Notes under the pieces: model-generated
The model's input: the letters and a program-made list of their open reading frames with translations, nothing else
Told to the model about the DNA's origin: nothing
Database searches by the model: none
Part shown: in pieces, positions 1-64,000 of the stretch
Layout of the letters: the number at the start of each line of letters is the position of its first letter
Position numbering within the stretch: the stretch's first letter is position 1
NCBI GenBank assembly: GCA_045587445.1
Contig: JAZNCH010000002.1
Location: forward strand, 35,506-99,505
Reading direction: 5' to 3'
Length of the DNA stretch: 64,000 nucleotides
Source: Eubacteriales bacterium
GTDB taxonomy: Bacteria; Bacillota; Clostridia; Oscillospirales; CAG-272
Program-made: the position numbers and the translations under genes

Positions 1-1745
1 GACACCTTGTATACGAAATTGACGCCTTGGGCGGTGAAATGGGATATGCCGCTGACCTCGTTACATTGCAGACGAGAACCCTTAACTTAGGCAAGGGGCC
101 TGCGGTTCATTCGAAGAGAATTCAAGCCGATAGAATTAAATACCGCGAAATTATGAAAAGAACTATTGAAAACACGCCTAATCTTTCGTTGGTGCAGGCT
201 GAAATAGTTGATTTTGAAACCGAAAGTATTGACGGTGTAAAACATATTTCCTCGGTTATAACAAAAATGGGTGCCGTTTGGAAAGTTCGCGCTGCTATTG
301 TTTGTGCTGGTACGTTTTTAAACAGTAGAGTTATTACGGGCGAATGTGCGTATGAATCAGGTCCCGACGGTATGTTACCCGCCAAGGGCTTTACTGACGC
401 GCTTATAAGAGAAGATATTGAAATATACCGTTTTAAAACGGGTACACCGCCAAGAGTCCACGCAGATACCGTTGACCTCGAATCTCTTGAAATCCAAAAC
501 GGAGACGAAAATACTCTCCCTTTTTCTGCAAGAACCAATTCGGAAGAATACAAAAATAGGGACCAAATTCCTTGCAGAATAGTATATACATCTAAAGAAA
601 CACACGATATTATAAAATCAAACCTCGACCGCTCACCTCTTTATTCAGGAGAAATAAAGGGGACCGGTCCCCGTTACTGCCCAAGCATTGAAGACAAAGT
701 CGTAAGATTTGCCGACAAGGAACGTCATCAGCTTTTTGTTGAACCTTGCGGAAAAGATACCAAAGAGCTTTATATACAAGGCTTTTCCTCGTCTTTACCC
801 GAAGAAGTACAAATAAAAATGCTTCACTCACTCAAGGGCTTTGAAAATGCCCAAATGATGAGAACTGCATACGCTATTGAATACGATTGTATTAACCCTA
901 CACAGCTTTATCCTACGCTTGAATTTAAGTCTATATCGGGACTTTACGGCGCAGGTCAGTTCAATGGCACAAGCGGTTACGAAGAAGCAGCCGCGCAAGG
1001 TCTTGTCGCAGGTATTAATGCAGTTCTAAAGATTCAAAACAAGGAACCGCTTATTCTCACACGCGATTCCTCTTACATAGGAACACTCATAGACGACATC
1101 GTAACCAAGGGCACAAACGAGCCCTATAGAATTATGACCTCCCGTTCGGAATACAGGCTTCTTTTGAGACAGGACAACGCAGACACAAGACTTACTCCCA
1201 TGGGATACAAGCTTGGACTTATCAGCCAAGAAAGATACGATAAATATATTGAAAAACAAAAACAAATTGAAGCAGAAGTATACAGAGTAAGCAAAGTCAC
1301 AATTCCTCCCACAGATAAGCTTAATAAAATACTTGAAGAAAACGGCACAACTCCCGTTACTACAGGCGTAAGACTTTCTGAACTTTTGCGCCGTCCGCAG
1401 TTAAGCTACACTTCTCTTGCAGATGTTGATATATCACGTCCTAACTTGCCTCTTGAAATAATTAGTTGCGCAGAAGTTATTATAAAATACGACGGATATA
1501 TAAAAAGACAGCTTGCGGAAGTTGAAAAATTCTCAAAGACAGAGGCTATTAAGCTTCCTAAAAATATCGATTACAACGAAATAAAGGGACTGCGCATTGA
1601 AGCAAGACAAAAGCTTAACAAAATTAAACCCGAAAACATCGGACAAGCATCGAGAATAAGCGGCGTTAGTCCGGCTGATATTACGGTATTGCTTATCTAC
1701 AGCCAACAAAAACGCAGATATAACGGAGAAAATACTAATGACTGA
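1..1745 (+). CDS. mnmG: tRNA uridine 5-carboxymethylaminomethyl modification enzyme MnmG/GidA (5' end cut by window edge)
   Basis: The reading frame is open to the window edge (HLVYEIDALGGEMG...). GidA-family motifs run throughout, and the C-terminus reads GQASRISGVSPADI. An ATGACTGA overlap joins it to the next gene. Confidence 0.95.
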   Translation, partial: HLVYEIDALGGEMGYAADLVTLQTRTLNLGKGPAVHSKRIQADRIKYREIMKRTIENTPNLSLVQAEIVDFETESIDGVKHISSVITKMGAVWKVRAAIVCAGTFLNSRVITGECAYESGPDGMLPAKGFTDALIREDIEIYRFKTGTPPRVHADTVDLESLEIQNGDENTLPFSARTNSEEYKNRDQIPCRIVYTSKETHDIIKSNLDRSPLYSGEIKGTGPRYCPSIEDKVVRFADKERHQLFVEPCGKDTKELYIQGFSSSLPEEVQIKMLHSLKGFENAQMMRTAYAIEYDCINPTQLYPTLEFKSISGLYGAGQFNGTSGYEEAAAQGLVAGINAVLKIQNKEPLILTRDSSYIGTLIDDIVTKGTNEPYRIMTSRSEYRLLLRQDNADTRLTPMGYKLGLISQERYDKYIEKQKQIEAEVYRVSKVTIPPTDKLNKILEENGTTPVTTGVRLSELLRRPQLSYTSLADVDISRPNLPLEIISCAEVIIKYDGYIKRQLAEVEKFSKTEAIKLPKNIDYNEIKGLRIEARQKLNKIKPENIGQASRISGVSPADITVLLIYSQQKRRYNGENTND

Positions 1746-2463
1746 TTACAGCGTTTTAATAAAAAACGTCTTTACGGCAAACGGACTTGATTCTTTGCTT
1801 AATGCTTTGGTTATTGAAAAACTGAACGTTTTGATTGACCGAATGACCTCGGTAAATGAAAATATGAATCTGACGGCAATAACAGACGCCGAAGATATTA
1901 TTTTAAAACACATTGCAGACTCTGCAACCATTATAAAATATGTTCCTCAAAATGCTCGTTTGCTCGACGTAGGCACCGGCGGCGGTTTTCCCGCACTCCC
2001 TGTCGCTATTATACGTCCCGACGTTTCAGTTTACGCCTTGGACAGTACGGCAAAAAAATTAAAGTATATTAACGACACTGCAGAATTACTTGGACTTAAT
2101 AATTTAAAAACCGTTAACGGACGTGCTGAAGAGCTTGGGAAAAGCGTTAACTACAGAGAAAAATTTGACGTTGTAACCGCAAGAGCCGTTTCAGCACTTA
2201 ACATACTATCCGAACTATGTGTTCCGTTTGTAAAAATGGGCGGTCTGTTTATCTCTATGAAAGGCAGTTCAGCAGAAGAGGAAATATCTTTGGCAAAGAG
2301 CGGTATAATCCAGCTTGGCGGAGAAAAATTCCAAGACAATAAATTCACTTTGAGTTATTGCGACAAAGAACTTCAAAGACATCTTGTTATTTCCAAAAAG
2401 CAAAAAAACACTCCCCCCTCCTTCCCCAGAATGTATAACCGTATAGCAAAAAAGCCCTTATAA
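1738..2463 (+). CDS. rsmG: 16S rRNA (guanine527-N7)-methyltransferase RsmG/GidB
   Basis: 241 aa with SAM-binding motif LLDVGTGGGFPALPVAI. It sits in the canonical position directly after mnmG. Confidence 0.9.
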   Translation: MTDYSVLIKNVFTANGLDSLLNALVIEKLNVLIDRMTSVNENMNLTAITDAEDIILKHIADSATIIKYVPQNARLLDVGTGGGFPALPVAIIRPDVSVYALDSTAKKLKYINDTAELLGLNNLKTVNGRAEELGKSVNYREKFDVVTARAVSALNILSELCVPFVKMGGLFISMKGSSAEEEISLAKSGIIQLGGEKFQDNKFTLSYCDKELQRHLVISKKQKNTPPSFPRMYNRIAKKPL

Positions 2464-2492
2464 CAATTGTATTTTTCACAATAATTTATATT

Positions 2493-2536
2493 ACAAGAAT
2501 AACCTTTGTTTTCTTAGGTTTATTCTTGTTTTTTTA
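2493..2536 (+). terminator. intrinsic terminator after rsmG
   Basis: A 12-bp stem, acaagaataacc/ggtt(t)attcttgt, is followed by T7. Confidence 0.8.
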
Positions 2537-2646
2537 TTTTCATTTACAAAACAAATTTTTTTCCGCCAACTTGTTTTGATTAATTATTTAATTTATCTGT
2601 GTTATTATTTTATTTACAAAGAATTATAAAATAAAAGGAGATAAAA

Positions 2647-3486
2647 ATGAATTTAGTTTACAAAGAAAAAGACCAGAAGAATGATTGCCATAACTTTTCC
2701 GGAAGAGTATGTATGATTTCAACGGACAAGCTCTTCCCCAATCCATCGCAACCCAGATTTATTTTTGAAGACGAGCCTCTACTTCGCCTTGCAGACAGCA
2801 TACGACGTTTTGGCATTCTTCAACCGCTTTCGGTAAGACCTTCGCGCAATCCCGAGGGTGATATACAAGCTTATCAAATTATAGCAGGAGAAAGGCGGTG
2901 GCGTGCAGCAAGAATTTTAGGATTTGAGTGTGTCCCATGCCTCATTCTCGATATTGACAATCAAAGCTCTGCCGAATTAGCACTAATTGAAAACATACAA
3001 AGAGAAGACTTAAATATTTTTGAACAAGCCGCCGCAATCGCATCCCTTATTGATATTTACGGTCTAACACAAGAACAAGCGGCACGACAGCTCTCATCAA
3101 GCCAAGCATACATAGCTAATAAACTTCGAATTTTAAAACTCACGCCCAAAGAACGCGCACAAATCATCAAAAACAAACTCACCGAAAGACACGCAAGAGC
3201 ATTATTGCGAATTGACAATCCCGAAGCTCGACTCGAGGCCATTTCACACATTGCCGCAAAAGAATTAAACGTAAGTGCGACGGAACGTTATATTGACGCA
3301 TTACTCGCCGAACAGCAAGTCTCAAAATGCACGATAAAACCTTATCTAAAAGACCTGCGTTTTTTCTATAACTCGGTAGACAAAGCAACATCTATTTTAA
3401 AAGATTGCGGATTTGACGTTGTTACCGAAAGAAACGAGCTGCCCTCGGAGACTCTTATAACAATACACATACCTCACAAAACCTAA
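2647..3486 (+). CDS. ParB-family protein, Noc-like paralogue
   Basis: 279 aa with ParB box IIAGERRWRAARILG and HTH LTQEQAARQLSSSQAYIANKLRIL. GGAG lies 7 nt before the ATG. It occupies the rsmG-[noc]-soj slot seen in Bacillus. Confidence 0.7.
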   Translation: MNLVYKEKDQKNDCHNFSGRVCMISTDKLFPNPSQPRFIFEDEPLLRLADSIRRFGILQPLSVRPSRNPEGDIQAYQIIAGERRWRAARILGFECVPCLILDIDNQSSAELALIENIQREDLNIFEQAAAIASLIDIYGLTQEQAARQLSSSQAYIANKLRILKLTPKERAQIIKNKLTERHARALLRIDNPEARLEAISHIAAKELNVSATERYIDALLAEQQVSKCTIKPYLKDLRFFYNSVDKATSILKDCGFDVVTERNELPSETLITIHIPHKT

Positions 3487-3495
3487 TCTCCACAA

Positions 3496-3511
3496 TGTTT
3501 CACGTGAAACA
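3496..3511. promoter_or_regulatory. parS site, perfect 16-bp palindrome TGTTTCACGTGAAACA
   Basis: Exact match to the Firmicute parS consensus. It lies 10 bp after the noc-like stop codon. Confidence 0.9.
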
Positions 3512-3533
3512 ATATTTTCCCTCAAGAAGAAAA

Positions 3534-3549
3534 TGTTTCACGTGGAACA
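3534..3549. promoter_or_regulatory. parS site, one mismatch (TGTTTCACGTGGAACA)
   Basis: 15/16 match to the consensus. It lies 38 bp from the first site. Confidence 0.8.
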
Positions 3550-3599
3550 TTTGTATTATTATAAATATGTAAATAATTCTCCTATAGCTCCCTTTTTGG

Positions 3600-3628
3600 T
3601 TGACAATCGGGCATTCAACTGTTATAAT
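3600..3628 (+). promoter_or_regulatory. sigma-A-type promoter of soj-spo0J (TTGACA-17-TATAAT)
   Basis: Both hexamers are perfect and the spacer is 17 bp. It lies 33 bp upstream of the soj start. Confidence 0.65.
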
Positions 3629-3660
3629 TAATAAAGCAACGACAAAAGGAGAAGATAACA

Positions 3661-4425
3661 GTGGGCAGAATTATAACCCTCGCAAACCAAAAAGGCGGAG
3701 TTGGAAAAACCACGTCAACCGTAAACATAGCCGCAGAAGCCGGCCTCGCCGGAAAGAAGGTTTTGCTCGTAGATAATGACCCTCAGGGTAACGCAACAAG
3801 CGCCGTAGGTCTTTTCAATAAAAAGAATCTTACACATTCTACATATTCTACGATTATTGAACCCGACACCGTTCGTTTGTCTATTCATAAAACGGCATTT
3901 GAAAATCTAGACGTTATGCCCTCAAACATTAATCTTGCAGGCGCAGAAATAGAGATAATTGAATTTAGCGACAGACACAAGAGATTAAAAAATGCGCTCG
4001 ACCAAATAAAAGACGAATACGACTACATATTTATCGACTGCCCCCCAACACTCGGACTTTTGACCGTTAACGCGCTCGTCGCATCAGATGGAATTATCAT
4101 TCCTATGCAGTGCGAATACTTTGCGCTTGAGGGATTGGCGCAGTTGTCGGTATCTATAAAAAAAGTTAAACAGATGTACAACCCCAAGCTTGAGCTTGTA
4201 GGTATATTGATTACTATGTACAACGGAAGACTGAACTTGTCCTTACAGGTAATGTCGGAATTGAAAAAATATTATTCCGATAAGCTCTTCAAAACGGTCA
4301 TTGCACGAAACGTAAGATTGAGCGAAGCTCCAAGCTACGGAAAACCAATAAAGTATTTTGACAAACACTCCAAGGGTTCGCAGGCTTACGCAGAAGTAAC
4401 ACAAGAAATTTTTGAAAGAATTTAA
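3661..4425 (+). CDS. soj: chromosome-partitioning ATPase ParA/Soj
   Basis: GTG start. Deviant Walker A LANQKGGVGKTTST. The ParA fold is recognisable along the whole length. Confidence 0.9.
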   Translation: MGRIITLANQKGGVGKTTSTVNIAAEAGLAGKKVLLVDNDPQGNATSAVGLFNKKNLTHSTYSTIIEPDTVRLSIHKTAFENLDVMPSNINLAGAEIEIIEFSDRHKRLKNALDQIKDEYDYIFIDCPPTLGLLTVNALVASDGIIIPMQCEYFALEGLAQLSVSIKKVKQMYNPKLELVGILITMYNGRLNLSLQVMSELKKYYSDKLFKTVIARNVRLSEAPSYGKPIKYFDKHSKGSQAYAEVTQEIFERI

Positions 4426-4441
4426 AACTAAGAGGATCATT

Positions 4442-5323
4442 ATGGCTAAAGAAAAAGGCTCCGGAAGAGGTCTTGACGCGATTTTTATAGACAACTATGA
4501 AATTGAAGACTCTTCATCAGACAAAATAACAACACTTAGATTGAGCGAAATTGAACCCGAACCAACACAGCCACGCTCGATTTTTGAACATGAACCACTG
4601 GAAGAGCTTGCATCTTCAATTGCAACTCACGGTCTTTTGCAACCAATTATTGTAAGAGAGGGCAAAAACGGTTATTACCGAATAGTTGCAGGCGAAAGAC
4701 GTTGGAGAGCTTCAAAAATGGCAGGACTTGCAGAAGTTCCTGTTATTATAATAAAAGCAGACGACAGAAAAGCCGCAGAATTGTCTTTGATTGAAAACCT
4801 CCAAAGAGAAAACCTTAACGCTTTGGAAGAAGCAGAGGCTTATAAAGCACTTATTGACGAGTACAACCTCACCCAAGAGGAAGTTTCTTCCAGAATTGGA
4901 AAAAGTAGGTCAGCTATATCCAATACAATGCGATTACTTAATCTCCCCAACACCGTACTACAGCTTATAAAAGAAAAAAAGCTTACCGCAGGACATGCAA
5001 GAGCACTTCTCGGACTTAATGACAGTGCCCTTATATGCACAGTTGCAGAAAAAGCCGTCGCAAAAGCTCTTTCAGTAAGACAAGTTGAAGCTTTAGTCGA
5101 TTCTTTAAACGGAAAAACCAAAAAGACCGCTTTAACACCACCAAGCGTTGTTGAAGTAGACTACGTTGCAGAGCTCGAAAAAAGAGTTACCGAGCAAATG
5201 GGCAGACTTTTCAAGATACACACAAAAGGAAAACGCAAAAAAATTGAAATCGAATACAGCGACGAACGCGATTTGGAAAACATAATTAAAAAACTTTGCG
5301 GAAATACTTTTTTTGAAGATTGA
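4442..5323 (+). CDS. spo0J: chromosome-partitioning protein ParB/Spo0J
   Basis: The ORF track starts at 4412, but the ATG at 4442 (MAKEKGSGRGLDAI) is preceded by AGAGGA. Motifs IVAGERRWRASKMAG and an HTH are present. Confidence 0.9.
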   Translation: MAKEKGSGRGLDAIFIDNYEIEDSSSDKITTLRLSEIEPEPTQPRSIFEHEPLEELASSIATHGLLQPIIVREGKNGYYRIVAGERRWRASKMAGLAEVPVIIIKADDRKAAELSLIENLQRENLNALEEAEAYKALIDEYNLTQEEVSSRIGKSRSAISNTMRLLNLPNTVLQLIKEKKLTAGHARALLGLNDSALICTVAEKAVAKALSVRQVEALVDSLNGKTKKTALTPPSVVEVDYVAELEKRVTEQMGRLFKIHTKGKRKKIEIEYSDERDLENIIKKLCGNTFFED

Positions 5324-5371
5324 CACCTTGATTTTGCATAATTTCAGTATATAATAATTGAGGTAAAATAT

Positions 5372-5833
5372 ATGATTCTCCCCGATTTTTCTTATTTTGT
5401 TGACTACCAAAGGTCGTCCTTGACTATGATAGTTTCTTCTTTTCTTATAGGAATAATAATTGCATCTGCTGCTGCACTTTATAGACAACTTTTCCTTGGA
5501 AGCATAGTACGTAATATTATAAAAAAGAAAGCTTTTTCCGAAGATACAGCTCTTACACTTGAAGAACTTGGATACAACCCCAAAAATATTTTTTATAAAT
5601 TTGCATTCAGAACCAATTCAACCTTTAAAAAAACAGTTCACAGAACAGCAGAACAACCTGCACGCTATTATATCCCAGAGATAATAAAAGACAGAGAAGA
5701 AATAAGATACCGCAAAAAAGGAAACGATTTTTTGGGTATTATTCTTGCTGTAATTGTGTTTGCAGCCGTAGCTCTCGTTTCTCTTACACTAATTCCATGG
5801 TTTAAAGACGCATTATCCAATATTTTTTCTTAA
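5372..5833 (+). CDS. hypothetical membrane protein
   Basis: 153 aa. Hydrophobic helices near both ends flank a basic soluble segment. A GAGG RBS is present. I recognise no family. Confidence 0.55.
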   Translation: MILPDFSYFVDYQRSSLTMIVSSFLIGIIIASAAALYRQLFLGSIVRNIIKKKAFSEDTALTLEELGYNPKNIFYKFAFRTNSTFKKTVHRTAEQPARYYIPEIIKDREEIRYRKKGNDFLGIILAVIVFAAVALVSLTLIPWFKDALSNIFS

Positions 5834-5854
5834 TTTTTTTAAGAGGTAATTAAT

Positions 5855-6688
5855 ATGAACAACAAAACTCAATCAACCAGACGCCCTCCGGTTAGAAGAA
5901 AACAAAAGAAAGTTAACAAGACCGGCAGACTTTTGCTCGTTATGGTAATAGCATCGCTCATTTTGGTAGGAATTATCTGCCTCGCGGGATATATTATAGG
6001 GTACAGATACGTCAAAGTTGAAACCAATTACGGCACACTTAAATATTTTGGTACAGTAAGTTCAGACGGTACACTGAAAAACGGCACCATCTATTTCTCA
6101 AACGGAAACAGAGGAAAAGTTGACGGTCAAAACAGCACCATAACATATACAAACGGCGACAAATATACCGGCGGTCTTTCAAAACTCCAAAGAAACGGCA
6201 GAGGTATATACAAATATGCTAACGGCGACGTTTACGAGGGCAATTTCGAAAACAATAAGTTTTCGGGATTCGGCATCTACAAATACAAAAACGGCGACGT
6301 TTACGAGGGCAATTACAAAAACGGACTTATGGACGGAAGCGGCACTTACACTTGGGCTGACGGAACGACCTACTCAGGTGATTTTAGAGATAATATGCGC
6401 AACGGACTCGGTAAGCTTACAATTTCCGAAAATTACTACTACGAAGGCAGTTACGTAAACAACGCAAAAGAGGGCAAAGGTAAATACGTCTTTGAGAACG
6501 GCGACATTTATGAGGGCGATTATAAGAACGACGTTCGCACAGGTAACGGTACTTACACTTGGCCAAACGGCGAAAGCTATACGGGACAATTCGTAAACAA
6601 CGACATGCACGGCTATGGTAAATATACCTGGCCAAGCGGTAGAGTATATGAAGGAAACTTCTATCAAGGTCAAATAGCAGTTCAATAA
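5855..6688 (+). CDS. membrane-anchored MORN-repeat protein
   Basis: A basic N-terminus and one TM helix are followed by about 9 tandem 23-aa MORN-type repeats (YxGxxxxGxxxGxG). An exact 25-nt DNA repeat, aacggcgacgtttacgagggcaatt, occurs at 6221 and 6290 (69-bp period). Confidence 0.8.
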   Translation: MNNKTQSTRRPPVRRKQKKVNKTGRLLLVMVIASLILVGIICLAGYIIGYRYVKVETNYGTLKYFGTVSSDGTLKNGTIYFSNGNRGKVDGQNSTITYTNGDKYTGGLSKLQRNGRGIYKYANGDVYEGNFENNKFSGFGIYKYKNGDVYEGNYKNGLMDGSGTYTWADGTTYSGDFRDNMRNGLGKLTISENYYYEGSYVNNAKEGKGKYVFENGDIYEGDYKNDVRTGNGTYTWPNGESYTGQFVNNDMHGYGKYTWPSGRVYEGNFYQGQIAVQ

Positions 6689-6708
6689 AAACACAAAAGG
6701 GGCTGAGT

Positions 6709-9700
6709 TCAATGACTCAGCCTCTTTGATTTTGCCCTCCGTCTCCACACCAATATTATAAGAGACACAAGAATTATTAAAGATAAAACAGGGTACAAAT
6801 AACGTCTTAAGACAACTATTACTTCATCATCATTATCGGTAGAATCGTTAAATTCAAAAAGCTGTGCATCGGTATAATCACACGATAAACATTCAATTGA
6901 AGATATAAGCGCCTGCGGACTGTCATAATAGTTTTCTTCTGCCCTAAACAAAATTTGAATTGAATCAACCTTGTCAATCCCCGAAAATGCCGAAAAATCG
7001 CAGTATATTTCAGTCCAAACAGCTTTTTTTACTCTGCCTGTCATTTCATAAACATCATTCCCCGACATCAAAGACACAGTTATTTGAGAATAGTTAACGT
7101 TAGTAGGCAAGGATGCAATATTCAAGCCAAAATGAAGTATGGGAGATTTCGATAAATCAAACGGCTCGTCAAACATTTTGACTATTCCGCGCGACTCACC
7201 CTCAGGAACATCGCCCAAGGTTAATGAAATTAAATCTTTTTTATCGAAAAAAGTATATCCGGCAGTCAATCTTTCAGTGAAGCCGTAACGTTTCCAACCG
7301 TCGTTATTTGCAGAGAAGTTCGAAAAAATTATTTTTCCTTTTGTGTCGGGTTCAGTAAACATAATTATTCCCGAAGTTATATTTCTTCTGATAATATTCT
7401 TGTTTGAAAAACTTTCGATAACACTTTCCCACGTTGCAACACCGAGCATTTCCGAAACAAAACCGCTTGCAGTCATAGACAAACTCGTATCTACGTACTT
7501 CATAGCATCGTTGTAATTACAGCTACGGTCTGTAATATACGCCGACACCAACGTATTCAACGCTCTGTAGCAATTATAAACGTAGTCCGCCGTTATCTCT
7601 TCCTCACTCATATTGGCAAATATGCTTTCCTCAATTATTATATAATCTCTCGAAGAATTGTTATACAACAACGCCGGGGATTTAAGGTAGTTAACCATAA
7701 CTCCGATATTTTTAAATCCTACTCTGTCAGCAAAATACTCGTCTTTGAGTTCTGTATCTTTATAAGAAAAATAATCTTCTTTATAATTCGGATAAGGATT
7801 GTGCGCCAATCCCCACGCAATATCCCCCATTGAAGTTATATAACCGTCCAAGGAATCAAGAAAAGCCTTGTTGTCGTATCTTGTATATAAATCAAACGGC
7901 AATCCCTTATTCCAATTTGAGTCAACAAACGTATAAACCCTAACATAAGGAAAATACGACCGCGCCGCATTGTATATGGTGCGAAGTCCGTTAGCATACA
8001 AAGATACAAAATCCATCAGAATCTTGTTTCCCATATTGTAGTTATTTTGGGAATTTGCTACCTGATCACCAAAAACAAAACGGGTTATTTCTCCATTCAC
8101 GCAATATCTTGATGCAAAAAATTCGGTTATTGCACGAAGGTATGTCAATCCTTGTCTGTCCGCCGTATTATACGCACAATACTCCGAATCGAGCTCGGCA
8201 TCCTTGTGTATCAACACTCGGTTTAAAGCATCGTTCCCCGTATCCGAAACAACAAACACTACCGTAACGTCAATATCTTTTTCGGCATAATTTTTTATCA
8301 TCGTGCTTAAAGCACCAAAATATTCGGTATTATAGTAGAATAAGTTTCCGCCGCACTCAAATTTTCCGCCTCCGCTTTCTTCCGCTTCAAAAAACTTGCC
8401 TATATCCACCCAAACAGCCGTATCAGATGCTCCAACCTCTTGCATAAACGATATACTCGTACCTCTCACACCCTTACCGCTTCGTTTGGCGGGGGCAGTA
8501 ATCTCTTCTTTTACGTAGCTTTCCGGGTTAGTTATGCATTTCGAGGTTGAAATAACCGTAAAATCATCGTCAATTTTAAGTGCTGCTGTATATTTTTTGT
8601 ACAAAAACGCTCTCTCGTCCTTTGCTTTTCCGTAATCTATACGAAAAATAAAATCATCAAACGTTACATTTGTTTTCGCCAAAGGCTCCAAATTCAATAA
8701 ATCTTCTTCATTTATATTGTCGCAAAAATCATTTGCAAACAAATAAATTTCACCCACGCTGCTAATGTTATCCTTATTAACACTGCCTCGTATTATAATT
8801 TCTTCAGTCCCCGAGTTTAAAACGCAAGTATCAATTCCAATTTCATATTTATCATTTGACGAATATGCAGAACAAGGTGATATACCGTATATTCTAACAG
8901 TATCCATTTTTACACCCTCAAATATCAGGGCTATTTTTTGTATATTTCCTCCCTCTATCGGTAAATAAACCGAACAATAATTCTTGGCCGTATTTACCGT
9001 CTTATAACATTCCTCGACTAAGGCATTTTCGCCCCTCTTCACCAAAAGTCTAACGTTTTGACACAGTCCTTCAGTGTAAAAATCTACCTTTAGACTGTTT
9101 GCATCACCCATATTCTTGTAAACAAATCCCTCTGAATCAAGTCTTAATTCATCACCGACACCCTCAATTGAATGAACACCGTCTGAATATATGTTTGTTC
9201 CACCCATAACATCGTAATTCTCAGCCCCAACAGATGCACAGAAGTACGCACCAACCTTGTCCGACAATGTTATACTGTCTATATAATACTCAAAATCAGA
9301 CGATGGAACAACAGAATTCTCATAGCTGACGGCAATCTTTATCTTATTTATGCTCTTCCGGCTTTGCCACGTTGACACGTCAACAAATACACCATTCCAG
9401 CCCTCGCTTTCAATCTCGTCGGCAAAAACAAACATATCGGCATCCGAATACATCTCAATCCTTACACAATATTTCGCTTTTTCAACGTCAATACAATTCA
9501 TCGAAAGCATCATAACGGAATATAACGACAAATCAACGGGCTCTTGATACGTTTTTTCAATATAATATCTCTGTTCGCTTAAAGCATTATCAATTCTGAC
9601 TACCAGACTGCCGCCGTCAGTTAACGAACTAAAGGGAAAAGCCTTGATTTTTTCTGACAAAGTTACATTAACGTTAGCCATTTCGGAATCCCAACCTTCA

Positions 9701-9858
9701 TTTGTTTCGGAAAAATCGCTAAGAACTCCGCTTTCAACACTCTTTAATGAGAAAGGGCTTATATCGTGTATAACACGAGAATCCTCTGCTCCGTATATAG
9801 TAAGACACAGAGAAAATGCAACTACAACCACTATAAGCATAGCAAATATTTTTTTCAT
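6709..9858 (-). CDS. large secreted/surface protein, N-terminal signal peptide and C-terminal TM anchor; central region possibly glycoside-hydrolase-like (DUF5722-like)
   Basis: 1049 aa. The N-terminus MKKIFAMLIVVVVAFSLCLTIYGAED looks like a signal peptide. The C-terminus YPVLSLIILVSLIILVWRRRAKSKR looks like a TM helix with a basic tail. The central motif AWGLAHNPYP and surrounding sequence recall a TIM-barrel-like DUF; that assignment is from memory only. Confidence 0.6.
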   Translation of the reverse strand: MKKIFAMLIVVVVAFSLCLTIYGAEDSRVIHDISPFSLKSVESGVLSDFSETNEGWDSEMANVNVTLSEKIKAFPFSSLTDGGSLVVRIDNALSEQRYYIEKTYQEPVDLSLYSVMMLSMNCIDVEKAKYCVRIEMYSDADMFVFADEIESEGWNGVFVDVSTWQSRKSINKIKIAVSYENSVVPSSDFEYYIDSITLSDKVGAYFCASVGAENYDVMGGTNIYSDGVHSIEGVGDELRLDSEGFVYKNMGDANSLKVDFYTEGLCQNVRLLVKRGENALVEECYKTVNTAKNYCSVYLPIEGGNIQKIALIFEGVKMDTVRIYGISPCSAYSSNDKYEIGIDTCVLNSGTEEIIIRGSVNKDNISSVGEIYLFANDFCDNINEEDLLNLEPLAKTNVTFDDFIFRIDYGKAKDERAFLYKKYTAALKIDDDFTVISTSKCITNPESYVKEEITAPAKRSGKGVRGTSISFMQEVGASDTAVWVDIGKFFEAEESGGGKFECGGNLFYYNTEYFGALSTMIKNYAEKDIDVTVVFVVSDTGNDALNRVLIHKDAELDSEYCAYNTADRQGLTYLRAITEFFASRYCVNGEITRFVFGDQVANSQNNYNMGNKILMDFVSLYANGLRTIYNAARSYFPYVRVYTFVDSNWNKGLPFDLYTRYDNKAFLDSLDGYITSMGDIAWGLAHNPYPNYKEDYFSYKDTELKDEYFADRVGFKNIGVMVNYLKSPALLYNNSSRDYIIIEESIFANMSEEEITADYVYNCYRALNTLVSAYITDRSCNYNDAMKYVDTSLSMTASGFVSEMLGVATWESVIESFSNKNIIRRNITSGIIMFTEPDTKGKIIFSNFSANNDGWKRYGFTERLTAGYTFFDKKDLISLTLGDVPEGESRGIVKMFDEPFDLSKSPILHFGLNIASLPTNVNYSQITVSLMSGNDVYEMTGRVKKAVWTEIYCDFSAFSGIDKVDSIQILFRAEENYYDSPQALISSIECLSCDYTDAQLFEFNDSTDNDDEVIVVLRRYLYPVLSLIILVSLIILVWRRRAKSKRLSH

Positions 9859-9975
9859 GCAAACCCCTCCCTTTTTCGTTTTTTAACTTTACATAAATGA
9901 TACCACAGTTTTGCCCATAAATCAATACAAGGTTATTATTGAAAAAAAGATTTTTTGCAAATTATCTACTTGTTA

Positions 9976-10004
9976 TTGACAGTATTTTACAAAAGTAGTA
10001 TAAT
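9976..10004 (+). promoter_or_regulatory. sigma-A-type promoter (TTGACA-17-TATAAT) upstream of the DUF1846 gene
   Basis: Both hexamers are perfect and the spacer is 17 bp. Confidence 0.65.
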
Positions 10005-10045
10005 GATTAGTGTTTTAAATTTACATTGTATAGGAGTTGAAAGCT

Positions 10046-11533
10046 GTGAGACGAATTGGTTTTGACAATGATGAATACATAAGAAAGCAGTCCGAGCAAA
10101 TTGCAAAAAGAATTTCGGAATTCGGCGGCAAGCTTTACCTTGAATTCGGCGGTAAGCTCTTCGACGACTATCACGCAGCCCGCGTACTTCCGGGCTTTAA
10201 ACCCGACAGTAAACTCCAAACACTTAAAAATATAGCCAAAGACGTTGAAATAGTTATAGTAATCAGCTCATGCGATATAGAAAACTCAAAAATCAGACGC
10301 GATATTGGCATTTCCTACGATAACGACGTTTTAAGACTTATAGATGCATTTAGAGAATTCGGTCTCTTTGTGGGAAGCGTTGTAATTTCAAAATACGATA
10401 ACCAGCCGTCAGCTAAAAAGTTTATGGAAAGACTAAAGGCTCTCGGCATCAAGACCTATGTTCATTATCCAATCACGGGTTATCCATATGATGTAACGCA
10501 TATTGTAAGCCCCGAGGGCTTCGGTAAGAATGAATATATTGAAACCGAAAGGCCACTCGTTGTCGTAACCGCCCCCGGTCCCGGAAGCGGTAAGATGGCT
10601 ACCTGTCTTTCACAGCTCTATCATGAAAACGAAAGAGGTATCAAAGCCGGTTACGCAAAGTTTGAGACATTCCCTATATGGAATATTCCTTTGAAGCACC
10701 CCGTTAACCTTGCCTACGAAGCGGCAACGGCTGACCTTGACGATATTAATATGATTGACCCCTATCACCTTGAGGCATACGGCGAGACGGCAGTAAACTA
10801 CAACAGAGACGTTGAAGTTTTTCCTGTTCTTAACGCTATGTTTGAGAGAATCAAGGGCGAAAGCCCCTACAAATCTCCTACCGATATGGGCGTAAATATG
10901 GCGGGATATTGCATAGTCGATGATAATGCTGTAAGAGACGCCTCAAATCAGGAAATAATCCGCCGTTACTTTGCTGCCCTCTGCGACCAACGCTACGGGA
11001 AAGTTAAACCCTCCGTTGTTGAAAAAATAGAAGTGTTGATGAATCAGGCAAAAATATCAACAGATGACAGAAAGACCGTTAAATCGGCAATTGCCCGTTC
11101 AATTGATACGAACAATCAACCCGCCGTTGCAATTGAGCTCAACGACGGCAGAATAGTTACCGGGAAAACATCAAAACTTCTCGGTGCCGCATCGGCAGCA
11201 CTTCTTAACGCAGTAAAAGCTCTTGCAGAGTTGCCCAAAGAAACTATGATGATCGCCCCCGAAACAATTGAGCCTATTCAAAAGCTGAAAACGAATACTT
11301 TGGGGAACCATAACCCCAGACTCCACACAGACGAAGCATTGATAGCCCTTGCGATTTCGGCATCAACCGACGACGTTGCGAAATTGGCAATGGAACAGCT
11401 TGAAAAGCTTCGCGGCTGTCAGGCACATTCAACAGTTATTCTTTCACCTATTGACAATGACGTCTACAGAAAACTCGGCATTGATTTAACCTGCGAACCG
11501 CAGTATAACACCAAAAAGCTTTATCATAAGTAA
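10046..11533 (+). CDS. UPF0371/DUF1846 family protein
   Basis: The N-terminus RRIGFDNDEYIRKQSEQI...GGKLFDDYHAARVLPGF is typical of the family. The track starts at TTG 10037, which abuts the GGAG. GTG 10046 has better spacing. Confidence 0.8.
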   Translation: MRRIGFDNDEYIRKQSEQIAKRISEFGGKLYLEFGGKLFDDYHAARVLPGFKPDSKLQTLKNIAKDVEIVIVISSCDIENSKIRRDIGISYDNDVLRLIDAFREFGLFVGSVVISKYDNQPSAKKFMERLKALGIKTYVHYPITGYPYDVTHIVSPEGFGKNEYIETERPLVVVTAPGPGSGKMATCLSQLYHENERGIKAGYAKFETFPIWNIPLKHPVNLAYEAATADLDDINMIDPYHLEAYGETAVNYNRDVEVFPVLNAMFERIKGESPYKSPTDMGVNMAGYCIVDDNAVRDASNQEIIRRYFAALCDQRYGKVKPSVVEKIEVLMNQAKISTDDRKTVKSAIARSIDTNNQPAVAIELNDGRIVTGKTSKLLGAASAALLNAVKALAELPKETMMIAPETIEPIQKLKTNTLGNHNPRLHTDEALIALAISASTDDVAKLAMEQLEKLRGCQAHSTVILSPIDNDVYRKLGIDLTCEPQYNTKKLYHK

Positions 11534-11542
11534 TATAAAACG

Positions 11543-11583
11543 TAAGTGTGCACGGGCGAATCCCGTGCACACTTATGTTTTAT
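11543..11583 (+). terminator. intrinsic terminator after the DUF1846 gene
   Basis: A 14-bp perfect stem, taagtgtgcacggg/cccgtgcacactta, is followed by tgtttt. Confidence 0.8.
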
Positions 11584-11587
11584 ACAC

Positions 11588-11616
11588 AAAAAGCACTTCA
11601 TATTGAGGTGCTTTTT
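11588..11616 (-). terminator. intrinsic terminator after rex
   Basis: The hairpin gcacttc/gaggtgc is flanked by A5 and T5. On the minus strand it is followed by TTTTTG. Confidence 0.7.
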
Positions 11617-11622
11617 AAATTA

Positions 11623-12243
11623 TTATTCTTTAATCAAAACATTCAGATATGCCAAAGACAATGCAAGGTTTTCTTGCTGAACAATAATGTTTTCGGGAAC
11701 ATTCAACGATGCCGAACCAAAGTTCCATATCGCCTTTATGCCACACTCAACCATTTCATCGCACACCTCTTGAGCTACCGATGCCGGAACAGTTATTATA
11801 CCTATATTAATATTGTTTTCAAGACAAAATTTCTTGAATTCTTTTGCCGAATAAATCTGCTTTCCGCCGGCATATGTACCAATCTTGCCCTTGTCAGTAT
11901 CAAACGCAGCTACAATATCTACTCCAAAATCGCTGAATCCGGAATATCCCAACAATGCACAACCAAGCTTGCCCGCTCCCACTATAACAGCACGGTTTGT
12001 CTTGTCAACATTTTCAAGATATTCGCCAAGCTTTGACATAAGCTCATCTTTTTCATAGCCAACCTTTGGCTTTCCTTCGCCGCTTATCATCTGCAAATCT
12101 TTTCTTACCAAAACGTCGCCAAGCTTAAGATTAGATGCAATCTTTGTTGCAGATATGTATTTTTCTTCTGCAGGCATAGCCTTCAAATATTTCAAATAAA
12201 CGGGAACTCTTCCCAATGTCGCACGCGATACCTTTTTTCTCAT
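11623..12243 (-). CDS. rex: redox-sensing transcriptional repressor Rex
   Basis: 206 aa. An N-terminal wHTH (ATLGRVPVYLKYL) is followed by a Rossmann motif VIVGAGKLGCALLGY. Confidence 0.9.
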   Translation of the reverse strand: MRKKVSRATLGRVPVYLKYLKAMPAEEKYISATKIASNLKLGDVLVRKDLQMISGEGKPKVGYEKDELMSKLGEYLENVDKTNRAVIVGAGKLGCALLGYSGFSDFGVDIVAAFDTDKGKIGTYAGGKQIYSAKEFKKFCLENNINIGIITVPASVAQEVCDEMVECGIKAIWNFGSASLNVPENIIVQQENLALSLAYLNVLIKE

Positions 12244-12429
12244 AATAGATTACCTCGCATTTCGCTGTTTAATACGCGGAAAAAGCTTACTTTTTCAGTA
12301 GTTTTTTCCGTTATCCCACGCAAATTTTTTTATTATGTTAATTATATCACTACTTTTCACTTTTGGGAATGATAAAAGAGGCATATCATTATATATATAT
12401 TGATATACCTCTTATTTATACTATTATAT

Positions 12430-13347
12430 TTAATGGGTCGGTTTGGTCTTGTGCAATTCCTCAATAAACAGCATATCAAGCTTCGAAAGCTTGTAATCCT
12501 TTTTATATATAAGTACATCTTTGTATAAAGTCTTACTGTCATCACATTTCTTTTCCACAAGTCCGTAACATTTTAAAAGCTTTTCGGGCATCGGAGATAC
12601 CCACACAAAAGTCTGTTTGTTTTCTGAAAGAAGGTCGAGCTTACTGGCTCTTTCAAACACAAATATCCGCCTATCGTTCTCGCTGATTACCTCGTTCTTC
12701 TTCGCATCTGTGATAGGCAATGACGGAATCGACGAATCCGCGTGCGTTATTTCAATATACGAAGACAATTCCGACATCTTTACCTTTTCTTTGGAGGCTA
12801 ACGGACTGTCCTTATGTATAACCAGTCTATAATGGAACTCTGTTATATCCTCTACGTTCAGCCCCTTTTCTTCAAGCATTATTTTATAATACTTGTCATA
12901 TTCCTTTGCATATCTTACTATTCCAAGATTATAATCCGATGCAAGAATATTATTTATTGCTCGCCAAGAGTTAGTTTCCTTGTAGAAAACCTCGGCATTG
13001 GTCGTGTCAATATATTTGGAAAAACGCGAAAATGCCTCGGAAATATATCCCGAGCGGGGAGCAGAAACCGAAAACTTTTGTTTTTGAGCTTTTCCGTGCT
13101 TATATATATGCTCAACAGCATCTATCTGGTGCAAAATCTGTTGGGCATAGTTCAAAAATTCTCTACCCTCAATAGTCAGCACCATTCCCTTTGCAGAACG
13201 GTCAAATATTGTTATACCAAGGTCAGCCTCAAGGTCTTTTATCGCTCGGCTTAAGTTAGGTTGAGCAACAAAAAGCACCTCGGCAGCCTTATTAATAGCC
13301 CCCGCCTTTGCAACCTCTACTGCGTATTTCATATGAAGTATATTCAT
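12430..13347 (-). CDS. LysR-family transcriptional regulator
   Basis: The LysR HTH begins at MNILHMKYAVEVAKAGAINKAAEVLFVAQPNLSRAIKDLE. That internal ATG (13347) is preferred over the track start at 13368. Confidence 0.8.
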   Translation of the reverse strand: MNILHMKYAVEVAKAGAINKAAEVLFVAQPNLSRAIKDLEADLGITIFDRSAKGMVLTIEGREFLNYAQQILHQIDAVEHIYKHGKAQKQKFSVSAPRSGYISEAFSRFSKYIDTTNAEVFYKETNSWRAINNILASDYNLGIVRYAKEYDKYYKIMLEEKGLNVEDITEFHYRLVIHKDSPLASKEKVKMSELSSYIEITHADSSIPSLPITDAKKNEVISENDRRIFVFERASKLDLLSENKQTFVWVSPMPEKLLKCYGLVEKKCDDSKTLYKDVLIYKKDYKLSKLDMLFIEELHKTKPTH

Positions 13348-13381
13348 AAAGCACGCCCTCCCATCCACAATTGACTATAAA

Positions 13382-13924
13382 TCAAAGAACATAACTGTTA
13401 TATTCTTTTCCTTCAAGGTTTTTCCAATATAGCTTATTACCATCAAGCACCATATAAGAATGTTCGGAATTTTCTTTCGGGATAGATACCGAACCGGGAT
13501 TCAAAATCAAAATTCCGTCTTCCTCATAGCACTTTGGTATATGAATATGACCAAAAAGCAATGCGTCTCCCTTTTGCAGCGGGGGTAGATTATCGGGACC
13601 GTATTTATGACCGTGAGTAGCGTAAATCATTCTGTCTCCCACGGTTATAACGCCATAATCCGCAAGAACAGGGAATTTCAGAACCATTTGGTCGACTTCG
13701 GTATCGCAATTGCCCCTAACGCACATTATTCTATCTTTCATATTATTCAAAAGTTCAATAACCTTTTTCGGTGCATATTCCTTCGGTAAATCATTTCTCG
13801 GACCATGATATAATACATCCCCCAAAATCAACAGCTTGTCCGCCTTTTCTCTCTCGAATGCACAAAGCAGCTTTTCGCAATAATAAGCAGAACCGTGTAT
13901 GTCCGATGCTATAAGCCATTTCAT
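13382..13924 (-). CDS. YfcE/MJ0936-family metallophosphoesterase
   Basis: 180 aa with motifs SDIHG, LGDVLYHGPRN, GNCD, THGH and GHIH. Confidence 0.85.
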   Translation of the reverse strand: MKWLIASDIHGSAYYCEKLLCAFEREKADKLLILGDVLYHGPRNDLPKEYAPKKVIELLNNMKDRIMCVRGNCDTEVDQMVLKFPVLADYGVITVGDRMIYATHGHKYGPDNLPPLQKGDALLFGHIHIPKCYEEDGILILNPGSVSIPKENSEHSYMVLDGNKLYWKNLEGKEYNSYVL

Positions 13925-14028
13925 AATAACTGACCTCTCACTAATATATCATTTTATATATAGTATAACAAACACAGATTGCAAAGTCAACAACTTAGTT
14001 ACAACAAATTTTCCACAACAAAAACAAA

Positions 14029-14059
14029 TATCCACCTTTTTTATTACAAAAGGTGGATA
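14029..14059 (-). terminator. intrinsic terminator after the acyl-ACP thioesterase gene
   Basis: A 12-bp perfect stem, tatccacctttt/aaaaggtggata, is followed by a T-rich tail on the minus strand. Confidence 0.8.
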
Positions 14060-14074
14060 CCAATTATTATATTT

Positions 14075-14797
14075 TTATCTTCTGTCGATCATAATCAGAC
14101 TTTCGGAATTGACGCTTCCGTCATCTCTTACAGTTCTGAAATAATAACCGTCTTCGTCTTCGCCGCGATATATTTTTACAGTTGCTCCAAAAGGCGCTTC
14201 TGCCTGATAGTTTATAACAGCGGTAATAACTCTGTTGTTCTTGACATTAGGCAGATAATCGCAATACACATCAAGATATTTGGTATTATTCATATGCATA
14301 TTTACATCTGTATCACTGTAACTAACCGTATATTCACCGATAAGCCCAAGCTCAACTCCGTCGGGTATTCTGAACCTTGCCGGCATATCAAGCTCAAGCA
14401 TATTTGGTTCGGTGTCAAAACCAAACTCTATATCGGTTACTCGAATCAGTCTTTTCGTCATTATATCGACAAGTGCAAACACCGCAACCATCTCTGCAAC
14501 CAAATCTTCGTCTCTGAACACTCTTGAACAACGGTAAAAGCTTACCCCTTTGCTCTCAACCGCCCACGTCTCAACACGTATTTCATCAAATGCATAGAGC
14601 TCTCTGTAAAAGCTGAGGTTTATTTTGCTGAGAATAAATGCTTTGTTATCAGCTCTAAGCTCATCATTTGACGGGCCGTATTTCTTCATTTGAAGATTTG
14701 CTGTTTCGTGCATATAACGAAGTATTTCCGACGTTCTTACAACGCCGTTGAAATCACAGTTGTGGCTACTGATTCTATAATTTTCCGTGTAGATCAT
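14075..14797 (-). CDS. acyl-ACP thioesterase family protein
   Basis: 240 aa of double hot-dog type. The N-terminus YRISSHNCDFNGVVRTSEILRYMHETA resembles the FatA/B-like bacterial thioesterase family. Confidence 0.7.
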   Translation of the reverse strand: MIYTENYRISSHNCDFNGVVRTSEILRYMHETANLQMKKYGPSNDELRADNKAFILSKINLSFYRELYAFDEIRVETWAVESKGVSFYRCSRVFRDEDLVAEMVAVFALVDIMTKRLIRVTDIEFGFDTEPNMLELDMPARFRIPDGVELGLIGEYTVSYSDTDVNMHMNNTKYLDVYCDYLPNVKNNRVITAVINYQAEAPFGATVKIYRGEDEDGYYFRTVRDDGSVNSESLIMIDRR

Positions 14798-14829
14798 AAA
14801 CCAAAATCCGCACTCCTATTAGGCTCTAA

Positions 14830-15795
14830 TTACATTTTGCCGTTTGAACCGAGAACGTTAACAATCTTGTGAGCAACCATCTTGCGAACTTCTTCTCTAC
14901 CAACCTTAAGATATTCTCTGGGGTCGAATGCAGAAGGATTTTCAGCAAATACTCTGCGTACACCGGCTGTCATAGCAAGTCTGATGTCAGAGTCAATGTT
15001 GATCTTACATACTGCCATACCTGCAGCTTTTCTAAGCTGTTCTTCGGGAATACCGATAGCATCGGGCATCTTTCCGCCCTTTTCGTTGATTTCCTTAACT
15101 GCTTCCTGAGATACGGAAGAAGCACCGTGAAGAACAATCGGGAATCCGGGAAGTCTCTTTTCAACTTCTTCAAGAATGTCAAAACGAAGCGGAGGGGGAA
15201 CGAGTATACCCTTTTCGTTTCTTGTGCACTGCGCGGGTGTGAACTTGTATGCGCCGTGGCTTGTACCAATCGCAATTGCGAGTGAGTCAACACCTGTACG
15301 GCTAACAAATTCTTCAACTTCTTCCGGACGTGTATATGAAGAATCTTCTGCAGATACCTTAACTTCATCTTCAACGCCTGCAAGTCTGCCAAGCTCACCT
15401 TCAACAACGCAACCGTGTGCATGAGCGTATTCAACTACTTTCTTTGTAACCGCAATATTGTCCTCAAATGAGTGGTGAGAACCGTCAATCATAACAGATG
15501 TAAAGCCGCCGTCAATGCAAGCCTTACAAATTTCAAAATCTGCACCGTGGTCAAGGTGAAGAGCAATGTCAACGCCCGTGTCCTTGATAGCAGCATGAGC
15601 CAAAGCCATAAGATATTCGTGCTTAGCATACTTTCTTGCGCCTGCCGATACCTGAAGAACTACGGGAGAATTAAGCTCCTGCGCTGCTTCTGTAATAGCC
15701 TGAACAATTTCCATATTGTTGATGTTAAATGCACCGATAGCGTAACCGCCTTCGTATGCCTTTTTAAACATCTCCTTTGTTGTAACTAATGCCAT
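14830..15795 (-). CDS. fba: class II fructose-1,6-bisphosphate aldolase
   Basis: 321 aa with GAFNINNMEIVQAI, HLDHG and the class II aldolase metal-ligand pattern. Confidence 0.9.
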   Translation of the reverse strand: MALVTTKEMFKKAYEGGYAIGAFNINNMEIVQAITEAAQELNSPVVLQVSAGARKYAKHEYLMALAHAAIKDTGVDIALHLDHGADFEICKACIDGGFTSVMIDGSHHSFEDNIAVTKKVVEYAHAHGCVVEGELGRLAGVEDEVKVSAEDSSYTRPEEVEEFVSRTGVDSLAIAIGTSHGAYKFTPAQCTRNEKGILVPPPLRFDILEEVEKRLPGFPIVLHGASSVSQEAVKEINEKGGKMPDAIGIPEEQLRKAAGMAVCKINIDSDIRLAMTAGVRRVFAENPSAFDPREYLKVGREEVRKMVAHKIVNVLGSNGKM

Positions 15796-15978
15796 AATTT
15801 ACACTCCTTATATTAATAAATATATTATTATTTTCCTATCCAGTCTATTTTAGCCCAAAATCGTCTCTAAATCAAGTACTTTACAAAGATTTACATAAAA
15901 TTTTGTTAATTTTTTACAAAGCATGTTATTAACGTGCAGTACTTCGGCAAAAGTTACCGTTAATTTGCAATTAATTAT

Positions 15979-16263
15979 TTAATCAGATATTTTATCAGCG
16001 TATAATAATGCTTCGGCTGTTATTCTAATACCTATGCTAAATCCCTCGCTGAATGCTTCATCTATACTTTGACGGTTCATTTCTTCCAAAAGTGCAACAT
16101 ATTCATCATATACTTCCTTTTGATTATCTTGAAGAATTTTTTCGAGCTTTTCTCTGCTTCGAAACATATTTCTTTCGGCAATTTTTAAATTTCTGTTATT
16201 TACACCAAAATTTGCTTCAAGTTCAAAATCATTTTTCCAAATCTTATCAATTATTTTTGTCAT
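15979..16263 (-). CDS. small helical hypothetical protein (accessory, divergent from the XRE regulator)
   Basis: ATG 16263 (MTKIIDKIW...) is preceded by GGAG at 8 nt. The track start at 16320 has no RBS. The C-terminal motif AFSEGFSIGIRITAEAL recalls small proteins found next to XRE genes in Firmicute mobile elements (from memory). Confidence 0.6.
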   Translation of the reverse strand: MTKIIDKIWKNDFELEANFGVNNRNLKIAERNMFRSREKLEKILQDNQKEVYDEYVALLEEMNRQSIDEAFSEGFSIGIRITAEALLYADKISD

Positions 16264-16290
16264 AAACTTTTCTCCTTTTTTAATAATTAT

Positions 16291-16328
16291 AACACCATTT
16301 GGTGTTATTGTCAACACCAAGTGGTGTT
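16291..16328. promoter_or_regulatory. twin palindromic operators AACACC-N4-GGTGTT (16291-16306 and 16313-16328)
   Basis: Two 16-bp palindromes lie with centres 22 bp apart in the 107-bp divergent spacer between the XRE gene and the small helical gene. Confidence 0.6.
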
Positions 16329-16370
16329 TTGGTGTATTATATTTTTAGAAACATTGTGGAGGTAAAGAAA

Positions 16371-16580
16371 ATGAACATTTATCCTCGTATTAAGGACTTG
16401 AGAGAAGATTTTGACAAAACGCAAAAAGAAATAGCCCTCTTCTTAAAAATGCAACCAACAGTATATCAAAGATACGAAAGAGGGGAAAGAGAAATACCTC
16501 TTTGGGCAGCAATAGAATTAGCTCGATATTACAAAGTATCTCTTGATTATCTTGTAGGAAATTCGAATAATAAAAACTAA
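16371..16580 (+). CDS. XRE-family helix-turn-helix transcriptional regulator
   Basis: ATG 16371 follows a GGAGG RBS. The 69-aa product carries a Cro/CI-type HTH (KTQKEIALFLKMQPTVYQRYERGEREIPL). Confidence 0.85.
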   Translation: MNIYPRIKDLREDFDKTQKEIALFLKMQPTVYQRYERGEREIPLWAAIELARYYKVSLDYLVGNSNNKN

Positions 16581-16717
16581 AACAATTGATATATAACAAA
16601 AAACTTCTCCGGTGGGAGAAGCCACAATGTAATACAAAACCACCAAACTAATAAGTTACCGTTTTTAACAAAACAGAGGGGATATGGGCTTCGCCTATAT
16701 CCCCTCTTCAACAAAAA

Positions 16718-16741
16718 CCGCGTACGTTTTTCACATACGCG
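16718..16741 (-). terminator. intrinsic terminator after the 106-aa ORF
   Basis: The stem ccgcgta/tacgcgg is followed by TTTTTG on the minus strand. Two further hairpins lie at 16604-16621 and 16675-16708. Confidence 0.6.
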
Positions 16742-16750
16742 GAATTTTTA

Positions 16751-17071
16751 TTACTTTTCCTCTTTATTTAAGCGGTCGAGCCAGATAAGACCTATATCCA
16801 TCGCATCAAAGAGTCCGTTTCTGTCAAACTGTTTTACTACTCTTTCGTGCGGCGGCTTCGTAGTATCTGTGCTAAGTACCTGCAAAATAATCTTGTCGGG
16901 TACTTCAACGTCATTTCCTTTTTCGTCTTTTACAGTCTTGTTGCTCAAAACCATCATAAACAATACGTATTTATCGGACATACTTCCGTAACAGAATGTA
17001 TTTCCCTCTCTCAAAAGGGGCTTTCCTCTGAATATCAAATTCTGTCCTTCAACAAACTTAGCTTCTGCCAT
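16751..17071 (-). CDS. hypothetical protein
   Basis: 106 aa. An AAGGAGG RBS precedes it and a hairpin with a T-run follows it. I recognise no family. Confidence 0.55.
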   Translation of the reverse strand: MAEAKFVEGQNLIFRGKPLLREGNTFCYGSMSDKYVLFMMVLSNKTVKDEKGNDVEVPDKIILQVLSTDTTKPPHERVVKQFDRNGLFDAMDIGLIWLDRLNKEEK

Positions 17072-17234
17072 ATATTTTCGCCTCCTTGGACATTCTCATA
17101 ATCATTATTACATATATAATACTACAAATTCACCGTTATGTCAAGAATATGCCAAAATCAACCTAACGCATTTTTATAGCTTTGTCAATTTCATCTTTAT
17201 TCAGCGTAAGATTGATAATCTTTATTCGATATAC

Positions 17235-18383
17235 TCATATTTGAGCAGCTATATACGGTTTCTTTTTCAAAAATTCGTCGGCACTTTTTGTCTTTTCGCA
17301 CATAAGCGTAAGCAAATTTTCTGCCGCAAGATTAAATTCTGCCTGTTTTCTTGCGTCCTCTGCCGCCCTTTTATAGTGCGATGGCTTGGTAAATATTTCG
17401 ATACTCCCCTCTTTTTGTATCCTTCTTACAAGCTTCCTGCCTTGGTCGTTACACGCTAAAACTTGTGTATATTGGGGAAGTGTCTTCAGCATATCGGTAT
17501 ATACTCCTGTCATACCGTGAAGTATGCACCGCCTTATTTTTGCGTTGGTATATGATTTGCCGGACAATTTCGAAATAAGCTCAGTCAAACATACGCTTTC
17601 CTTTGCCGCTTTGACCAGTCTTTCGGCAATTCCATTAGTCATTCCCTCGTATTTTTCAAGAGCTTTCGGGTTTGCATTTCTGTAAAAAGCAAGTATAGCT
17701 TTTTCGGCATATCCAATACCGTATTTGTCCTGTCTCTCAAAAAGTAAGGCTACATCGTTCGGTATCATATCAAAGCTATTTTCTTCCCATATTCGCTTTC
17801 GCGTTTCCGTTGCTGAAAAACCAACCTCGCGTTTATATGTTACGGGAATAATACTGCTGTTCAGCTTTTTCAAAGCACTTATATATTCTACACCCAATAT
17901 GTCGTTAGGTTTTACCGCAATAGATTCACCGTACAGCCTCTTATACACGTCTCCACGCAAAGATGCAAAAGGTTTATCTTTGTTTTTCTTGTCTTCTCTT
18001 GCATTTTTCATTATAAGGTCAAATTCGTCCGACAATAATCTTTCGCTTATCTGCGACAGCAAATCTATGTCTCCCGATTCACTTCCAAAACAAATCTCGT
18101 CAACAACGCCGAGTGAGTTTGCAATACACACTCCGCCAAAGGCAAAATGCTCCGCCGCCGAGCAAGAATAGGGGTATGGCAGTTCAAGTACAAGGTCAGC
18201 ACCGGATTTCACAGCCGCTTCAGCTCTGATATACTTATCATATATTGCCGCTTCTCCGCGCTGAACAAAACCGCCGCTCATTATGCATATAATGTCGTTT
18301 CCCTTTTGCTTGACAGCGTCAATTTGCACTTTGTGTCCGCAATGAAAGGGGTTATATTCGCAAATTATAGCCGTTGTTTTCAT
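17235..18383 (-). CDS. tmcAL: tRNA(Met) cytidine acetate ligase TmcAL (YlbM/UPF0348 nucleotidyltransferase)
   Basis: The N-terminus AIICEYNPFHCGHKVQI carries the HxGH nucleotidyltransferase motif. At 382 aa it matches the YlbM family length. Confidence 0.8.
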   Translation of the reverse strand: MKTTAIICEYNPFHCGHKVQIDAVKQKGNDIICIMSGGFVQRGEAAIYDKYIRAEAAVKSGADLVLELPYPYSCSAAEHFAFGGVCIANSLGVVDEICFGSESGDIDLLSQISERLLSDEFDLIMKNAREDKKNKDKPFASLRGDVYKRLYGESIAVKPNDILGVEYISALKKLNSSIIPVTYKREVGFSATETRKRIWEENSFDMIPNDVALLFERQDKYGIGYAEKAILAFYRNANPKALEKYEGMTNGIAERLVKAAKESVCLTELISKLSGKSYTNAKIRRCILHGMTGVYTDMLKTLPQYTQVLACNDQGRKLVRRIQKEGSIEIFTKPSHYKRAAEDARKQAEFNLAAENLLTLMCEKTKSADEFLKKKPYIAAQI

Positions 18384-18441
18384 ATTATTGATTATTTTTT
18401 TCCTTATAATTTCTTTTTTTATGAAAAATGTCTTTAATGTC

Positions 18442-18470
18442 TTGCATTTTTTTAGAAAATACTGTAAAAT
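18442..18470 (+). promoter_or_regulatory. candidate sigma-A promoter of ackA (TTGCAT-17-TAAAAT)
   Basis: Near-consensus hexamers with a 17-bp spacer, about 80 bp upstream of ackA. Confidence 0.5.
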
Positions 18471-18549
18471 AAGATGATTACAGTTTATTATACCATACTT
18501 TTGAAAAAATAAAAATACTTTTTCATAAATTTTTTGGAGGTTTTACAAA

Positions 18550-19752
18550 ATGAATGTACTTGTTGTAAACGCAGGAAGTTCCTCTCTTAAGTATCAGCTT
18601 TTTGATACAAGCAAAAACGCAGTTCTCGCAAAGGGTATTTGCGAAAGAATCGGTATCGGCGGTAAAATTGAGCACAAAATCGACGACCGTAAGTATACAG
18701 AAGAAACACCTATCCCCAATCACACGGTTGCAACTCAGCTTGTTATTAAGTATCTTACTGATGCGGAAATGGGTTGTGTTAAGAGCATGAGCGAAATTGA
18801 AGCAGTTGGTCATAGAATCGTACACGGCGGCGAATATTTCTCTGAGTCTATGCTTCTCACAGACGAAACTCTTGAAAAGCTTGAACTCTGCCGCGACCTC
18901 GCCCCCCTTCACACAGGTGCTCACATTATGGGTATTCAGGGTTGTCTTGAAGCTATGCCCGGTGTTCCCCAAGTTCTCGTATTCGACACAGCTTTCCACC
19001 AGACAATGAGCAAGCAGGCTTATATGTACGGTCTTCCCTACGAAATGTACGAAAAGTACCACGTTCGCCGTTACGGTGCTCACGGTACCTCTCACAGATA
19101 CGTTGCTGCTGAAGCTGCAAAGCTTCTCGACAAGCCCGTTGAAGAAACAAAAATTATCACTTGCCATATCGGTAACGGTTCTTCAATTTCTGCCGTTAAG
19201 GGCGGTAAGTGCATAGACACAAGTATGGGCTTTACTCCTCTTGCAGGTATCCTTATGGGTACTCGTTGCGGTGATATAGACCCCGCTATCGTTACTTACA
19301 TTATGAAGAACGAAGGCTTCACCCCCGACGAAATGAGCGACTATATGAACAAGAAGTGCGGTTTCCTCGGTCTTTCCGGTATATCCTCCGATGCCCGCGA
19401 CATTGAAGCCGCTATCCTCGAAGGCAACGAAAGAGCTGAACTCGCAGCTACAACTCTTGCATATCAGATCAAGAGATACATCGGCGCTTACACAGCAGCT
19501 ATGGACGGTGTTGATGCAGTTATCTTCACAGCAGGTATGGGTGAAAACAACCCCGAACTCCGCGAAAGAGTTTGCACAGACCTCGAAAACTTCGGCATTA
19601 AGCTTGACCTTGAGCTTAATGCGAAGACAAAGGTTCAGCCCAACAACGTACTCATTTCTACTCCCGATTCCAAGATTAAGGTTTACGTTATTCCTACAAA
19701 CGAAGAGCTCGTTATCGCATCTGATACAGAAAAAATCGTTAAGGCTCTTTAA
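18550..19752 (+). CDS. ackA: acetate kinase
   Basis: 400 aa. The N-terminus is MNVLVVNAGSSSLKYQLFD, and ASKHA-fold motifs continue along the protein. Confidence 0.95.
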   Translation: MNVLVVNAGSSSLKYQLFDTSKNAVLAKGICERIGIGGKIEHKIDDRKYTEETPIPNHTVATQLVIKYLTDAEMGCVKSMSEIEAVGHRIVHGGEYFSESMLLTDETLEKLELCRDLAPLHTGAHIMGIQGCLEAMPGVPQVLVFDTAFHQTMSKQAYMYGLPYEMYEKYHVRRYGAHGTSHRYVAAEAAKLLDKPVEETKIITCHIGNGSSISAVKGGKCIDTSMGFTPLAGILMGTRCGDIDPAIVTYIMKNEGFTPDEMSDYMNKKCGFLGLSGISSDARDIEAAILEGNERAELAATTLAYQIKRYIGAYTAAMDGVDAVIFTAGMGENNPELRERVCTDLENFGIKLDLELNAKTKVQPNNVLISTPDSKIKVYVIPTNEELVIASDTEKIVKAL

Positions 19753-19770
19753 TCTAAATCCAATAATTTT

Positions 19771-19809
19771 AAAGTTCCGCTTGTGTAAAACCTCAAGCGG
19801 AACTTTTTT
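19771..19809 (+). terminator. intrinsic terminator after ackA
   Basis: The stem aaagttccgcttg/caagcggaacttt is followed by T-run ttttttg. Confidence 0.85.
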
Positions 19810-19908
19810 GCTAAAAACAGCACATACTTGCATTATCTTTGAATATATGTTATAATACCGAAAAACTTTTACTCCATTTATTATAAAAAGCACCGAGGTA
19901 TATAAAAA

Positions 19909-21576
19909 ATGAAAGACAATACAAGACAAATCAGCTTTCTCTCTATTGCCTTTTTCGCTTCCCTTTTTTGCACAGGAATATTTCACGAATATCTTTCCTG
20001 CCTTATGTCATTATTCTTGGCATCGTGGCTTTTTGTTAACCATCTTCGCAAAAACAACACGGTTTTTTACTTAAACCTTACAACCGTTAGCTTTGTACTT
20101 ATTATTCTTTTTTATGGCTTGACTGCATTTTGGGCGGTAGATTCGGGTATGGCATTTATAGGCTTTTTAAAATATCTTCCTCTTTTACTTTTCGCAATAT
20201 CACTTATGCAAACAGAAGAAAAAGAGAATATGCTCTACCTTTTGCCCTATGCAGTTACTTTAATGACCGTATTGTCTGCCGGCTTAGCTCAAATACCGCT
20301 TCTTGATGACTATTTTCTCCTTGCGGGAAGACTCAGCGGTTTTCTGCAATATCCAAACACGTTTGCAATTCTCGTTTTAGTTGCCGAATTACTGCTTCTA
20401 AGCAAAGAAAAAATAAAGTACTATGACCTGATTTGTATTGCTCTGCTTGTTGTCGGTCTTATATATACAGGCAGCCGCACTGTATTGGTTATAGCAGTTA
20501 TTTCAAATATAACTACCGTTCTTTTTACAAAATCCAAAAGATTTATATTTTTCTCTATTCTTGCACTTCTTTCGGGCGGATTTATCGCAGTAGTTTTTTT
20601 AATTGCAACCGAAAACACTCATATCGTTGAACGATTACTGAATATTACATTTAAAGAAAGCACTTTTGTCGGCAGATTCCTTTATTACATTGATGCGTTG
20701 CCCGTTATACTGAAAAATCCATTCGGTATCGGTTATATGGGTTACTGCTATATGCAACCGTCTTTCCAAAGCGGTGTTTATTCTACGGCATTTATCCACA
20801 ACGATTTTTTACAGCTTATGTTAGATATAGGTTGGATTCCCTCGCTTTTATTTGGTTTCGTTATCTTAAAAAGAATTTTTGGAAAGTGTACAAGCAAAGC
20901 ACACAGAATTATTTTGTCAACGTTACTTTTACACAGTATGTTTGATTTTAATTTGCAGTTCTTATCGGTTTTCTTTATATACATTCTGTTTTTTGAAATT
21001 AATTCGGGAAAGAAATTCGATATATCGGGCAAAAAGTGGCTGATATGTGCTTTAACATCGGTTATAGCCTGCGTATCTCTTTATATGGGAACGTCGTTGT
21101 TGCTTTACAGAATTGGTCAGTATGATACGTCGTACGCTATGTATCCGTATAACCCTAATACCGAATCGGCTATTTTGATAAATTCAGAAGATATAGAAAC
21201 AGCCAACTCTATTGCAACAAAAACACAGAAAAGAAATAAGTATTTGTTACTTGCATACAGCGTGAAAGCTCGTTATTCCTACAGCAAAGGAGACTTTACA
21301 ACGCTTATAAAACTAAAAAACAAAACCTTTGAAATTGCACCATTCGTCTATGAAGAATACGAAGAATATGCACGTATGCTTATAAATGGCATAACTCACT
21401 ATAGACAGTCGGGTGATACACAAAACGAACAAATATGTATTGACGAGCTGAAAGCGATTCCAAAAAGGCTTGACGCTTTGAACGAAAAACTCAGCTCTCT
21501 CGGCAAAAAAATAAAAGACCAACCGCAAACACAATTACCCGAAGTACTACTTGAATACATTGAAAGTATAGAATGA
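19909..21576 (+). CDS. O-antigen ligase (Wzy_C)-like polytopic membrane protein with a soluble helical C-terminal domain
   Basis: About 10-12 TM helices and a YTGSRTVLV loop motif typical of O-antigen ligase/polymerase families. The last roughly 150 aa are soluble and TPR-like. Confidence 0.6.
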   Translation: MKDNTRQISFLSIAFFASLFCTGIFHEYLSCLMSLFLASWLFVNHLRKNNTVFYLNLTTVSFVLIILFYGLTAFWAVDSGMAFIGFLKYLPLLLFAISLMQTEEKENMLYLLPYAVTLMTVLSAGLAQIPLLDDYFLLAGRLSGFLQYPNTFAILVLVAELLLLSKEKIKYYDLICIALLVVGLIYTGSRTVLVIAVISNITTVLFTKSKRFIFFSILALLSGGFIAVVFLIATENTHIVERLLNITFKESTFVGRFLYYIDALPVILKNPFGIGYMGYCYMQPSFQSGVYSTAFIHNDFLQLMLDIGWIPSLLFGFVILKRIFGKCTSKAHRIILSTLLLHSMFDFNLQFLSVFFIYILFFEINSGKKFDISGKKWLICALTSVIACVSLYMGTSLLLYRIGQYDTSYAMYPYNPNTESAILINSEDIETANSIATKTQKRNKYLLLAYSVKARYSYSKGDFTTLIKLKNKTFEIAPFVYEEYEEYARMLINGITHYRQSGDTQNEQICIDELKAIPKRLDALNEKLSSLGKKIKDQPQTQLPEVLLEYIESIE

Positions 21577-21583
21577 AACAAAC

Positions 21584-21620
21584 AGAGCACACGATTTTCC
21601 GTGTGCTCTATGTTTTTCCA
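21584..21620. terminator. bidirectional terminator between the O-antigen-ligase-like gene and spoVS
   Basis: A 10-bp perfect stem, agagcacacg/cgtgtgctct, has A/T-rich flanks on both sides. Confidence 0.75.
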
Positions 21621-21628
21621 TAACAAAA

Positions 21629-21889
21629 TTATCTTATACTAACCTGAAGTTTAATCGCCGTTCTAACATCTTCATTTATTATTACCTCAGAAAAGTGGGG
21701 TATGCATACAAGCTCAATCCCCGAGGGAGCAAGGAATCCTCTCGCTATTGCAATAGCTTTTACCGCCTGATTAACGGCACCGGCGCCTACAGCCTGCAAT
21801 TCCGCTTCCTTCTGTTCGTTTATAACACCAGCCAAAGCTCCCGCAACCAAATTCGGATTTGACTTTGACGATACCTTCAAAATCTCCAT
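21629..21889 (-). CDS. spoVS: stage V sporulation protein S
   Basis: 86 aa. MEILKVSSKSNPNLVAGALAGV...AVNQAVKAIAIARGF is the highly conserved SpoVS sequence. Confidence 0.95.
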   Translation of the reverse strand: MEILKVSSKSNPNLVAGALAGVINEQKEAELQAVGAGAVNQAVKAIAIARGFLAPSGIELVCIPHFSEVIINEDVRTAIKLQVSIR

Positions 21890-22050
21890 ATAATATATTC
21901 TCGCTTTCGTTTCTTAAATTAGTACGTATATATGTAAACAAAGTTATCTTCATCTATAAAACGTAACTATTACATTATATGGTATCACATTGTGTTTTGC
22001 AAAGCGTTTTGTGTTTTTTTAAAAAAACTTGCAAAAGTTAAAAAGTGAGG

Positions 22051-22830
22051 TCAAAACCTCACTCTTTTTATTGTTTTTGCCTTTATTGCTTGATTTCCCG
22101 ACGTGTCAAACTCAAATATGACCCCGTTATACTCAATATCTCCGTCTGCAAACTCAAAGCGAAGAGGCATTTTCGTTCTCATCTTTTCAATTATTATTTC
22201 GGATTTTACTCCTAAAATAGAATTTTGCGGACCGCACATGCCAAGGTCGGTTATATATGCAGTTCCCTGCGGTAAAATTTGCTCATCTGCCGTTTGAACA
22301 TGGGTGTGTGTACCGAATATTCCGCTTATTCTGCCGTCAAAATATCTTGCCAAGGCGTATTTTTCTCCGGTAGCCTCTGCGTGTATATCAAGTAAGCTTA
22401 TATCATACTTCCCTTTTTGACTTTCGAGACACTTTTCAACAGTTTTGAACGGACAATCAAGACTCTCCATATATACCGTCCCCGATACGTTCATAACAAG
22501 CACACGATAACCGTCGCAGTCGGCTATAGTATATCCGTTACCCGCGCATTCTCCGGGAAAATTCATTGGTCTGACTATATTTTTGCTTAATTCTAAAAAT
22601 GGACGGAGTGAATTTTTTTGCCATATATGGTTTCCTCCCGTTATAACGTCAACGCCGTAATCAAGCAACATTTGCGCAGCATCCGCCTCAAGTCCGTTTC
22701 CGCGACTTGCGTTCTCGCCGTTTGCCACCACAAAATTTATCTTTTCTCTCTTTCTGTAGTCCCAGAGCTTCGTTTTTAGCCCTTCGACCGCCCCCGGACT
22801 TACTATGTCGCCCAATGCCAAAATTTTCAT
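22051..22830 (-). CDS. ymdB: YmdB-type metallophosphoesterase (2',3'-cyclic-nucleotide 2'-phosphodiesterase, TIGR00282)
   Basis: The internal ATG at 22830 gives MKILALGDIVSPGAV, the typical family N-terminus. It follows rny as in Bacillus. Confidence 0.85.
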   Translation of the reverse strand: MKILALGDIVSPGAVEGLKTKLWDYRKREKINFVVANGENASRGNGLEADAAQMLLDYGVDVITGGNHIWQKNSLRPFLELSKNIVRPMNFPGECAGNGYTIADCDGYRVLVMNVSGTVYMESLDCPFKTVEKCLESQKGKYDISLLDIHAEATGEKYALARYFDGRISGIFGTHTHVQTADEQILPQGTAYITDLGMCGPQNSILGVKSEIIIEKMRTKMPLRFEFADGDIEYNGVIFEFDTSGNQAIKAKTIKRVRF

Positions 22831-23020
22831 TTTTTCTACCTTTCTATTATATGGACATTTTGCCATATATAACAATATCACAATCCGTATGTTTTATCCA
22901 TACGGACTGTGATACTGTAAAATTCATATAAATATATATCAAACGGTATACCCGTTTATTCGTTTCGAATTTGTTCTATATAAATATATGTGAAAATTGT
23001 GTCTACCACAATGATGAAGA

Positions 23021-24565
23021 TTACTTCGCATACTCGATAGCACGGTTTTCTCTAATTACGTGAATCTTGATCTGACCGGGATATTCAAGATTTTCTTCAA
23101 TCTTCTTTACTACATCCCTTGCTATAAGTACCATCTGCTCGTCATTCACTTCGTTGGGTTTAACCATTATACGAACCTCGCGGCCTGCCTGAATTGCATA
23201 AGACTTTTCAACACCGTTGAAGCTGTTTGCAATTTCTTCAAGCTTCTGAAGTCTCTTGATGTAATTTTCAAGGTCTTCGCGGCGAGCTCCCGGTCTTGCC
23301 GCAGATATTGCATCTGCCGCCTGTACTATCATCGCTATAATAGTACGTGGTTCAACGTCGTTGTGATGAGCCTCGATAGCGTGAATAATTTCTTTATTTT
23401 CTTTGTACTTCTTGGCGAGATCAACTCCCAATTGAACGTGTGAACCTTCAACCTCTTGTGTAAGTACCTTACCAATGTCGTGGAGCAAGCCCGCTCTCTT
23501 TGCAAGAGTGCTGTCTACGCCAATCTCATCAGCTATCATACCGGAAAGATGAGCAACCTCAATGGAGTGGCGGAGTACGTTCTGTCCGTAGCTTGTACGG
23601 TATTTGAGTCTACCGAGCAGCTTAACAAGTTCGTTGTTAAGTCCATGAACTCCTGTCTCAAATATCGCCTTTTCTCCCGCCTGCTTAATGGTGTTATCTA
23701 CTTCCTTACGAGCCTTTTCTACCGTTTCCTCAATTCTTGCAGGATGTATTCTTCCGTCGGAAATGAGTTTTTCCAGCGTAATTCTCGCAATTTCTCTTCT
23801 GATCGGGTCAAATCCCGAAAGGGTTATCGCTTCAGGGGTATCATCTATTATAAGATCAACTCCCGTAAGCGTCTCAATCGCACGAATGTTTCTGCCTTCT
23901 CGACCTATAATTCTTCCCTTCATATCGTCATTGGGAAGAGGAACAACGGATACCGTAGTTTCGGATACATGGTCTGCCGCGCATCTCTGAATTGCAAGTG
24001 AAATAATATTTCTCGCCTTGTCGTCAGCCTCTTCTTTAAGCTGATTTTCGATCTCAACGATTCTCTGCGCCGCTTCGTGTTTAACCTCGTCTTCAATACG
24101 CTGTACAAGCTCTTTCTTTGCTTCGGCAGCGCTTATACCGGCAATCTGCTCGAGCTTTTCAAGCTGTTGTACTCGCAATTCATCGAGGCGTTCCTTTAAT
24201 TCTTCGTTTTCCTTAATCTTGCGGTTTAACTGTTCGTCTTTTTTCTCTAAAGCTTCTGTTTTGCGTTCAAGAGTTTCTTCCTTTGTTACTGCACGGCGTT
24301 CAAGTCTGGAAACTTCATTTCTTCTCTCCTTTATCTCACGCTCAAGCTCATTTCTGGAACGAAGTATCTCTTCTTTTGCTTCAATAAGAGCTTCTTTCTT
24401 TTTGGTTTCAGCCACCTTTTCTGCTTCATTTACAATATTCTTGGCTCTTTCTTCTGCCAAGCCTATCTTAGCTTCGGTAACTTTTTTGCGATATGCAATA
24501 CCCAAAACCATTCCGACAGCAATACCGACTGCAAGGGCAACGATTGCAACTATAGCTTCAATCAT
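23021..24565 (-). CDS. rny: ribonuclease Y
   Basis: 514 aa. It has an N-terminal TM helix, a Lys/Glu coiled coil, a KH domain ([13 protein letters not shown]) and an HD domain (LLHDIGK). Confidence 0.95.
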
Positions 24566-24591
24566 AGCAGTGCACCTCCTTAGTCAATATT

Positions 24592-24690
24592 TTATTTTTT
24601 ACAAGCAAATATAATTATAATACCAACAACACCCAAAACAGCAGCCACCGCCGAGCCTACAATAAGCATACCAACTATACTGATTGCCAT
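24592..24690 (-). CDS. unannotated 32-aa hydrophobic micro-ORF upstream of rny
   Basis: It is below the ORF-track length cut-off. My translation is MAISIVGMLIVGSAVAAVLGVVGIIIIFACKK. GGAGG lies 7 nt before the ATG, and the stop is 26 nt before the rny start. A consensus promoter sits about 60 nt upstream. Confidence 0.5.
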   Translation of the reverse strand: MAISIVGMLIVGSAVAAVLGVVGIIIIFACKK

Positions 24691-24753
24691 ACTCAAACCT
24701 CCACTGTATTCAGGTATTGTATATTAAACACAACATTTACCCATATTACATAT

Positions 24754-24782
24754 ATTTTATACTATAAGAAGCAATATGTCAA
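24754..24782 (-). promoter_or_regulatory. sigma-A-type promoter (TTGACA-17-TAAAAT on the minus strand) for the micro-ORF and rny
   Basis: The reverse complement reads TTGACAtattgcttcttatagtaTAAAAT. It lies about 60 nt upstream of the micro-ORF ATG. Confidence 0.6.
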
Positions 24783-24925
24783 TAAAATTCCAAAGAAAAA
24801 TTATATTTACGTATGCAATTCTGCTAAATACGTGAAAATACACAACTTGCTCGCTGTATATGTCAAAAATTTTGAATATTTATTGAACAATTTTACCAAA
24901 AAAGTATATTATGCACAAAATCCAC

Positions 24926-24954
24926 TTGACACAAAACGAATTTATTGGTAAAAT
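24926..24954 (+). promoter_or_regulatory. sigma-A-type promoter (TTGACA-17-TAAAAT) of the solute-binding lipoprotein gene
   Basis: Hexamers and 17-bp spacing read directly from the sequence. Confidence 0.55.
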
Positions 24955-25018
24955 CACAATAAGAATAATAAGTTTTTTGACTTTTATCAATTTAAGCAAA
25001 TTAATCCAGGGAGGCACT

Positions 25019-26479
25019 ATGAAAAAAGCTTTTTCAAAAATTTTAGCATTGGTTTTAGCACTTATTATGCTCCTTTCCATGCTTGTTGCATGCGGCGGTA
25101 ATTCAGATCCAAAAAACAAGGACGAAGAAGAAATAAAGGGAACTGCCGAAAACCCCAATCTTCCCGCAAAAGATTACGGGGAATATGAGTTTACGTTTAT
25201 TACAAACGAAGGCGGCGCATACAACACCAGATATATTGTTTCGGAAGGCGAAGACGGAGAGATTCTTGACTCTGCTATTGCAAAAAGAAACTCTATTATT
25301 GAAGAGAAATACAACATTAAGATTCGTCAGTTCAAGGTTTCCGAAATTCTTACAACTGTAAGAACACAAATTATGGGCGGCGCTTGCGAATTTGACGCTA
25401 TTCTTGCTTCATGTTCAAATCTTTCGACAATGGCTCAGGAAAATCTGCTTTTGAACCTGCTTGATATTGAGACTTTTAATTGGGATAAATCTTATTGGGA
25501 CAGCAACTCAAAAGACCAGCTTATGATAGGCAACAAGTTGTTTTTTGCAAACTGTGCTCTCAATATACACACCATAGGATTCTGCGTATTTTTTAATAAA
25601 AAGTTAGTTGAAGACTTCCAGCTTGCAGACCCATATGAACTTATGAAAAAGAACGAGTGGACCATTGATAATTGGGCAAATATGGTTAATTCCATTTCCG
25701 TAGATGTTGACCAAGACGGACACATGACAGAATTTGATATGTACGGAACACTTACAGAGCACCATAATCCAAGAATGTTCCTTTATGCATCGGGACTCAG
25801 AGCGACAACCAACGATGAGACTGGATACCCTCAGTTAACGCTTATGCAAAACGGCGATAAGACTGTAACCCTCTATGAAAAGCTGAAGCAAGTATTTACA
25901 GATACATCGCATTCATACTGCATGGATTGCTCGAGCGTAAAATTTGACAGTGAACAGTATCCTCACAAGTACTCATATCTACGTTATTTGTTTACACAAG
26001 ATTTGTACTTGTTCCATTATACCAGCGAGGGCTCTCTTGTGGAATTTGCAGATATGGTAAGCGAATTTGGTGTTCTTCCGTTCCCAAAATATGACGAACA
26101 CCAAGACGGATATAAAACGATATATCCTTATAACAATAACCTCCTTGCGCTTCCCAACATACAGGATAATTTGGACCGTACAGCAGCTATAATTGAAGAT
26201 ATGAATTACGTTTCCAGCTTTACCGTTGTTCCGACATGGTTTGAAACACTTCTTACGAGAAGATATGTAAGAGATGACGAATCCGAAGAAACTTTACATA
26301 TTCTCCGCAATAACTGCGTATATGATATAGGTCTTTACTACAATTTTGGCAACCTCCGTTCAGAAATACTCGACGTTAACCCAATGCAGTCAAATATTTC
26401 CAGAAACTACGCAAGATTTGAAAAATCTGTAAAAGCAGCTATCAAGAAGATTTACTCGGACTTTGACGAATTTAAATAA
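25019..26479 (+). CDS. extracellular solute-binding lipoprotein (ABC-type, sugar-binding-like), orphan
   Basis: ATG 25019 follows GGGAGG. The signal peptide and lipobox read MKKAFSKILALVLALIMLLSMLVAC-GG. The roughly 487-aa size fits large family-1 SBPs. Confidence 0.55.
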   Translation: MKKAFSKILALVLALIMLLSMLVACGGNSDPKNKDEEEIKGTAENPNLPAKDYGEYEFTFITNEGGAYNTRYIVSEGEDGEILDSAIAKRNSIIEEKYNIKIRQFKVSEILTTVRTQIMGGACEFDAILASCSNLSTMAQENLLLNLLDIETFNWDKSYWDSNSKDQLMIGNKLFFANCALNIHTIGFCVFFNKKLVEDFQLADPYELMKKNEWTIDNWANMVNSISVDVDQDGHMTEFDMYGTLTEHHNPRMFLYASGLRATTNDETGYPQLTLMQNGDKTVTLYEKLKQVFTDTSHSYCMDCSSVKFDSEQYPHKYSYLRYLFTQDLYLFHYTSEGSLVEFADMVSEFGVLPFPKYDEHQDGYKTIYPYNNNLLALPNIQDNLDRTAAIIEDMNYVSSFTVVPTWFETLLTRRYVRDDESEETLHILRNNCVYDIGLYYNFGNLRSEILDVNPMQSNISRNYARFEKSVKAAIKKIYSDFDEFK

Positions 26480-26497
26480 TACCAAACAATAACGCAA

Positions 26498-26533
26498 CAA
26501 GCCTTTTCCAATTGGGGAAAGGCTTGTTTTTTT
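26498..26533 (+). terminator. intrinsic terminator after the solute-binding lipoprotein gene
   Basis: The stem caagccttttcc/gg(gg)aaaggcttg is followed by T7. Confidence 0.8.
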
Positions 26534-26770
26534 GCCTCTATGCATTTATTAAAACTACCCCAAAAGCCTTTTTTACAATCACTTTTATGTAAAATTTATC
26601 ATTTTATCTATACTTTTGTTGAACAAAAAATATTTATTTGGCTTAACAAACCAACTTTTTGGTCAATAATTGTATACACGCAAAAAAATGCCCCTATTAC
26701 TTTTATGAAAATCGGGTGATAAAATATAGTACAAAAAACTTTTTATATATTACGGAAAGCAGGTAATACA

Positions 26771-28027
26771 ATGGTTATAAAAAGCGAACGGGGAATTAAC
26801 GATATTGAGCTTTTGGAAGCCATAAAAAAGTCGATAGAAAATAAAAAACTTAAGAATGTTTTGCTTCTGCCCCCCGACCACACAAGACTTTATTCGGGCG
26901 CGGGTAAAATCTGCTCTATGTATTACAACTTGCTGAAAGACACTTGCAAAATTGATATAATGCCCGCCCTCGGCACACACGAACCTATGTCCGAAGCGGA
27001 ATGTAAAATATTTTTCGGCGAAGATATTCCTTATTCAAAGTTTTTGGCTCACAACTGGAAAACCGACGTTGTAAAGCTCGGTGAAGTTCCCGCCGAATTT
27101 GTTTCCGAGGTTTCCGAAGGGCTTGTTAACACCAAAATTGACGTCGAAGTAAACAAGTGCCTCATTTCCGGAAAATACGACCTTATAATATCCATGGGGC
27201 AGGTCGTCCCCCACGAGGTTGTCGGTATGGCAAACTATTCAAAAAACATCTTTGTCGGCTGCGGCGGGAGCTCTATGATAAACAGCTCTCATATGCTTGG
27301 TGCATTCTACGGTATGGAACGCATTATGGGAAAAGACTTCTCACCCGTACGTAAAGTTTTTGACTATGCCGAAGAAAACTTTATTCAAAACATACCTTTG
27401 ATGTACGTTCTCACAGTTACCACTAACGTGGGCGACGACGTACACATTCACGGACTCTTCATCGGCAGAGAAAGAAAACTCTTTGAAGAAGCTGTTGCTC
27501 TAAGCCAGAAAAAGAATCTTAACTACCTTGACACCCCCTTAAAAAAAGTTGTCGTATATCTTGACGGCAGAGAATTCAAGAGCACTTGGCTCGGAAACAA
27601 ATCCGTTTACAGAACAAGAATGGCTATTGCCGACGGCGGTGAGCTTATCGTTCTTGCTCCCGAAGTTGCAAAATTCGGTGAAGACAGCGAAAACGACAGA
27701 CTTATCAGAAAATACGGTTATGTCGGCAGAGAAAGAATACTTGAGCTCGTTAACAAGAACGAAGATTTGGCAAACAATCTTTCTACGGCAGCTCACCTTA
27801 TACACGGTTCTTCAGACGGCAGATTTAGCATAACCTACTGCACACGTAAGATTACAAAAGAAGAGGTCGAGGGTGTAAACTTCAAATATATTCCCTACGA
27901 AGAAGCGGCTAAAAAATACGATATTACAAAGCTCGTTGACGGTTACAACACGGTTGACGGCGAAGAAATATTTTATATAAGCAATCCCGCTTTGGGACTG
28001 TGGGTAACAAAGGACAGGATACAGTAA
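26771..28027 (+). CDS. LarA-like (DUF2088) putative nickel-pincer-dependent hydroxyacid racemase/epimerase
   Basis: 418 aa. PPDHTR, ALGTHEPMS and VVPHEVVGMANYSK parallel the LarA motifs SDHTR, ATGFHRPST and ESHFFAGFSGGRK (two catalytic His plus the cofactor Lys). The comparison is from memory. Confidence 0.55.
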   Translation: MVIKSERGINDIELLEAIKKSIENKKLKNVLLLPPDHTRLYSGAGKICSMYYNLLKDTCKIDIMPALGTHEPMSEAECKIFFGEDIPYSKFLAHNWKTDVVKLGEVPAEFVSEVSEGLVNTKIDVEVNKCLISGKYDLIISMGQVVPHEVVGMANYSKNIFVGCGGSSMINSSHMLGAFYGMERIMGKDFSPVRKVFDYAEENFIQNIPLMYVLTVTTNVGDDVHIHGLFIGRERKLFEEAVALSQKKNLNYLDTPLKKVVVYLDGREFKSTWLGNKSVYRTRMAIADGGELIVLAPEVAKFGEDSENDRLIRKYGYVGRERILELVNKNEDLANNLSTAAHLIHGSSDGRFSITYCTRKITKEEVEGVNFKYIPYEEAAKKYDITKLVDGYNTVDGEEIFYISNPALGLWVTKDRIQ

Positions 28028-28178
28028 TGAACTACATCGACCTTCACACACACTCTTATTATTCCGACGGCTCAATGACACCGATTTTCACGGTGCAAAC
28101 AAACCGCAGATAAAAATCGGAGTAGGCTACGGCAACCTCAAAATTCCATACGAATTACTTGAGAAAATAAAACAGTAA
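28027..28178 (+). pseudogene. remnant of a PHP-domain phosphoesterase gene
   Basis: The ATG overlaps the upstream stop (TAATG). MNYIDLHTHSYYSDGSMTP is the PHP N-terminal HxH motif, but a stop occurs after 28 codons. A second short frame, ...GYGNLKIPYELLEKIKQ*, ends at 28178. Confidence 0.5.
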
Positions 28179-28234
28179 TTTTTTAATTTATAATATAGTT
28201 ACCGTAAAAAATAACGACAGAACGGAGAATAAAA

Positions 28235-29686
28235 ATGAAAAAATCAGACATTGGATTGATAGGTCTTGCCGTAATGGGCGAAAACCTCGTTATAAATATG
28301 GAAAGTCATGGCTTTACAGTCTCGGTTTACAACCGTACTACCGAAAAAGTAAAAAGCTTTGTTGAAGGCAGAGCAAAGGACAAAAACATTGTAGGAACAT
28401 ACAGCCTCAAGGAGCTTGTTGCTTCTCTCGAAAAGCCTCGTAAGGTTATGATGATGATTAAGGCGGGAAGTGCCGTTGACACTACCATAGAATCCCTTAT
28501 TCCCCTGCTTGAAGAAGGCGACATTATTATTGACGGCGGGAACTCACATTTTCCCGATACCGCTCGCAGAACTGCGTACGTTGAATCAAAAGGTCTCCTT
28601 TACATCGGTACCGGCGTTTCCGGCGGTGAAGAAGGCGCACTCAAAGGCCCAAGCATGATGCCCGGCGGTTCTCCTGCCGCTTGGGAATCTGTTAAGCCCA
28701 TATTCCAGGCAATTTGCGCAAAAGTTAAAGACGGCTCACCTTGTTGCGACTGGGTTGGCGAAAACGGTGCAGGTCATTTTGTAAAAATGGTTCACAACGG
28801 TATTGAATACGGCGATATGCAGCTTATTTGCGAAGCATATCACCTTATGCACGATTATCTCGGTCTTTCTGCAGACGAAATGCACGAAATATTCACAGAA
28901 TATAACAAGGGCGAACTCGACAGCTATCTTATAGAAATCACACGCGATATTCTCGGTTACAAGGATACAGACGGCTCTGCTATCGTTGAAAAGATTCTCG
29001 ATACTGCAGGTCAAAAGGGAACGGGGAAGTGGACAGTTATCGCTGCTCTCGACGAAGGCGTTCCGTTGACACTTATCGGAGAAGCTGTTTTCTCACGTTG
29101 TCTCTCCGCCATCAAGGAAGAGCGTGTTGAAGCTTCTAAAGTTTTAACCGGTCCTACACCTAAATTTGAAGGCGACAAGGCTCAGTTTATTTCTGATATT
29201 AAAGACGCCCTATTCGCAGCAAAAATAGTTTCTTACGCTCAGGGTTACACACTTATGCTGGCGGCCGCTAAAACATACGGCTGGAACCTAAACTACGGCG
29301 GTATCGCTCTTATGTGGCGTGGCGGCTGTATCATCAGAAGCGTATTCCTCGGCAAGATTAAAGAAGCATTTGACAACAATCCAGCACTTACAAACCTTCT
29401 TCTTGCCCCCTACTTCAAAAGCGTTATGAATAAGGCTCAAGCTGGTTGGAGACGCGTATGTGCAGCAGCTATTGCAAACGGTATTCCCGCACCCGCTATG
29501 ACAACAGCGCTTTCTTACTATGACGGTTACCGTTGCGAGAGACTTCCCGCAAACTTACTTCAGGCTCAGAGAGACTACTTCGGTGCACACACCTATGAAA
29601 GAGTTGACGCTCCTCGCGGTCAGTTCTTCCACACTAACTGGACAGGTGAAGGCGGCGACACGGCAGCTTCCAACTACGTGGTCTAA
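28235..29686 (+). CDS. gnd: 6-phosphogluconate dehydrogenase (decarboxylating)
   Basis: 483 aa with IGLIGLAVMGENL, and GAGHFVKMVHNGIEYGDMQLI is the 6PGDH signature. Confidence 0.95.
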   Translation: MKKSDIGLIGLAVMGENLVINMESHGFTVSVYNRTTEKVKSFVEGRAKDKNIVGTYSLKELVASLEKPRKVMMMIKAGSAVDTTIESLIPLLEEGDIIIDGGNSHFPDTARRTAYVESKGLLYIGTGVSGGEEGALKGPSMMPGGSPAAWESVKPIFQAICAKVKDGSPCCDWVGENGAGHFVKMVHNGIEYGDMQLICEAYHLMHDYLGLSADEMHEIFTEYNKGELDSYLIEITRDILGYKDTDGSAIVEKILDTAGQKGTGKWTVIAALDEGVPLTLIGEAVFSRCLSAIKEERVEASKVLTGPTPKFEGDKAQFISDIKDALFAAKIVSYAQGYTLMLAAAKTYGWNLNYGGIALMWRGGCIIRSVFLGKIKEAFDNNPALTNLLLAPYFKSVMNKAQAGWRRVCAAAIANGIPAPAMTTALSYYDGYRCERLPANLLQAQRDYFGAHTYERVDAPRGQFFHTNWTGEGGDTAASNYVV

Positions 29687-29722
29687 TATTACTTCAATAA
29701 ATCTAACAATTGGGGAAAGATA

Positions 29723-30799
29723 ATGAAAGAACTCAAGAAAAACTGTAAATACGCCCTTGTTGTTCCCACAAGTATGGGCGTTAGAATAACTCCCGAAAAC
29801 AGTCAGCCCGTTGCCGCAAGCGATATGTTCCGTATGCAAGCGACAAGTGCTGAAACAAACGTTGCAAGTATTTCCGCATACCTCGGTCTTCCAGTTAAAG
29901 TTCTTACAAGGTTTGTAAAGGGCAGTCCTATTGCCGCATTTATCAAGCAGAACCTCCGTTCCAGAGGTATGGATTTTGAAGGTAAAGACATTGAACAGGG
30001 CGGTCCTTGGGGGTATCGCCACCAATTTAATATCGCTGATAGCGGCTACGGACTCAGAGGTCCCCGCGTTGCCAACGACAGAGCAGGAGAAGTAGGAAGA
30101 ACTCTTTGCCTTGAAGACTTCGACCTCGAAAGAATCTTCGGCAAAGAAGGCGTACAGATACTCCACCTTTCCGGACTTATCGGTGCACTTTCTCCCGAAA
30201 CAAGCAAGTTCTGTCTTGAACTTGCAAGAGCTGCAAAGAAATACGGCACACTTATTTCCTTTGACCTTAACCACAGAGCTTCTTTCTGGGAAGGCAGAGA
30301 ACAGGAACTTCACAATATCTTTACAGAAATTGCAAGTGTATCCGATATTCTTGTCGGTAACGAAGAAGACTTCCAGCTTTGCCTTGGCATTGAAGGTCCC
30401 GAAGCGGGCGGTAAGGATATTTCTTCCAAAATTGAAAACTTTAAGGAAATGACCGCAAGAGCTAAGAAAGCGTTTCCCGAAACCTCGGTATTCGCAACGA
30501 CTCTCCGTCAGGTTATTAATGTAAATTTACACCTCTGGGGTGCTATTACCTTGGTTGGCGACGAGTGGTACATTGAAGAGCCTCGTGAAATCCGCGTTCT
30601 CGACAAAATCGGCGGCGGCGACGGCTTCGTAGGCGGTTTGCTCTACTCCATTCTTAAGGGCTGGGAGCCTGAAAAATGGGTTAAATTCGGTTGGGCTACA
30701 GGTGCTATGGCTACAACGTTCCTCACCGACTATGCACAGCCTTCCGACGAGGATCAAGTTTGGGCTATCTACGGCGGAAACGCAAGAGTTAAGAGATAA
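29723..30799 (+). CDS. PfkB-family sugar kinase (2-dehydro-3-deoxygluconokinase-like)
   Basis: 358 aa. The C-terminal motif DKIGGGDGFVGGLLY is the PfkB signature 2. Its length and N-terminus resemble KDG-kinase-type members. Confidence 0.7.
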   Translation: MKELKKNCKYALVVPTSMGVRITPENSQPVAASDMFRMQATSAETNVASISAYLGLPVKVLTRFVKGSPIAAFIKQNLRSRGMDFEGKDIEQGGPWGYRHQFNIADSGYGLRGPRVANDRAGEVGRTLCLEDFDLERIFGKEGVQILHLSGLIGALSPETSKFCLELARAAKKYGTLISFDLNHRASFWEGREQELHNIFTEIASVSDILVGNEEDFQLCLGIEGPEAGGKDISSKIENFKEMTARAKKAFPETSVFATTLRQVINVNLHLWGAITLVGDEWYIEEPREIRVLDKIGGGDGFVGGLLYSILKGWEPEKWVKFGWATGAMATTFLTDYAQPSDEDQVWAIYGGNARVKR

Positions 30800-30817
30800 A
30801 TTAACACAACGATTATT

Positions 30818-30877
30818 AAAAGGGAAAACTTTTTGAAAAAAGTTTTCCCTTTTTAAATCCCTTTCAAAAACTTTTAA
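30818..30877 (-). repeat. dispersed repeat E3 (variable-stem hairpin with T5-6/A5-6 apex + CAAAAACTT tail)
   Basis: The hairpin aaagggaaaacttttt-ga-aaaaagttttcccttt is followed by ccctttcaaaaactttt. It doubles as the terminator of the sugar kinase gene. Confidence 0.75.
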
Positions 30878-30995
30878 TAATGTTTTATGTAAATATATCG
30901 AGTTAAAATAATGCATTTTTATTCTTTACTTTTATGTTCGCGTGTGTTATACTATAGGGTGGAAAATAATTTTTCAAAGGCAAGGGGTAAACAGA

Positions 30996-31319
30996 ATGTC
31001 AAATAATTTATGCGAATCGAAAGAAATACGTTTCATTTGCGAGGAAATAAAGAAACTTTTTGACGTTGAATCCATTATCGTATTCGGTGTAAAACGCAGC
31101 GAAAACGATAATTCGGTTACTGACCTCGATATTTGCGTCGTTGCAAACACCGACGATAAAAACGCTTGGATAAAAAAAGCGTACATTGAAATAGACAGCG
31201 AAATACCTTTTGACCTTTTTCTTTATACTCCGAAAGAATGGGAGGCGCTGAACCAACAAAGCGAAAGCTTTGCTTCCCGTATCACTCGAAAGGGGTGCGT
31301 TTATTTTGGCAAGGCGTAA
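30996..31319 (+). CDS. minimal nucleotidyltransferase (MNT) domain protein, putative antitoxin
   Basis: ATG 30996 gives MSNNLCESKE.... The polymerase-beta-type NTase motif is FGVKRSENDNSVTDLDICVV. It overlaps the following HEPN gene. Confidence 0.75.
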   Translation: MSNNLCESKEIRFICEEIKKLFDVESIIVFGVKRSENDNSVTDLDICVVANTDDKNAWIKKAYIEIDSEIPFDLFLYTPKEWEALNQQSESFASRITRKGCVYFGKA

Positions 31320-31722
31320 ATCCCGAGACAGCAAGATTTATACAAATTGGATGATATACGCCGAAAATGACCTTCGCGCCGCCACTTCTCTCCGCAGAAA
31401 CAAGCACACGCTTCTTCTTTCGGCTTTTCATTCCCATCAAGCAATCGAAAAAACGTTAAAGGCTTATATGTTGGCGCAAAAAGGATTTGCCCCTGACGGT
31501 CATAATATTATATTTTTGTGCAAAACCGCAGCAAAAATTAACGAGGGGTTTTACGACTGGCTCGACGAGTGTATCGCTCTAAACAACTACTATATTCAAA
31601 CACGCTACCCGCCCGACTTCCCCCTCGAAATAGACAAGGCAACGGCAAAAAAGCTATCGGTAATGGCGCAAAACTTATACAGATTTGCGTTTAATGAATT
31701 GGTAAAAGTACAATTTGAATAA
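31306..31722 (+). CDS. HEPN domain protein, putative toxin partner of the MNT
   Basis: The classical HEPN pattern is present (W..AENDLRAA..., HQAIEKTLKAY, HNIIFL, IQTRYP). TTG 31306 overlaps the MNT stop and is preferred because the conserved Trp lies upstream of the first ATG. The start is uncertain. Confidence 0.7.
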   Translation: MARRKSRDSKIYTNWMIYAENDLRAATSLRRNKHTLLLSAFHSHQAIEKTLKAYMLAQKGFAPDGHNIIFLCKTAAKINEGFYDWLDECIALNNYYIQTRYPPDFPLEIDKATAKKLSVMAQNLYRFAFNELVKVQFE

Positions 31723-31764
31723 AAACCACCGAAAAAAACAGTTTCCTATATTAGAAGGTTTTTT

Positions 31765-33051
31765 ATGAATATCAATGAACTAAAGCTTTATATAAAAAAA
31801 GGAAAACTTAACGATAGATTTGCTTCTCTTTACGGCGAAAATATGATTGAATTCCAGACCGAAAGATACTTGAGAACCATCGACAACTACGTCTTGCAGT
31901 ACGGTGACGCAGGAAAAGATATGCAACTCTTCTCCGTTTCGGGCAGAAGCGAAATTTCGGGTAACCACACCGATCACAACAACGGTAAGATTATCGCTGC
32001 TGCAATAAATCTTGACATTATCGCAGTTGTATCGCAGAGAGACGACGGCATAATTAACGTTAAGAGTGAAGGCTTTGACAAGGTTGATACGATAAATATT
32101 AAAAACATTGCACCCGGTGAGAATTATTATTTTTCATCATATGCACTTATCGCCGGTATGTGCGACGGATTCAGAAACAAGGATTACAAAATCGGCGGAT
32201 TTGACGCATATACCACAAGCACAATTTTTAAGGGTTCGGGTCTTTCCTCCTCTGCCGCATTCGAGGTTATGATTGGTAACATTCTCAACCACCTTTACAA
32301 CGCCGGAAAGGTTGACAATGTTGAAATTGCAAAAATAGCTCAGTTTGCAGAAAACGTACACTTCGGCAAAAAGAGCGGTCTTATGGACCAGATGGCTTGT
32401 GCTGTCGGCGGCTTTATTAACATTGATTTTAAAGACACAAACAATCCTGTTATAAAGAAAATCAACTTTGATTTGAACAAATACGGATACTATCTTTACA
32501 TAGTAAACACAGGCGGAACCCACGCCGACCTCAACGCAGACTATTCTTCCGTACCCGAAGAGATGAAATCGGTTGCAAGATTACTTGGCAGTGAAGTGTT
32601 ACGTGAAGTTAAGTATTCGGATATTATCGACAATTCCGCTATGCTTCGCGAAAAGGTCGGCGACAGAGCAATACTCCGTTCAATTCACTATTTGAATGAA
32701 AACGAGAGAGTTACAAAACAGGTTGAAGCTCTCGAAAAGGGCGACCTTGACGGCTTTTTCGCAAACGTTATCGCTTCAGGGTTGTCAAGCTTCCGCTTCT
32801 TGCAGAACGTTTACACTGTAAAAAACGTTGAAGAGCAGGGACTTTCTCTCGCACTCGCTGTCTCCGAACAGGTATTGCTCGGTAAAAAGGCGGCTTGGCG
32901 TGTTCACGGCGGCGGCTTTGCAGGTACTATTCAGGCATTTGTTCCCATTAGTGAATCCGAAAATTACAAGAATGAAATTGAAAAAATATTTGGAAAAGGC
33001 AACTGCGTTGCACTCAGAGTAAGAAACGACGGTGCCGTAAAGGTTATATAA
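31765..33051 (+). CDS. galK: galactokinase-family GHMP kinase
   Basis: 428 aa. A galactokinase-signature-like GRSEISGNHTDHNNG and the GHMP motif GSGLSSSAAFEV are present. Confidence 0.65.
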   Translation: MNINELKLYIKKGKLNDRFASLYGENMIEFQTERYLRTIDNYVLQYGDAGKDMQLFSVSGRSEISGNHTDHNNGKIIAAAINLDIIAVVSQRDDGIINVKSEGFDKVDTINIKNIAPGENYYFSSYALIAGMCDGFRNKDYKIGGFDAYTTSTIFKGSGLSSSAAFEVMIGNILNHLYNAGKVDNVEIAKIAQFAENVHFGKKSGLMDQMACAVGGFINIDFKDTNNPVIKKINFDLNKYGYYLYIVNTGGTHADLNADYSSVPEEMKSVARLLGSEVLREVKYSDIIDNSAMLREKVGDRAILRSIHYLNENERVTKQVEALEKGDLDGFFANVIASGLSSFRFLQNVYTVKNVEEQGLSLALAVSEQVLLGKKAAWRVHGGGFAGTIQAFVPISESENYKNEIEKIFGKGNCVALRVRNDGAVKVI

Positions 33052-33054
33052 GAA

Positions 33055-33498
33055 ATGGCTAAAAAGAAACATAAAAAAAGAAGAAGCTTTATTCCCGAAA
33101 GCGAAGCCAAGAACGCGGTAAAAAAATCTTTTACCGCATTTAACTGGAAACTTTTTGGCAAGCTCGTACTTTCGTTTGTCATAATCTTCAGCTTATACCA
33201 GCTCGGACTAAAACTTGGCGAAATTTATAATCCGATTATTATAACGGTAGTTGTTGTTACTTATGTGATAGCAACGACAATACTTGCGGCGGTATTCATT
33301 ATTATGAACAGGGGAGTATCAAACGATGTCCCCACCAAAGAACAACTGCGAAATGATATGTCAGACGAAGAAAAAGAAAAGTTTATAGCTGATTTAATTG
33401 AAAGCAGAAAAAAAGCAAAGAAAATTCTTCTTGTGCTTATCCCTCTAATTTTTACTCTGCTTTTCGATATGCTCTATCTCTTCTTTTTGGTAAAGTAA
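33055..33498 (+). CDS. hypothetical membrane protein
   Basis: 147 aa with a Lys-rich N-terminus and 3 predicted TM helices. Confidence 0.5.
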   Translation: MAKKKHKKRRSFIPESEAKNAVKKSFTAFNWKLFGKLVLSFVIIFSLYQLGLKLGEIYNPIIITVVVVTYVIATTILAAVFIIMNRGVSNDVPTKEQLRNDMSDEEKEKFIADLIESRKKAKKILLVLIPLIFTLLFDMLYLFFLVK

Positions 33499-33528
33499 TC
33501 AGATATTGTATTTATATACGGTGAAACG

Positions 33529-34302
33529 ATGAACGAAAAAATTAGCGTTACCTCCCTTGCAGCAAGTTCAAGCGGTAATGCATACTACTTAAAATGCGGA
33601 GCTACCGAAATTCTTATAGATGCGGGTATATCCGCAAAAAGTATATGCGATAAGCTACACTGCTTGGGAACAGACATTGCAAACATTAATGCCATTTTTA
33701 TAACCCACGAGCATATTGACCATGTCAAAGGGTTGGCTGTATTGTCAAAAAAATGCAATATTCCGATACATATGACGTCCCCCTCGGCTATTGAATATAC
33801 GTTCAAATATCCCGAAACAAAAAATATTGTTGAGCACGACGTAAACTATTGCTGTAAAGTCGGAAATTTGACGGTAACGTCGTTTTTTTCCTCGCACGAC
33901 AGTTGTGCTTGCGTTGGGTATACCTTTGAGTCGGCAGACGATAAATTCGGTATAGCCACAGATATGGGATATATCGACAAAGCGGCTGTTAACGCGCTCC
34001 GCAATTGCAGAAGCGTGGTGCTTGAATCAAACTATGACGCAAAAATGCTTGAAAACGGCTGTTATCCTTTAATTTTAAAGGACCGAATACGTTCCAACCT
34101 TGGTCATCTTTCCAATTATGACTGCGCGGCGTTTGCACGTTTTCTTGCAGAGCAGGGAACGAAAAACTTTATGCTCGGGCACTTGAGCAACGAAAATAAC
34201 ACCCCCGAAATTGCTCTTGACATTACATCAAGAGCTTTGGCTGACTTTGACGAAGTAACCGTCAAGGTCGCATCAAAAAAAGAACTTACGTTTTTTGTAT
34301 AA
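33529..34302 (+). CDS. MBL-fold metallo-hydrolase (YycJ/WalJ-like)
   Basis: 257 aa with the beta-lactamase-fold motif ITHEHIDHVKG and downstream His/Asp ligands. Confidence 0.8.
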   Translation: MNEKISVTSLAASSSGNAYYLKCGATEILIDAGISAKSICDKLHCLGTDIANINAIFITHEHIDHVKGLAVLSKKCNIPIHMTSPSAIEYTFKYPETKNIVEHDVNYCCKVGNLTVTSFFSSHDSCACVGYTFESADDKFGIATDMGYIDKAAVNALRNCRSVVLESNYDAKMLENGCYPLILKDRIRSNLGHLSNYDCAAFARFLAEQGTKNFMLGHLSNENNTPEIALDITSRALADFDEVTVKVASKKELTFFV

Positions 34303-34308
34303 TTATTT

Positions 34309-34337
34309 CCTCCTCTTTTAAAGAGGAGGTTTTTTTA
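34309..34337 (+). terminator. intrinsic terminator after the MBL hydrolase gene
   Basis: The stem cctcctcttt/aagaggagg is followed by T7. Confidence 0.85.
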
Positions 34338-34341
34338 TCCC

Positions 34342-34400
34342 CCTACTTTCTTTAAGGAAGAAAGTAGGCAAAGAACCTTGAATAGCCGGTTTGTGCAAAC
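34342..34400 (-). repeat. dispersed repeat E1 (hairpin CCTACTTTCTT-N5-AAGAAAGTAGG + GCAAAGAACCTTGAAT + GTTTGTRCAAAC)
   Basis: The same composite occurs at 44057-44118 (+), 47215-47270 (-) and 48733-48791 (+). The hairpin alone occurs at 53831-53857. Confidence 0.85.
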
Positions 34401-34565
34401 ATAGAGCCTCGCCCTACAGGAGTGGTAGCACACGAAGTATGACGGAGATGGCTTTTAAGGAAGAAAGTAGGCAAAGAACCTTGAATAGCCAGTTTGTGCA
34501 AACATAGAGCCTCGCCCTACAGGAGTGGCAGCACACGAAGTATGACGGAGATGGCTTTTAAGGAA
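34352..34565. repeat. tandem direct repeat, 103-bp unit x 2 plus 8 bp
   Basis: Units 34352-34454 and 34455-34557 differ at 2 positions (G/A at 34389/34491, corrected by alignment, and T/C in gtggTagc/gtggCagc). The next 8 nt, ttaaggaa, restart the unit. Confidence 0.95.
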
Positions 34566-34588
34566 ATAAATTAAATTGTTGTATATTA

Positions 34589-34617
34589 TTGACAAGCACA
34601 AAACATGGTGATATAAT
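34589..34617 (+). promoter_or_regulatory. sigma-A-type promoter (TTGACA-17-TATAAT, TG-extended) of the permease/wHTH-LicC pair
   Basis: Both hexamers are perfect and the -10 reads tgaTATAAT. It predicts a 5' leader of about 160 nt. Confidence 0.65.
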
Positions 34618-34781
34618 AATCAATGTCAGTTCAAAAAAACACAAATCACCTATCTTTTTGAACACATTTCATCTAAAAAAGCGTTGTGCTATTGAACTTT
34701 AAACAAACATAGCGTTCAACTCTTGAGCGATATTCAAACATATTAATACACACTTGGTTGTATAAAAGGAGGAATTAAACT

Positions 34782-36257
34782 ATGGATAATAAACAACCTA
34801 CTTTAAAAAAGCAACTTAATCCTATGAATGTTTGGGCAATTGCTTTCGGTTGTATAATCGGCTGGGGTTCATTCATTAATCCCGGTAAAAAGTTCTTGCC
34901 AAACTCAGGTGTTGCAGGAACAGCAATTGCAATGGTTTTGGGAGCATTAGTTATGATAATTATAGCTTTCAGCTATGCTTACATGGTTCCAAAATTTCCA
35001 AAGGCAGGCGGAGAATTTACTTTTACAAAAGAATGTTTTGGTAAAATTCCAGCGTATTTATGCGGTTGGTTCTTGGTTGCAGCATACTTGACCAACGTCC
35101 CGATGAACTCTACTGCTATCGGGCTAATTGTTGACGGACTAGACGGTGCCGCAAACATTTTGAAATTCGGTTTTTCTTATACAATAGCCGGATTTAACGT
35201 TTATTTTGGCGAAATCATTTTTGCATCGGCAATTTTGATTCTTTTCGCGATATTTAACTTGTTGGGCGTAAAAAAAGCAGGATACGTTCAAACAATATTA
35301 GCAGTTCTTTTGGCTGTTTCGGTTTTTACACTGACAATTGCCGCACTTTTTTCCCCAAAAACTAATCTTCAAAATACAGCTCCTATCTGGGGCTTTGATA
35401 AGACCGGAGCCGTAGAAGCAGTAACAAACGGTACATACACAGACATCAGCTCTTTTGCAAAAAGCGGCACCTCCGGTATCATATCGGCAATTCTTGCAAC
35501 TTTTGCAATTGCACCTTGGGCTTTCGTAGGTTTTGATACAATTCCTCAGGCAGCTGAAGAATTTAAGTTCTCATACAAAAAAGTAAGCATGATAATGATA
35601 ATTGCAATTATATTCGGATGTTTTGTATACACCGCAAATAATACTATTGCGGCTGCCGCACTCTCAAATTGGCCAGATTTGATTGTACAGTCAGATTCTA
35701 CCCCTTGGCTTTTGTTAGCAGCTGCAGAGCATTTATTGGGCTTGCCCGGTAAGATCTTGGTAGGCGTTGCAGTTTCATGTGCTGTATTGTCAGGTATTAT
35801 GGGATTCTATATAGCTTCATCACGTTTAATGTTTTCAATGAGCCGTGACGGATACTTACCCGCAGTTTTCGGTAAATTAGATGAGAAACGCGGTGTTCCC
35901 AAGAACGCTATGATATTCTGTTTAATTATATCTCTTTGCGGTCCGATTTTGGGAAGAGAGGCACTTGGCTGGTTTGTTGATATGTCAGCAATTGGTGCAT
36001 CTATCGGCTTTGGGTTTACATGTCTTTCAACGCTTGTTACATTAAAACGCAGGGGTGAAAACAAATTGTTTATCAAAACTATGGCGATTTTGGGCTCAAT
36101 TTTCTCAGGATTATTTATGGTTCTCCAGTTAATACCTATCCCCGGTCTTTCAGGCGTACATTTTGGAAAAGAATCCTATATAATGCTTGTTATCTGGATA
36201 GTACTTGGAGTAGTATTCTATTTTTTCAAAGGCAAACAGTTTGATAACAACAATTAA
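34782..36257 (+). CDS. APC-superfamily amino acid/amine permease
   Basis: 491 aa with about 12 TM helices and an N-terminal NVWAIAFGCIIGWGSF region typical of the APC family. Confidence 0.75.
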   Translation: MDNKQPTLKKQLNPMNVWAIAFGCIIGWGSFINPGKKFLPNSGVAGTAIAMVLGALVMIIIAFSYAYMVPKFPKAGGEFTFTKECFGKIPAYLCGWFLVAAYLTNVPMNSTAIGLIVDGLDGAANILKFGFSYTIAGFNVYFGEIIFASAILILFAIFNLLGVKKAGYVQTILAVLLAVSVFTLTIAALFSPKTNLQNTAPIWGFDKTGAVEAVTNGTYTDISSFAKSGTSGIISAILATFAIAPWAFVGFDTIPQAAEEFKFSYKKVSMIMIIAIIFGCFVYTANNTIAAAALSNWPDLIVQSDSTPWLLLAAAEHLLGLPGKILVGVAVSCAVLSGIMGFYIASSRLMFSMSRDGYLPAVFGKLDEKRGVPKNAMIFCLIISLCGPILGREALGWFVDMSAIGASIGFGFTCLSTLVTLKRRGENKLFIKTMAILGSIFSGLFMVLQLIPIPGLSGVHFGKESYIMLVIWIVLGVVFYFFKGKQFDNNN

Positions 36258-36279
36258 TAAAAAAATCAGGTGATACAAT

Positions 36280-37173
36280 ATGCAAAAGAAAGAATTTGAA
36301 ATATTAACTTTAATGGAGCAGAGTCAAGAATCTCTTACACAACGACAGATAACTTCATCCCTTGGTTTTTCCATCGGTACGGTTAACAAACTTATAAAAA
36401 GCCTTACTGAATCAGGTTGGGTTGCAGACGGAAAAATAACATCTGCAGGTATTGAGGCTTTGGAACCCTACAGAGTAAAAAGAGCAATATTTCTTGCTGC
36501 AGGTTTTGGTTCGAGAATGGTCCCCCTTACATTTAACACCCCCAAGCCATTGGTTCGTGTTCACGGAACAAGAATGATTGACACACTGCTTGATGCAGTT
36601 GTAGCAGCAGGAATTCCTGAAATAATAGTAGTTAGAGGCTATTTGGGCGAACAGTTTGACCAGCTTTTATACAAATATCCAATGATAAAGTTTATGGAAA
36701 ATCCTATGTATAACGAGGCAAATAATATTTCATCAGCAATGGTTGCGCGTTATCTTTTCCAAAATGCTTATGTTTTGGAAGCGGATTTGGTGCTCAGTAA
36801 TCCAAAGTTTATTCGCAAATATGAATACTCCACAAACTTTATGGGAATTCCCGTTGATGTAACTGATGACTGGTGTCTTTATATCGACAAGAACGGATAT
36901 GTTGCAAAGCAGGCCGTAGGTGGAACAAATTGTTATCAGATGGTTGGAATTTCTTATTGGGATGCAAAAGCAGGAGCAAAGCTTACAAATGATATAGAAG
37001 AAGTATATCGCAGCCCCGGTGGCAAGGAACGTTATTGGGAACAGGTAGCTTTGTTGTACAAAAAAGAAAACTACAAAGTGGCTATTAGAGAATGCAAGAG
37101 TGAAGATATTGTAGAAATTGATTCATATAGTGAACTTAAACGAATTGACCCTCTCTATGCAGATAAACTTTAA
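36280..37173 (+). CDS. winged-helix domain fused to a LicC-like phospho-base cytidylyltransferase
   Basis: The N-terminal roughly 65 aa are MarR-like wHTH (LTQRQITSSLGFSIGTVNKLIKSLTESGWV). They are followed by the NTP-transferase motif AIFLAAGFGSRMVPLTFNTPKPLV. Confidence 0.7.
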   Translation: MQKKEFEILTLMEQSQESLTQRQITSSLGFSIGTVNKLIKSLTESGWVADGKITSAGIEALEPYRVKRAIFLAAGFGSRMVPLTFNTPKPLVRVHGTRMIDTLLDAVVAAGIPEIIVVRGYLGEQFDQLLYKYPMIKFMENPMYNEANNISSAMVARYLFQNAYVLEADLVLSNPKFIRKYEYSTNFMGIPVDVTDDWCLYIDKNGYVAKQAVGGTNCYQMVGISYWDAKAGAKLTNDIEEVYRSPGGKERYWEQVALLYKKENYKVAIRECKSEDIVEIDSYSELKRIDPLYADKL

Positions 37174-37183
37174 TTTATAACAC

Positions 37184-37228
37184 AAAAACCCCACTAAAAG
37201 AAGTAAATTTCTTTTAGTGGGGTTTTTT
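37184..37228. terminator. bidirectional terminator between the wHTH-LicC gene and spoIIE
   Basis: A 14-bp stem, ccccactaaaagaa/ttcttttagtgggg, is flanked by A5 and T6. Confidence 0.85.
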
Positions 37229-39602
37229 ATATTTCGTTTACCCTAATTATTCCCACGCTTATGTCATCGCTTCTGGTACTGTTTTCAAGAGCGTTATACA
37301 ATATCTTGTCAGCCATTTTTTTCAGGTCATTCTCCCAAGAATACGTTAAAATATTGCTGACACGCACGGTATCTTCCGTTGACTGTCCCACTCCGTCGCT
37401 TACCATTACGATAACGTCGCCATTCTTTAGTTCAAATTTTACCTCCTCGGCGTTTATTTCTTTTGTTATACCAACAGGCATTGTATTTGATGCTATTCTG
37501 AAAAGCTTGTCCCCCCTTAACACAAATGAAGCAACAGCACCACTTTTTATGAAACTCGCATATCCGTTAAGCAAGTCTATTTCAAGCAGGTCAACGGTAG
37601 AGAAACACTCGGTATTCTTACTTCTTATGAAGTTATTGAGCATTTCCATAGCAACCGGCTTGCTGTTTCCCGCCGCAAGCATTTTTTTCAGAAATATTCC
37701 GCATAGACGCGACGTTAACGCCGCCTCTCTCCCGCTTCCCATACCATCGCTTATCAAAGAATAGAAGTAGTCGTTTCCGTTTTCAAACATACAGACGAGG
37801 TCGCCACACATTTTTTCATTTTCCTTTGTGTTTGACGAGGCGGCGCACTCGACGGAAAAACGTCTTGCAGATTCAAGAGTCATTGTTACGTAGTCCCCCT
37901 CTACCTCAAAAGAGGGAGTATCAAACTTTGCCTCACATATATTTTCAAAACATTCTCTTATTTCATTTGCCGAAAGCTTCATAGCGGCAAGTTCAACACC
38001 GTTGGCTACCACAGTTAGTTTTCTTTTGCCGTAGGCACAAATATTACGCGCAGAAAACTTCATATATTTTATCGCTTCGGCTAACTTTTTCTTTATAGAT
38101 TCGCGGGGCAAAAATTCGCTATAATTTGCTTTTACTTCGGCTGAAAGCAGATGCGCCATTGCCTCGTAATCCATAGCGAAGACCTCTGTTCTGTTTTGTC
38201 TTATAAGATTTTCAAGAAACTGTGCGTGTCCGTCGTTTATTTTTTCAATAATGTTACTCATATTGCGGCACCGTTCTCTCATATACTCCTCGACGTCAGC
38301 CGATTCCGCATATCCTTTGTTGTGTAACCCCTTAGCTATTTTGGAGAATACGTCTTGCGTAGACGAATATTCTCTCTCCCAACAAATATTTCTGTAAAAA
38401 CACTTCGGGCAGTACTTGTCGCATACCTCGTCGCATATTTTTCGGGTGTCGATAAGTCCCGGACGTCTTGTTCTGTCGCTTAACGTATAAAAGACTTTTG
38501 ACAAATCGGAAAATGCCTCCGACAAATCTTCAAATCTTCTTTCAGTATCTCTTTGCCTTTTTTCAGCAAGCATTGCTGATATATCCGCATCATCGGTAGG
38601 ATTTAATCCGTCGCTGTATATTTTCAGTTTGGGCAGCCAAGAAAAACGCGCAAATGGAAAGAATAGAATACAAGCGCACAAAAGTTCGGGCGCATATAAC
38701 GTCAAACTGTTCCACCCATCGACGTAAATAGAACAAACGATGCCGACAAAACAAGCTACGGAAACAGCCGCAGCAGCACCGATTTGCCATAGAATACCTG
38801 CCGCCATACCGACAAGTGCCATTACCGGAGACAAAGCGGTGTTACAGATTAAACCGAATACAAGTCCGTATATACCGCCACGCATTGCTCCCGCAGTTTT
38901 TGATATGTACAACGTTAATATTGCCGTTACTGTAAGGCAAAGCCCGAAGCCGTAGACGTAAATATCTTTTATTGCAAGTAAGATAGCACAGAGCAGAGTA
39001 ATAAGACCTATTTCTCGTTTTATGCTGTATTTATATTTTTCATTAAGCCAAAATTCGTAAAAAAATATGAGTATAGGCACAGTAGCGACCTCAAACAGTC
39101 CCCCAAATATGTCATAGTATAAAAATCCGAATGACGCTGCCCTGTATACACTTATAAGTAACGATGCGCTGAACCCCTCAATAAGCCTGTAACCCACACC
39201 TTCACCGTATAGCTCAAAATTCTTTTCTTCCCGCCCAAACGTTCTGTATACTAACACTCTTGCGAGGAATAACGCAGTATAGATAAGGAATAAAGGTATA
39301 GCAAGTCCTGTTCTTTCGGTTGCCGCCGATATGGCTAAGCCTATGTAAATAAACCCGACGTATCTTTTTGCCGAGCAAAGATATGCCGTCCCCAACGGTA
39401 TAGCAGAATAGGCTAACGCCATTGAACCGAATAGGTGCCCGAGAATAATGTTTCCGATTACGTACCCCGCTTTTTTTATAAGGTCGGGTAGATTGTCGAT
39501 TATCTCTTCCTTGGTTTTTGGCAAATTCTCAAAATATATCCCTATATATTCCCCAAAAAGCTGTTTTACCCTTTTTTTTGTTTCGCTTTTTTTGCCGTCC
39601 AT
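37227..39602 (-). CDS. spoIIE: stage II sporulation protein E (PP2C phosphatase)
   Basis: A polytopic N-terminal membrane domain precedes a C-terminal PP2C domain (LISDGMGSGREAA ... VMVSDGV). ATG 39602 is preceded by GGAGG. Confidence 0.85.
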   Translation of the reverse strand: MDGKKSETKKRVKQLFGEYIGIYFENLPKTKEEIIDNLPDLIKKAGYVIGNIILGHLFGSMALAYSAIPLGTAYLCSAKRYVGFIYIGLAISAATERTGLAIPLFLIYTALFLARVLVYRTFGREEKNFELYGEGVGYRLIEGFSASLLISVYRAASFGFLYYDIFGGLFEVATVPILIFFYEFWLNEKYKYSIKREIGLITLLCAILLAIKDIYVYGFGLCLTVTAILTLYISKTAGAMRGGIYGLVFGLICNTALSPVMALVGMAAGILWQIGAAAAVSVACFVGIVCSIYVDGWNSLTLYAPELLCACILFFPFARFSWLPKLKIYSDGLNPTDDADISAMLAEKRQRDTERRFEDLSEAFSDLSKVFYTLSDRTRRPGLIDTRKICDEVCDKYCPKCFYRNICWEREYSSTQDVFSKIAKGLHNKGYAESADVEEYMRERCRNMSNIIEKINDGHAQFLENLIRQNRTEVFAMDYEAMAHLLSAEVKANYSEFLPRESIKKKLAEAIKYMKFSARNICAYGKRKLTVVANGVELAAMKLSANEIRECFENICEAKFDTPSFEVEGDYVTMTLESARRFSVECAASSNTKENEKMCGDLVCMFENGNDYFYSLISDGMGSGREAALTSRLCGIFLKKMLAAGNSKPVAMEMLNNFIRSKNTECFSTVDLLEIDLLNGYASFIKSGAVASFVLRGDKLFRIASNTMPVGITKEINAEEVKFELKNGDVIVMVSDGVGQSTEDTVRVSNILTYSWENDLKKMADKILYNALENSTRSDDISVGIIRVNEI

Positions 39603-39954
39603 TATTTTTCCTCCGTATTTTAGTAAATGCATTTTACATCAAGGGAGAAGAATAGTTTGTCGCGGTTTGTATAGCGTATAATATTTTATTTTGACTGAGA
39701 AGAAGAAAAAAAGAAATATTGCCTTATTTCCTGAATATTTCGTGTTGTTTTTAAGGTTATTAGCAAACGCGCCGTCGTTTATTGGCATACGGTTTTGCAA
39801 AAACATTTTTATGTCAAGGGTAATATTATAGTATTGAAGGACATATAATTTTGACGTTTTTTTCCAAGCGTAAAATTGATGTTTTTTCTAAATTCGGTGA
39901 TTAACAAACCGAAAATTAGGGCAAAACTATTTTTGCAAAGAAGTAATTAAAAAA

Positions 39955-40371
39955 ATGGAGTGTGAATCAATTTTGACGGTAAAACGAGGAGATATTTACT
40001 ATGCAGATTTAAGTCCGGTTGTCGGCAGTGAGCAGGGCGGTCTCCGTCCCGTCCTTATTATCCAAAATGACGTAGGCAACAAATACAGTCCTACGGTTAT
40101 TGCGGCTGCGATAACAAGCAAACTCAGCAAATCAAAGATGCCTACTCACATAGATGTATATGCGGATAAATTTGGACTTGCGAAGGATTCCGTTATACTG
40201 CTCGAGCAAATACGTACTATTGATAAAAAAAGACTGAAAGAAAAAATGGGACATCTTGATACGAATATTATGGAACAGGTAAACACCGCATTATCTGTAT
40301 CGTTTGGGTTAAGCACACAGGGGGCAGCACCCGATGTTACAGTGGGTGTAACGACAGGGACTATAGGCTGA
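39955..40371 (+). CDS. mazF: MazF/EndoA (PemK-family) mRNA interferase toxin
   Basis: [34 protein letters not shown]...[17 protein letters not shown] closely matches Bacillus EndoA/NdoA as I remember it. An alternative in-frame TTG start lies at 39973. The protein has a roughly 20-aa Gly/Thr/Val-rich C-terminal tail. Confidence 0.85.
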
Positions 40372-40581
40372 TGCCTATAGTCTCTTGCATTTTATAATGT
40401 TTACAAAATAAACACTATAAATAAAAGCTCCCCTCTATGCATTTATAAAAAGAATGCACTGACCAAGGAATTTTAATAAGTACACAGAGGTGAGGGTGTA
40501 TTTCTAAAATACACCTTGTATTTTGTTATAGTTTAGGGTAAAATATTGTTACTATATTATTATTTTCGGAGATTTTTTAAT

Positions 40582-41523
40582 ATGAAAACAAAAAATCCGT
40601 TTGAAAATTCCGACACTAACAAACGATACTATACATACGATTGTTACCTGAAACGCCGTTTCGGTAAAAAGTGCGTTAAAATAGCACTTGACGGCGGCTT
40701 CACTTGCCCCAATATCGACGGTACAATATCTTACGGCGGCTGTATCTTCTGCTCCGAAAAGGGAAGCGGAGACCACACCCCGCCTTGCAATATCCCTCTT
40801 AACGAACAGTTTGAATTGGGTAAAAAACTTATCGAAAACAAGTGGAACGACGTCTTCTATATCCCTTATTTTCAAGCACATACCAATACTTATGCTCCGT
40901 TATACGTACTAAAACAAAAATTTGAACAGGCGTTGGCTTTGCCCAACACGGTAGGACTCAGCATATCCACCCGCCCCGACTGTCTCGAAGACAACGTAGT
41001 TGATTATCTCGCCGAGCTTTCTCTAAAAACATATCTCACCGTCGAGCTTGGACTTCAATCGGCAAATGATAAAACCCTCTCCCTAATCAACAGAGGTCAT
41101 TCTTACGCTCAATTTGTAGACGGCTTTAACAAACTTAAATCAAAAAACATCAACGTCTGTATACACATAATAAACGGATTACCCGGCGAAACATACGAAG
41201 ATATGATGCATACTGCACGTTGCGTCGCCGGTCTTTCCCCTCACGCATTAAAAATTCATCTGCTCTATATACTGAAAAACACTCCCTTAGCCACTATGTA
41301 TGAAAGGGGCGAATTTGATTCCCTGACACGTGATGAATACGTAAAATTAGTCTGCGACCAGCTCGAAATTTTGCCCAAAGACATTGTCATTGAACGAGTT
41401 ACGGGCGACGGTGTAAGAAAAAACCTTATCGCACCCCTCTGGAGTATCAAAAAAACTATCGTAACAAACGAAATCGACAAAGAATTGGTAAAAAGGGGAA
41501 CTTTTCAAGGTTTTTTGTGCTAA
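40582..41523 (+). CDS. radical SAM protein, TIGR01212 (YhcC-like) family
   Basis: ATG 40582 gives MKTKNPF.... RYYTYDCYLKRRFGKKCVKIALDGGFTCPNIDGT...GGCIFC is the family N-terminus. Confidence 0.8.
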   Translation: MKTKNPFENSDTNKRYYTYDCYLKRRFGKKCVKIALDGGFTCPNIDGTISYGGCIFCSEKGSGDHTPPCNIPLNEQFELGKKLIENKWNDVFYIPYFQAHTNTYAPLYVLKQKFEQALALPNTVGLSISTRPDCLEDNVVDYLAELSLKTYLTVELGLQSANDKTLSLINRGHSYAQFVDGFNKLKSKNINVCIHIINGLPGETYEDMMHTARCVAGLSPHALKIHLLYILKNTPLATMYERGEFDSLTRDEYVKLVCDQLEILPKDIVIERVTGDGVRKNLIAPLWSIKKTIVTNEIDKELVKRGTFQGFLC

Positions 41524-41710
41524 TTACCTAAAACTTCCATTTATATTTTTACGAATACGCACCTATTAACTTTTCAAAGAGTACTTGAATATCACTTTGT
41601 TTTGGTGTATAATAAATAAAAGATTTGATTTCTTTGCGATTAATTTGTACACTTTTCATAACCTTTAATTGAAAATTGAGGTTATAAAATGAATAAAGGA
41701 GATACTCATT

Positions 41711-43774
41711 ATGGGAAAAGTTCAGACACAAGACATCAGAAACATTGTATTACTCGGTCATGGCGGTTGCGGTAAAACGTCAATTGCTGAGGCTGCATTA
41801 TATTTAACAAAAGCAACCGACAGACTCGGAAAGCCCTCCGACGGCAATACCGTATGCGACTATGACCCCGAAGAAATAAAGAGAGGATTTTCACTTTCAG
41901 CAGCTATGGCTCCTGTAATGTGGAACGATACAAAGATTAACTTTATAGACACACCCGGATACCTTGATTTTGAAGGTGAAGTTGTTCAGGCAATAAGAGT
42001 TGCTGACAGTGCTCTTATTTCTGTAGATGCAAAAGCAGGTGTTGAAGTAGGTACAAAGCTTGCTTGGGACAACGCTACCGAAGCGGGAATTCCGAAAGCG
42101 TTCTTTATAAACAAATTTGACGACAAAGAAGCTAATTTTGACAACGTATTCAATCAGTTAAAAGAAACGTTTGGAAACTTGGTATGTCCTCTTATCATAC
42201 CTGTTGAAACAAATTCTAACCGCTTTGTTCATTTAGCTACTATGAAAGAGCTTATTTATGCTCCCGACGGTACGTTTACCGAGAGCGATATATCTGCAGA
42301 AGACGGAGCTGTTGCTGAAAAATATCACGAAGCTCTTATGGAATCCGTAGCCGAAACAAGCGACGAGCTTATGGAAAAATACTTTGCAGGCGAAGAAATT
42401 TCAAAGGCAGAAGTACTTGAAGCTATTAAAAACGGTCTTCTTGCGGGAACAATCGCCCCCATTATTTGCGGAAGCGCAGTTAAGCTTTGGGGTATAGCAT
42501 CCTTGCTTAACGTATCTCTTGCATCTTTCCCCTCATTTACAAACCACGAATACGAAAGAGTTATAGAAAACGGCGAAGAATCGCAAGTTGAAATTGATGT
42601 TAACGGCACAACAAGCCTCTTCGTATTTAAGACTGTTTCCGACCCATTCGTTGGTAAGATGTCATTCTTCAAGGTTATGAACGGTGAATTGTGCCGCGAT
42701 ATGACTCTTAAGAATCTCCGCACCGAAGGAACGGAAAAATTTGCTCACTTCTACGTTATGAAGGGTAAGAAGCAGACCGAAGTTGACACACTCTGCTGCG
42801 GTGATATTGGTATGATTCCCAAGCTTTCGGGAACAGAAACAAACGATACGCTTTCTGTAGGCAACGTTCTTCCTTACGCTCCCACAGTATATCCCGAATC
42901 CGTATTTACTATGGCATTCTCGCCCAAGGCTAAGGGTGATGAAGATAAGATTTCACAGGGTATTAACAGACTCCTCGAAGAAGATAAAACCCTTAAATAT
43001 GAAAACAACACCGAAGTTAAGCAGATACTCATCTCGGGTCTCGGCGATATTCACCTTGACGTAGTTATATCAAAGCTTAAGTCCAGATACAACACCGACG
43101 TTGAAATGTCCAAGCCCAAGATTGCTTACAGAGAAACAATCAAGAAGAAAGTTCAGGTTGAAGGTAAGCATAAAAAGCAGTCAGGCGGTAGCGGTCAGTA
43201 CGGACACGTTAAGATTACTTTTGCTCCCGGCGAGGATCTCGGTCTTACGTTTACACAGAGCGTTGTAGGCGGTAACGTACCGAAAAACTACTATCCCGCA
43301 GTCGAAAAGGGTCTTCTTGAAGCTATGCAAAAGGGTGTACTTGCAGGATTCCCCGTAGTTAACCTTGCGGCCGACCTGTTCGACGGTTCATATCACCCTG
43401 TTGACTCCAACGAAATTTCCTTTAAACTTGCAGCTATTCTTGCATATAAAGCAGGTCTCGCACAGGCAGGTCCCGTTATTCTCGAGCCAGTAGGTCTTCT
43501 TAAAGTTAGAATTCCCACCGATATGATGGGCGACGTTATCGGCGATATAAACAAGAGAAGAGGCAGAATCCTCGGTATGAACGCCGATGAATCCAAGAAG
43601 GGCTATTCGATAGTTGAAGCAGAAGTTCCGAAATCAGAAATGCTTGATTACGCGATTATTATGCGTGCTATCTCGGGAGGTCTCGGAAGATATACCTTTG
43701 AATTTGTTCGTTACGAAGAAGTTCCCGGTATGGTTTCTCAGAAGATTATCGAAGCGGCTCAAAAAGCTGAATAA
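41711..43774 (+). CDS. elongation factor G-like translational GTPase (paralogue type)
   Basis: 687 aa with G1 GHGGCGKTS, DTPG and NKFD. The EF-G domain II-V architecture is present, but the gene is not in the str operon context. Confidence 0.8.
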   Translation: MGKVQTQDIRNIVLLGHGGCGKTSIAEAALYLTKATDRLGKPSDGNTVCDYDPEEIKRGFSLSAAMAPVMWNDTKINFIDTPGYLDFEGEVVQAIRVADSALISVDAKAGVEVGTKLAWDNATEAGIPKAFFINKFDDKEANFDNVFNQLKETFGNLVCPLIIPVETNSNRFVHLATMKELIYAPDGTFTESDISAEDGAVAEKYHEALMESVAETSDELMEKYFAGEEISKAEVLEAIKNGLLAGTIAPIICGSAVKLWGIASLLNVSLASFPSFTNHEYERVIENGEESQVEIDVNGTTSLFVFKTVSDPFVGKMSFFKVMNGELCRDMTLKNLRTEGTEKFAHFYVMKGKKQTEVDTLCCGDIGMIPKLSGTETNDTLSVGNVLPYAPTVYPESVFTMAFSPKAKGDEDKISQGINRLLEEDKTLKYENNTEVKQILISGLGDIHLDVVISKLKSRYNTDVEMSKPKIAYRETIKKKVQVEGKHKKQSGGSGQYGHVKITFAPGEDLGLTFTQSVVGGNVPKNYYPAVEKGLLEAMQKGVLAGFPVVNLAADLFDGSYHPVDSNEISFKLAAILAYKAGLAQAGPVILEPVGLLKVRIPTDMMGDVIGDINKRRGRILGMNADESKKGYSIVEAEVPKSEMLDYAIIMRAISGGLGRYTFEFVRYEEVPGMVSQKIIEAAQKAE

Positions 43775-43784
43775 TATTATATTT

Positions 43785-43826
43785 AAACCTAAAAGGAAAC
43801 TCCGAAAAGAGTTTCCTTTTAGGTTT
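43785..43826 (+). terminator. strong hairpin/terminator after the EF-G-like gene
   Basis: An 18-bp perfect stem, aaacctaaaaggaaactc/gagtttccttttaggttt, is followed by gttgttt. Confidence 0.75.
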
Positions 43827-43863
43827 GTTGTTTATAATTTTCAGGGCATTCCCTGAAACCCAC

Positions 43864-43909
43864 AAGGGGCGTTTTTTCAAAAACGCCCCTTGACCCCCAA
43901 AAACTTTAA
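43864..43909 (-). repeat. dispersed repeat E3 copy
   Basis: The hairpin aaggggcgttttt-tc-aaaaacgcccctt is followed by gacccccaaaaacttta. Confidence 0.75.
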
Positions 43910-43930
43910 TAAAGGAAATTAGTGTAGGAA

Positions 43931-43950
43931 TATTGTTTGTACAAACAATA
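43931..43950. repeat. perfect 20-bp palindrome TATTGTTTGTACAAACAATA
   Basis: Read directly from the sequence. A 14-bp relative, GGTTTGTACAAACC, lies at 44056-44069. Confidence 0.9.
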
Positions 43951-43959
43951 ATTAGTCGC

Positions 43960-43996
43960 ACAGACCAAGAGAGGCAAGTTCTTTGCCAAGCTTTCT
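43960..43996 (+). repeat. dispersed repeat E2 (ACAGACCAAGAGAGGCAAGTTCTTTGCCAAGCTTTCT)
   Basis: The identical 37-mer occurs at 53778-53814. An inverted copy lies at 48670-48710. Confidence 0.9.
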
Positions 43997-44056
43997 TTAA
44001 ATAATACCCCTTCCACCATCTTCGATGGTCCCCCTCCCCCAATGGGGAGGCTTGGG

Positions 44057-44118
44057 GTTTGTACAAACCAGAGATTCAAGGTTTCTTTGCTTACTTTCTT
44101 TCCTTAAAAGAAAGTAAG
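44057..44118 (+). repeat. dispersed repeat E1 copy
   Basis: Reads gtttgtacaaaccagagattcaaggtttctttgcttactttctttccttaaaagaaagtaag. Confidence 0.85.
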
Positions 44119-44195
44119 TGTTCATACTATATTCATATATATTATGTAAAATACACTTAAGACAGAATGCTAAAAAAGAAAAGAGTAAATAAAAA

Positions 44196-45569
44196 ATGAG
44201 TACAATATCCGCAATATCCACCGCTTTTGGTAAGGGCGGTATAGCTGTAATAAGGCTATCGGGCGAGGGTGCTATTGATATTTTAAATAAGGTATTTAAA
44301 CCGGTGGGGAATAAGTCTATAGAAGATTTTGCCCCCAATACACTCGTATATGGTAATATCTATAAAGAAGATAAGCTTATTGACAGAGGAATGGCCGTTT
44401 ATTTTAAAGCACCTAAGTCATATACAGGCGAAGATTCAGCAGAAATACACTGTCATGGCGGTATATTGCTGTCCCAAATGGTGCTTGAAGCAACGTTTTT
44501 AGCCGGTGCAACACCCGCAGGTCCCGGAGAATTCACGCAGAGGGCATTTTTGTCGGGTAAAATGGGACTTTCTCAAGCTGAGGCGGTAATTGACCTTATC
44601 GATGCACAAAGTGAATCTAAGGCCGCTTTGGCGGCTTCTCAGGCTGACGGCCGTTTGTCAAAAAGAGTAAACGAGTTATATTCCGAGCTTATGACGATAG
44701 TAAGCAGTATTTATGCTTATATCGACTATCCCGACGAGGATTTGACCGATATATCGATAGACGATATGAAATCGGGACTCGACGGCATAAGAAAAAGCCT
44801 TGAAGACCTCAAAAAGACCTACAAGACGGGTAGAGCTGTATGTGAGGGCCTGAATACCGTTATTGCGGGTAAGCCAAATACGGGTAAATCTTCACTTTTG
44901 AATATGCTTCTCGGCGAAGACAGAGCAATAGTTACTCCCATTGCGGGAACAACGCGTGATACCGTTGAAGAGACTGTATCTGCAGGTCAAGTTTTGCTCA
45001 GACTTTGCGATACGGCGGGTATACATACCGCCACCGACGAGGTTGAAGAGATAGGCGTAAAGAGAGCTATTGCAAAGGTGAAGAACGCAGAGCTTGTTTT
45101 GGCTGTTTTTGACGGCTCTGCTGAGCTTGACGGCGAAGATATGGAAGTTATAAAACAACTGAAAACCTTAGAAGATAAGACTATTATCGTAGTGCTTAAT
45201 AAAAACGACGTTGGAACAAAGCTCGACAAAAAACAGTTTGAGACTATAACCCCATACGTTGTGGATATTTCCGCAAAAGAAAATAACGGAAAAACAGAGC
45301 TGGTTGAACTTATTGAGCAGATATATATCGACGGTGAGATAGAATATTCGTCTGCATGTGTTGTAACGAACGCCCGACAATTTGCATCTATTGTAAATTC
45401 AGTAAACCATATTAATAACGCACTTTCCGCCTTAAACGAAGGCTTTACACAGGATATAGCGGGAATGGAGCTTGAACTTACACTGTCAGAACTCGGAAAC
45501 CTCGACGGAAGAAAGGTTACCGAAGACGTGGTACACAACATATTCGGCAGATTTTGCGTAGGAAAATAA
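44196..45569 (+). CDS. mnmE: tRNA modification GTPase MnmE/TrmE
   Basis: 457 aa. The N-terminus is ISTAFGKGGIAVIRLSG, the G domain carries GKPNTGKSSLLN, DTAG and NKND, and the protein ends in CVGK. Confidence 0.95.
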   Translation: MSTISAISTAFGKGGIAVIRLSGEGAIDILNKVFKPVGNKSIEDFAPNTLVYGNIYKEDKLIDRGMAVYFKAPKSYTGEDSAEIHCHGGILLSQMVLEATFLAGATPAGPGEFTQRAFLSGKMGLSQAEAVIDLIDAQSESKAALAASQADGRLSKRVNELYSELMTIVSSIYAYIDYPDEDLTDISIDDMKSGLDGIRKSLEDLKKTYKTGRAVCEGLNTVIAGKPNTGKSSLLNMLLGEDRAIVTPIAGTTRDTVEETVSAGQVLLRLCDTAGIHTATDEVEEIGVKRAIAKVKNAELVLAVFDGSAELDGEDMEVIKQLKTLEDKTIIVVLNKNDVGTKLDKKQFETITPYVVDISAKENNGKTELVELIEQIYIDGEIEYSSACVVTNARQFASIVNSVNHINNALSALNEGFTQDIAGMELELTLSELGNLDGRKVTEDVVHNIFGRFCVGK

Positions 45570-45580
45570 ATACCAAAACA

Positions 45581-45605
45581 AAAAATCCTCTGACGAGGAT
45601 TTTTT
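45581..45605. terminator. bidirectional terminator between mnmE and ogg
   Basis: Reads aaaaaTCCTCtgacGAGGAttttt. Confidence 0.8.
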
Positions 45606-46443
45606 ATTTATTATATCTTTCATAATAGAACAAATACTGCTGAATCATACCGGCATAGGCACCGAGGTTAGTTAAATCAAGTCCGTCGGGATAATACTTT
45701 TCGAGAACTCTTTTTACCCAAACGTCAACAGGGAAAGCATCAGTTTTATTAAAACCGAAAAGCAGGGCACACGAAGCTACTTTAAGTCCTACGCCTTTTA
45801 TTTGCATAAGATATTCCAAGGCTTCGTCTGTTGTCATTTTGTCAACAGCTAAAAGGTTAATTTTCCCAGTTACGACCTTTTCTGCAGCATCGTAAATATA
45901 CTTGGCTCTGAAGCCGGTTTTCAGCTCAAATATCCTGTCAACTCCGGCTCTGTAAAGAGCCTCGGCAGTGGGAAAAGCATAATGTGTTTCGTCGATTTTT
46001 TCGCCGAATTCTCGGCTCATATTTTCGATTATTTTCTTAATTCTCGGGATATTGTTGTTTTGTGAAATAATAAACGAACAAAGGGCTTCCCAACCGTCTT
46101 GACGTAATATACGGATACCACTTCCGTATTCAATTGCTTTCTTTATAGTATCGTCATCGTTAAGCCTTGTTATAATGTCGCTGTCAACCGCCGAGTAGTC
46201 CTCGTCAAGTGCAAGGTATCGGCAAAACCTTTCATCAAACTCCGACTTTGTTATACCGTATATTTTAACCGAATCACTGTTCTCTTGCTCAAAGTAAAGC
46301 ACTTTGCCGTAAGCGATGCCCTCGATTCCGTTACCGACAGAGTCAAAACGAAAGCATTGACCGCAGTCAAATATCTTGCTTATGGAAAAACGGTCGAGAC
46401 CATTTATTTCTATGTATTTTTCTTTTTCTGTTACGCTAAACAT
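45604..46443 (-). CDS. ogg: HhH-GPD DNA glycosylase, clostridial 8-oxoguanine glycosylase (Ogg)-like
   Basis: 279 aa with N-terminal FDCGQCFRF and an HhH-GPD region (IKGVGLKVASCALLFG...DAFPVDVWV). Confidence 0.7.
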   Translation of the reverse strand: MFSVTEKEKYIEINGLDRFSISKIFDCGQCFRFDSVGNGIEGIAYGKVLYFEQENSDSVKIYGITKSEFDERFCRYLALDEDYSAVDSDIITRLNDDDTIKKAIEYGSGIRILRQDGWEALCSFIISQNNNIPRIKKIIENMSREFGEKIDETHYAFPTAEALYRAGVDRIFELKTGFRAKYIYDAAEKVVTGKINLLAVDKMTTDEALEYLMQIKGVGLKVASCALLFGFNKTDAFPVDVWVKRVLEKYYPDGLDLTNLGAYAGMIQQYLFYYERYNK

Positions 46444-46529
46444 TTACAATTCCTTTTTATAAAAACTATTGTGTATTCCTTGGTTAAATGGTATAATGAT
46501 ACAAACGATATTAAAGGGGAATTTTTCTT

Positions 46530-47210
46530 ATGGAAAAAATATATACAATACCCGTCAACGAGGCTTTTGATGCCTGTATGGAAGATAAAACAAAGGGCTG
46601 TCCTTTCTGCGAAATGTTCAGAAAGGTTCAAGAAAACGAGCTTGACCTTATTCTCGGCGCATCTATGATGGAGCCCGACGTTCGTATCAAGACAAACGAA
46701 ATGGGCTTCTGCGATAAGCACCTTTCTATGATGATGAAACGAAAGAACAGACTCGGTCTTGCTCTTATGCTCGAAAGCCACTTGGCTCACGTAGCAAAAG
46801 AATCAAAAGGCTTCGGAGCTATTAAAAAGGTCGAAAAGATTAACGACAGCTGTTACATCTGCTCCCGTATCGACTACCATATCGAAAGAATGTTCGAGAC
46901 TGCCGCTTGGCTTTACGATACCGACAGAGCCTTTGAAGAAAAGATTAAGAATCAATCATATTTCTGCTTGAACCACTACCATAAGTTTTTGACTGCCGGT
47001 AAAAATGAACTTAACAGAAAGAAATATGCCGACTTTGAACGTCTTGTTTCAAAGGTTAATGAGACATACCTCACAGAGCTAAGTGCAGACGTAAGCTGGT
47101 TCTGTAAAAAGTTTGACTATAGGTACGATGAAGAGCCTTGGGGTAACGCGAAGAACGCCCCCGAAAGAGCTATTAAATTCTTGACCGGTAGCTTGACAGA
47201 CGTTGAATAA
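46530..47210 (+). CDS. conserved hypothetical Cys/His-rich protein (two CxxC...CxxH modules)
   Basis: 226 aa. CPFC(x31)CDKH is repeated as CYIC(x39)CLNH. Both modules look like zinc-binding motifs. Confidence 0.6.
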   Translation: MEKIYTIPVNEAFDACMEDKTKGCPFCEMFRKVQENELDLILGASMMEPDVRIKTNEMGFCDKHLSMMMKRKNRLGLALMLESHLAHVAKESKGFGAIKKVEKINDSCYICSRIDYHIERMFETAAWLYDTDRAFEEKIKNQSYFCLNHYHKFLTAGKNELNRKKYADFERLVSKVNETYLTELSADVSWFCKKFDYRYDEEPWGNAKNAPERAIKFLTGSLTDVE

Positions 47211-47214
47211 CCCC

Positions 47215-47270
47215 CCTACTTTCTTTGAGGAAGAAAGTAGGCAAAGACCCTTGAATAATTGGTCTGTGCC
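47215..47270 (-). repeat. dispersed repeat E1 copy
   Basis: Reads cctactttctttgaggaagaaagtaggcaaagacccttgaataattggtctgtgcc. Confidence 0.85.
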
Positions 47271-47337
47271 ACTTTTTATCATTTGTGCGAACAATTTATC
47301 TTAATATTAAAGCGGAGGGGAATCCCCTACGCTTTTT

Positions 47338-47378
47338 AAAGTTTTTGAGGGTTTGGGAACTTTTTTCAAAAAGTTCCC
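47338..47378 (+). repeat. dispersed repeat E3 copy (also the likely terminator of the Cys-rich gene)
   Basis: Reads aaagtttttgagggtttGGGAACtttttt-c-aaaaaGTTCCC, followed by ttattttttt. Confidence 0.75.
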
Positions 47379-47386
47379 TTATTTTT

Positions 47387-48565
47387 TTACACTTCCGGCT
47401 CTATTTTTATTGTCTGGAGTGATTCCATTGCTTCTTTTTCGAGGGCTTCTATATCAATCTTCGATTCTTGTTCAAGCACACGGAACATTTCGGGGCGAGT
47501 CTTGGGGTGTTTAGGAGTAAACACTGTACAACAATCTTCGTATGGAAGTATTGAAGTCTCAAACGTATTAATCTTTCTTGAAATAGTAATAATCTCTTCT
47601 TTATCCATACCGATACAAGGTCTAAAAACGGGCATATTTACAACAGAGTCGGTAACGTTCAGCGCATCTAAAGTCTGACTTGCAACCTGACCTAAGCTTT
47701 CACCTGTAATAAGTGCACGGCACTTATTTCTGTTTGCAACCTTTTCTGCAAGACGCATCATAAAACGACGGAGCAACAGAGTAAAATATTCCTCGTCGCA
47801 AAGTCGTCTCAATTCCTCTTGGATATGAGTAAGAGAAATAACGTGCACGTAGATATTACCCGAATATACGGAAACAAGTCTTGCAAGCTGCAATACCTTT
47901 TCTTTTGCTCTCTCGCTTGTATAGGGGAAGCTTTCAAAGTGAACTGCATCAAGATTAAGTCCCCTCTTCGACATCATATAACCTGCAACAGGGCTGTCAA
48001 TACCACCCGAAAGCAAAAGCATAGCCTTACCGTTTGAGCCTACGGGCATACCGCCGGCACCCTTAAAGGCACCTGCGTGAACATAAGCGTTGGTTTCACG
48101 AAGCTCAATTCTAACGGTTATTTCAGGGTTATCCATACTAACTTTAAGTCTCGGCATAACCTCAAGCACAGCACCGCCTACCTCTGCCGCAATCTGCGGA
48201 GAGGTCAAGGGAAATTTCTTGTCAGAGCGTCTTGCTTCAGCCTTAAAGCTCTTTTTACCTTCAAGATATTGGGGCAGATATTCTGCCGCCTTTTTCTTTA
48301 TATCATCAATATTCTTTTCGCAAACAACGGCACGGCTAACCGAAACAAAGCCAAATACTTTAAGAGCTGCCTCAAATGCACCGTCAATATCGGCAAAATC
48401 GTCTAACGGCTCAACGTATGTTGTTGACTGTGATGCGGAAACCTTAAAATTACCGTAAGGCTTGATACATTCCTTAAGTCTCTTTGCCAAAAGGTCCTCA
48501 AACCACTTTCTGTTAAGTCCCTTTAGTACGAGTTCGCCCTGTTTACACAAAAGTATTTCTTTCAT
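47387..48565 (-). CDS. thiI: tRNA 4-thiouridine(8) synthase ThiI (no rhodanese domain)
   Basis: 392 aa. A THUMP region is followed by the PP-loop SGGIDSPVAGYMM. Confidence 0.9.
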   Translation of the reverse strand: MKEILLCKQGELVLKGLNRKWFEDLLAKRLKECIKPYGNFKVSASQSTTYVEPLDDFADIDGAFEAALKVFGFVSVSRAVVCEKNIDDIKKKAAEYLPQYLEGKKSFKAEARRSDKKFPLTSPQIAAEVGGAVLEVMPRLKVSMDNPEITVRIELRETNAYVHAGAFKGAGGMPVGSNGKAMLLLSGGIDSPVAGYMMSKRGLNLDAVHFESFPYTSERAKEKVLQLARLVSVYSGNIYVHVISLTHIQEELRRLCDEEYFTLLLRRFMMRLAEKVANRNKCRALITGESLGQVASQTLDALNVTDSVVNMPVFRPCIGMDKEEIITISRKINTFETSILPYEDCCTVFTPKHPKTRPEMFRVLEQESKIDIEALEKEAMESLQTIKIEPEV

Positions 48566-48669
48566 TTCTCATTTTCCTTTTTTCTTTATAATGTCTTATT
48601 GATTTTACACCAAATAAATCTTTATGTCAAGAAGATAAAATCTTCCTTAAAATAAACTTACTTTCTTCC

Positions 48670-48710
48670 CGCTTTCTTTCGTAGAAAGCTTGGCAAAGAA
48701 CTTGCCTCTC
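48670..48710 (-). repeat. dispersed repeat E2 copy (inverted)
   Basis: cgctttctttcgtagaaagcttggcaaagaacttgcctctc is the reverse complement of 53786-53826 with one mismatch. Confidence 0.9.
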
Positions 48711-48732
48711 GGGTTTCTACAAATTATTATTA

Positions 48733-48791
48733 GTAGTACAGACCCATTATTAAAAGGTTCTTTGCTTACTTTCTTCCTTAAAGAAAGTAGG
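48733..48791 (+). repeat. dispersed repeat E1 copy
   Basis: Reads gtagtacagacccattattaaaaggttctttgcttactttcttccttaaagaaagtagg. Confidence 0.85.
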
Positions 48792-48822
48792 GCGACCGTT
48801 TTGGCCGCCCTTAAGTTCTTGT

Positions 48823-49473
48823 TTATTTATTCTTTTTAACTTTGTCTTCGAGGCAGATAACAATTTTTCTGTTATCGTCGGAACCGATAGAGTATGTTGA
48901 CACGCCCTCAATATCCTGAATTTCGGAATGAATAATTCTTCTTTCGTAGGGGTTCATAGGTTCAAGAGTCATATTTCTGCCGTTTTTGCGAACTCTTGCA
49001 GCCATTCTTCTTGCGAGAGTTCTGAGAGTTTCTTCTCTCTTAGCTCTGTAGTTTTCAATATCTACGGTAATCTTTGAGTAATCGTCTTTGTCTTCGTCGC
49101 CCTTGTTTGCAGTAAGGTTTGCAAGGTACTGCACAGCATCAAGAGTCTCACCATGATGACCGATAAGCATACCTGCCGCCTCACCCTCAAGAGTAATCTT
49201 AAGATCCTTGCCGTTTACTACTTCATTCTTAACCTCAACGTCAAGCTCCAGATTTTTTACAAGAGTAGTAACGAAGTCAACAGCCTTTATACCTGCACTC
49301 ATTTCGCAGTATACTCTAACCTTAGCGGGAGTCTCACCAAAACCGAGAAATCCCTTTTTGGCGTTTTCTATAACTTCATACTGTGCTTTTTCGGCAACAA
49401 CGTTAAGTTCTTTTAAGCCTTTTTCTATAGCATCTTCAACAGTCTTTCCGTAAACTATAACTTCACGTATCAT
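48823..49473 (-). CDS. jag: Jag/KhpB RNA-binding protein (KH + R3H)
   Basis: 216 aa with LIGHHGETLDAVQYL (KH) and ERRIIHSEI (R3H). It lies downstream of yidC. Confidence 0.9.
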   Translation of the reverse strand: MIREVIVYGKTVEDAIEKGLKELNVVAEKAQYEVIENAKKGFLGFGETPAKVRVYCEMSAGIKAVDFVTTLVKNLELDVEVKNEVVNGKDLKITLEGEAAGMLIGHHGETLDAVQYLANLTANKGDEDKDDYSKITVDIENYRAKREETLRTLARRMAARVRKNGRNMTLEPMNPYERRIIHSEIQDIEGVSTYSIGSDDNRKIVICLEDKVKKNK

Positions 49474-49514
49474 CTGTTTAATTCTCCTTTATATAAAGTG
49501 TCTTTAACATTCGG

Positions 49515-50657
49515 TTATTCGTCTTTCTTTTTCGTGTCGTCTTCTTGTACGTCAGACACTTCAATCATACCCGCGAGTCCATTTTTGGGAGCTTCTGACT
49601 TTTTCTTCTTTTCGGGTTCGGGAGCAATATAGTCCTCTTCATCAATTCTGTGAAGTGAACGTACCTTTTTCTTTTCGCCCGTACCGCTTGAAGATTTCTT
49701 TGTTTTTGACTTACCGTTCATTTCTCTTTCAGCATTCTTATAATCCTCTTCGGTAAACTTAGGCAAGGGCATAACCTTTGCCAAGATAATCTGCTGAATA
49801 GTACCGAAAATATTATTGAACATCCAATAAATACCGATAACCGCAGGAACGATAAACGTGATATATACGCTCATCAAGGGCATCATCCAGTCCATCATTT
49901 TTGTGGAACAGCCGGCAGCGGGGTCGTTATTTTGTACGCCTTCGTTGGGGTTGTACATAAACTTCTTGTTTATCTTCATAGACAAAAAGCTTATCACAAA
50001 CGTCAAAACGGGAACCAACCATAAAATAGTAATTGTATTAATAGCGGGAGTTTCTGCAAGATTAAGCCCGAAAATATTGAAGTTCGGGAGCTCTTCTACA
50101 GATTTAACGTACTCGCTTATTTGCGAGCTGAATTCGTTGAAATTATTTTTAATAATATCAACGAGCTGAATTTGGGACATAGACTTAATAGCCTTTTCAA
50201 CAGTTTGTCCTTCAGTCAAAGTTTTTGAAACAATTTCTTTAAGAGCATCGCTCTCGGTTATTGCCTTAACAACGTCTTTTGGAATACGGCAAAGGAATTC
50301 CAATGGTCTGATAATTACCTGATAAAGACCGAGCAATATAGGAAGCTGAATAAGAAGAGGCAAACAACCACCCATTGGGTTGTAGTTCTCTCTGGTATAG
50401 AGATCCATTATTTCGTTCTGCATCTTTTGCTGAGTCGGCTGATCGTTTCTTCCCGCATACTTTTTGCGGATAGCCATTTCTTTTGGTCTCAGCGTAGCCT
50501 GCTTAATGGAATTTTTTTGCTGCTTTATGCTCAAAGGCAGCATTGCAATTTTTACTACAATTGCAAACAAAATAAGACCTACGAGATAATTTTTTCCGCC
50601 GATTATATAACAAAATTCGACGACGTAGGCAAACAGTTTAAGAATTGCGTCTATCAA
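49515..50657 (-). CDS. yidC: membrane protein insertase YidC/SpoIIIJ
   Basis: TTG start after GGAG. The motif GGCLPLLIQLPILLGLY is present, followed by a long charged C-terminal tail. Confidence 0.9.
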   Translation of the reverse strand: MIDAILKLFAYVVEFCYIIGGKNYLVGLILFAIVVKIAMLPLSIKQQKNSIKQATLRPKEMAIRKKYAGRNDQPTQQKMQNEIMDLYTRENYNPMGGCLPLLIQLPILLGLYQVIIRPLEFLCRIPKDVVKAITESDALKEIVSKTLTEGQTVEKAIKSMSQIQLVDIIKNNFNEFSSQISEYVKSVEELPNFNIFGLNLAETPAINTITILWLVPVLTFVISFLSMKINKKFMYNPNEGVQNNDPAAGCSTKMMDWMMPLMSVYITFIVPAVIGIYWMFNNIFGTIQQIILAKVMPLPKFTEEDYKNAEREMNGKSKTKKSSSGTGEKKKVRSLHRIDEEDYIAPEPEKKKKSEAPKNGLAGMIEVSDVQEDDTKKKDE

Positions 50658-50690
50658 AGCTTTTCTCCTTCTTTTACAAATACATAATTC

Positions 50691-50918
50691 TTACTTTTTC
50701 TTTTTTTCGGGAACGGGATCGTAGCCTCCGCGGCAAAAAGGGTTACATCTGAGTATTCTCCATATAGCAAGAATACTACCCTTGAAAAATCCGTGAATTT
50801 CCAATGCCTCAATAGCATACTGTGAGCATGTGGGATAAAATCTGCATGAGGGCTTACTTTTCAGAGGCGAGATATATTTTTGATAGATTCTAATCAAAAA
50901 AATAAAAATCCGTTTCAT
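50691..50918 (-). CDS. yidD: membrane protein insertion efficiency factor YidD
   Basis: 75 aa containing [14 protein letters not shown]. The start overlaps the rnpA stop. Confidence 0.9.
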
Positions 50919-51286
50919 ATCATTTCCAACTTCTTGAATGCAAATACCATATCTTTTTCAAGGTCCGTTGATTTAGCTTTTACAGCAGTCTCCCTTGCAA
51001 CAAGAACTATAAGATTGCCTTTTTTGATACCGTATTTTTTATCTGTCAAACGGTATCCCTCTCTTATTATTCTCTTTACACGCGATCTGGTAACAGCTCC
51101 CCCGATTTTTTTTGTTACGGTAAGTCCAACTCGGTTAATATACTGCTTATTTGGATTTTCTTTTTTGAGCTTTCCGGCGTGTCTGTCGGGTAAAACGTAG
51201 ATAACAACGTGCTTCGTTGCTATCTTCTTACCCTTTCTGTACGCCTTACTATACAAGTGGTTTTCACTTATCGCCTTATATTTCAT
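50915..51286 (-). CDS. rnpA: ribonuclease P protein component
   Basis: 123 aa with the RNR-type basic motif [18 protein letters not shown]. Confidence 0.9.
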
Positions 51287-51392
51287 AAATATAAAACCTC
51301 CCTTGTATATTTCTTAATTTTGGTAAAACAAAAACCCCCGAGAGTATCGGCGGTTTTGTAACTGACATGCGATGTAAAAAACGTCTATGCCA

Positions 51393-51527
51393 TTAATATG
51401 TGAGCCGTTTTCTGCCTTTTGCGCGTCTTCTCTTCAACACATTTCTGCCGTCGGCGGTTCTCATTCTTTTTCTAAAGCCATGTTCCTTTTTGCGCTGGCG
51501 TTTCTTAGGCTGATACGTTCTGATCAT
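51393..51527 (-). CDS. rpmH: 50S ribosomal protein L34
   Basis: It is below the ORF-track cut-off. My translation is [53 protein letters not shown] precedes it. Confidence 0.95.
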
Positions 51528-51675
51528 CGTACGCACCTCCTTCAACTTCTAAAAATACTCAACGGTAATCCTTATTATTACATAAAATGAACTTCTTGTC
51601 AAGTGTTTTTTTAATTTTATCTTCTGTATCAAAGAAAAATTTTAAAAATTATCTTCAAAATTTACCGTTTTTGCC

Positions 51676-51704
51676 TTGCATTATATATATATATATGCTA
51701 TAAT
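51676..51704 (+). promoter_or_regulatory. candidate dnaA promoter TTGCAT-17-TATAAT with a (TA)n spacer
   Basis: The hexamers are separated by tatatatatatatatgc. It lies 68 bp upstream of the dnaA ATG. Confidence 0.5.
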
Positions 51705-51771
51705 AAATTATATATATGCAAATTCGAGCGTTTTTCATATTTTTTATTTTTTTGAAAGGAAAAGCTTATTT

Positions 51772-53199
51772 ATGCAATTTTTAGACGACCTTTGGGCAAA
51801 CGTTGTTAAGAATATGAGACAGACATATGCCGAAGGCTTTATTGAATTATGGTTCAACGATTTGAAGCTTGAGGTTTTGAATAATACAGACGCCGTTTTG
51901 GTTAACAGTAGCGACCTTAAGTGTAAAATTTTAAATGATAAACACCTTCCTACTATAAAGCAGTATCTTGAAGAACTTATCGGCTATCCGGTAAACGTTA
52001 CCATTCTTTCAAGACAAAACGGCGATCCCGACCTTACTCCGTATATAGAGGGAAGAGCTGCCGAAAAAACTGAAAGTAAGAGCGAAAAGATAACGACGGT
52101 GTCAGAGCTTACCTTTGACGAAAGTGATACCGACGACGTTACTTTTGAGCAGGCGAGCAATATTTTTCCGCCCTATCATACTCAGTATACTTTCGATAAC
52201 TTTATTGTAGGTAACTCAAACAAGTTTGCTTACGAGGCTTGTATTTCGGTCTGCAATAACCCAGCTACCCATTTTAACCCATTGTTTATTTACGGACAAA
52301 GCGGTCTCGGAAAGACACACCTACTCTACGCGATAAATAACTTTATCTTAAGCAAGAACAAAAAAGCGAGCATCGTGTACGTTAAGGGTGAAGATTTTGC
52401 AAGTCAGCTTATTGAAAACATAAGCAAGAAGTCAAACATTACTTTCAGAGAAAAGTTTAAAAATAAATTTAGAAAAACGGATTTTCTTCTTATAGACGAT
52501 ATTCACTTTATTGCAGGTAAAGAAGCGACACAGGAAGAGATATTTCATACGTTCAACGCTCTTTACGATGCGGGTAAACAGATTATTATGACCAGTGATC
52601 GTCCGCCGAAAGAGATTAAGACACTTGAAGACAGACTCAGAACACGCTTTGAAGACGGTCTTATAGTTGACATTCAACCGCCGGATTATGAACTCAGAAC
52701 TGCTATAATTAAAGATAAGGCTAAAAAATTAGGTGTTACATTCCCCCCCGAAGTATTGAACTATTTATCAGAAAATCTTAGAAACAATATACGTCAGATA
52801 GAAGGTGCAGTTAAGACACTTGCGGCTCATTCTTTCCTTAAAGGAGCAAAGCTTGACCTTGACCTCGCGAAAGAATGTATATCCGTTATCGTTTCAAATA
52901 ACGAACCCGTTGACGTTACTATTGAGAGAATTTTTGAAAAGGTTTCAAAGAAATATAATATCTCCGAAAATGATTTGAAAGGCTCAAAGAGAAATCAAGA
53001 GGTAGCCAATGCAAGACATATCTGCATCTATATTATAAAAAATATGACAGACCTGTCCTTGAAGAAAATAGGCAATATTTTTTCAAGAGACCATTCGACC
53101 GTTAAATCTTCTTTGAATAAGATTGAGACTGATATTAAAGAAAACTCGGTACTCGAAATTGAGATAAACGAGCTTATGGAAGAAATAAGAAAAAAATAA
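51772..53199 (+). CDS. dnaA: chromosomal replication initiator protein DnaA
   Basis: ATG 51772 gives MQFLDDLWANV.... Walker A is GQSGLGKTHLL, and the C-terminal DNA-binding helix reads FSRDHSTVKSSL. Confidence 0.95.
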   Translation: MQFLDDLWANVVKNMRQTYAEGFIELWFNDLKLEVLNNTDAVLVNSSDLKCKILNDKHLPTIKQYLEELIGYPVNVTILSRQNGDPDLTPYIEGRAAEKTESKSEKITTVSELTFDESDTDDVTFEQASNIFPPYHTQYTFDNFIVGNSNKFAYEACISVCNNPATHFNPLFIYGQSGLGKTHLLYAINNFILSKNKKASIVYVKGEDFASQLIENISKKSNITFREKFKNKFRKTDFLLIDDIHFIAGKEATQEEIFHTFNALYDAGKQIIMTSDRPPKEIKTLEDRLRTRFEDGLIVDIQPPDYELRTAIIKDKAKKLGVTFPPEVLNYLSENLRNNIRQIEGAVKTLAAHSFLKGAKLDLDLAKECISVIVSNNEPVDVTIERIFEKVSKKYNISENDLKGSKRNQEVANARHICIYIIKNMTDLSLKKIGNIFSRDHSTVKSSLNKIETDIKENSVLEIEINELMEEIRKK

Positions 53200-53575
53200 A
53201 GTCTCCCTATATTTTCCACAGTTGTTGAAAAGGGTGTGGAAAACTTTTTGGTGTAAATAAGCTACTGTTTGTGCTATATTACAGGCAAACTTAACAGAGT
53301 TTTCCACAGTAAAGTTTTCCTATGAAAATTTGTTGAAAAAAGTTGGAAAAAACCTTTATTTTTAATGGTGTTGAAATCCACAAAATTTTCCAACTATTTC
53401 TAACACTTTATCAACAGGGAGAAACAAATAAATTTTTCCCTTAATATGCACACTTTTTAACTTTCCAACATTTTCAACATCACCTACTACAGCTATTACC
53501 ACTACAATATGAATAATATATGTATTATGCATCTAACTTCTCAAATTTTTAAGATGAGACAGAGATGTAGGATTG
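53200..53575. other. oriC: DnaA-box cluster, DnaA-trio-like run and AT-rich unwinding region
   Basis: TTTTCCACA occurs at 53212 and 53300, and TGTGGAAAA at 53235. There are at least 8 one- or two-mismatch variants (53223, 53331, 53342, 53374, 53386, 53408, 53462, 53471). A trio run lies at 53484-53504, followed by an AT-rich stretch at 53505-53575. Confidence 0.8.
53484..53504 (-). promoter_or_regulatory. DnaA-trio-like element (bottom strand TAG TGG TAA TAG CTG TAG TAG)
   Basis: 5 of 7 triplets fit TA[AG]. The run sits directly between the last DnaA-box-like sites and the AT-rich segment. Confidence 0.5.
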
Positions 53576-53688
53576 TATAAATTTGGTTATTTTTTGCTGC
53601 ACTAAATGATGTTGTATAGGAAGGGGAGGGGCTTGCTCCTCCCGCAAAAAACGAACAATCTTGTGCGAATAATATATCTATATTATAC

Positions 53689-53753
53689 GGGGCGGCGAGG
53701 TAGTGAATAACACTCCAGTGGAGTGTTAGAGCCGAGCCGTAGTAAACCGCCCC
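53689..53753. repeat. GC-clamped nested hairpin (GGGGCGG...AACACTCC-agt-GGAGTGTT...CCGCCCC)
   Basis: An outer 7-bp GC stem encloses an inner 8-bp perfect stem. It lies within the dnaA-dnaN spacer. Confidence 0.7.
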
Positions 53754-53777
53754 CTACAACTAATTAATAATGTTTAC

Positions 53778-53857
53778 ACAGACCAAGAGAGGCAAGTTCT
53801 TTGCCAAGCTTTCTGCGAAAGAAAGCGGTGCCTACTTTCTTCCTTAAAGAAAGTAGG
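53778..53857 (+). repeat. dispersed repeat E2 plus the E1-type hairpin
   Basis: Reads acagaccaagagaggcaagttctttgccaagctttctgcgaaagaaagcggtgCCTACTTTCTTccttaAAGAAAGTAGG. It ends 49 bp before the dnaN ATG. Confidence 0.9.
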
Positions 53858-53905
53858 AGGAAAAAGAAAAAAATAATACTTATATAAAAAGAAAGGAAAA
53901 TAATT

Positions 53906-55039
53906 ATGAAGATTATTTTCGAGAAAAACATTCTCAATAACGTTCTTACAGCCGCTATGAGTGCTGTTTCGACAAAGAACATTATTCCCGCTACTTCGGG
54001 TATTCTTGTTACGACACAGGGTTCTGACAAGGTTACGATTACTGCATACGACCTTGAAAAAGGTATTACTACGACAGTTCCCGCAGAGGTAATTGAAGAG
54101 GGCGAATACGTTATTAACGCTATTCGTTTGAATCAGATAGTTAAGACACTTTCAGAGGGAAATATTACTATTGAGGTTGACGAAAAATGTATGACCAAGA
54201 TTACGAACGGACGTTCGGAATTCAGTATGCCTGCTCTCCCCGGTTCAGACTTTCCAAGCACACCTACTGTTGATACCGGTAAGGACATAACTATCCCTCA
54301 GTCAGTTATGAGAGCTATGATAAGCCGTACGATTTTTGCCGTTGCACAGACTGACCAAAGACCTATTTATTGCGGTGTTTATTTTGAAGTTAAGGGATCT
54401 AAGATTGTTGCTGTAAGCTGCGACTCTTTCAGACTTGCTTATACAGAGCAGGAATGTGAGATGCAGAAGAATGAAGAAGCTTATGCAGATATGAGCTTTA
54501 TCGTTCCCGGAAAGACGCTTATTGAGCTTATGAAGTTCCTCAGTGATGATGAAGAAGAGGTTGTAAAGATAAGAATAGGCGGTAAACACGCATTATTTGA
54601 AGTTGGGGAATTTACTTTCTTTACAAGACTTCTTGAAGGTCAGTATATTGATTACAACAGATATATTCCCAAAGATAACACCATTTTTGTAAACTTAAAT
54701 ACAGAAGATTTTATGGACAGCCTTGAGAGAGCTGCTCTTATCAGTGAAGAAAAGGCTCAAGTAAGAAACTTTGTTAAGTGTAACTTCAAAGAAAACGTTC
54801 TCGTTATTACGGCTAACGCAGTTTCGGGTAACGTTTACGACGAGGTTGCTATTGAAAAGAACGGAAGCGACCTTGAAATAGCATTTACTTGCCGTTATCT
54901 TCTTGAAGCACTTAAGGTATGTAACGTAGAAAAGATTAAGCTTTCGATGTCAGGTCCTCTTCGTGCTATGGTAATTGAACCTGCAGAAGATGAAGAATCA
55001 AAGTTCCTCTTCGTTACACTTCCCACAAGAATGAAATAA
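53906..55039 (+). CDS. dnaN: DNA polymerase III beta sliding clamp
   Basis: 377 aa beginning MKIIFEKNILNNVL, with a three-domain clamp pattern. It follows dnaA. Confidence 0.95.
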   Translation: MKIIFEKNILNNVLTAAMSAVSTKNIIPATSGILVTTQGSDKVTITAYDLEKGITTTVPAEVIEEGEYVINAIRLNQIVKTLSEGNITIEVDEKCMTKITNGRSEFSMPALPGSDFPSTPTVDTGKDITIPQSVMRAMISRTIFAVAQTDQRPIYCGVYFEVKGSKIVAVSCDSFRLAYTEQECEMQKNEEAYADMSFIVPGKTLIELMKFLSDDEEEVVKIRIGGKHALFEVGEFTFFTRLLEGQYIDYNRYIPKDNTIFVNLNTEDFMDSLERAALISEEKAQVRNFVKCNFKENVLVITANAVSGNVYDEVAIEKNGSDLEIAFTCRYLLEALKVCNVEKIKLSMSGPLRAMVIEPAEDEESKFLFVTLPTRMK

Positions 55040-55046
55040 TTTTTCT

Positions 55047-56126
55047 ATGGTTTGTAAGAAAATAAGGTTCAAAGATTTCAGAAATATAGAAGAAGCAGAG
55101 ATAGAGTTTTGCGACGGAGTTAATATTTTTTACGGAAATAACGCCGAGGGAAAGACAAACGCACTCGAGGGCATATATCTTTTTGCACACGGAAAATCTT
55201 TCCGCACCTCGTCTGATAAAGATTTAATCAATTTTTTAAAAGACGTAAGCTTTTGTAAGATAGATTTTGAAGATTCCGTAAGATTTCACGATATGGAGAT
55301 AAAGCTTGTCAGAGGAAACCGAAAGATATGCTTTAGAAATGGCGTTAACATAAAAAAGATGTCCGACTTCGTTGGATATTTCAGAGCAGTTTTGTTTTGT
55401 CCCGAGCATTTATCGGTTATAAAAGACGGCCCGTCGGAGAGAAGAGCTTTCCTTGACGGAGCGATATGTCAACTGAAGCCGATATATCTGTCCTCGCTTC
55501 AAAAATATAACAATATTCTCAATCAAAGAAACACTCTCATAAAAAATTATGAAGAGGACAAGGATTCATTTAACCGTACGATAGAATTATGGTCGATGTA
55601 TCTTGCCCACGAGGCAGCTCTTATTTCAAGAGAGAGATATGAATACGTAAAACAACTGAACCAACACGTAAACGAATTTTTCAACGATATGACTGTCGGA
55701 AAAGAAAAGACGTTTATGGAATATACAAAGGTTTTAAGTGAAGAAGAATATTATACTAAGCTTACCCAAAATCTTGAAAAGGAAATTCAGGCAGGTACTA
55801 CTCTTTACGGTATTCATAAAGACGATATTGATATATATCTTAACGACAGAGAGGCAAGAAGCTTTTGTTCGCAGGGACAGCAGAGATGTATTGCACTTGC
55901 GATGAAGCTTGGCGAGGGAGAAATATCAAGACAGATTACGGGCGAATATCCGGTATTTCTGTTTGACGATATTTTCAGTGAGCTTGATTCAAAAAGAAAA
56001 GAATACGTTACGAACGGTATAAAGAAATGTCAGGTTATTATAACGAGCTGTGAAAAGGACGGTCTTGAAAACGTTGCGGGTAATGTTATTGAAGTAAATC
56101 AAGGCAGATATTCGAGGATAAAATAA
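55047..56126 (+). CDS. recF: DNA replication/repair protein RecF
   Basis: Walker A GNNAEGKTNALE, signature SQGQQRCIALA and Walker B VFLFDDIFSELD are present. Confidence 0.9.
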   Translation: MVCKKIRFKDFRNIEEAEIEFCDGVNIFYGNNAEGKTNALEGIYLFAHGKSFRTSSDKDLINFLKDVSFCKIDFEDSVRFHDMEIKLVRGNRKICFRNGVNIKKMSDFVGYFRAVLFCPEHLSVIKDGPSERRAFLDGAICQLKPIYLSSLQKYNNILNQRNTLIKNYEEDKDSFNRTIELWSMYLAHEAALISRERYEYVKQLNQHVNEFFNDMTVGKEKTFMEYTKVLSEEEYYTKLTQNLEKEIQAGTTLYGIHKDDIDIYLNDREARSFCSQGQQRCIALAMKLGEGEISRQITGEYPVFLFDDIFSELDSKRKEYVTNGIKKCQVIITSCEKDGLENVAGNVIEVNQGRYSRIK

Positions 56127-56128
56127 AT

Positions 56129-56377
56129 ATGTATATACATCTTGGTAACAAAAAGAATATTCGAGAAAAAGATATTGTCGGAATTTTTGATATGGATAAC
56201 GCGACGATGGCAAAGGAAACGCGTAAATTTTTGAACAAGGCACAAAAAGACGGTAAGCTTATTACGACGGTTGATGAGATACCGAAGTCGATTATTCTTA
56301 CAAAGGACAACGTATATATGTCTCAATTAGCTCCTAAGTCGCTTTACGGAAGACTGACGGAGAAAGATATTAGATAA
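56129..56377 (+). CDS. remB: DUF370 protein (RemB/YaaB-like)
   Basis: 82 aa. It occupies the conserved recF-[DUF370]-gyrB position and contains IVGIFDMD...SIILT. Confidence 0.75.
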   Translation: MYIHLGNKKNIREKDIVGIFDMDNATMAKETRKFLNKAQKDGKLITTVDEIPKSIILTKDNVYMSQLAPKSLYGRLTEKDIR

Positions 56378-56423
56378 ATTGCAAAAACTTTTAAAAATTA
56401 GACAAATCAACCCATAATCAATC

Positions 56424-58439
<2,016 letters not shown>

Positions 58440-58453
58440 GAGAAAAAATATAT

Positions 58454-59377
58454 ATGAGAATTGCAACAGTTACTCTTAATCCTGCTATTGACAGGAATAT
58501 TATATATGAAAACAGTTTAGCTATTGGCGAACTAAACAGAGTTAATTCTGCCGTTGTAAACGCAGGCGGAAAGGGCATAAACGTTTCCCGAATGTTAAAA
58601 AAACTTAACGAAGATACCCACGTGTATGGCTTTAACGGTGGACGAACGGGAAAGATGTTAGAAGATATTCTTCGTGACGAGGGGATAAGGTGTGAATTTA
58701 CACCGACTCTTTGTGAAACGAGAATGAATATTAAGATAACAGACAAAGACAATAAGGAAACCGAGATAAACGAAAAGGGCGGACCGATAAGAGAAGAAGA
58801 ATATAAAAATCTTATGTCACTTTTATTGGAATCGACGGCAGATATATTTATAATCGGCGGAAGCACTCCCTTTGGACTTGAAAGTGATACGGTAAGAAAG
58901 ATAACGGCAGCTTTAAAGCTTCGGGGAAAGACGGTTATAACCGATATTTCGGGAAGCTCTTTAGTTGAAGCGGTAAAGGAAAGACCGTATCTAATAAAGC
59001 CTAACAGAGAAGAGTTCAGTCAGCTTTTGGGATATACTCCCGAGGAAGATAAATACGTTGAAGAAGCTATAGGCTTTTACAATAGGACAGGTATAGAAAT
59101 AATACTAACCCTCGGAAAAAAAGGCGCTGTATATTCGGGCCGTGCGGGTAATTACCGTATAATCAATCCCGAGGTTAAGGCAAAGGGCTTTTCGGGTGCG
59201 GGAGATACGTTTCTTGCATCTTACGTATATGCAGTTTGCAATGATATGGAGATAAGACAAGCATTGGCATTTGCATCTGCGGCAAGTTTGTCAAAGGTTG
59301 AGCTTGAGGGAACTAATTTACCCGACAAGGCGACTGTAGAAAGCAATATCCCCCGTGTTAAAGTTTTTGAAATATAA
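58454..59377 (+). CDS. PfkB-family 1-phosphofructokinase-like kinase
   Basis: 307 aa. The N-terminus IATVTLNPAIDRN is typical of FruK/LacC, followed by NAGGKGINVS and GAGDTFLA. Confidence 0.8.
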   Translation: MRIATVTLNPAIDRNIIYENSLAIGELNRVNSAVVNAGGKGINVSRMLKKLNEDTHVYGFNGGRTGKMLEDILRDEGIRCEFTPTLCETRMNIKITDKDNKETEINEKGGPIREEEYKNLMSLLLESTADIFIIGGSTPFGLESDTVRKITAALKLRGKTVITDISGSSLVEAVKERPYLIKPNREEFSQLLGYTPEEDKYVEEAIGFYNRTGIEIILTLGKKGAVYSGRAGNYRIINPEVKAKGFSGAGDTFLASYVYAVCNDMEIRQALAFASAASLSKVELEGTNLPDKATVESNIPRVKVFEI

Positions 59378-59417
59378 ATTTAATTGTATAAATTAGAGAA
59401 AGCAAAAAAACGTATGC

Positions 59418-59724
59418 TTTTCTCTCCCTCCGTCTCGGCAGCAAAGAGAAATATATACGCTCATTTGTACACTGCCGAGCCACCTCCCCCGTCAGGTGGA
59501 GGTCTCAGCCAGAGCGAGGCGATTGTTATTTTTTTAGAAGACAATAGTTAATATGGTAACTATTTGAGGGATTAACGATTTGTACAGAAAAAACTCTATT
59601 AAATATTAATGAGTAAATTATATTTCAAGCGAAGCGTAGGTGTTCAAAATAAAACCTCCATCTGAGGAGGGAGGTGGCATTTTGACGGAGTGTAACGAAG
59701 ACAAAATGACGGAGGGAGAGAAAA
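59418..59724. repeat. about 307-bp long-range inverted repeat (two diverged inverted copies of a repeat, E4)
   Basis: The termini are TTTTCTCTCCCTCCGTC (59418-59434) and GACGGAGGGAGAGAAAA (59708-59724), a perfect 17-bp inverted repeat. An internal pair, gccacctcccccgtcaggtggaggt (59479-59503) and acctccatctgaggagggaggtggc (59654-59678), is also inverted. The centre is AT-rich. Confidence 0.85.
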
Positions 59725-59758
59725 ACAGGCAAGTTTATCAATTCCTCCTGTAAAAAAT

Positions 59759-60118
59759 ATGAAAACATATAACAAAAATAATATTTCTCTTGCAAAACAG
59801 TTACGAAAGAATCAAACAAAATGGGAAAATGATTTGTGGTATAAATTTTTAAGAAATTACCCAATACGTTTTCAAAGACAAAAAGTAATAGGTAATTATA
59901 TTGCAGATTTTTACTGTGCAAAAGCGAGACTTGTTATAGAACTTGACGGTTATTATCATACAACCGAAGCACAGTATAATGAAGATAAAGAGAGAACAGA
60001 AAATTTAAATAGAATGAATCTAACGGTGCTTAGATTTAAAAACAGCGATATAGAATTTGATTTTAAAAAAGTATGTAATCAAATTGATTCGATTGTAAGC
60101 AAACTTATTTTACAGTAA
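59759..60118 (+). CDS. DUF559 (Vsr-like) endonuclease-domain protein
   Basis: 119 aa. LRKNQTKWENDLWYKFLR...FQRQKVIGNYIADFYC...LVIELDG..H......D..R...L......VLRF matches the DUF559 pattern. The gene looks markedly more AT-rich than gyrB and gyrA by eye. Confidence 0.85.
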   Translation: MKTYNKNNISLAKQLRKNQTKWENDLWYKFLRNYPIRFQRQKVIGNYIADFYCAKARLVIELDGYYHTTEAQYNEDKERTENLNRMNLTVLRFKNSDIEFDFKKVCNQIDSIVSKLILQ

Positions 60119-60158
60119 ACAATAACATCTTATAAAAAAGAATCCGAAAGGTGAAAAA

Positions 60159-62630
60159 ATGGAAACTAACGAAAACTTGGAATTCGCTAATCAAAAAATA
60201 TTAGATGTAGGATTGTCAAAAGAGGTAAAGAAATCGTTTATTGACTATTCTATGAGCGTTATTATGTCCCGTGCGCTTCCCGACGTAAGAGACGGCTTGA
60301 AGCCTGTACACAGACGTATACTTTACGCTATGTACGAAGACCACCTTACACACGACAAGGACTTCAGAAAGTCTGCTACTACCGTTGGTAACGTGCTGGG
60401 TCGTTATCACCCTCACGGTGACGCTGCCGTATACGATACAATGGTAAGATTGGCGCAGACGTTCTCACTCCGTTATCCTCTTATTGAAGGACAGGGTAAC
60501 TTTGGTAACATAGACGGCGACGGCGCTGCTGCATACCGTTATACCGAAGCAAGAATGCACCGTATCGCCAATGAAATGATGAGCGATATTGAAAAAGACG
60601 TAGTTGACTTTATGCCCAACTTTGACAATAAGCTGAAGGAGCCTACCGTTCTTCCTGCGAGATTTCCCAATTTGTTGGTAAACGGTTCTATCGGTATTGC
60701 CGTCGGTATGGCTACGAATATTCCGCCTCATAACCTTAACGAAGTTATTGACGGAACTATTTTCCTTATGGAAAATCCCGATGCCGAGATAACACAGTTA
60801 ATGGAATTTATAAAGGGTCCCGACTTCCCGACGGGTGCTACGATATGCGGAACTACAGGTATTTATTCGGCATATACGACAGGTAAGGGCAGAATAATTG
60901 TAAGAGCGAAGACTGTAATCGAAGAAGAAAAGCACAGAATTATTATAACCGAGATTCCTTATCAGGTTAATAAGACGACACTTAAGGCGACACTTGCAGA
61001 GTGCGTTAAGGACAAGCGTGTAGAAGGTATCCGCGATATTCGCGACGAGTCTTCGGGCAGAACGGGTATTCGTATAGTTATCGACTGCCGTCAGGACGCA
61101 AACTGTCAGATAATACTTAATCAGCTTTATAAATATACTCAGTTACAGGATACCTGCGCTGTAAATATGTTGGCTCTGGTAAACAACATTCCGAGAGTGC
61201 TTAACTTAAAGGAAATGTTGAGCTACTATATCGAGCATCAAAAAGAGGTTATCGTAAGAAGAACCAAGTTTGAACTTGAAAAGGCACTCCACGAGGCTCA
61301 TATTAATGAGGGTTATAAGATAGCTACCGATAATATTGACGAGGTTATTCATATAATCAGAGCTTCGGCATCAATCCCCGACGCTAAGGCAAACCTTATG
61401 GAACGCTTTGGACTTTCGGAAATACAGGCACAGGCTATAGTTGAAATGACTCTCGGACGTCTTTCCGGTCTTGAAAGACAAAAGGTTGAGGACAGACTTG
61501 CAAAGCTTTATGCTATGATTGAAGAATTCAGAGCTATTCTTGCAGATGAAAATAAGGTTATTGAAATAGTTAAGAATGACTTAATTGAAATAAAAGAAAA
61601 ATACGGCGACGCAAGAAAGACACAGTGCGTTCCCTTGGAAGAAGAAATTGTACTTGAAGACTTGATTGAGAGACACAGATGTCTTATTACACTTTCACAT
61701 GCGGGATATATTAAGCGTCGTGCGGCTGATACTTATACTGCACAGAACAGAGGCGGTAAGGGTATAATCGGTATGACGACTAAGGAAGAAGACTTTGTTG
61801 AGATGGTGGTTTCTGCCGACAGCCACTCGAACTTAATGATGTTTACACAAAAGGGTAAGGTATTTACTAAGAAGGCATATCTTATTCCGGAGGCTGGCAG
61901 AACGGCAAAGGGTACAAATATTGCAAATATTCTTGAAATTGATAAAGACGATAAGATTACCGCAATGATAGATATGGAAAGCTTTGATATGGGCGGCTTC
62001 TTGACTATGGTAACAAGAAACGGTATAATCAAACGTACGCCTGTTGAAGAATATGCATATCAAAGAAAGGGCGGTAAGAAGGCAATTAATCTTGACGAGG
62101 GGGACGAGCTTGTATTCGTTGCTCATACGACGGGTGAAAACGAGGTAGTTGTTGCTACGAGAAACGGACTTGCTGTACGTTTTGAAGAAGAAAAGGCAAG
62201 AAGCGTAGGCAGAACTTCTCGTGGTGTTATTGCTATAAGACTTACAGACGGTGATGCTGTTGCAGGTGCGGCAATTGTTGACGATAGCAAGAAGCTGTTG
62301 TTTATAACAGAAAAAGGCTTTGGAAAGAAGACAGAGTTTGAAAACTTCCCGGCTCATAACAGAGGCGGTAAGGGTGTTATCTGTCATAAGGTTACCGAAA
62401 AGACAGGCAGAATTGCAAATATTGCTCCCGTTAGTGAAAATGAAGATATTATGCTTATTACAAACGACGGTACTATTATAAGAACACCGGTATCGGGTAT
62501 TTCCACATACGGCAGAACGGCTGCGGGTGTAATTGTAATGAGACTTTCGGAAAATGCGTCTATAGTAAGCTTTGCAAAGGTTCAGAAAGAAGAAGAGGAA
62601 GAAAATGAAGCTTCGGAATCTAACGAGTAA
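60159..62630 (+). CDS. gyrA: DNA gyrase subunit A
   Basis: 823 aa with the [18 protein letters not shown], active-site [10 protein letters not shown] and a C-terminal beta-pinwheel repeat region. Confidence 0.97.
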
Positions 62631-63153
62631 GACTTTACTTTGCTTGTGTTTGGTGCTGAGTTTAGTAATGTGTTCTTGCAGCGGCGGAAATATGACCGAC
62701 GAATCCGTAAGGGCAGAGCTTGAAAGACTTTTACCCCTATCTTATGAAATGAACGAGATATTTTGGGGAAAGGGCTTAGCATTTAACGACGACGGCTCAA
62801 ACAACAGATTTATGACAGTAACTGAAGACTGCGAATACAAGACTATAGAAGAAATAATAACCAAGGCGTCAGAGGTTTTTTCAGAGGAGTATATCGCTAT
62901 TATAAGAGATGCGATATTTACGAACAGCGATGATATAGACCCGCGATATATAGACGTTGACGGAAAGCTTATGGCTGATAAGAATAATAAGGGCTTTAAC
63001 ATCAAGGGGAATATCAAGATAGACAGCGCGGTTATTAAGAAACAAAACAGAGGAATGGTTTTAATTTCCGCAGAATATGAAGACGGCGGAAAGACGGAAC
63101 TGACTTTGGTTTTGCAAGACGGAAAATGGTTTTTGAACAGTCCGACGTACTAA
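62605..63153 (+). CDS. putative lipoprotein/secreted protein
   Basis: ATG 62605 gives [28 protein letters not shown]..., a signal peptide with Cys residues. GAGGAAG precedes it. It overlaps the gyrA 3' end. Confidence 0.55.
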
Positions 63154-63201
63154 AGAATTAGTTAACAATATGTGTTTTATATACCTTAGGAGGAAGACAA
63201 A

Positions 63202-64000
63202 ATGGGAATTTATGAAGAACTTCAAGCGAGAGGGCTTATTGCACAGGTAACAGATGAGCCCCAGATACGCGACCTTGTAAACAATGGCAAGGCAAAGTTC
63301 TATATAGGCTTTGACTGTACGGCAGACAGCTTGACAGCAGGACATTTTATGGCGCTTACACTTATGAAGCGTTTGCAGATGGCGGGAAATACACCGATAG
63401 CTCTTATCGGCGGCGGTACGACTATGATAGGCGACCCCTCGGGACGTACCGATATGAGAAAGATGCTTACAAAAGAGGACATTGACCACAATGCAGAATG
63501 CTTTAAGCGCCAGATGGAAAGATTTATTGAATTCGGCGAAGGCAAGGCTATGATGATAAACAACGCTGATTGGCTTCTCAAGCTAAATTACGTTGATATG
63601 CTCCGCGAGGTTGGTGCTTGCTTCTCTGTAAACAATATGCTCAGAGCAGAGTGTTATAAGCAAAGAATGGAAAAGGGACTTTCATTCCTTGAATTTAACT
63701 ATATGATAATGCAGTCCTATGACTTCTATTATCTATATAAGAATTATGATTGTAACTTACAGTTCGGCGGAGACGACCAGTGGTCCAATATGCTCGGCGG
63801 TACTGAGCTTATCAGACGTAAGCTTGGTAAAGATGCAAACGCTATGACCATTACGCTTCTTACAGACTCGCAGGGCAAGAAGATGGGTAAGACTGCAGGT
63901 AACGCCGTATGGCTCGATCCCAATAAGACTTCTCCTTTTGAATTTTATCAGTATTGGAGAAACGTTGGCGATGCTGACGTTATGAAGTGCATTAAGATGC
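63202..64000 (+). CDS. tyrS: tyrosyl-tRNA synthetase (3' end beyond window)
   Basis: It is absent from the ORF track because no stop falls in the window. GGAGGA precedes the ATG. My translation begins [19 protein letters not shown]...[14 protein letters not shown] (HIGH-like), followed by FGGDDQWSN and KKMGKT (KMSKS-like). Confidence 0.9.

Follow-up and report, generated by a model that had tools for sequence, protein, structure and literature searches.

The window, by which we mean the whole 64,000-nt stretch of DNA analysed here, is the oriC region of a genome of about 39% G+C and carries dnaA, dnaN, recF, a remA-like gene, gyrB, the gene for EF-G, mnmE and thiI; its nearest retrievable relatives are uncultured gut Clostridia/Eubacteriales assemblies. 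Dispersed among these genes are four copies of a short repeat, E3, which the first-pass annotation had described as a family of hairpins at gene boundaries. All four were found where it had placed them, each in an intergenic spacer. Copy 1 (30818–30877, minus strand) lies between a pfkB-family gene (29723–30799, plus strand) and the next plus-strand gene, and copy 2 (43863–43909, minus) lies 3′ of the EF-G gene (41711–43774, plus), past a strong terminator of that gene's own (43784–43827). Both are antisense to the plus-strand genes on either side of them. Copy 3 (47338–47378, plus) occupies the spacer between the convergent genes for a DUF6062 protein (46530–47210, plus) and ThiI (47387–48565, minus), and copy 4 (56423–56473, plus) stands in the sense orientation between the remA-like gene (56129–56377, plus) and gyrB (56520–58439, plus).

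Each copy consists of a 5′ segment (S1), which follows AAAG or (C)AAG and a T-run, and a hairpin with a 5′ arm (S2), an apex and a 3′ arm (S3). Read along the minus strand, copy 1 comprises AAAG (30874–30871), T5 (30870–30866), S1 GAAAGGGATT (30865–30856), a turn at about 30855–30854, S2 AAAAGGGAAAAC (30853–30842), a T6-C-A5 apex (30841–30830) and S3 GTTTTCCCTTTT (30829–30818). Copy 2, on the same strand, has AAAG (43907–43904), T5 (43903–43899), S1 GGGGG(T) (43898–43893) and the hairpin CAAGGGGCG-TTTTTGAAAAAA-CGCCCCTTG (43892–43863). On the plus strand, copy 3 is made up of AAAG (47338–47341), T5 (47342–47346), S1 GAGGG (47347–47351), the turn TTT (47352–47354), S2 GGGAAC (47355–47360), T6-C-A5 (47361–47372) and S3 GTTCCC (47373–47378), and copy 4 of (C)AAG (56423–56426), T6 (56427–56432), S1 GAAGATT (56433–56439), S2 ATTAAGAAAC (56440–56449), T6-AC-A6 (56450–56463) and S3 GTTTCTTAAT (56464–56473). 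The stems quoted earlier for the four copies proved correct, and mostly extend for a further 1–4 bp (AAAAGGGAAAAC/GTTTTCCCTTTT, CAAGGGGCG/CGCCCCTTG, GGGAAC/GTTCCC and ATTAAGAAAC/GTTTCTTAAT). The 5′ layout said to be shared is present in all four, but not to the letter, as copy 1 reads GAAA where GRRG had been given and copy 4 has T6.

The same four places were recovered by a blind hairpin scan of the whole window, which looked for an apex of T4–8/N0–3/A4–8 with at least four further perfect pairs and matched exactly four times (30818–30853, 43863–43892, 47355–47378 and 56440–56473). In all four copies AAGTTTTT(T)G precedes the 5′ arm by 5–11 nt, always on the same relative side, and AAGTTTTTGRRG (with at most one mismatch) occurs 11 times in the window against 3.3 expected, a count that 0 of 100 shuffles reached. 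Folded as single-stranded DNA, the window hairpins come to −9 to −15 kcal/mol (z = −2.3 to −4.8). A covariance model trained on 90 family members, the four window copies included, scored copies 1 to 4 at 55, 55.2, 58.4 and 48.5 bits, respectively; the next-best full-length match in the window, at 22.6 bits, is the ribosome-binding site of ackA, an acetate-kinase-like gene. Candidates for extra copies at 50219, 59361 and 18527 were dropped, as they have no hairpin.

For the wider family, we scanned one genome per species with the pattern AAGTTTTTGRRG-N4-16-CTTTTT-N1-3-AAAAAG, which places no requirement on the outer stem. This yielded at least 120 loci, with 128 pattern matches among the loci listed. 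Among these listed loci, most hosts are MAGs of Clostridia from the guts of animals and humans, together with Acidocella facilis ATCC 35904, Halodesulfovibrio spirochaetisodalis, Maridesulfovibrio and Desulfovibrionaceae and with MAGs labelled Verrucomicrobia, Omnitrophota, Acidobacteriota and Thermodesulfobacteriota, and host-locus G+C ranges from 0.39 to 0.66. Viral contigs also carry members. A first viral scan, which used a loose pattern, returned mostly chance matches. Over 672 kb of host loci the covariance model found 177 matches at E ≤ 1e-4, or roughly one per 9 kb in addition to the copy through which each locus had been picked up, and E3 is in this respect a many-copy extragenic imperfect palindrome of the kind defined for REP/REPIN sequences. 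A check for an existing Rfam family had been advised; in Rfam 15 none matches E3, the window giving no match at gathering thresholds and the surroundings of copy 2 giving only chance-level matches far below threshold. Full-text literature searches with E3 motif strings returned primers only, and a search on REP-like repeats of Clostridia or Desulfovibrio brought up no relevant paper. No annotated plasmid or phage matched a consensus copy in BLAST, which is uninformative for so short and low-complexity a query.

The family bears directly on the claim that the stems change in a compensatory manner, with a nucleic-acid fold, and no protein, as the target of selection. The 128 pattern matches, all from other genomes, were unselected as to stem; in 87 of them five or more Watson–Crick pairs in a row extend the required C..G, while in a control whose 3′ partner was displaced by 40 nt 0 of 128 reached even four. 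Perfect outer stems of variable sequence are carried by nearly all of these matches, and 42 different outer arms occur among them. Aligned, the 90 members have 98.4% of their stem cells paired, and at 13 of 16 pairs both partners have changed. These members were picked for their stems, which makes their pairing count partly circular, and the unbiased figure is the 87 of 128. Their covariation score is 0.462, compared with 0.141 in shuffles, and was reached by 0 of 500. These checks bear the claim out, and we regard it as well supported that E3 is non-coding and that selection acts on a nucleic-acid fold. Almost no credence can be given to the converse, in which the copies would be short stretches of coding sequence or ordinary terminators that look alike by chance. 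Copies 2 and 3 do translate to similar peptide strings, as had been noted, and the ORF 43746..44066 (minus), present in the ORF list, spans copy 2. However, that ORF overlaps the 3′ end of the EF-G gene and intergenic repeats, paired stem substitutions alter the peptide, copy 4 contains the stop codon reported for it, and one architecture recurs in hundreds of members from unrelated genomes. The stem covariation and the model matches in host loci refute the coding and chance readings alike. The strand that bears S1 has more internal G.T than A.C mismatches (37 vs 14, p = 0.002), which places the selected fold on that strand.

Between relatives whose ThiI proteins are 90–93% identical, the copy number of E3 ranges from 0 to 6. 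Locus L359 (L360–L362 are the same sequence) has six copies in 21 kb, all on one strand, and L364 has three in 11.7 kb; L363 and L365 each have none in about 20 kb. In thiI-related metagenome loci (ThiI identity of at most 66%, mostly high-GC) there were 0 copies in 839 kb, a result of use only as a negative control. Copy 3 is missing from the orthologous spacer in L359, L363, L364 and L365, which have plain terminators there instead, and the remA–gyrB spacer is 94 nt long in L365, with no T5/A5 hairpin, compared with 143 nt in the window. An element in L123 has the same 41 nt as copy 3 but different flanks.

Copies 2 and 3 are embedded in mosaics of other small hairpin modules. They have in common an upstream module, at 43932–43968 (minus, TTGGTCTGTGCNAC...TTTGTNCNAACAAT) for copy 2 and at 47259–47295 (plus) for copy 3, the two forming pair I3 with 81% complementarity, and through it both copies are parts of a composite repeat of about 110–140 nt. 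A second module, a G-run followed by a hairpin, lies 3′ of copy 4 (56475–56496, plus; GGGG-TTT-CGGGGC-AAC-GCCCCG, with a G-rich hairpin) and of copy 2 (43842–43861, minus; GGG-TTT-CAGGG-AATG-CCCTG), and it follows 17 of 120 family members elsewhere among the matches listed. The block mnmE-OGG-DUF6062-thiI (44196–48565) is inverted in the window relative to L359 and L363; in L364, from which mnmE is missing, the orientation of thiI relative to jag is also opposite to that in the window. A perfect 28-nt inverted repeat (43969–43996 and 48683–48710) brackets this block, and copy 2 sits 60 nt outside its left arm. The bracketed inversion fits the reported tie of intrastrand triplex repeats to local instability, and the recombining repeat here is the 28-nt repeat, not E3 itself.

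By a crude, ORF-based assignment of gene context, 39 of 87 members lie between convergent genes, 23 are antisense and 15 sense within tandem pairs, and 10 lie between divergent genes. E3 prefers gene 3′ ends, without a fixed orientation. Its orientation is unbiased with respect to GC skew (67/119) and to the direction of flanking genes, so a replication-linked role is without support. A replication-linked orientation was accordingly dropped as an explanation; the four copies in the window, with their 3/4 pattern, are too few to judge by.

Siting at gene boundaries would also suit an RNA-level function, in which E3 would be a 3′-UTR hairpin that stabilises or terminates transcripts, possibly with an ENE-like U.A-U major-groove triple. 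We consider this quite unlikely. G.U-type wobbles are in excess on the strand of S1, as suits RNA as well as single-stranded DNA, the 5′ U5, the apical U5-6 and the A5 have the right polarity for U.A-U triples, and copy 3, alone of the window copies, passes a terminator scan with its hairpin and the TTATTTTTTT that follows. Yet among the matches listed a T-rich tail (six or more T among the nine bases that follow the stem) occurs in only 2 of 120 members on the S1 strand and in 0 of 120 on the other. The earlier hint at terminators, drawn from two copies followed by T-runs, does not carry over to the family, and the 'TTTT' of copy 1 is part of its stem; the E3 family are not intrinsic terminators. 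The RNA reading is further opposed by the antisense position of copies 1 and 2, by tandem gene pairs with both orientations (15 same-sense vs 23 antisense), by the strong terminator that EF-G already has ahead of copy 2, by the absence of a matching Rfam family, and by A–A and G–G purine–purine covariation (below), which has no RNA rationale; RNA does not form triplexes of the purine motif (Holder et al, 2015, PMC4666352). Considering this last point and the antisense placement of copies 1 and 2, we read E3 as a DNA-level element.

The consensus of the family is AAAGTTTTTG-RRG...C-T6-C-A5-G. Its 5′ motif had been taken as constant. This part of the earlier description is refuted, since the bases of AAAGTTTTTG-RRG past the T-run co-vary with the stem in mirror order: S1, read outward from its own T-run, equals S2 read backward from the T-run of S2. 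The mirror runs TTTTT-GAAAGGGATT-TA-AAAAGGGAAAAC-TTTTTT in copy 1, TTTTT-GGGGG-T-CAAGGGGCG-TTTTT in copy 2, TTTTT-GAGGG-TTT-GGGAAC-TTTTTT in copy 3 and TTTTTT-GAAGATT / ATTAAGAAAC-TTTTTT in copy 4. When the three bases after AAGTTTTTG were tabulated against the inner end of the 5′ arm, the motif GAAG went with ..AAAC or GAAC, GAGG with GAAC or GGAC, GGAG with AACC (17 of 18), GGGA with ACCC and GAAA with AAAC. The S1 × S2 mutual-information matrix of the 90 members has a clean anti-diagonal (0.51, 0.30, 0.30, 0.68 and 0.84 bit), on which the S1–S2 pairings are A–A, G–G, G–C next to the T-run, and T–A; one S2 column, the base pair just past the T-run, is regularly skipped in the alignment. Against shuffled partners the mirror alignment stands at z ~17, and direct or reverse-complement relations at z 5–8. 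The same signal, up to 0.88 bit and reached by 0 of 2000 permutations, is found in 33 model-found copies outside the scan pattern, on whose S1 purines (RRG after T5-G) the scan had thus placed no constraint.

Positions past the T-run that are compatible with base triplets average 5.78 in true partners, compared, in partner-swap controls, with 3.84 in random partners, 4.51 ± 0.08 in partners of like stem G+C and 3.94 ± 0.12 in partners from hosts of like G+C, kinship among copies being a factor that is not fully removable from these statistics. The excess also remains within each S1 class. As it survives both the GC-matched and the class-matched swaps, host composition and coarse subfamily structure are no explanation for it. 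The 5′ motif could also pair, at 8 of 9 bases, with the hairpin's 3′ half; this was rejected, because only invariant bases take part and the pairing cannot explain the covariation. The mirror-order covariation of S1 with S2 is a new finding, and it makes the selected fold one of three segments, not two. Overall, E3 is probably a short (about 40–55 nt) dispersed intergenic DNA repeat with a selected, single-strand fold of three segments.

We know of no templated copying process that yields mirror repeats, and the physical reason known for them is the triple helix. In the fold that we propose, S2 (the purine-rich 5′ arm) and S3 (the pyrimidine-rich 3′ arm) make the hairpin, with the apex C-T5/6-N-A5/6-G, and S1 (T5-G-R-R-R...), as the mirror of S2, would lie in its major groove as a third strand. 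S1 carries A or T for an A of S2, G for a G or a C, and T5 opposite the T-run of S2, which is the triplet code of the purine motif. In the stem this would give G.G-C, A.A-T and T.A-T triplets antiparallel to the purine arm, in the class I order of reverse-Hoogsteen, purine and pyrimidine segments. At the apex the purine tract (A5 + G) is on the 3′ arm, and the T5 of S1 runs parallel to it, the polarity for T.A-T triplets of the pyrimidine motif, which would form in a class IV-like manner. Because the purine tract of E3 changes arm, the third strand would have to cross strands, from parallel T.A-T to antiparallel R.R-Y. Designed alternate-strand triplexes, reportedly the work of Beal and Dervan in 1992, are said to combine parallel T.A-T with antiparallel R.R-Y segments. 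Among the four classes of intrastrand triplex, class I has the reverse-Hoogsteen, purine and pyrimidine domains on one strand and class IV has the order Hoogsteen, pyrimidine, purine (PMC4666352). Both put the third strand 5′, and hence one continuous S1 can serve both parts; running over apex and stem, it would form an alternate-strand triplex. Folding would occur when the strand is single-stranded or is extruded from supercoiled DNA, with the A/T-rich centre favouring opening, and E3 would be gained and lost at harmless intergenic sites, mostly gene 3′ ends, in rearrangement-prone mosaics of small repeats. Triple-helix formation by E3, and any effect it may have on replication or recombination, we infer from sequence; by analogy, its behaviour is most likely like that of the BoxC, PIT and TMECO repeats.

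Several features of the copies speak to this fold. The class I block order (S1, purine-rich 5′ arm, pyrimidine-rich 3′ arm) is present in all four window copies and in 86 others. The R-motif code has A or T with A-T and G with G-C, and its third strand is antiparallel to the purine strand (PMC4666352); the E3 alignment follows it. The ITxF definition of class I calls for 6–15 contiguous triplets, with at most one mismatch if there are more than seven, and loops of 1–6 nt (PMC4666352). Under our own window scan, which is stricter than ITxF in that it demands at least five uninterrupted triplets adjoining the turn, copy 1 was the only E3 copy to appear, with nine contiguous purine-motif triplets next to its turn and 11 triplet-compatible positions past its T-run. 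Copies 2–4 have 5–7 compatible positions only if one base pair is skipped, plus T5 over the pyrimidine run of the 5′ arm. The idea that the window as such is rich in classical class I motifs was not kept: the strict scan gave copy 1 and three short matches, against 0–2 in shuffles.

Other features weigh against a triplex. The mirror often reaches to within 1–2 nt of the centre, which leaves too little for a turn unless outer pairs open. Where a G faces a C:G pair, the triplet would have to be a parallel G.G-C, a weaker kind, and the minority 'GCGG' types (common in L359) have C opposite G:C, outside the code. Near the strand switch, just past the T-run, the alignment regularly passes over one base pair. 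Finally, the invariant core of AAAG, T5 and C-T6-C-A5-G exceeds what a triplex needs, and points to common descent by horizontal spread or to protein recognition. A tentative reading, which we hold to be possible and not probable, is that E3 spreads horizontally as a DNA element and relies for its propagation on a triple helix of the alternate-strand type, formed in a single strand.

The invariant core, found across phyla and in genomes of very different GC, is also what one would expect if E3 were a REP-, BIME- or MITE-like repeat whose hairpin and 5′ tag are read by a RAYT-like HUH transposase or another structure-specific protein, with the likeness of S1 to the mirrored arm arising from that recognition or from subfamily descent and no triplex formed. 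This explanation, which we judge rather unlikely, would accommodate the patchy distribution (0 copies in the 839 kb of thiI-related loci, 0–6 among close relatives), the identity of copy 3 to the L123 copy with its other flanks, the preference for gene 3′ ends and convergent spacers (39/87), the inverted E3 pairs that flank genes or operons in L098, L162 and L188, and the members on viral contigs. Against it, no known templated or protein-reading process gives a mirror covariation that matches the triplet code at each position in turn. Between and beside the inspected copies there is no transposase, and only the aro operon and other housekeeping genes were seen; the tag is AAAGTTTTTG and not GTAG or CGTC; and no terminal inverted repeat or target duplication is obvious. 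MITE features were likewise not evident in the E3 flanks listed, and the orthologous spacers are too diverged to define insertion boundaries. Protein-mediated mobility and the triple helix are compatible, and would agree if an enzyme recognises the folded form.

E3 bears on whether triple-helical DNA arises and has a role in living cells. As the E3 stems vary and all three segments change together, the argument from covariation by which RNA secondary structures were established can be applied to a three-stranded DNA fold, and the copies provide many natural 'compensatory mutants' for biophysical tests. If its spread did depend on a triplex, the three-way covariation of E3, seen over hundreds of copies and several phyla, would be the first comparative (evolutionary) proof of a selected intrastrand DNA triplex in cells, and would imply a structure-specific mobilising enzyme not yet known. 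On the practical side, E3 creates spurious ORFs with FFKK-like peptides, and it marks variable, rearrangement-prone intergenic mosaics in the genomes and MAGs of gut Clostridia.

Among known systems, intrinsic terminators, defined by a G+C-rich hairpin with a U/T tract directly behind it, resemble E3 in having a stable hairpin 3′ of genes, and copy 3 even has a T-run after its stem. In E3, however, the T- and A-runs are inside the hairpin, at the apex, and do not flank it; 118 of 120 members have no T-rich tail, among the matches listed; and the conserved 5′ segment belongs to E3, not to terminators. REP, BIME and REPIN sequences are extragenic palindromes of 20–40 nt with a conserved 5′ tag and with variable stems that show compensating changes, they cluster in mosaics with other small repeats, and they prefer gene 3′ ends and convergent spacers, all as in E3. 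Unlike them, E3 has neither a GTAG nor a CGTC tag, consists mostly of single units and not of inverted doublets, has no RAYT gene near the inspected copies, and has a 5′ tag that co-varies with the stem, which is undescribed for REPs. With H-DNA and designed alternate-strand triplexes E3 shares purine-rich blocks mirrored around a short spacer, and with the designed ones also the combination of parallel T.A-T and antiparallel R.R-Y that is proposed here. H-DNA needs a mirror repeat only and takes its pyrimidine partner from the opposite strand, whereas E3 has its own pyrimidine arm on the same strand, so that a single strand could fold alone.

The closest likeness is to the intrastrand triplex repeats of bacteria, namely BoxC, PIT elements and TMECO (Hoyne et al, 2000; Holder et al, 2015, PMC4666352). 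These too are short, dispersed and intergenic, flank genes without a common function, vary strongly in copy number between close relatives and are tied to variable loci. They have three consecutive blocks on one strand (third strand, purine, pyrimidine), and their third strand mirrors the purine block through G.G-C and A/T.A-T triplets, as the predicted E3 fold would. An E. coli repeat of the BoxC/TMECO kind folds as a single strand by CD and NMR, and no triplex was seen for it in double-stranded DNA or in vivo (PMC4666352). TMECO differs in being G/C-rich (CCCTCNCCC-N3-6-GGGNGAGGG-N3-GGGNGAGGG), of class II (Y-R-RH) and reported from proteobacteria. The order in E3 is that of class I (RH-R-Y), its A/T core (AAAG-T5-G ... 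C-T6-C-A5-G) is invariant with a purine tract that switches to the other arm, and its hosts are Clostridia and at least five other phyla; TMECO has no sequence similarity to E3, which departs from the BoxC/TMECO consensus in block order and composition. A match to an already described family had been raised earlier as a point to check. The kind of layout that E3 has is known from BoxC, PIT and TMECO, but the E3 sequence family is absent from PMC4666352 and those of its supplements that were examined. Judged from its copies, E3 is a new sequence family and, in its predicted fold, a structural variant of the known but poorly understood dispersed repeats of the intrastrand-triplex type.

The mnmE / 279-aa gene / DUF6062 / thiI block (window 44196-48565) lies, by gene-order comparison, in the orientation opposite to that found in two close relatives (loci L359 and L363), which read EF-G, thiI, DUF6062, OGG, mnmE, jag. 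The block is bracketed exactly by a perfect 28-nt inverted repeat, AGAAAGCTTGGCAAAGAACTTGCCTCTC, at 43969-43996 and 48683-48710. In a third relative (L364), thiI is oriented relative to jag as in L359 and L363, and both mnmE and dnaA are missing near rnpA. In L365, the order is recF-remA-gyrB-pfkB-gyrA-...-tyrS-thiI. Gene order around oriC is highly variable among these four loci and the corresponding window region (37000-58500), despite ThiI proteins that are 90–93% identical; the cause is either an exceptional degree of rearrangement here or chimerism in some of the assemblies.

Several further elements accompany the copies of the E3 repeat. One, often found 3' of E3 copies and seen at many loci, is a second module consisting of a G-run, TTT and a G-rich hairpin (GGGG-TTT-GGGGC-AAC-GCCCC; window 56475-56496 (+) and 43842-43861 (-)), which follows the E3 order of third strand, purine and pyrimidine, with room for only 3–4 triplets. 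CCGCCGGAGGC and TCGCCGAAGGC also recur as tails. On the upstream side, E3 copies 2 and 3 have in common a module, TTGGTCTGTGCNAC...ACAAT (43932-43968 / 47259-47295), within which lies a perfect 16-bp palindrome, TTGTTTGTACAAACAA (43933-43948); a third, weaker copy (48733-48746) is located in the other inversion end.

A second repeat family, with the layout GGTTTCTTTG-CTTA-CTTTCTT-loop-AAGAAAGTAAG, occurs in the window at 44080-44122 (+), 48754-48792 (+) and 47214-47252, and in L359 at 9690-9740 and 14845-14895. Its pyrimidine 5' arm is mirrored by a 5' TTTCTTT, the layout of a predicted pyrimidine-motif intrastrand triplex of class IV (Hoogsteen, pyrimidine, purine).

E3 units were also observed in paired arrangements. 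In viral contig IMGVR_UViG_3300006131_000123 (L098, 12144-13780), two inverted units, each E3 plus the second module, enclose a single gene in a cassette-like fashion, and in L162 and L188 inverted copies with similar 5' flanks bracket aro operons. A G/C-rich E3 subtype forms tail-to-tail doublets of two units, AAAGTTTTTGGGT-GCCGCC-T6-C-A5-GGCGGC ... GAAGC-T5-G-A6-GCTTC-ACCAAAAAC, in viral contigs (L337, L352, L332, L339, L342, L355, L356, L321) and in L165, L192 and L195; in Acidocella, the doublet is followed by a long G+C-rich terminator-like hairpin.

A HEPN-domain gene (31270-31722 (+)) adjoins E3 copy 1 and is preceded and overlapped by a 125-aa ORF with no Pfam match; together (30942-31722 (+)) they may constitute a HEPN/MNT-type toxin-antitoxin pair. 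The 106-aa ORF at 43746-44066 (-), already dismissed as spurious in the first-pass annotation, is almost certainly so. It extends across E3 copy 2, the second module and further intergenic repeats, and it overlaps the EF-G 3' end.

Also near E3 copy 2, at 44007-44057 (+), CCCCTTCC is followed by the hairpin ACCATCTTCGATGGT and then by CCCCCTCCCCC-AAT-GGGGAGG-CTT-GGGG. This C-rich/G-rich hairpin, with more C and G runs on its flanks, appears reminiscent of BoxC-type triplex motifs.

Follow-up and report, generated by a model that had tools for sequence, protein, structure and literature searches.

A probable REP/BIME-like family of hairpin repeats in the EF-G/mnmE spacer and other intergenic regions of Oscillospirales

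The 64,000-nucleotide stretch of DNA analyzed here (the window) carries, between the EF-G gene (ORF 41711-43774) and mnmE (ATG at 44196), a 421-nt spacer (43775-44195) of stacked hairpins. Folded as RNA, its plus strand reaches a minimum free energy of -136.6 kcal/mol, against -83.0 ± 5.9 for shuffled sequences (z = -9.1), and its minus strand behaves similarly (z = -8.7); on either strand, 0 of 100 shuffles fold equally well. A preliminary description of this spacer had listed a series of hairpins and palindromes, and all of them are present, displaced by a few nucleotides at most, as judged from the sequence and the complementarity of their arms. The first is the intrinsic terminator of the EF-G gene (43785-43826, plus strand), with fully complementary arms (43785-43802 and 43809-43826, 18/18; 19 pairs by the terminator scan), a 6-nt loop and a T-rich tail. 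It has no second match within the window or among the 117 related loci listed and lies outside the repeat family described below. A small hairpin read from the sequence, TTCAGGG-catt-CCCTGAA (43840-43857), is also non-recurrent, with a single weak match in the related loci listed.

The following modules, on the other hand, belong to repeats. Module E3 (43863-43909, plus strand) consists of a hairpin, GGGGCGTTTTT/AAAAACGCCCC, with arms 43863-43876 and 43879-43892 (14/14 bp), followed by the tail GACCCCCAAAAACTTT, and represents the far terminus of a composite element read from 44012 to 43863. Its homologues, at 47380-47336 of the window (reverse complement) and in L072, have changed stems (GGGAAC/GTTCCC, GGAACC/GGTTC) and a conserved tail; weak matches occur in the related loci L092, L003 and L051. 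The perfect 20-bp palindrome TATTGTTTGTACAAACAATA (43931-43950) is the inner hairpin of a repeat unit that we call unit A (43935-44012, minus strand). It is of the type GGTYTGTRC...GYACARACC, with equivalents in L053, L064, L070, L076, L111 and at 44056-44069 of the window. Unit A comprises a decayed terminal hairpin, of which AAAGAAAGC is the sole surviving arm, the core TTGGCAAAGAAC, then TTGCCTCTCTT, GGTCTGTGCGAC and finally the palindrome; it gave an nhmmer match at 44001-43973 (E = 2.6e-7), and its segment 43971-44004 is matched by about 100 of the related loci listed.

A second unit on the minus strand, unit B (44056-44118), has an intact terminal hairpin, CTTACTTTCTTT-taagg-AAAGAAAGTAAG, with arms 44090-44101 and 44107-44118 (12/12 bp) facing mnmE, the core CAAAGAAAC, CTTGAATCTCT and GGTTTGTACAAACC, the last at 44056-44069. 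Its single-stranded DNA fold has z = -4.2, and it matches sites at 34.34, 34.45, 47.2 and 48.75 kb at 82-92%, as well as L063, L104, L084 and L037. Its 3' tail (44015-44050, minus strand) holds the small hairpins ACCATC-ttc-GATGGT (44015-44029) and CCTCCCC-caat-GGGGAGG (44033-44050); at the same positions L037, L070 and L065 have CTCCCACTTTGGGGGAG and a second short hairpin. The AT-rich stretch between unit B and mnmE (44119-44195, plus strand) has no repeat matches and is presumed to hold the mnmE promoter and 5' UTR. The sole promoter-like match (44104-44133) agrees at 9 of 12 positions, which shuffles do as well, and places the -35 hexamer inside the unit B hairpin. From EF-G to mnmE, the spacer can be read as the terminator, the composite (44012-43863), a further unit (44118-44013) and the mnmE promoter region, in which composite and further unit are both antisense to mnmE.

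Family-derived sequence makes up about 235 of the 421 nt, as repeat DNA is confined to 43935-44120 and E3 (43863-43909). Since the 18-bp terminator and the last 75 nt (44121-44195) are unique, the spacer is not built almost entirely of repeat modules, as had been proposed. Two ORFs called across it on the minus strand with TTG starts (43746-44066 and 43997-44338), antisense to the ends of EF-G and mnmE, are indeed artefacts: neither has a Pfam match, and the repeat translation 'KVLCQAFFQES' also appears as spurious ORFs in other genomes. The tRNA/tmRNA search returned nothing. A metagenome scan with MnmE, intended for strain-level comparison of the spacer, gave a best match of only 52% identity, hence no close relatives.

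Alignment of the copies shows that the modules first named E1 (unit B) and E2 (unit A) are not separate but two subtypes of one unit. It has a terminal hairpin whose CTTTCT/AGAAAG stem is invariant; next comes the (G)GCAAAGAAC core, which is single-stranded, and after it hairpins specific to each lineage. Nine copies lie at five sites of the window, every one of them intergenic. As the preliminary description held, the sequences recur at 34.3, 47.2, 48.7 and 53.8 kb; its fifth site, at 56.4 kb, has only the E3 hairpin architecture in common, with no clear sequence similarity. Segment 43959-43996 is identical to 53777-53814 (38/38) and to 48710-48683 (28/28), and 43873-43997 can be aligned with 47372-47231. 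Directly after the terminator of an MBL-fold hydrolase gene, a unit at 34326-34565 (plus strand) carries a recent tandem duplication (period 103, 2.1 copies, 98% identical). A complete composite element at 47212-47380 (plus strand), made of terminal hairpin, core, inner part and reverse-complemented E3 hairpin, aligns with 44012-43863 on the opposite strand and fills the whole convergent spacer between the stop codons of a DUF6062 gene (47210) and thiI (47387). Between thiI and jag, two inward-facing units form an inverted doublet (48669-48795) of REPIN- or MITE-like appearance; its fold is a single long hairpin (z = -4.1), with GGCAAAGAAC paired to the GTTCTTTGC that faces it, and L084 is arranged likewise. 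The last copy, with a double terminal hairpin (E1-type plus E2-type), is located in the dnaA-dnaN spacer (53755-53860, minus strand), about 340 nt away from the DnaA-box cluster; dnaN follows 45 nt downstream.

The modules are by no means confined to the window. A scan of a genome collection returned at least 117 stretches with the unit, and 103 of the 119 pattern matches listed also bear the left arm of the hairpin, which the pattern did not require. True copies number more than 100; more than 20 genomes have several loci each, and the highest number in a genome is at least eight. The carriers are Oscillospiraceae/Ruminococcaceae isolates and metagenome-assembled genomes of 37-70% GC, including Faecalibacterium, Gemmiger, Pseudoflavonifractor, Flintibacter, Acutalibacter and many uncultured Oscillospirales, so the family spans several families of one order rather than one genome. 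Among 2.9 million viral contigs scanned there were 7 matches, of which one is a true copy; the element is apparently chromosomal rather than phage-borne. Copies occur as singles, inverted doublets, tandem arrays (as in L065) and composites capped by E3, which bears out the mosaic organization of varying combinations and orientations first suggested for the window. Doublets, represented by window 48669-48795, L084 and the L063 insert, do not exceed singles, tandems and composites in frequency.

No described family accounts for these repeats, in agreement with the preliminary description. Searched at the gathering thresholds of Rfam 15, neither the window nor the element in 18 loci matched any family. 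The permissive mode, applied to window, spacer and canonical copies, turned up nothing beyond generic hairpins that scored far below threshold. The literature searched holds no description of the core sequence, and the REP/RAYT surveys searched do not mention it. The family is previously undescribed.

Comparison of the copies reveals which parts of the unit are maintained. The hairpin and GGCAAAGAAC form the conserved part, and the palindrome is the least conserved. A 35-nt core stays unchanged in genomes from 37% to 70% GC, an invariance that is partly imposed by the search pattern (AGAAAG..GGCAAAGAAC). In hairpin 1, of about 27 nt, the lower stem covaries freely (CCG/CGG, CTA/TAG, CTT/AAG, CAG/CTG, GCG/CGC) and averages 3.50 pairs, against 3.05 ± 0.08 when flanks are swapped between copies. 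Its commonest form, CCG...C(TT)GG, occurs in 44 of 105 copies among the matches listed; in the same set the loop, which is not conserved, reads TGAA in 73, and GTAG is found in 16, paired inside the stem and not as a free head. Hairpin 2 is 100% paired in 24 distinct copies, with double changes at 3 of its 7 pairs (26 cells) and no G-U in 168 cells, a level that 0 of 500 shuffles reach. The stems are kept by compensatory changes of Watson-Crick type only, and the hairpins are selected.

With respect to neighboring genes, copies are found in both orientations, unlike a classical strand-specific RNA, with sense to antisense at about 2:1; about one third are antisense to the nearest gene among the matches listed. 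The terminal hairpin of the unit points toward the adjacent gene. In 24 of 55 cases among the matches listed, a stop codon ends 3-6 nt before the invariant stem, most often 4 nt. Stop-codon usage at these junctions equals the background, which argues against a TA/TAA insertion target, a candidate that was rejected. The neighboring genes have no common function, and ORFs bracketed by opposite units are housekeeping genes (Pfam scan of the matches listed). The regulatory positions taken by units include those right after stop codons, beside ribosome-binding sites and in the oriC-containing dnaA-dnaN spacer.

Evidence for mobility comes from the closest relative, JAZRUG01 (88% identical over 5 kb), in which a block of about 290 nt bounded by two inward-facing units lies between a stop codon and a conserved terminator, the orthologous site of the window (21577-21600) being empty. 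The filled-site insert is flanked by TAA...TAA and the empty site shows a single TGA, compatible with a TAA/TRA duplication in this one pair with flanks of 88% identity. Inverted doublets and tandem arrays, among them the 98%-identical duplication at 34.3 kb, also speak for mobility. Within genomes, 34.5% of copy pairs share at least 70% identity over 60 nt beyond the core, compared with 4.3% between genomes. The units are thus multi-copy, gained or lost at orthologous sites (the filled/empty comparison resting on that one pair at 88% identity), and diversifying within genomes.

The search for a mobilizing protein covered the window and the flanks of the copies. RAYT proteins (Y1 HUH), whose single-copy gene REPIN-type repeats usually flank, are absent from the 64-kb window and from the 117 listed loci of 8 kb or less, as are tnpA and tnpB from the window and about 800 kb of flanks of the matches listed. 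A tblastn with IS200 TnpA, using an approximate query sequence, found no IS200-like match (best E 0.29). When the flanking ORFs of the matches listed (about 800 kb) were clustered, no protein family recurred beside copies, and no transposase lay between bracketing units. Among the loci listed, which give partial coverage, there is no ORF-bearing element or full-length IS with unit ends. A repeat of about 570 nt found beside units in Flintibacter-type genomes was rejected as an autonomous partner, having no conserved ORF and being absent from the window.

Taken globally, we consider that the spacer holds a nest of non-autonomous REP/BIME/REPIN-like interspersed repeats, inhabiting intergenic regions in Oscillospiraceae/Ruminococcaceae-type Clostridia, with a probability of roughly 0.7. 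Mechanistically, copies would spread in the form of hairpins of single-stranded DNA, on which an enzyme encoded by the host or by an IS would act in trans, reading the invariant stem and the GGCAAAGAAC tract. An HUH/Y1 nuclease (RAYT or IS200-like) is the likeliest candidate, favored because the termini are hairpins and a target duplication is not evident. In turn, inserted copies are predicted to be mostly co-transcribed and may act as REPs do, their hairpins in 3' UTRs or between cistrons stopping exonucleases or modulating termination just past the stop codon.

REP-type repeats normally change from one genus to the next, which makes the constancy of the core out of the ordinary; it allows for a conserved function in the cell instead of a purely selfish existence. 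A bolder proposal, which we regard as tentative and well short of probable, is that the CTTTCT/AGAAAG hairpin with GGCAAAGAAC is recognized by a trans-acting protein that Oscillospirales share, conserved and inherited vertically (an HUH transposase that has been domesticated, or a factor that binds RNA or acts as an RNase), the elements being placed or retained with their hairpin at the stop codon or ribosome-binding site and tuning translation termination or mRNA decay genome-wide. If true, it would be the first REPIN-RAYT-like symbiosis between host and element in Gram-positive gut anaerobes.

Among known systems, the REP/BIME repeats of Escherichia coli and other Enterobacteria offer the closest parallels: short extragenic hairpins in many copies, forming mosaics with other motifs in varying order and orientation, placed between stop codon and terminator or between convergent genes, co-transcribed (as predicted here) and called as spurious ORFs. 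The hairpins agree with REPs in being short (20-40 nt) imperfect palindromes with many extragenic copies. Liang, Rudd and Deutscher reportedly found in 2015 that some REPs within about 15 nt of stop codons affect translation and decay, a proximity paralleled by the abutment of our unit on stop codons. However, the sequences are not similar, the host is a Gram-positive Clostridia member and not one of the Proteobacteria, the unit is longer (60-120 nt) with an invariant single-stranded tract beside the hairpin, and its core is common to several families of an order, unlike REP classes. With respect to E. coli BIMEs, made of REP types Y, Z1 and Z2 with S, L, r and l motifs, the organization is analogous and the sequences are unrelated; the family works like a BIME without being a member.

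Modular hairpin-forming intergenic repeats of 100-300 nt are also known as BOX, RUP and SPRITE in Streptococcus pneumoniae and as Correia elements (CREE) in Neisseria, in Firmicute (BOX/RUP) or compact genomes and confined to a species or genus. In the modular BOX (boxA-boxB(n)-boxC) the inner modules vary in number, much as in the tandem units, and Correia elements supply promoters, terminators and RNase sites to neighboring genes. Our family shows no sequence similarity to the four. Nor do we see in it the well-defined terminal inverted repeats of RUP and Correia, their TA duplications or a known related IS, which for RUP is IS630-Spn1.

REPIN-RAYT systems (Bertels and Rainey 2011, PMC3116915; PMC3337134) are comparable in that an inverted doublet (window 48669-48795) folds into one long hairpin, populations are genome-specific, most copies lack an adjacent transposase and the elements appear chromosomal. 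They differ in that many of our copies are single or tandem, and in that the GTAG/CGTC head marking most REPs (PMC3733652) is absent from the main subtype, with GTAG only inside the stem of the E1 subtype. The ends of IS200/IS605 elements and their MITE derivatives (PMC6006769) likewise have sub-terminal hairpins beside a short conserved single-stranded tract, a possible guide or cleavage sequence, with strand-specific recognition (putative here) and no obvious target duplication; their left and right ends are unlike each other, in contrast to the same unit at both ends of our doublets.

An alternative that we judge unlikely is that the units are not mobile DNA but functional RNA modules, that is, multi-copy cis elements of 3' or 5' UTRs or small RNAs. 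Each would have a hairpin at its 5' side, followed by GGCAAAGAAC as a single-stranded seed or as a tract bound by a protein or RNase, then by another hairpin and, in some lineages, by a terminator of its own. A conserved RNA-binding protein or RNase would read the modules, which would be kept by regulating neighboring genes. Such modules would account for the core being constant over 37-70% GC, for covariation in both hairpins, and for the preference for sense orientation with the hairpin right after a stop codon in many copies. In Flintibacter and Pseudoflavonifractor, moreover, a conserved GTGGGAGTGAC-n6-GTCGCTCCCAC hairpin with a T-run lies downstream of the unit, an arrangement resembling an sRNA gene with its own terminator. 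However, the antisense third of the copies and the functionally unrelated neighbors are difficult to reconcile with this explanation, and the lack of G-U pairs in hairpin 2 is what one expects if the hairpin has to form from either strand, or as DNA. Orthologous sites with and without an insert, tandem duplications, units paired as inverted doublets, decay of the kind seen in unit A and genome-specific sub-families also speak for mobile repeats.

Decidedly less credible is an origin of the units as ordinary MITEs, derived by deletion from a DDE-type IS that has units as its terminal inverted repeats; the transposase of that IS would move them and create target-site duplications. Doublets with their hairpin ends outermost (window 48669-48795, L063 insert, L084) and the TAA...TAA flanks of the filled site would suit this origin; furthermore, a second, longer non-coding repeat with terminal inverted repeats of about 120 nt is nested beside units in Flintibacter-type genomes, indicating that MITE-like elements are active in the clade. 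Against it, many copies are single units with one 'end' only, junction stop codons follow the background, and no terminal inverted repeats matching an autonomous, full-length IS were found among the loci listed, with their partial coverage. Covarying hairpin termini are, in addition, typical of single-strand (HUH) systems and not of DDE transposase ends.

All five window sites fall between 34 and 54 kb, in the surroundings of the dnaA-dnaN spacer and the minimum of GC skew, with none in the first 34 kb, and the TGTTTGTACAAACA palindromes loosely recall the 16-bp parS-type sites (ParB/Noc palindromes, TGTTNCACGTGAAACA, clustered near oriC). Origin-proximal sites for a chromosome-organizing or replication protein (ParB/Noc-like or DnaA-associated) would explain the clustering at dnaA, but are very improbable, because copies are dispersed along large contigs elsewhere (in Flintibacter porci, five loci at 48-184 kb of one contig and further loci on others), the central bases of TGTTTGTACAAACA and GGTTTGTACAAACC are unlike parS (GTAC in the palindrome vs CACGTG), the palindrome is the part of the unit that varies most, and the clustering of five independent sites is marginal (roughly P = 0.05, an estimate).

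In bacteria known to carry them, REP, BIME, REPIN, BOX and Correia elements influence termination, the stability of mRNAs, the rearrangement of genomes and the typing of strains, and the well-studied interspersed hairpin repeats come nearly all from Proteobacteria or a few pathogens; the present family inhabits abundant, medically relevant gut commensals. Its deep conservation raises a testable question, the identity of the recognizing protein. In practice, the repeats cause spurious ORF calls, probably break contigs in metagenome-assembled genomes, and would offer strain-typing markers. Two minor resemblances were also considered. On the reverse strand the unit contains GTTCTTTG, which we take to be the Firmicute boxA core; given that copies lie in either orientation and for the most part behind genes, an antitermination site of boxA/nut type was not retained as the principal interpretation. 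GGA loops of CsrA type, rejected as well, are confined to the low-GC E1 loop (TAAGGA), a loop that varies among copies.

Taken globally, the 421-nt spacer between the EF-G and mnmE genes folds far beyond chance (plus strand z = -9.1, minus strand z = -8.7; 0 of 100 dinucleotide shuffles as good). All the hairpins listed for it in the preliminary description are present: an 18-bp terminator stem (arms 43785-43802 and 43809-43826), a TTCAGGG/CCCTGAA hairpin (43840-43857), the 14-bp stem of the module named E3 (43863-43892), a perfect 20-bp palindrome (43931-43950), ACCATC/GATGGT (44015-44029) and CCTCCCC/GGGGAGG (44033-44050) hairpins, GGTTTGTACAAACC (44056-44069) and the 12-bp stem of the E1 module (44090-44118). 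The claim that the spacer consists almost entirely of modules was too broad: matched against 117 related loci from our genome scan, only 43935-44120 and, more weakly, 43863-43912 are family sequence, with unique sequence in the terminator and at 44121-44195. Two elements follow one another along the minus strand of the spacer. Unit B, the E1 copy there (44118-44056), carries a tail of two small hairpins (44050-44015), and is followed by a composite of unit A (the E2 copy, 44012-43935, which has lost one arm of its terminal hairpin), the palindrome and, as a cap, E3 in inverted orientation (43909-43863). As had been supposed, the two ORFs running over the spacer on the minus strand are best explained as artefacts; Pfam gives no match for either.

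E1 and E2, initially taken for separate modules, proved to be sub-types of a single unit once the window copies were aligned in one orientation. The unit opens with a terminal hairpin in one of two forms, CCTACTTTCTT-taagg-AAGAAAGTAGG or CCGCTTTCT-ttcgc-AGAAAGC(TT)GG, followed by (G)GCAAAGAAC, a linker of 10-12 nt and GGTYTGTRC, with which an inner hairpin or palindrome begins. High-GC genomes carry the canonical form, CCGCTTTCTT-gaa-AGAAAGCTTGGCAAAGAACTTT with a second hairpin behind it; in Flintibacter-type genomes this is extended by a third hairpin, which is conserved, and by a T-run. A different, rarer module is E3, whose hairpin contains an internal T-run/A-run and is joined to the tail C(C/T)C(C)AAAAACTTT; its copies (43863-43909, 47380-47336 and one in related locus L072) have altered yet complementary stems.

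Self-comparison of the window bore out the reported recurrence of modules at 34.3, 47.2, 48.7 and 53.8 kb, but not at 56.4 kb, where the resemblance to E3 is loose. That site, in the recF-gyrB spacer (56434-56490), holds a hairpin with a 16-bp stem and an internal T-run/A-run, TTAAGAAACTTTTTT-ac-AAAAAAGTTTCTTAA, then GGGGTTTCGGGGCAACGCCCCG; it has the E3 architecture without clear sequence homology. A hairpin-plus-core profile finds eight copies, nine with a divergent one at 44.1 kb, all between 34 and 54 kb. They include a tandem duplication (34351-34565, 98% identical), an inverted doublet folding as one long hairpin (48669-48795, z = -4.1), a copy whose terminal hairpin is double, in the dnaA-dnaN spacer, 45 nt upstream of dnaN (53755-53860), and a complete composite, the same as in the EF-G/mnmE spacer, that fills a whole convergent spacer (47212-47380), beginning 2 nt past one stop codon and ending 7 nt short of the other. 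Both L037 and L070 contain the two-unit block of the EF-G/mnmE spacer; in L065, units stand in tandem at a period of 86 nt.

The modules are not limited to the window. One scan of a 185,579-genome collection with AGAAAG-N2-3-GGCAAAGAACYTKS, for which we estimate about 4 chance matches, gave at least 117 stretches; 103 of the 119 matches listed have the left hairpin arm as well, although it was not part of the pattern, and the remainder are random matches to coding sequence from unrelated phyla. True copies occur in Pseudoflavonifractor, Flintibacter porci, Gemmiger, Subdoligranulum, Faecalibacterium, Acutalibacter and Ruthenibacterium, and in many MAGs labelled 'Oscillospiraceae', 'Ruminococcaceae', 'Eubacteriales' or 'Clostridia'. 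Among the matches listed, carriers span 37-70% GC, and several have 5-9 loci each. Among 2.9 million viral contigs, one of the 7 matches is a true copy.

Both stems covary. The lower stem of hairpin 1 varies among CCG/CGG, CTA/TAG, CTT/AAG, CAG/CTG and GCG/CGC, with a mean extension of 3.50 pairs vs 3.05 +/- 0.08 after exchange of flanks between copies; its upper stem is invariant and its loop free (TGAA, TTCGC, TGTA, TTAAGGA). Hairpin 2, in its canonical form, is 100% paired across 24 distinct copies, with double-sided changes in 3 of 7 pairs (26 cells) and no G-U, which 0 of 500 shuffles reach. Since pairing is Watson-Crick only and both orientations are used (2:1, on crude ORF calls), these data suggest that the hairpin is needed on either strand, or in DNA.

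As for mobility, the 60 nt past the core reach at least 70% identity in 34.5% of pairs from one genome vs 4.3% of pairs from different genomes, among the listed copies; this variable stretch being alike far oftener within than between genomes, the comparison points to within-genome turnover of units. In the nearest relative among the matches listed, MAG JAZRUG01, locus L063 shares 88% identity with window 21580-26551; where the orthologue of ORF 19909-21576 ends, about 290 nt lie between its stop codon and a conserved terminator, a position that is empty in the window. The block consists of two inward-facing units enclosing cargo also found in L024, L037 and L060; only its unit portion matches the window, from which the cargo is absent. 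The cargo (6985-7180) includes a type of hairpin, GGTCATCCTGAGCGAAGGCAGTG...CTGCCGAAGTCGAAGGATCC, present in at least four loci of JAZRUG01. Genomes of the Flintibacter and Pseudoflavonifractor type also carry another non-coding repeat, about 570 nt long and with terminal inverted repeats of about 120 nt, directly next to the 3' hairpin of unit elements (L050 6111-6682; L059 86-491 and 4484-5045; L067 2100-2630 and 5089-5696; L085 6265-6959; L098 6402-6943; L043 5651-6230). It has no conserved ORF, is absent from the window and looks like a MITE nesting beside unit elements.

The terminal hairpin forms the outer end of the element, towards the neighbouring gene. Among the 55 units that follow an ORF of at least 100 codons, the stop codon ends 3-6 nt before the invariant stem in 24, with a mode of 4 nt, and therefore the hairpin begins right at the stop codon. 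Antisense copies lie immediately upstream of ribosome-binding sites, and where two units bracket a gene, it is an ordinary housekeeping gene. This abutment on stop codons could indicate that the units are functional RNAs, as could an unusually deep core conservation, part of which the search pattern imposed; we consider that reading unlikely. No Rfam family matches the unit. A TA/TAA insertion target is argued against by the stop codons at the junctions (TGA 12, TAA 11, TAG 3), whose usage equals background.

We favour, with a probability of about 0.7, a non-autonomous REP/BIME/REPIN-like repeat family, in line with the preliminary BIME/REP-like reading of modules in differing combinations and orientations. 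The unit works like a BIME, yet is not a BIME member, and it lacks the GTAG/CGTC head of the strict REP family. No paper found in the literature has the core sequence or a description of repeats of this kind in the clade, which agrees with the initial failure to assign a family. A single-strand HUH-type enzyme would be the favoured mobiliser, given covarying hairpin ends next to a single-stranded tract that does not vary, and no sign of a target duplication. No protein family recurs in the flanks of the listed loci, and an approximate IS200 query found no IS200-like gene in them or in the window.

The window comes from a sporulating Clostridium-type Firmicute, has 39.5% GC and is its replication-origin region. 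Genes identified there by NCBIfam scans are SpoIIE (37227-39632, minus), MnmL/YtqA (40546-41523), EF-G (41711-43774), MnmE (44196-45569), an Ogg-type glycosylase (45604-46443, minus), ThiI (47387-48565, minus), Jag (48823-49473, minus), YidC (49515-50657, minus), DnaA (51676-53199), DnaN (53906-55039), RecF (55047-56126), GyrB (56520-58439) and GyrA (60159-62630); ORF 46530-47210 encodes a DUF6062 protein. The cumulative GC skew has its minimum at about 50-52 kb, and since DnaA-box-like sites (TTTTCCACA three times, TTATCAACA) cluster at this minimum in the dnaA-dnaN spacer (53212-53416), oriC is probably located there. The usual Firmicute order is rnpA-yidC-jag-mnmE-mnmG-rsmG. Here mnmE lies outside that order, on the dnaA strand after EF-G, with ogg, the DUF6062 gene and thiI between it and jag-yidC; mnmG and rsmG were not noticed nearby. 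This displacement of mnmE suggests a rearranged origin region, several junctions of which carry repeat copies.

The five repeat sites of the window all fall in a 20-kb stretch around the origin, with none in 1-34000 despite its intergenic spacers, a clustering that by rough estimate is marginally non-random for five independent sites (P about 0.05). At 48796-48822, the jag terminator stem GGGCGGCC-aaaa-CGGTCGCCC (minus) continues directly into the T-rich arm CTACTTTCTTT of the adjacent unit's terminal hairpin, so the repeat seems to supply the U-tract of this terminator.
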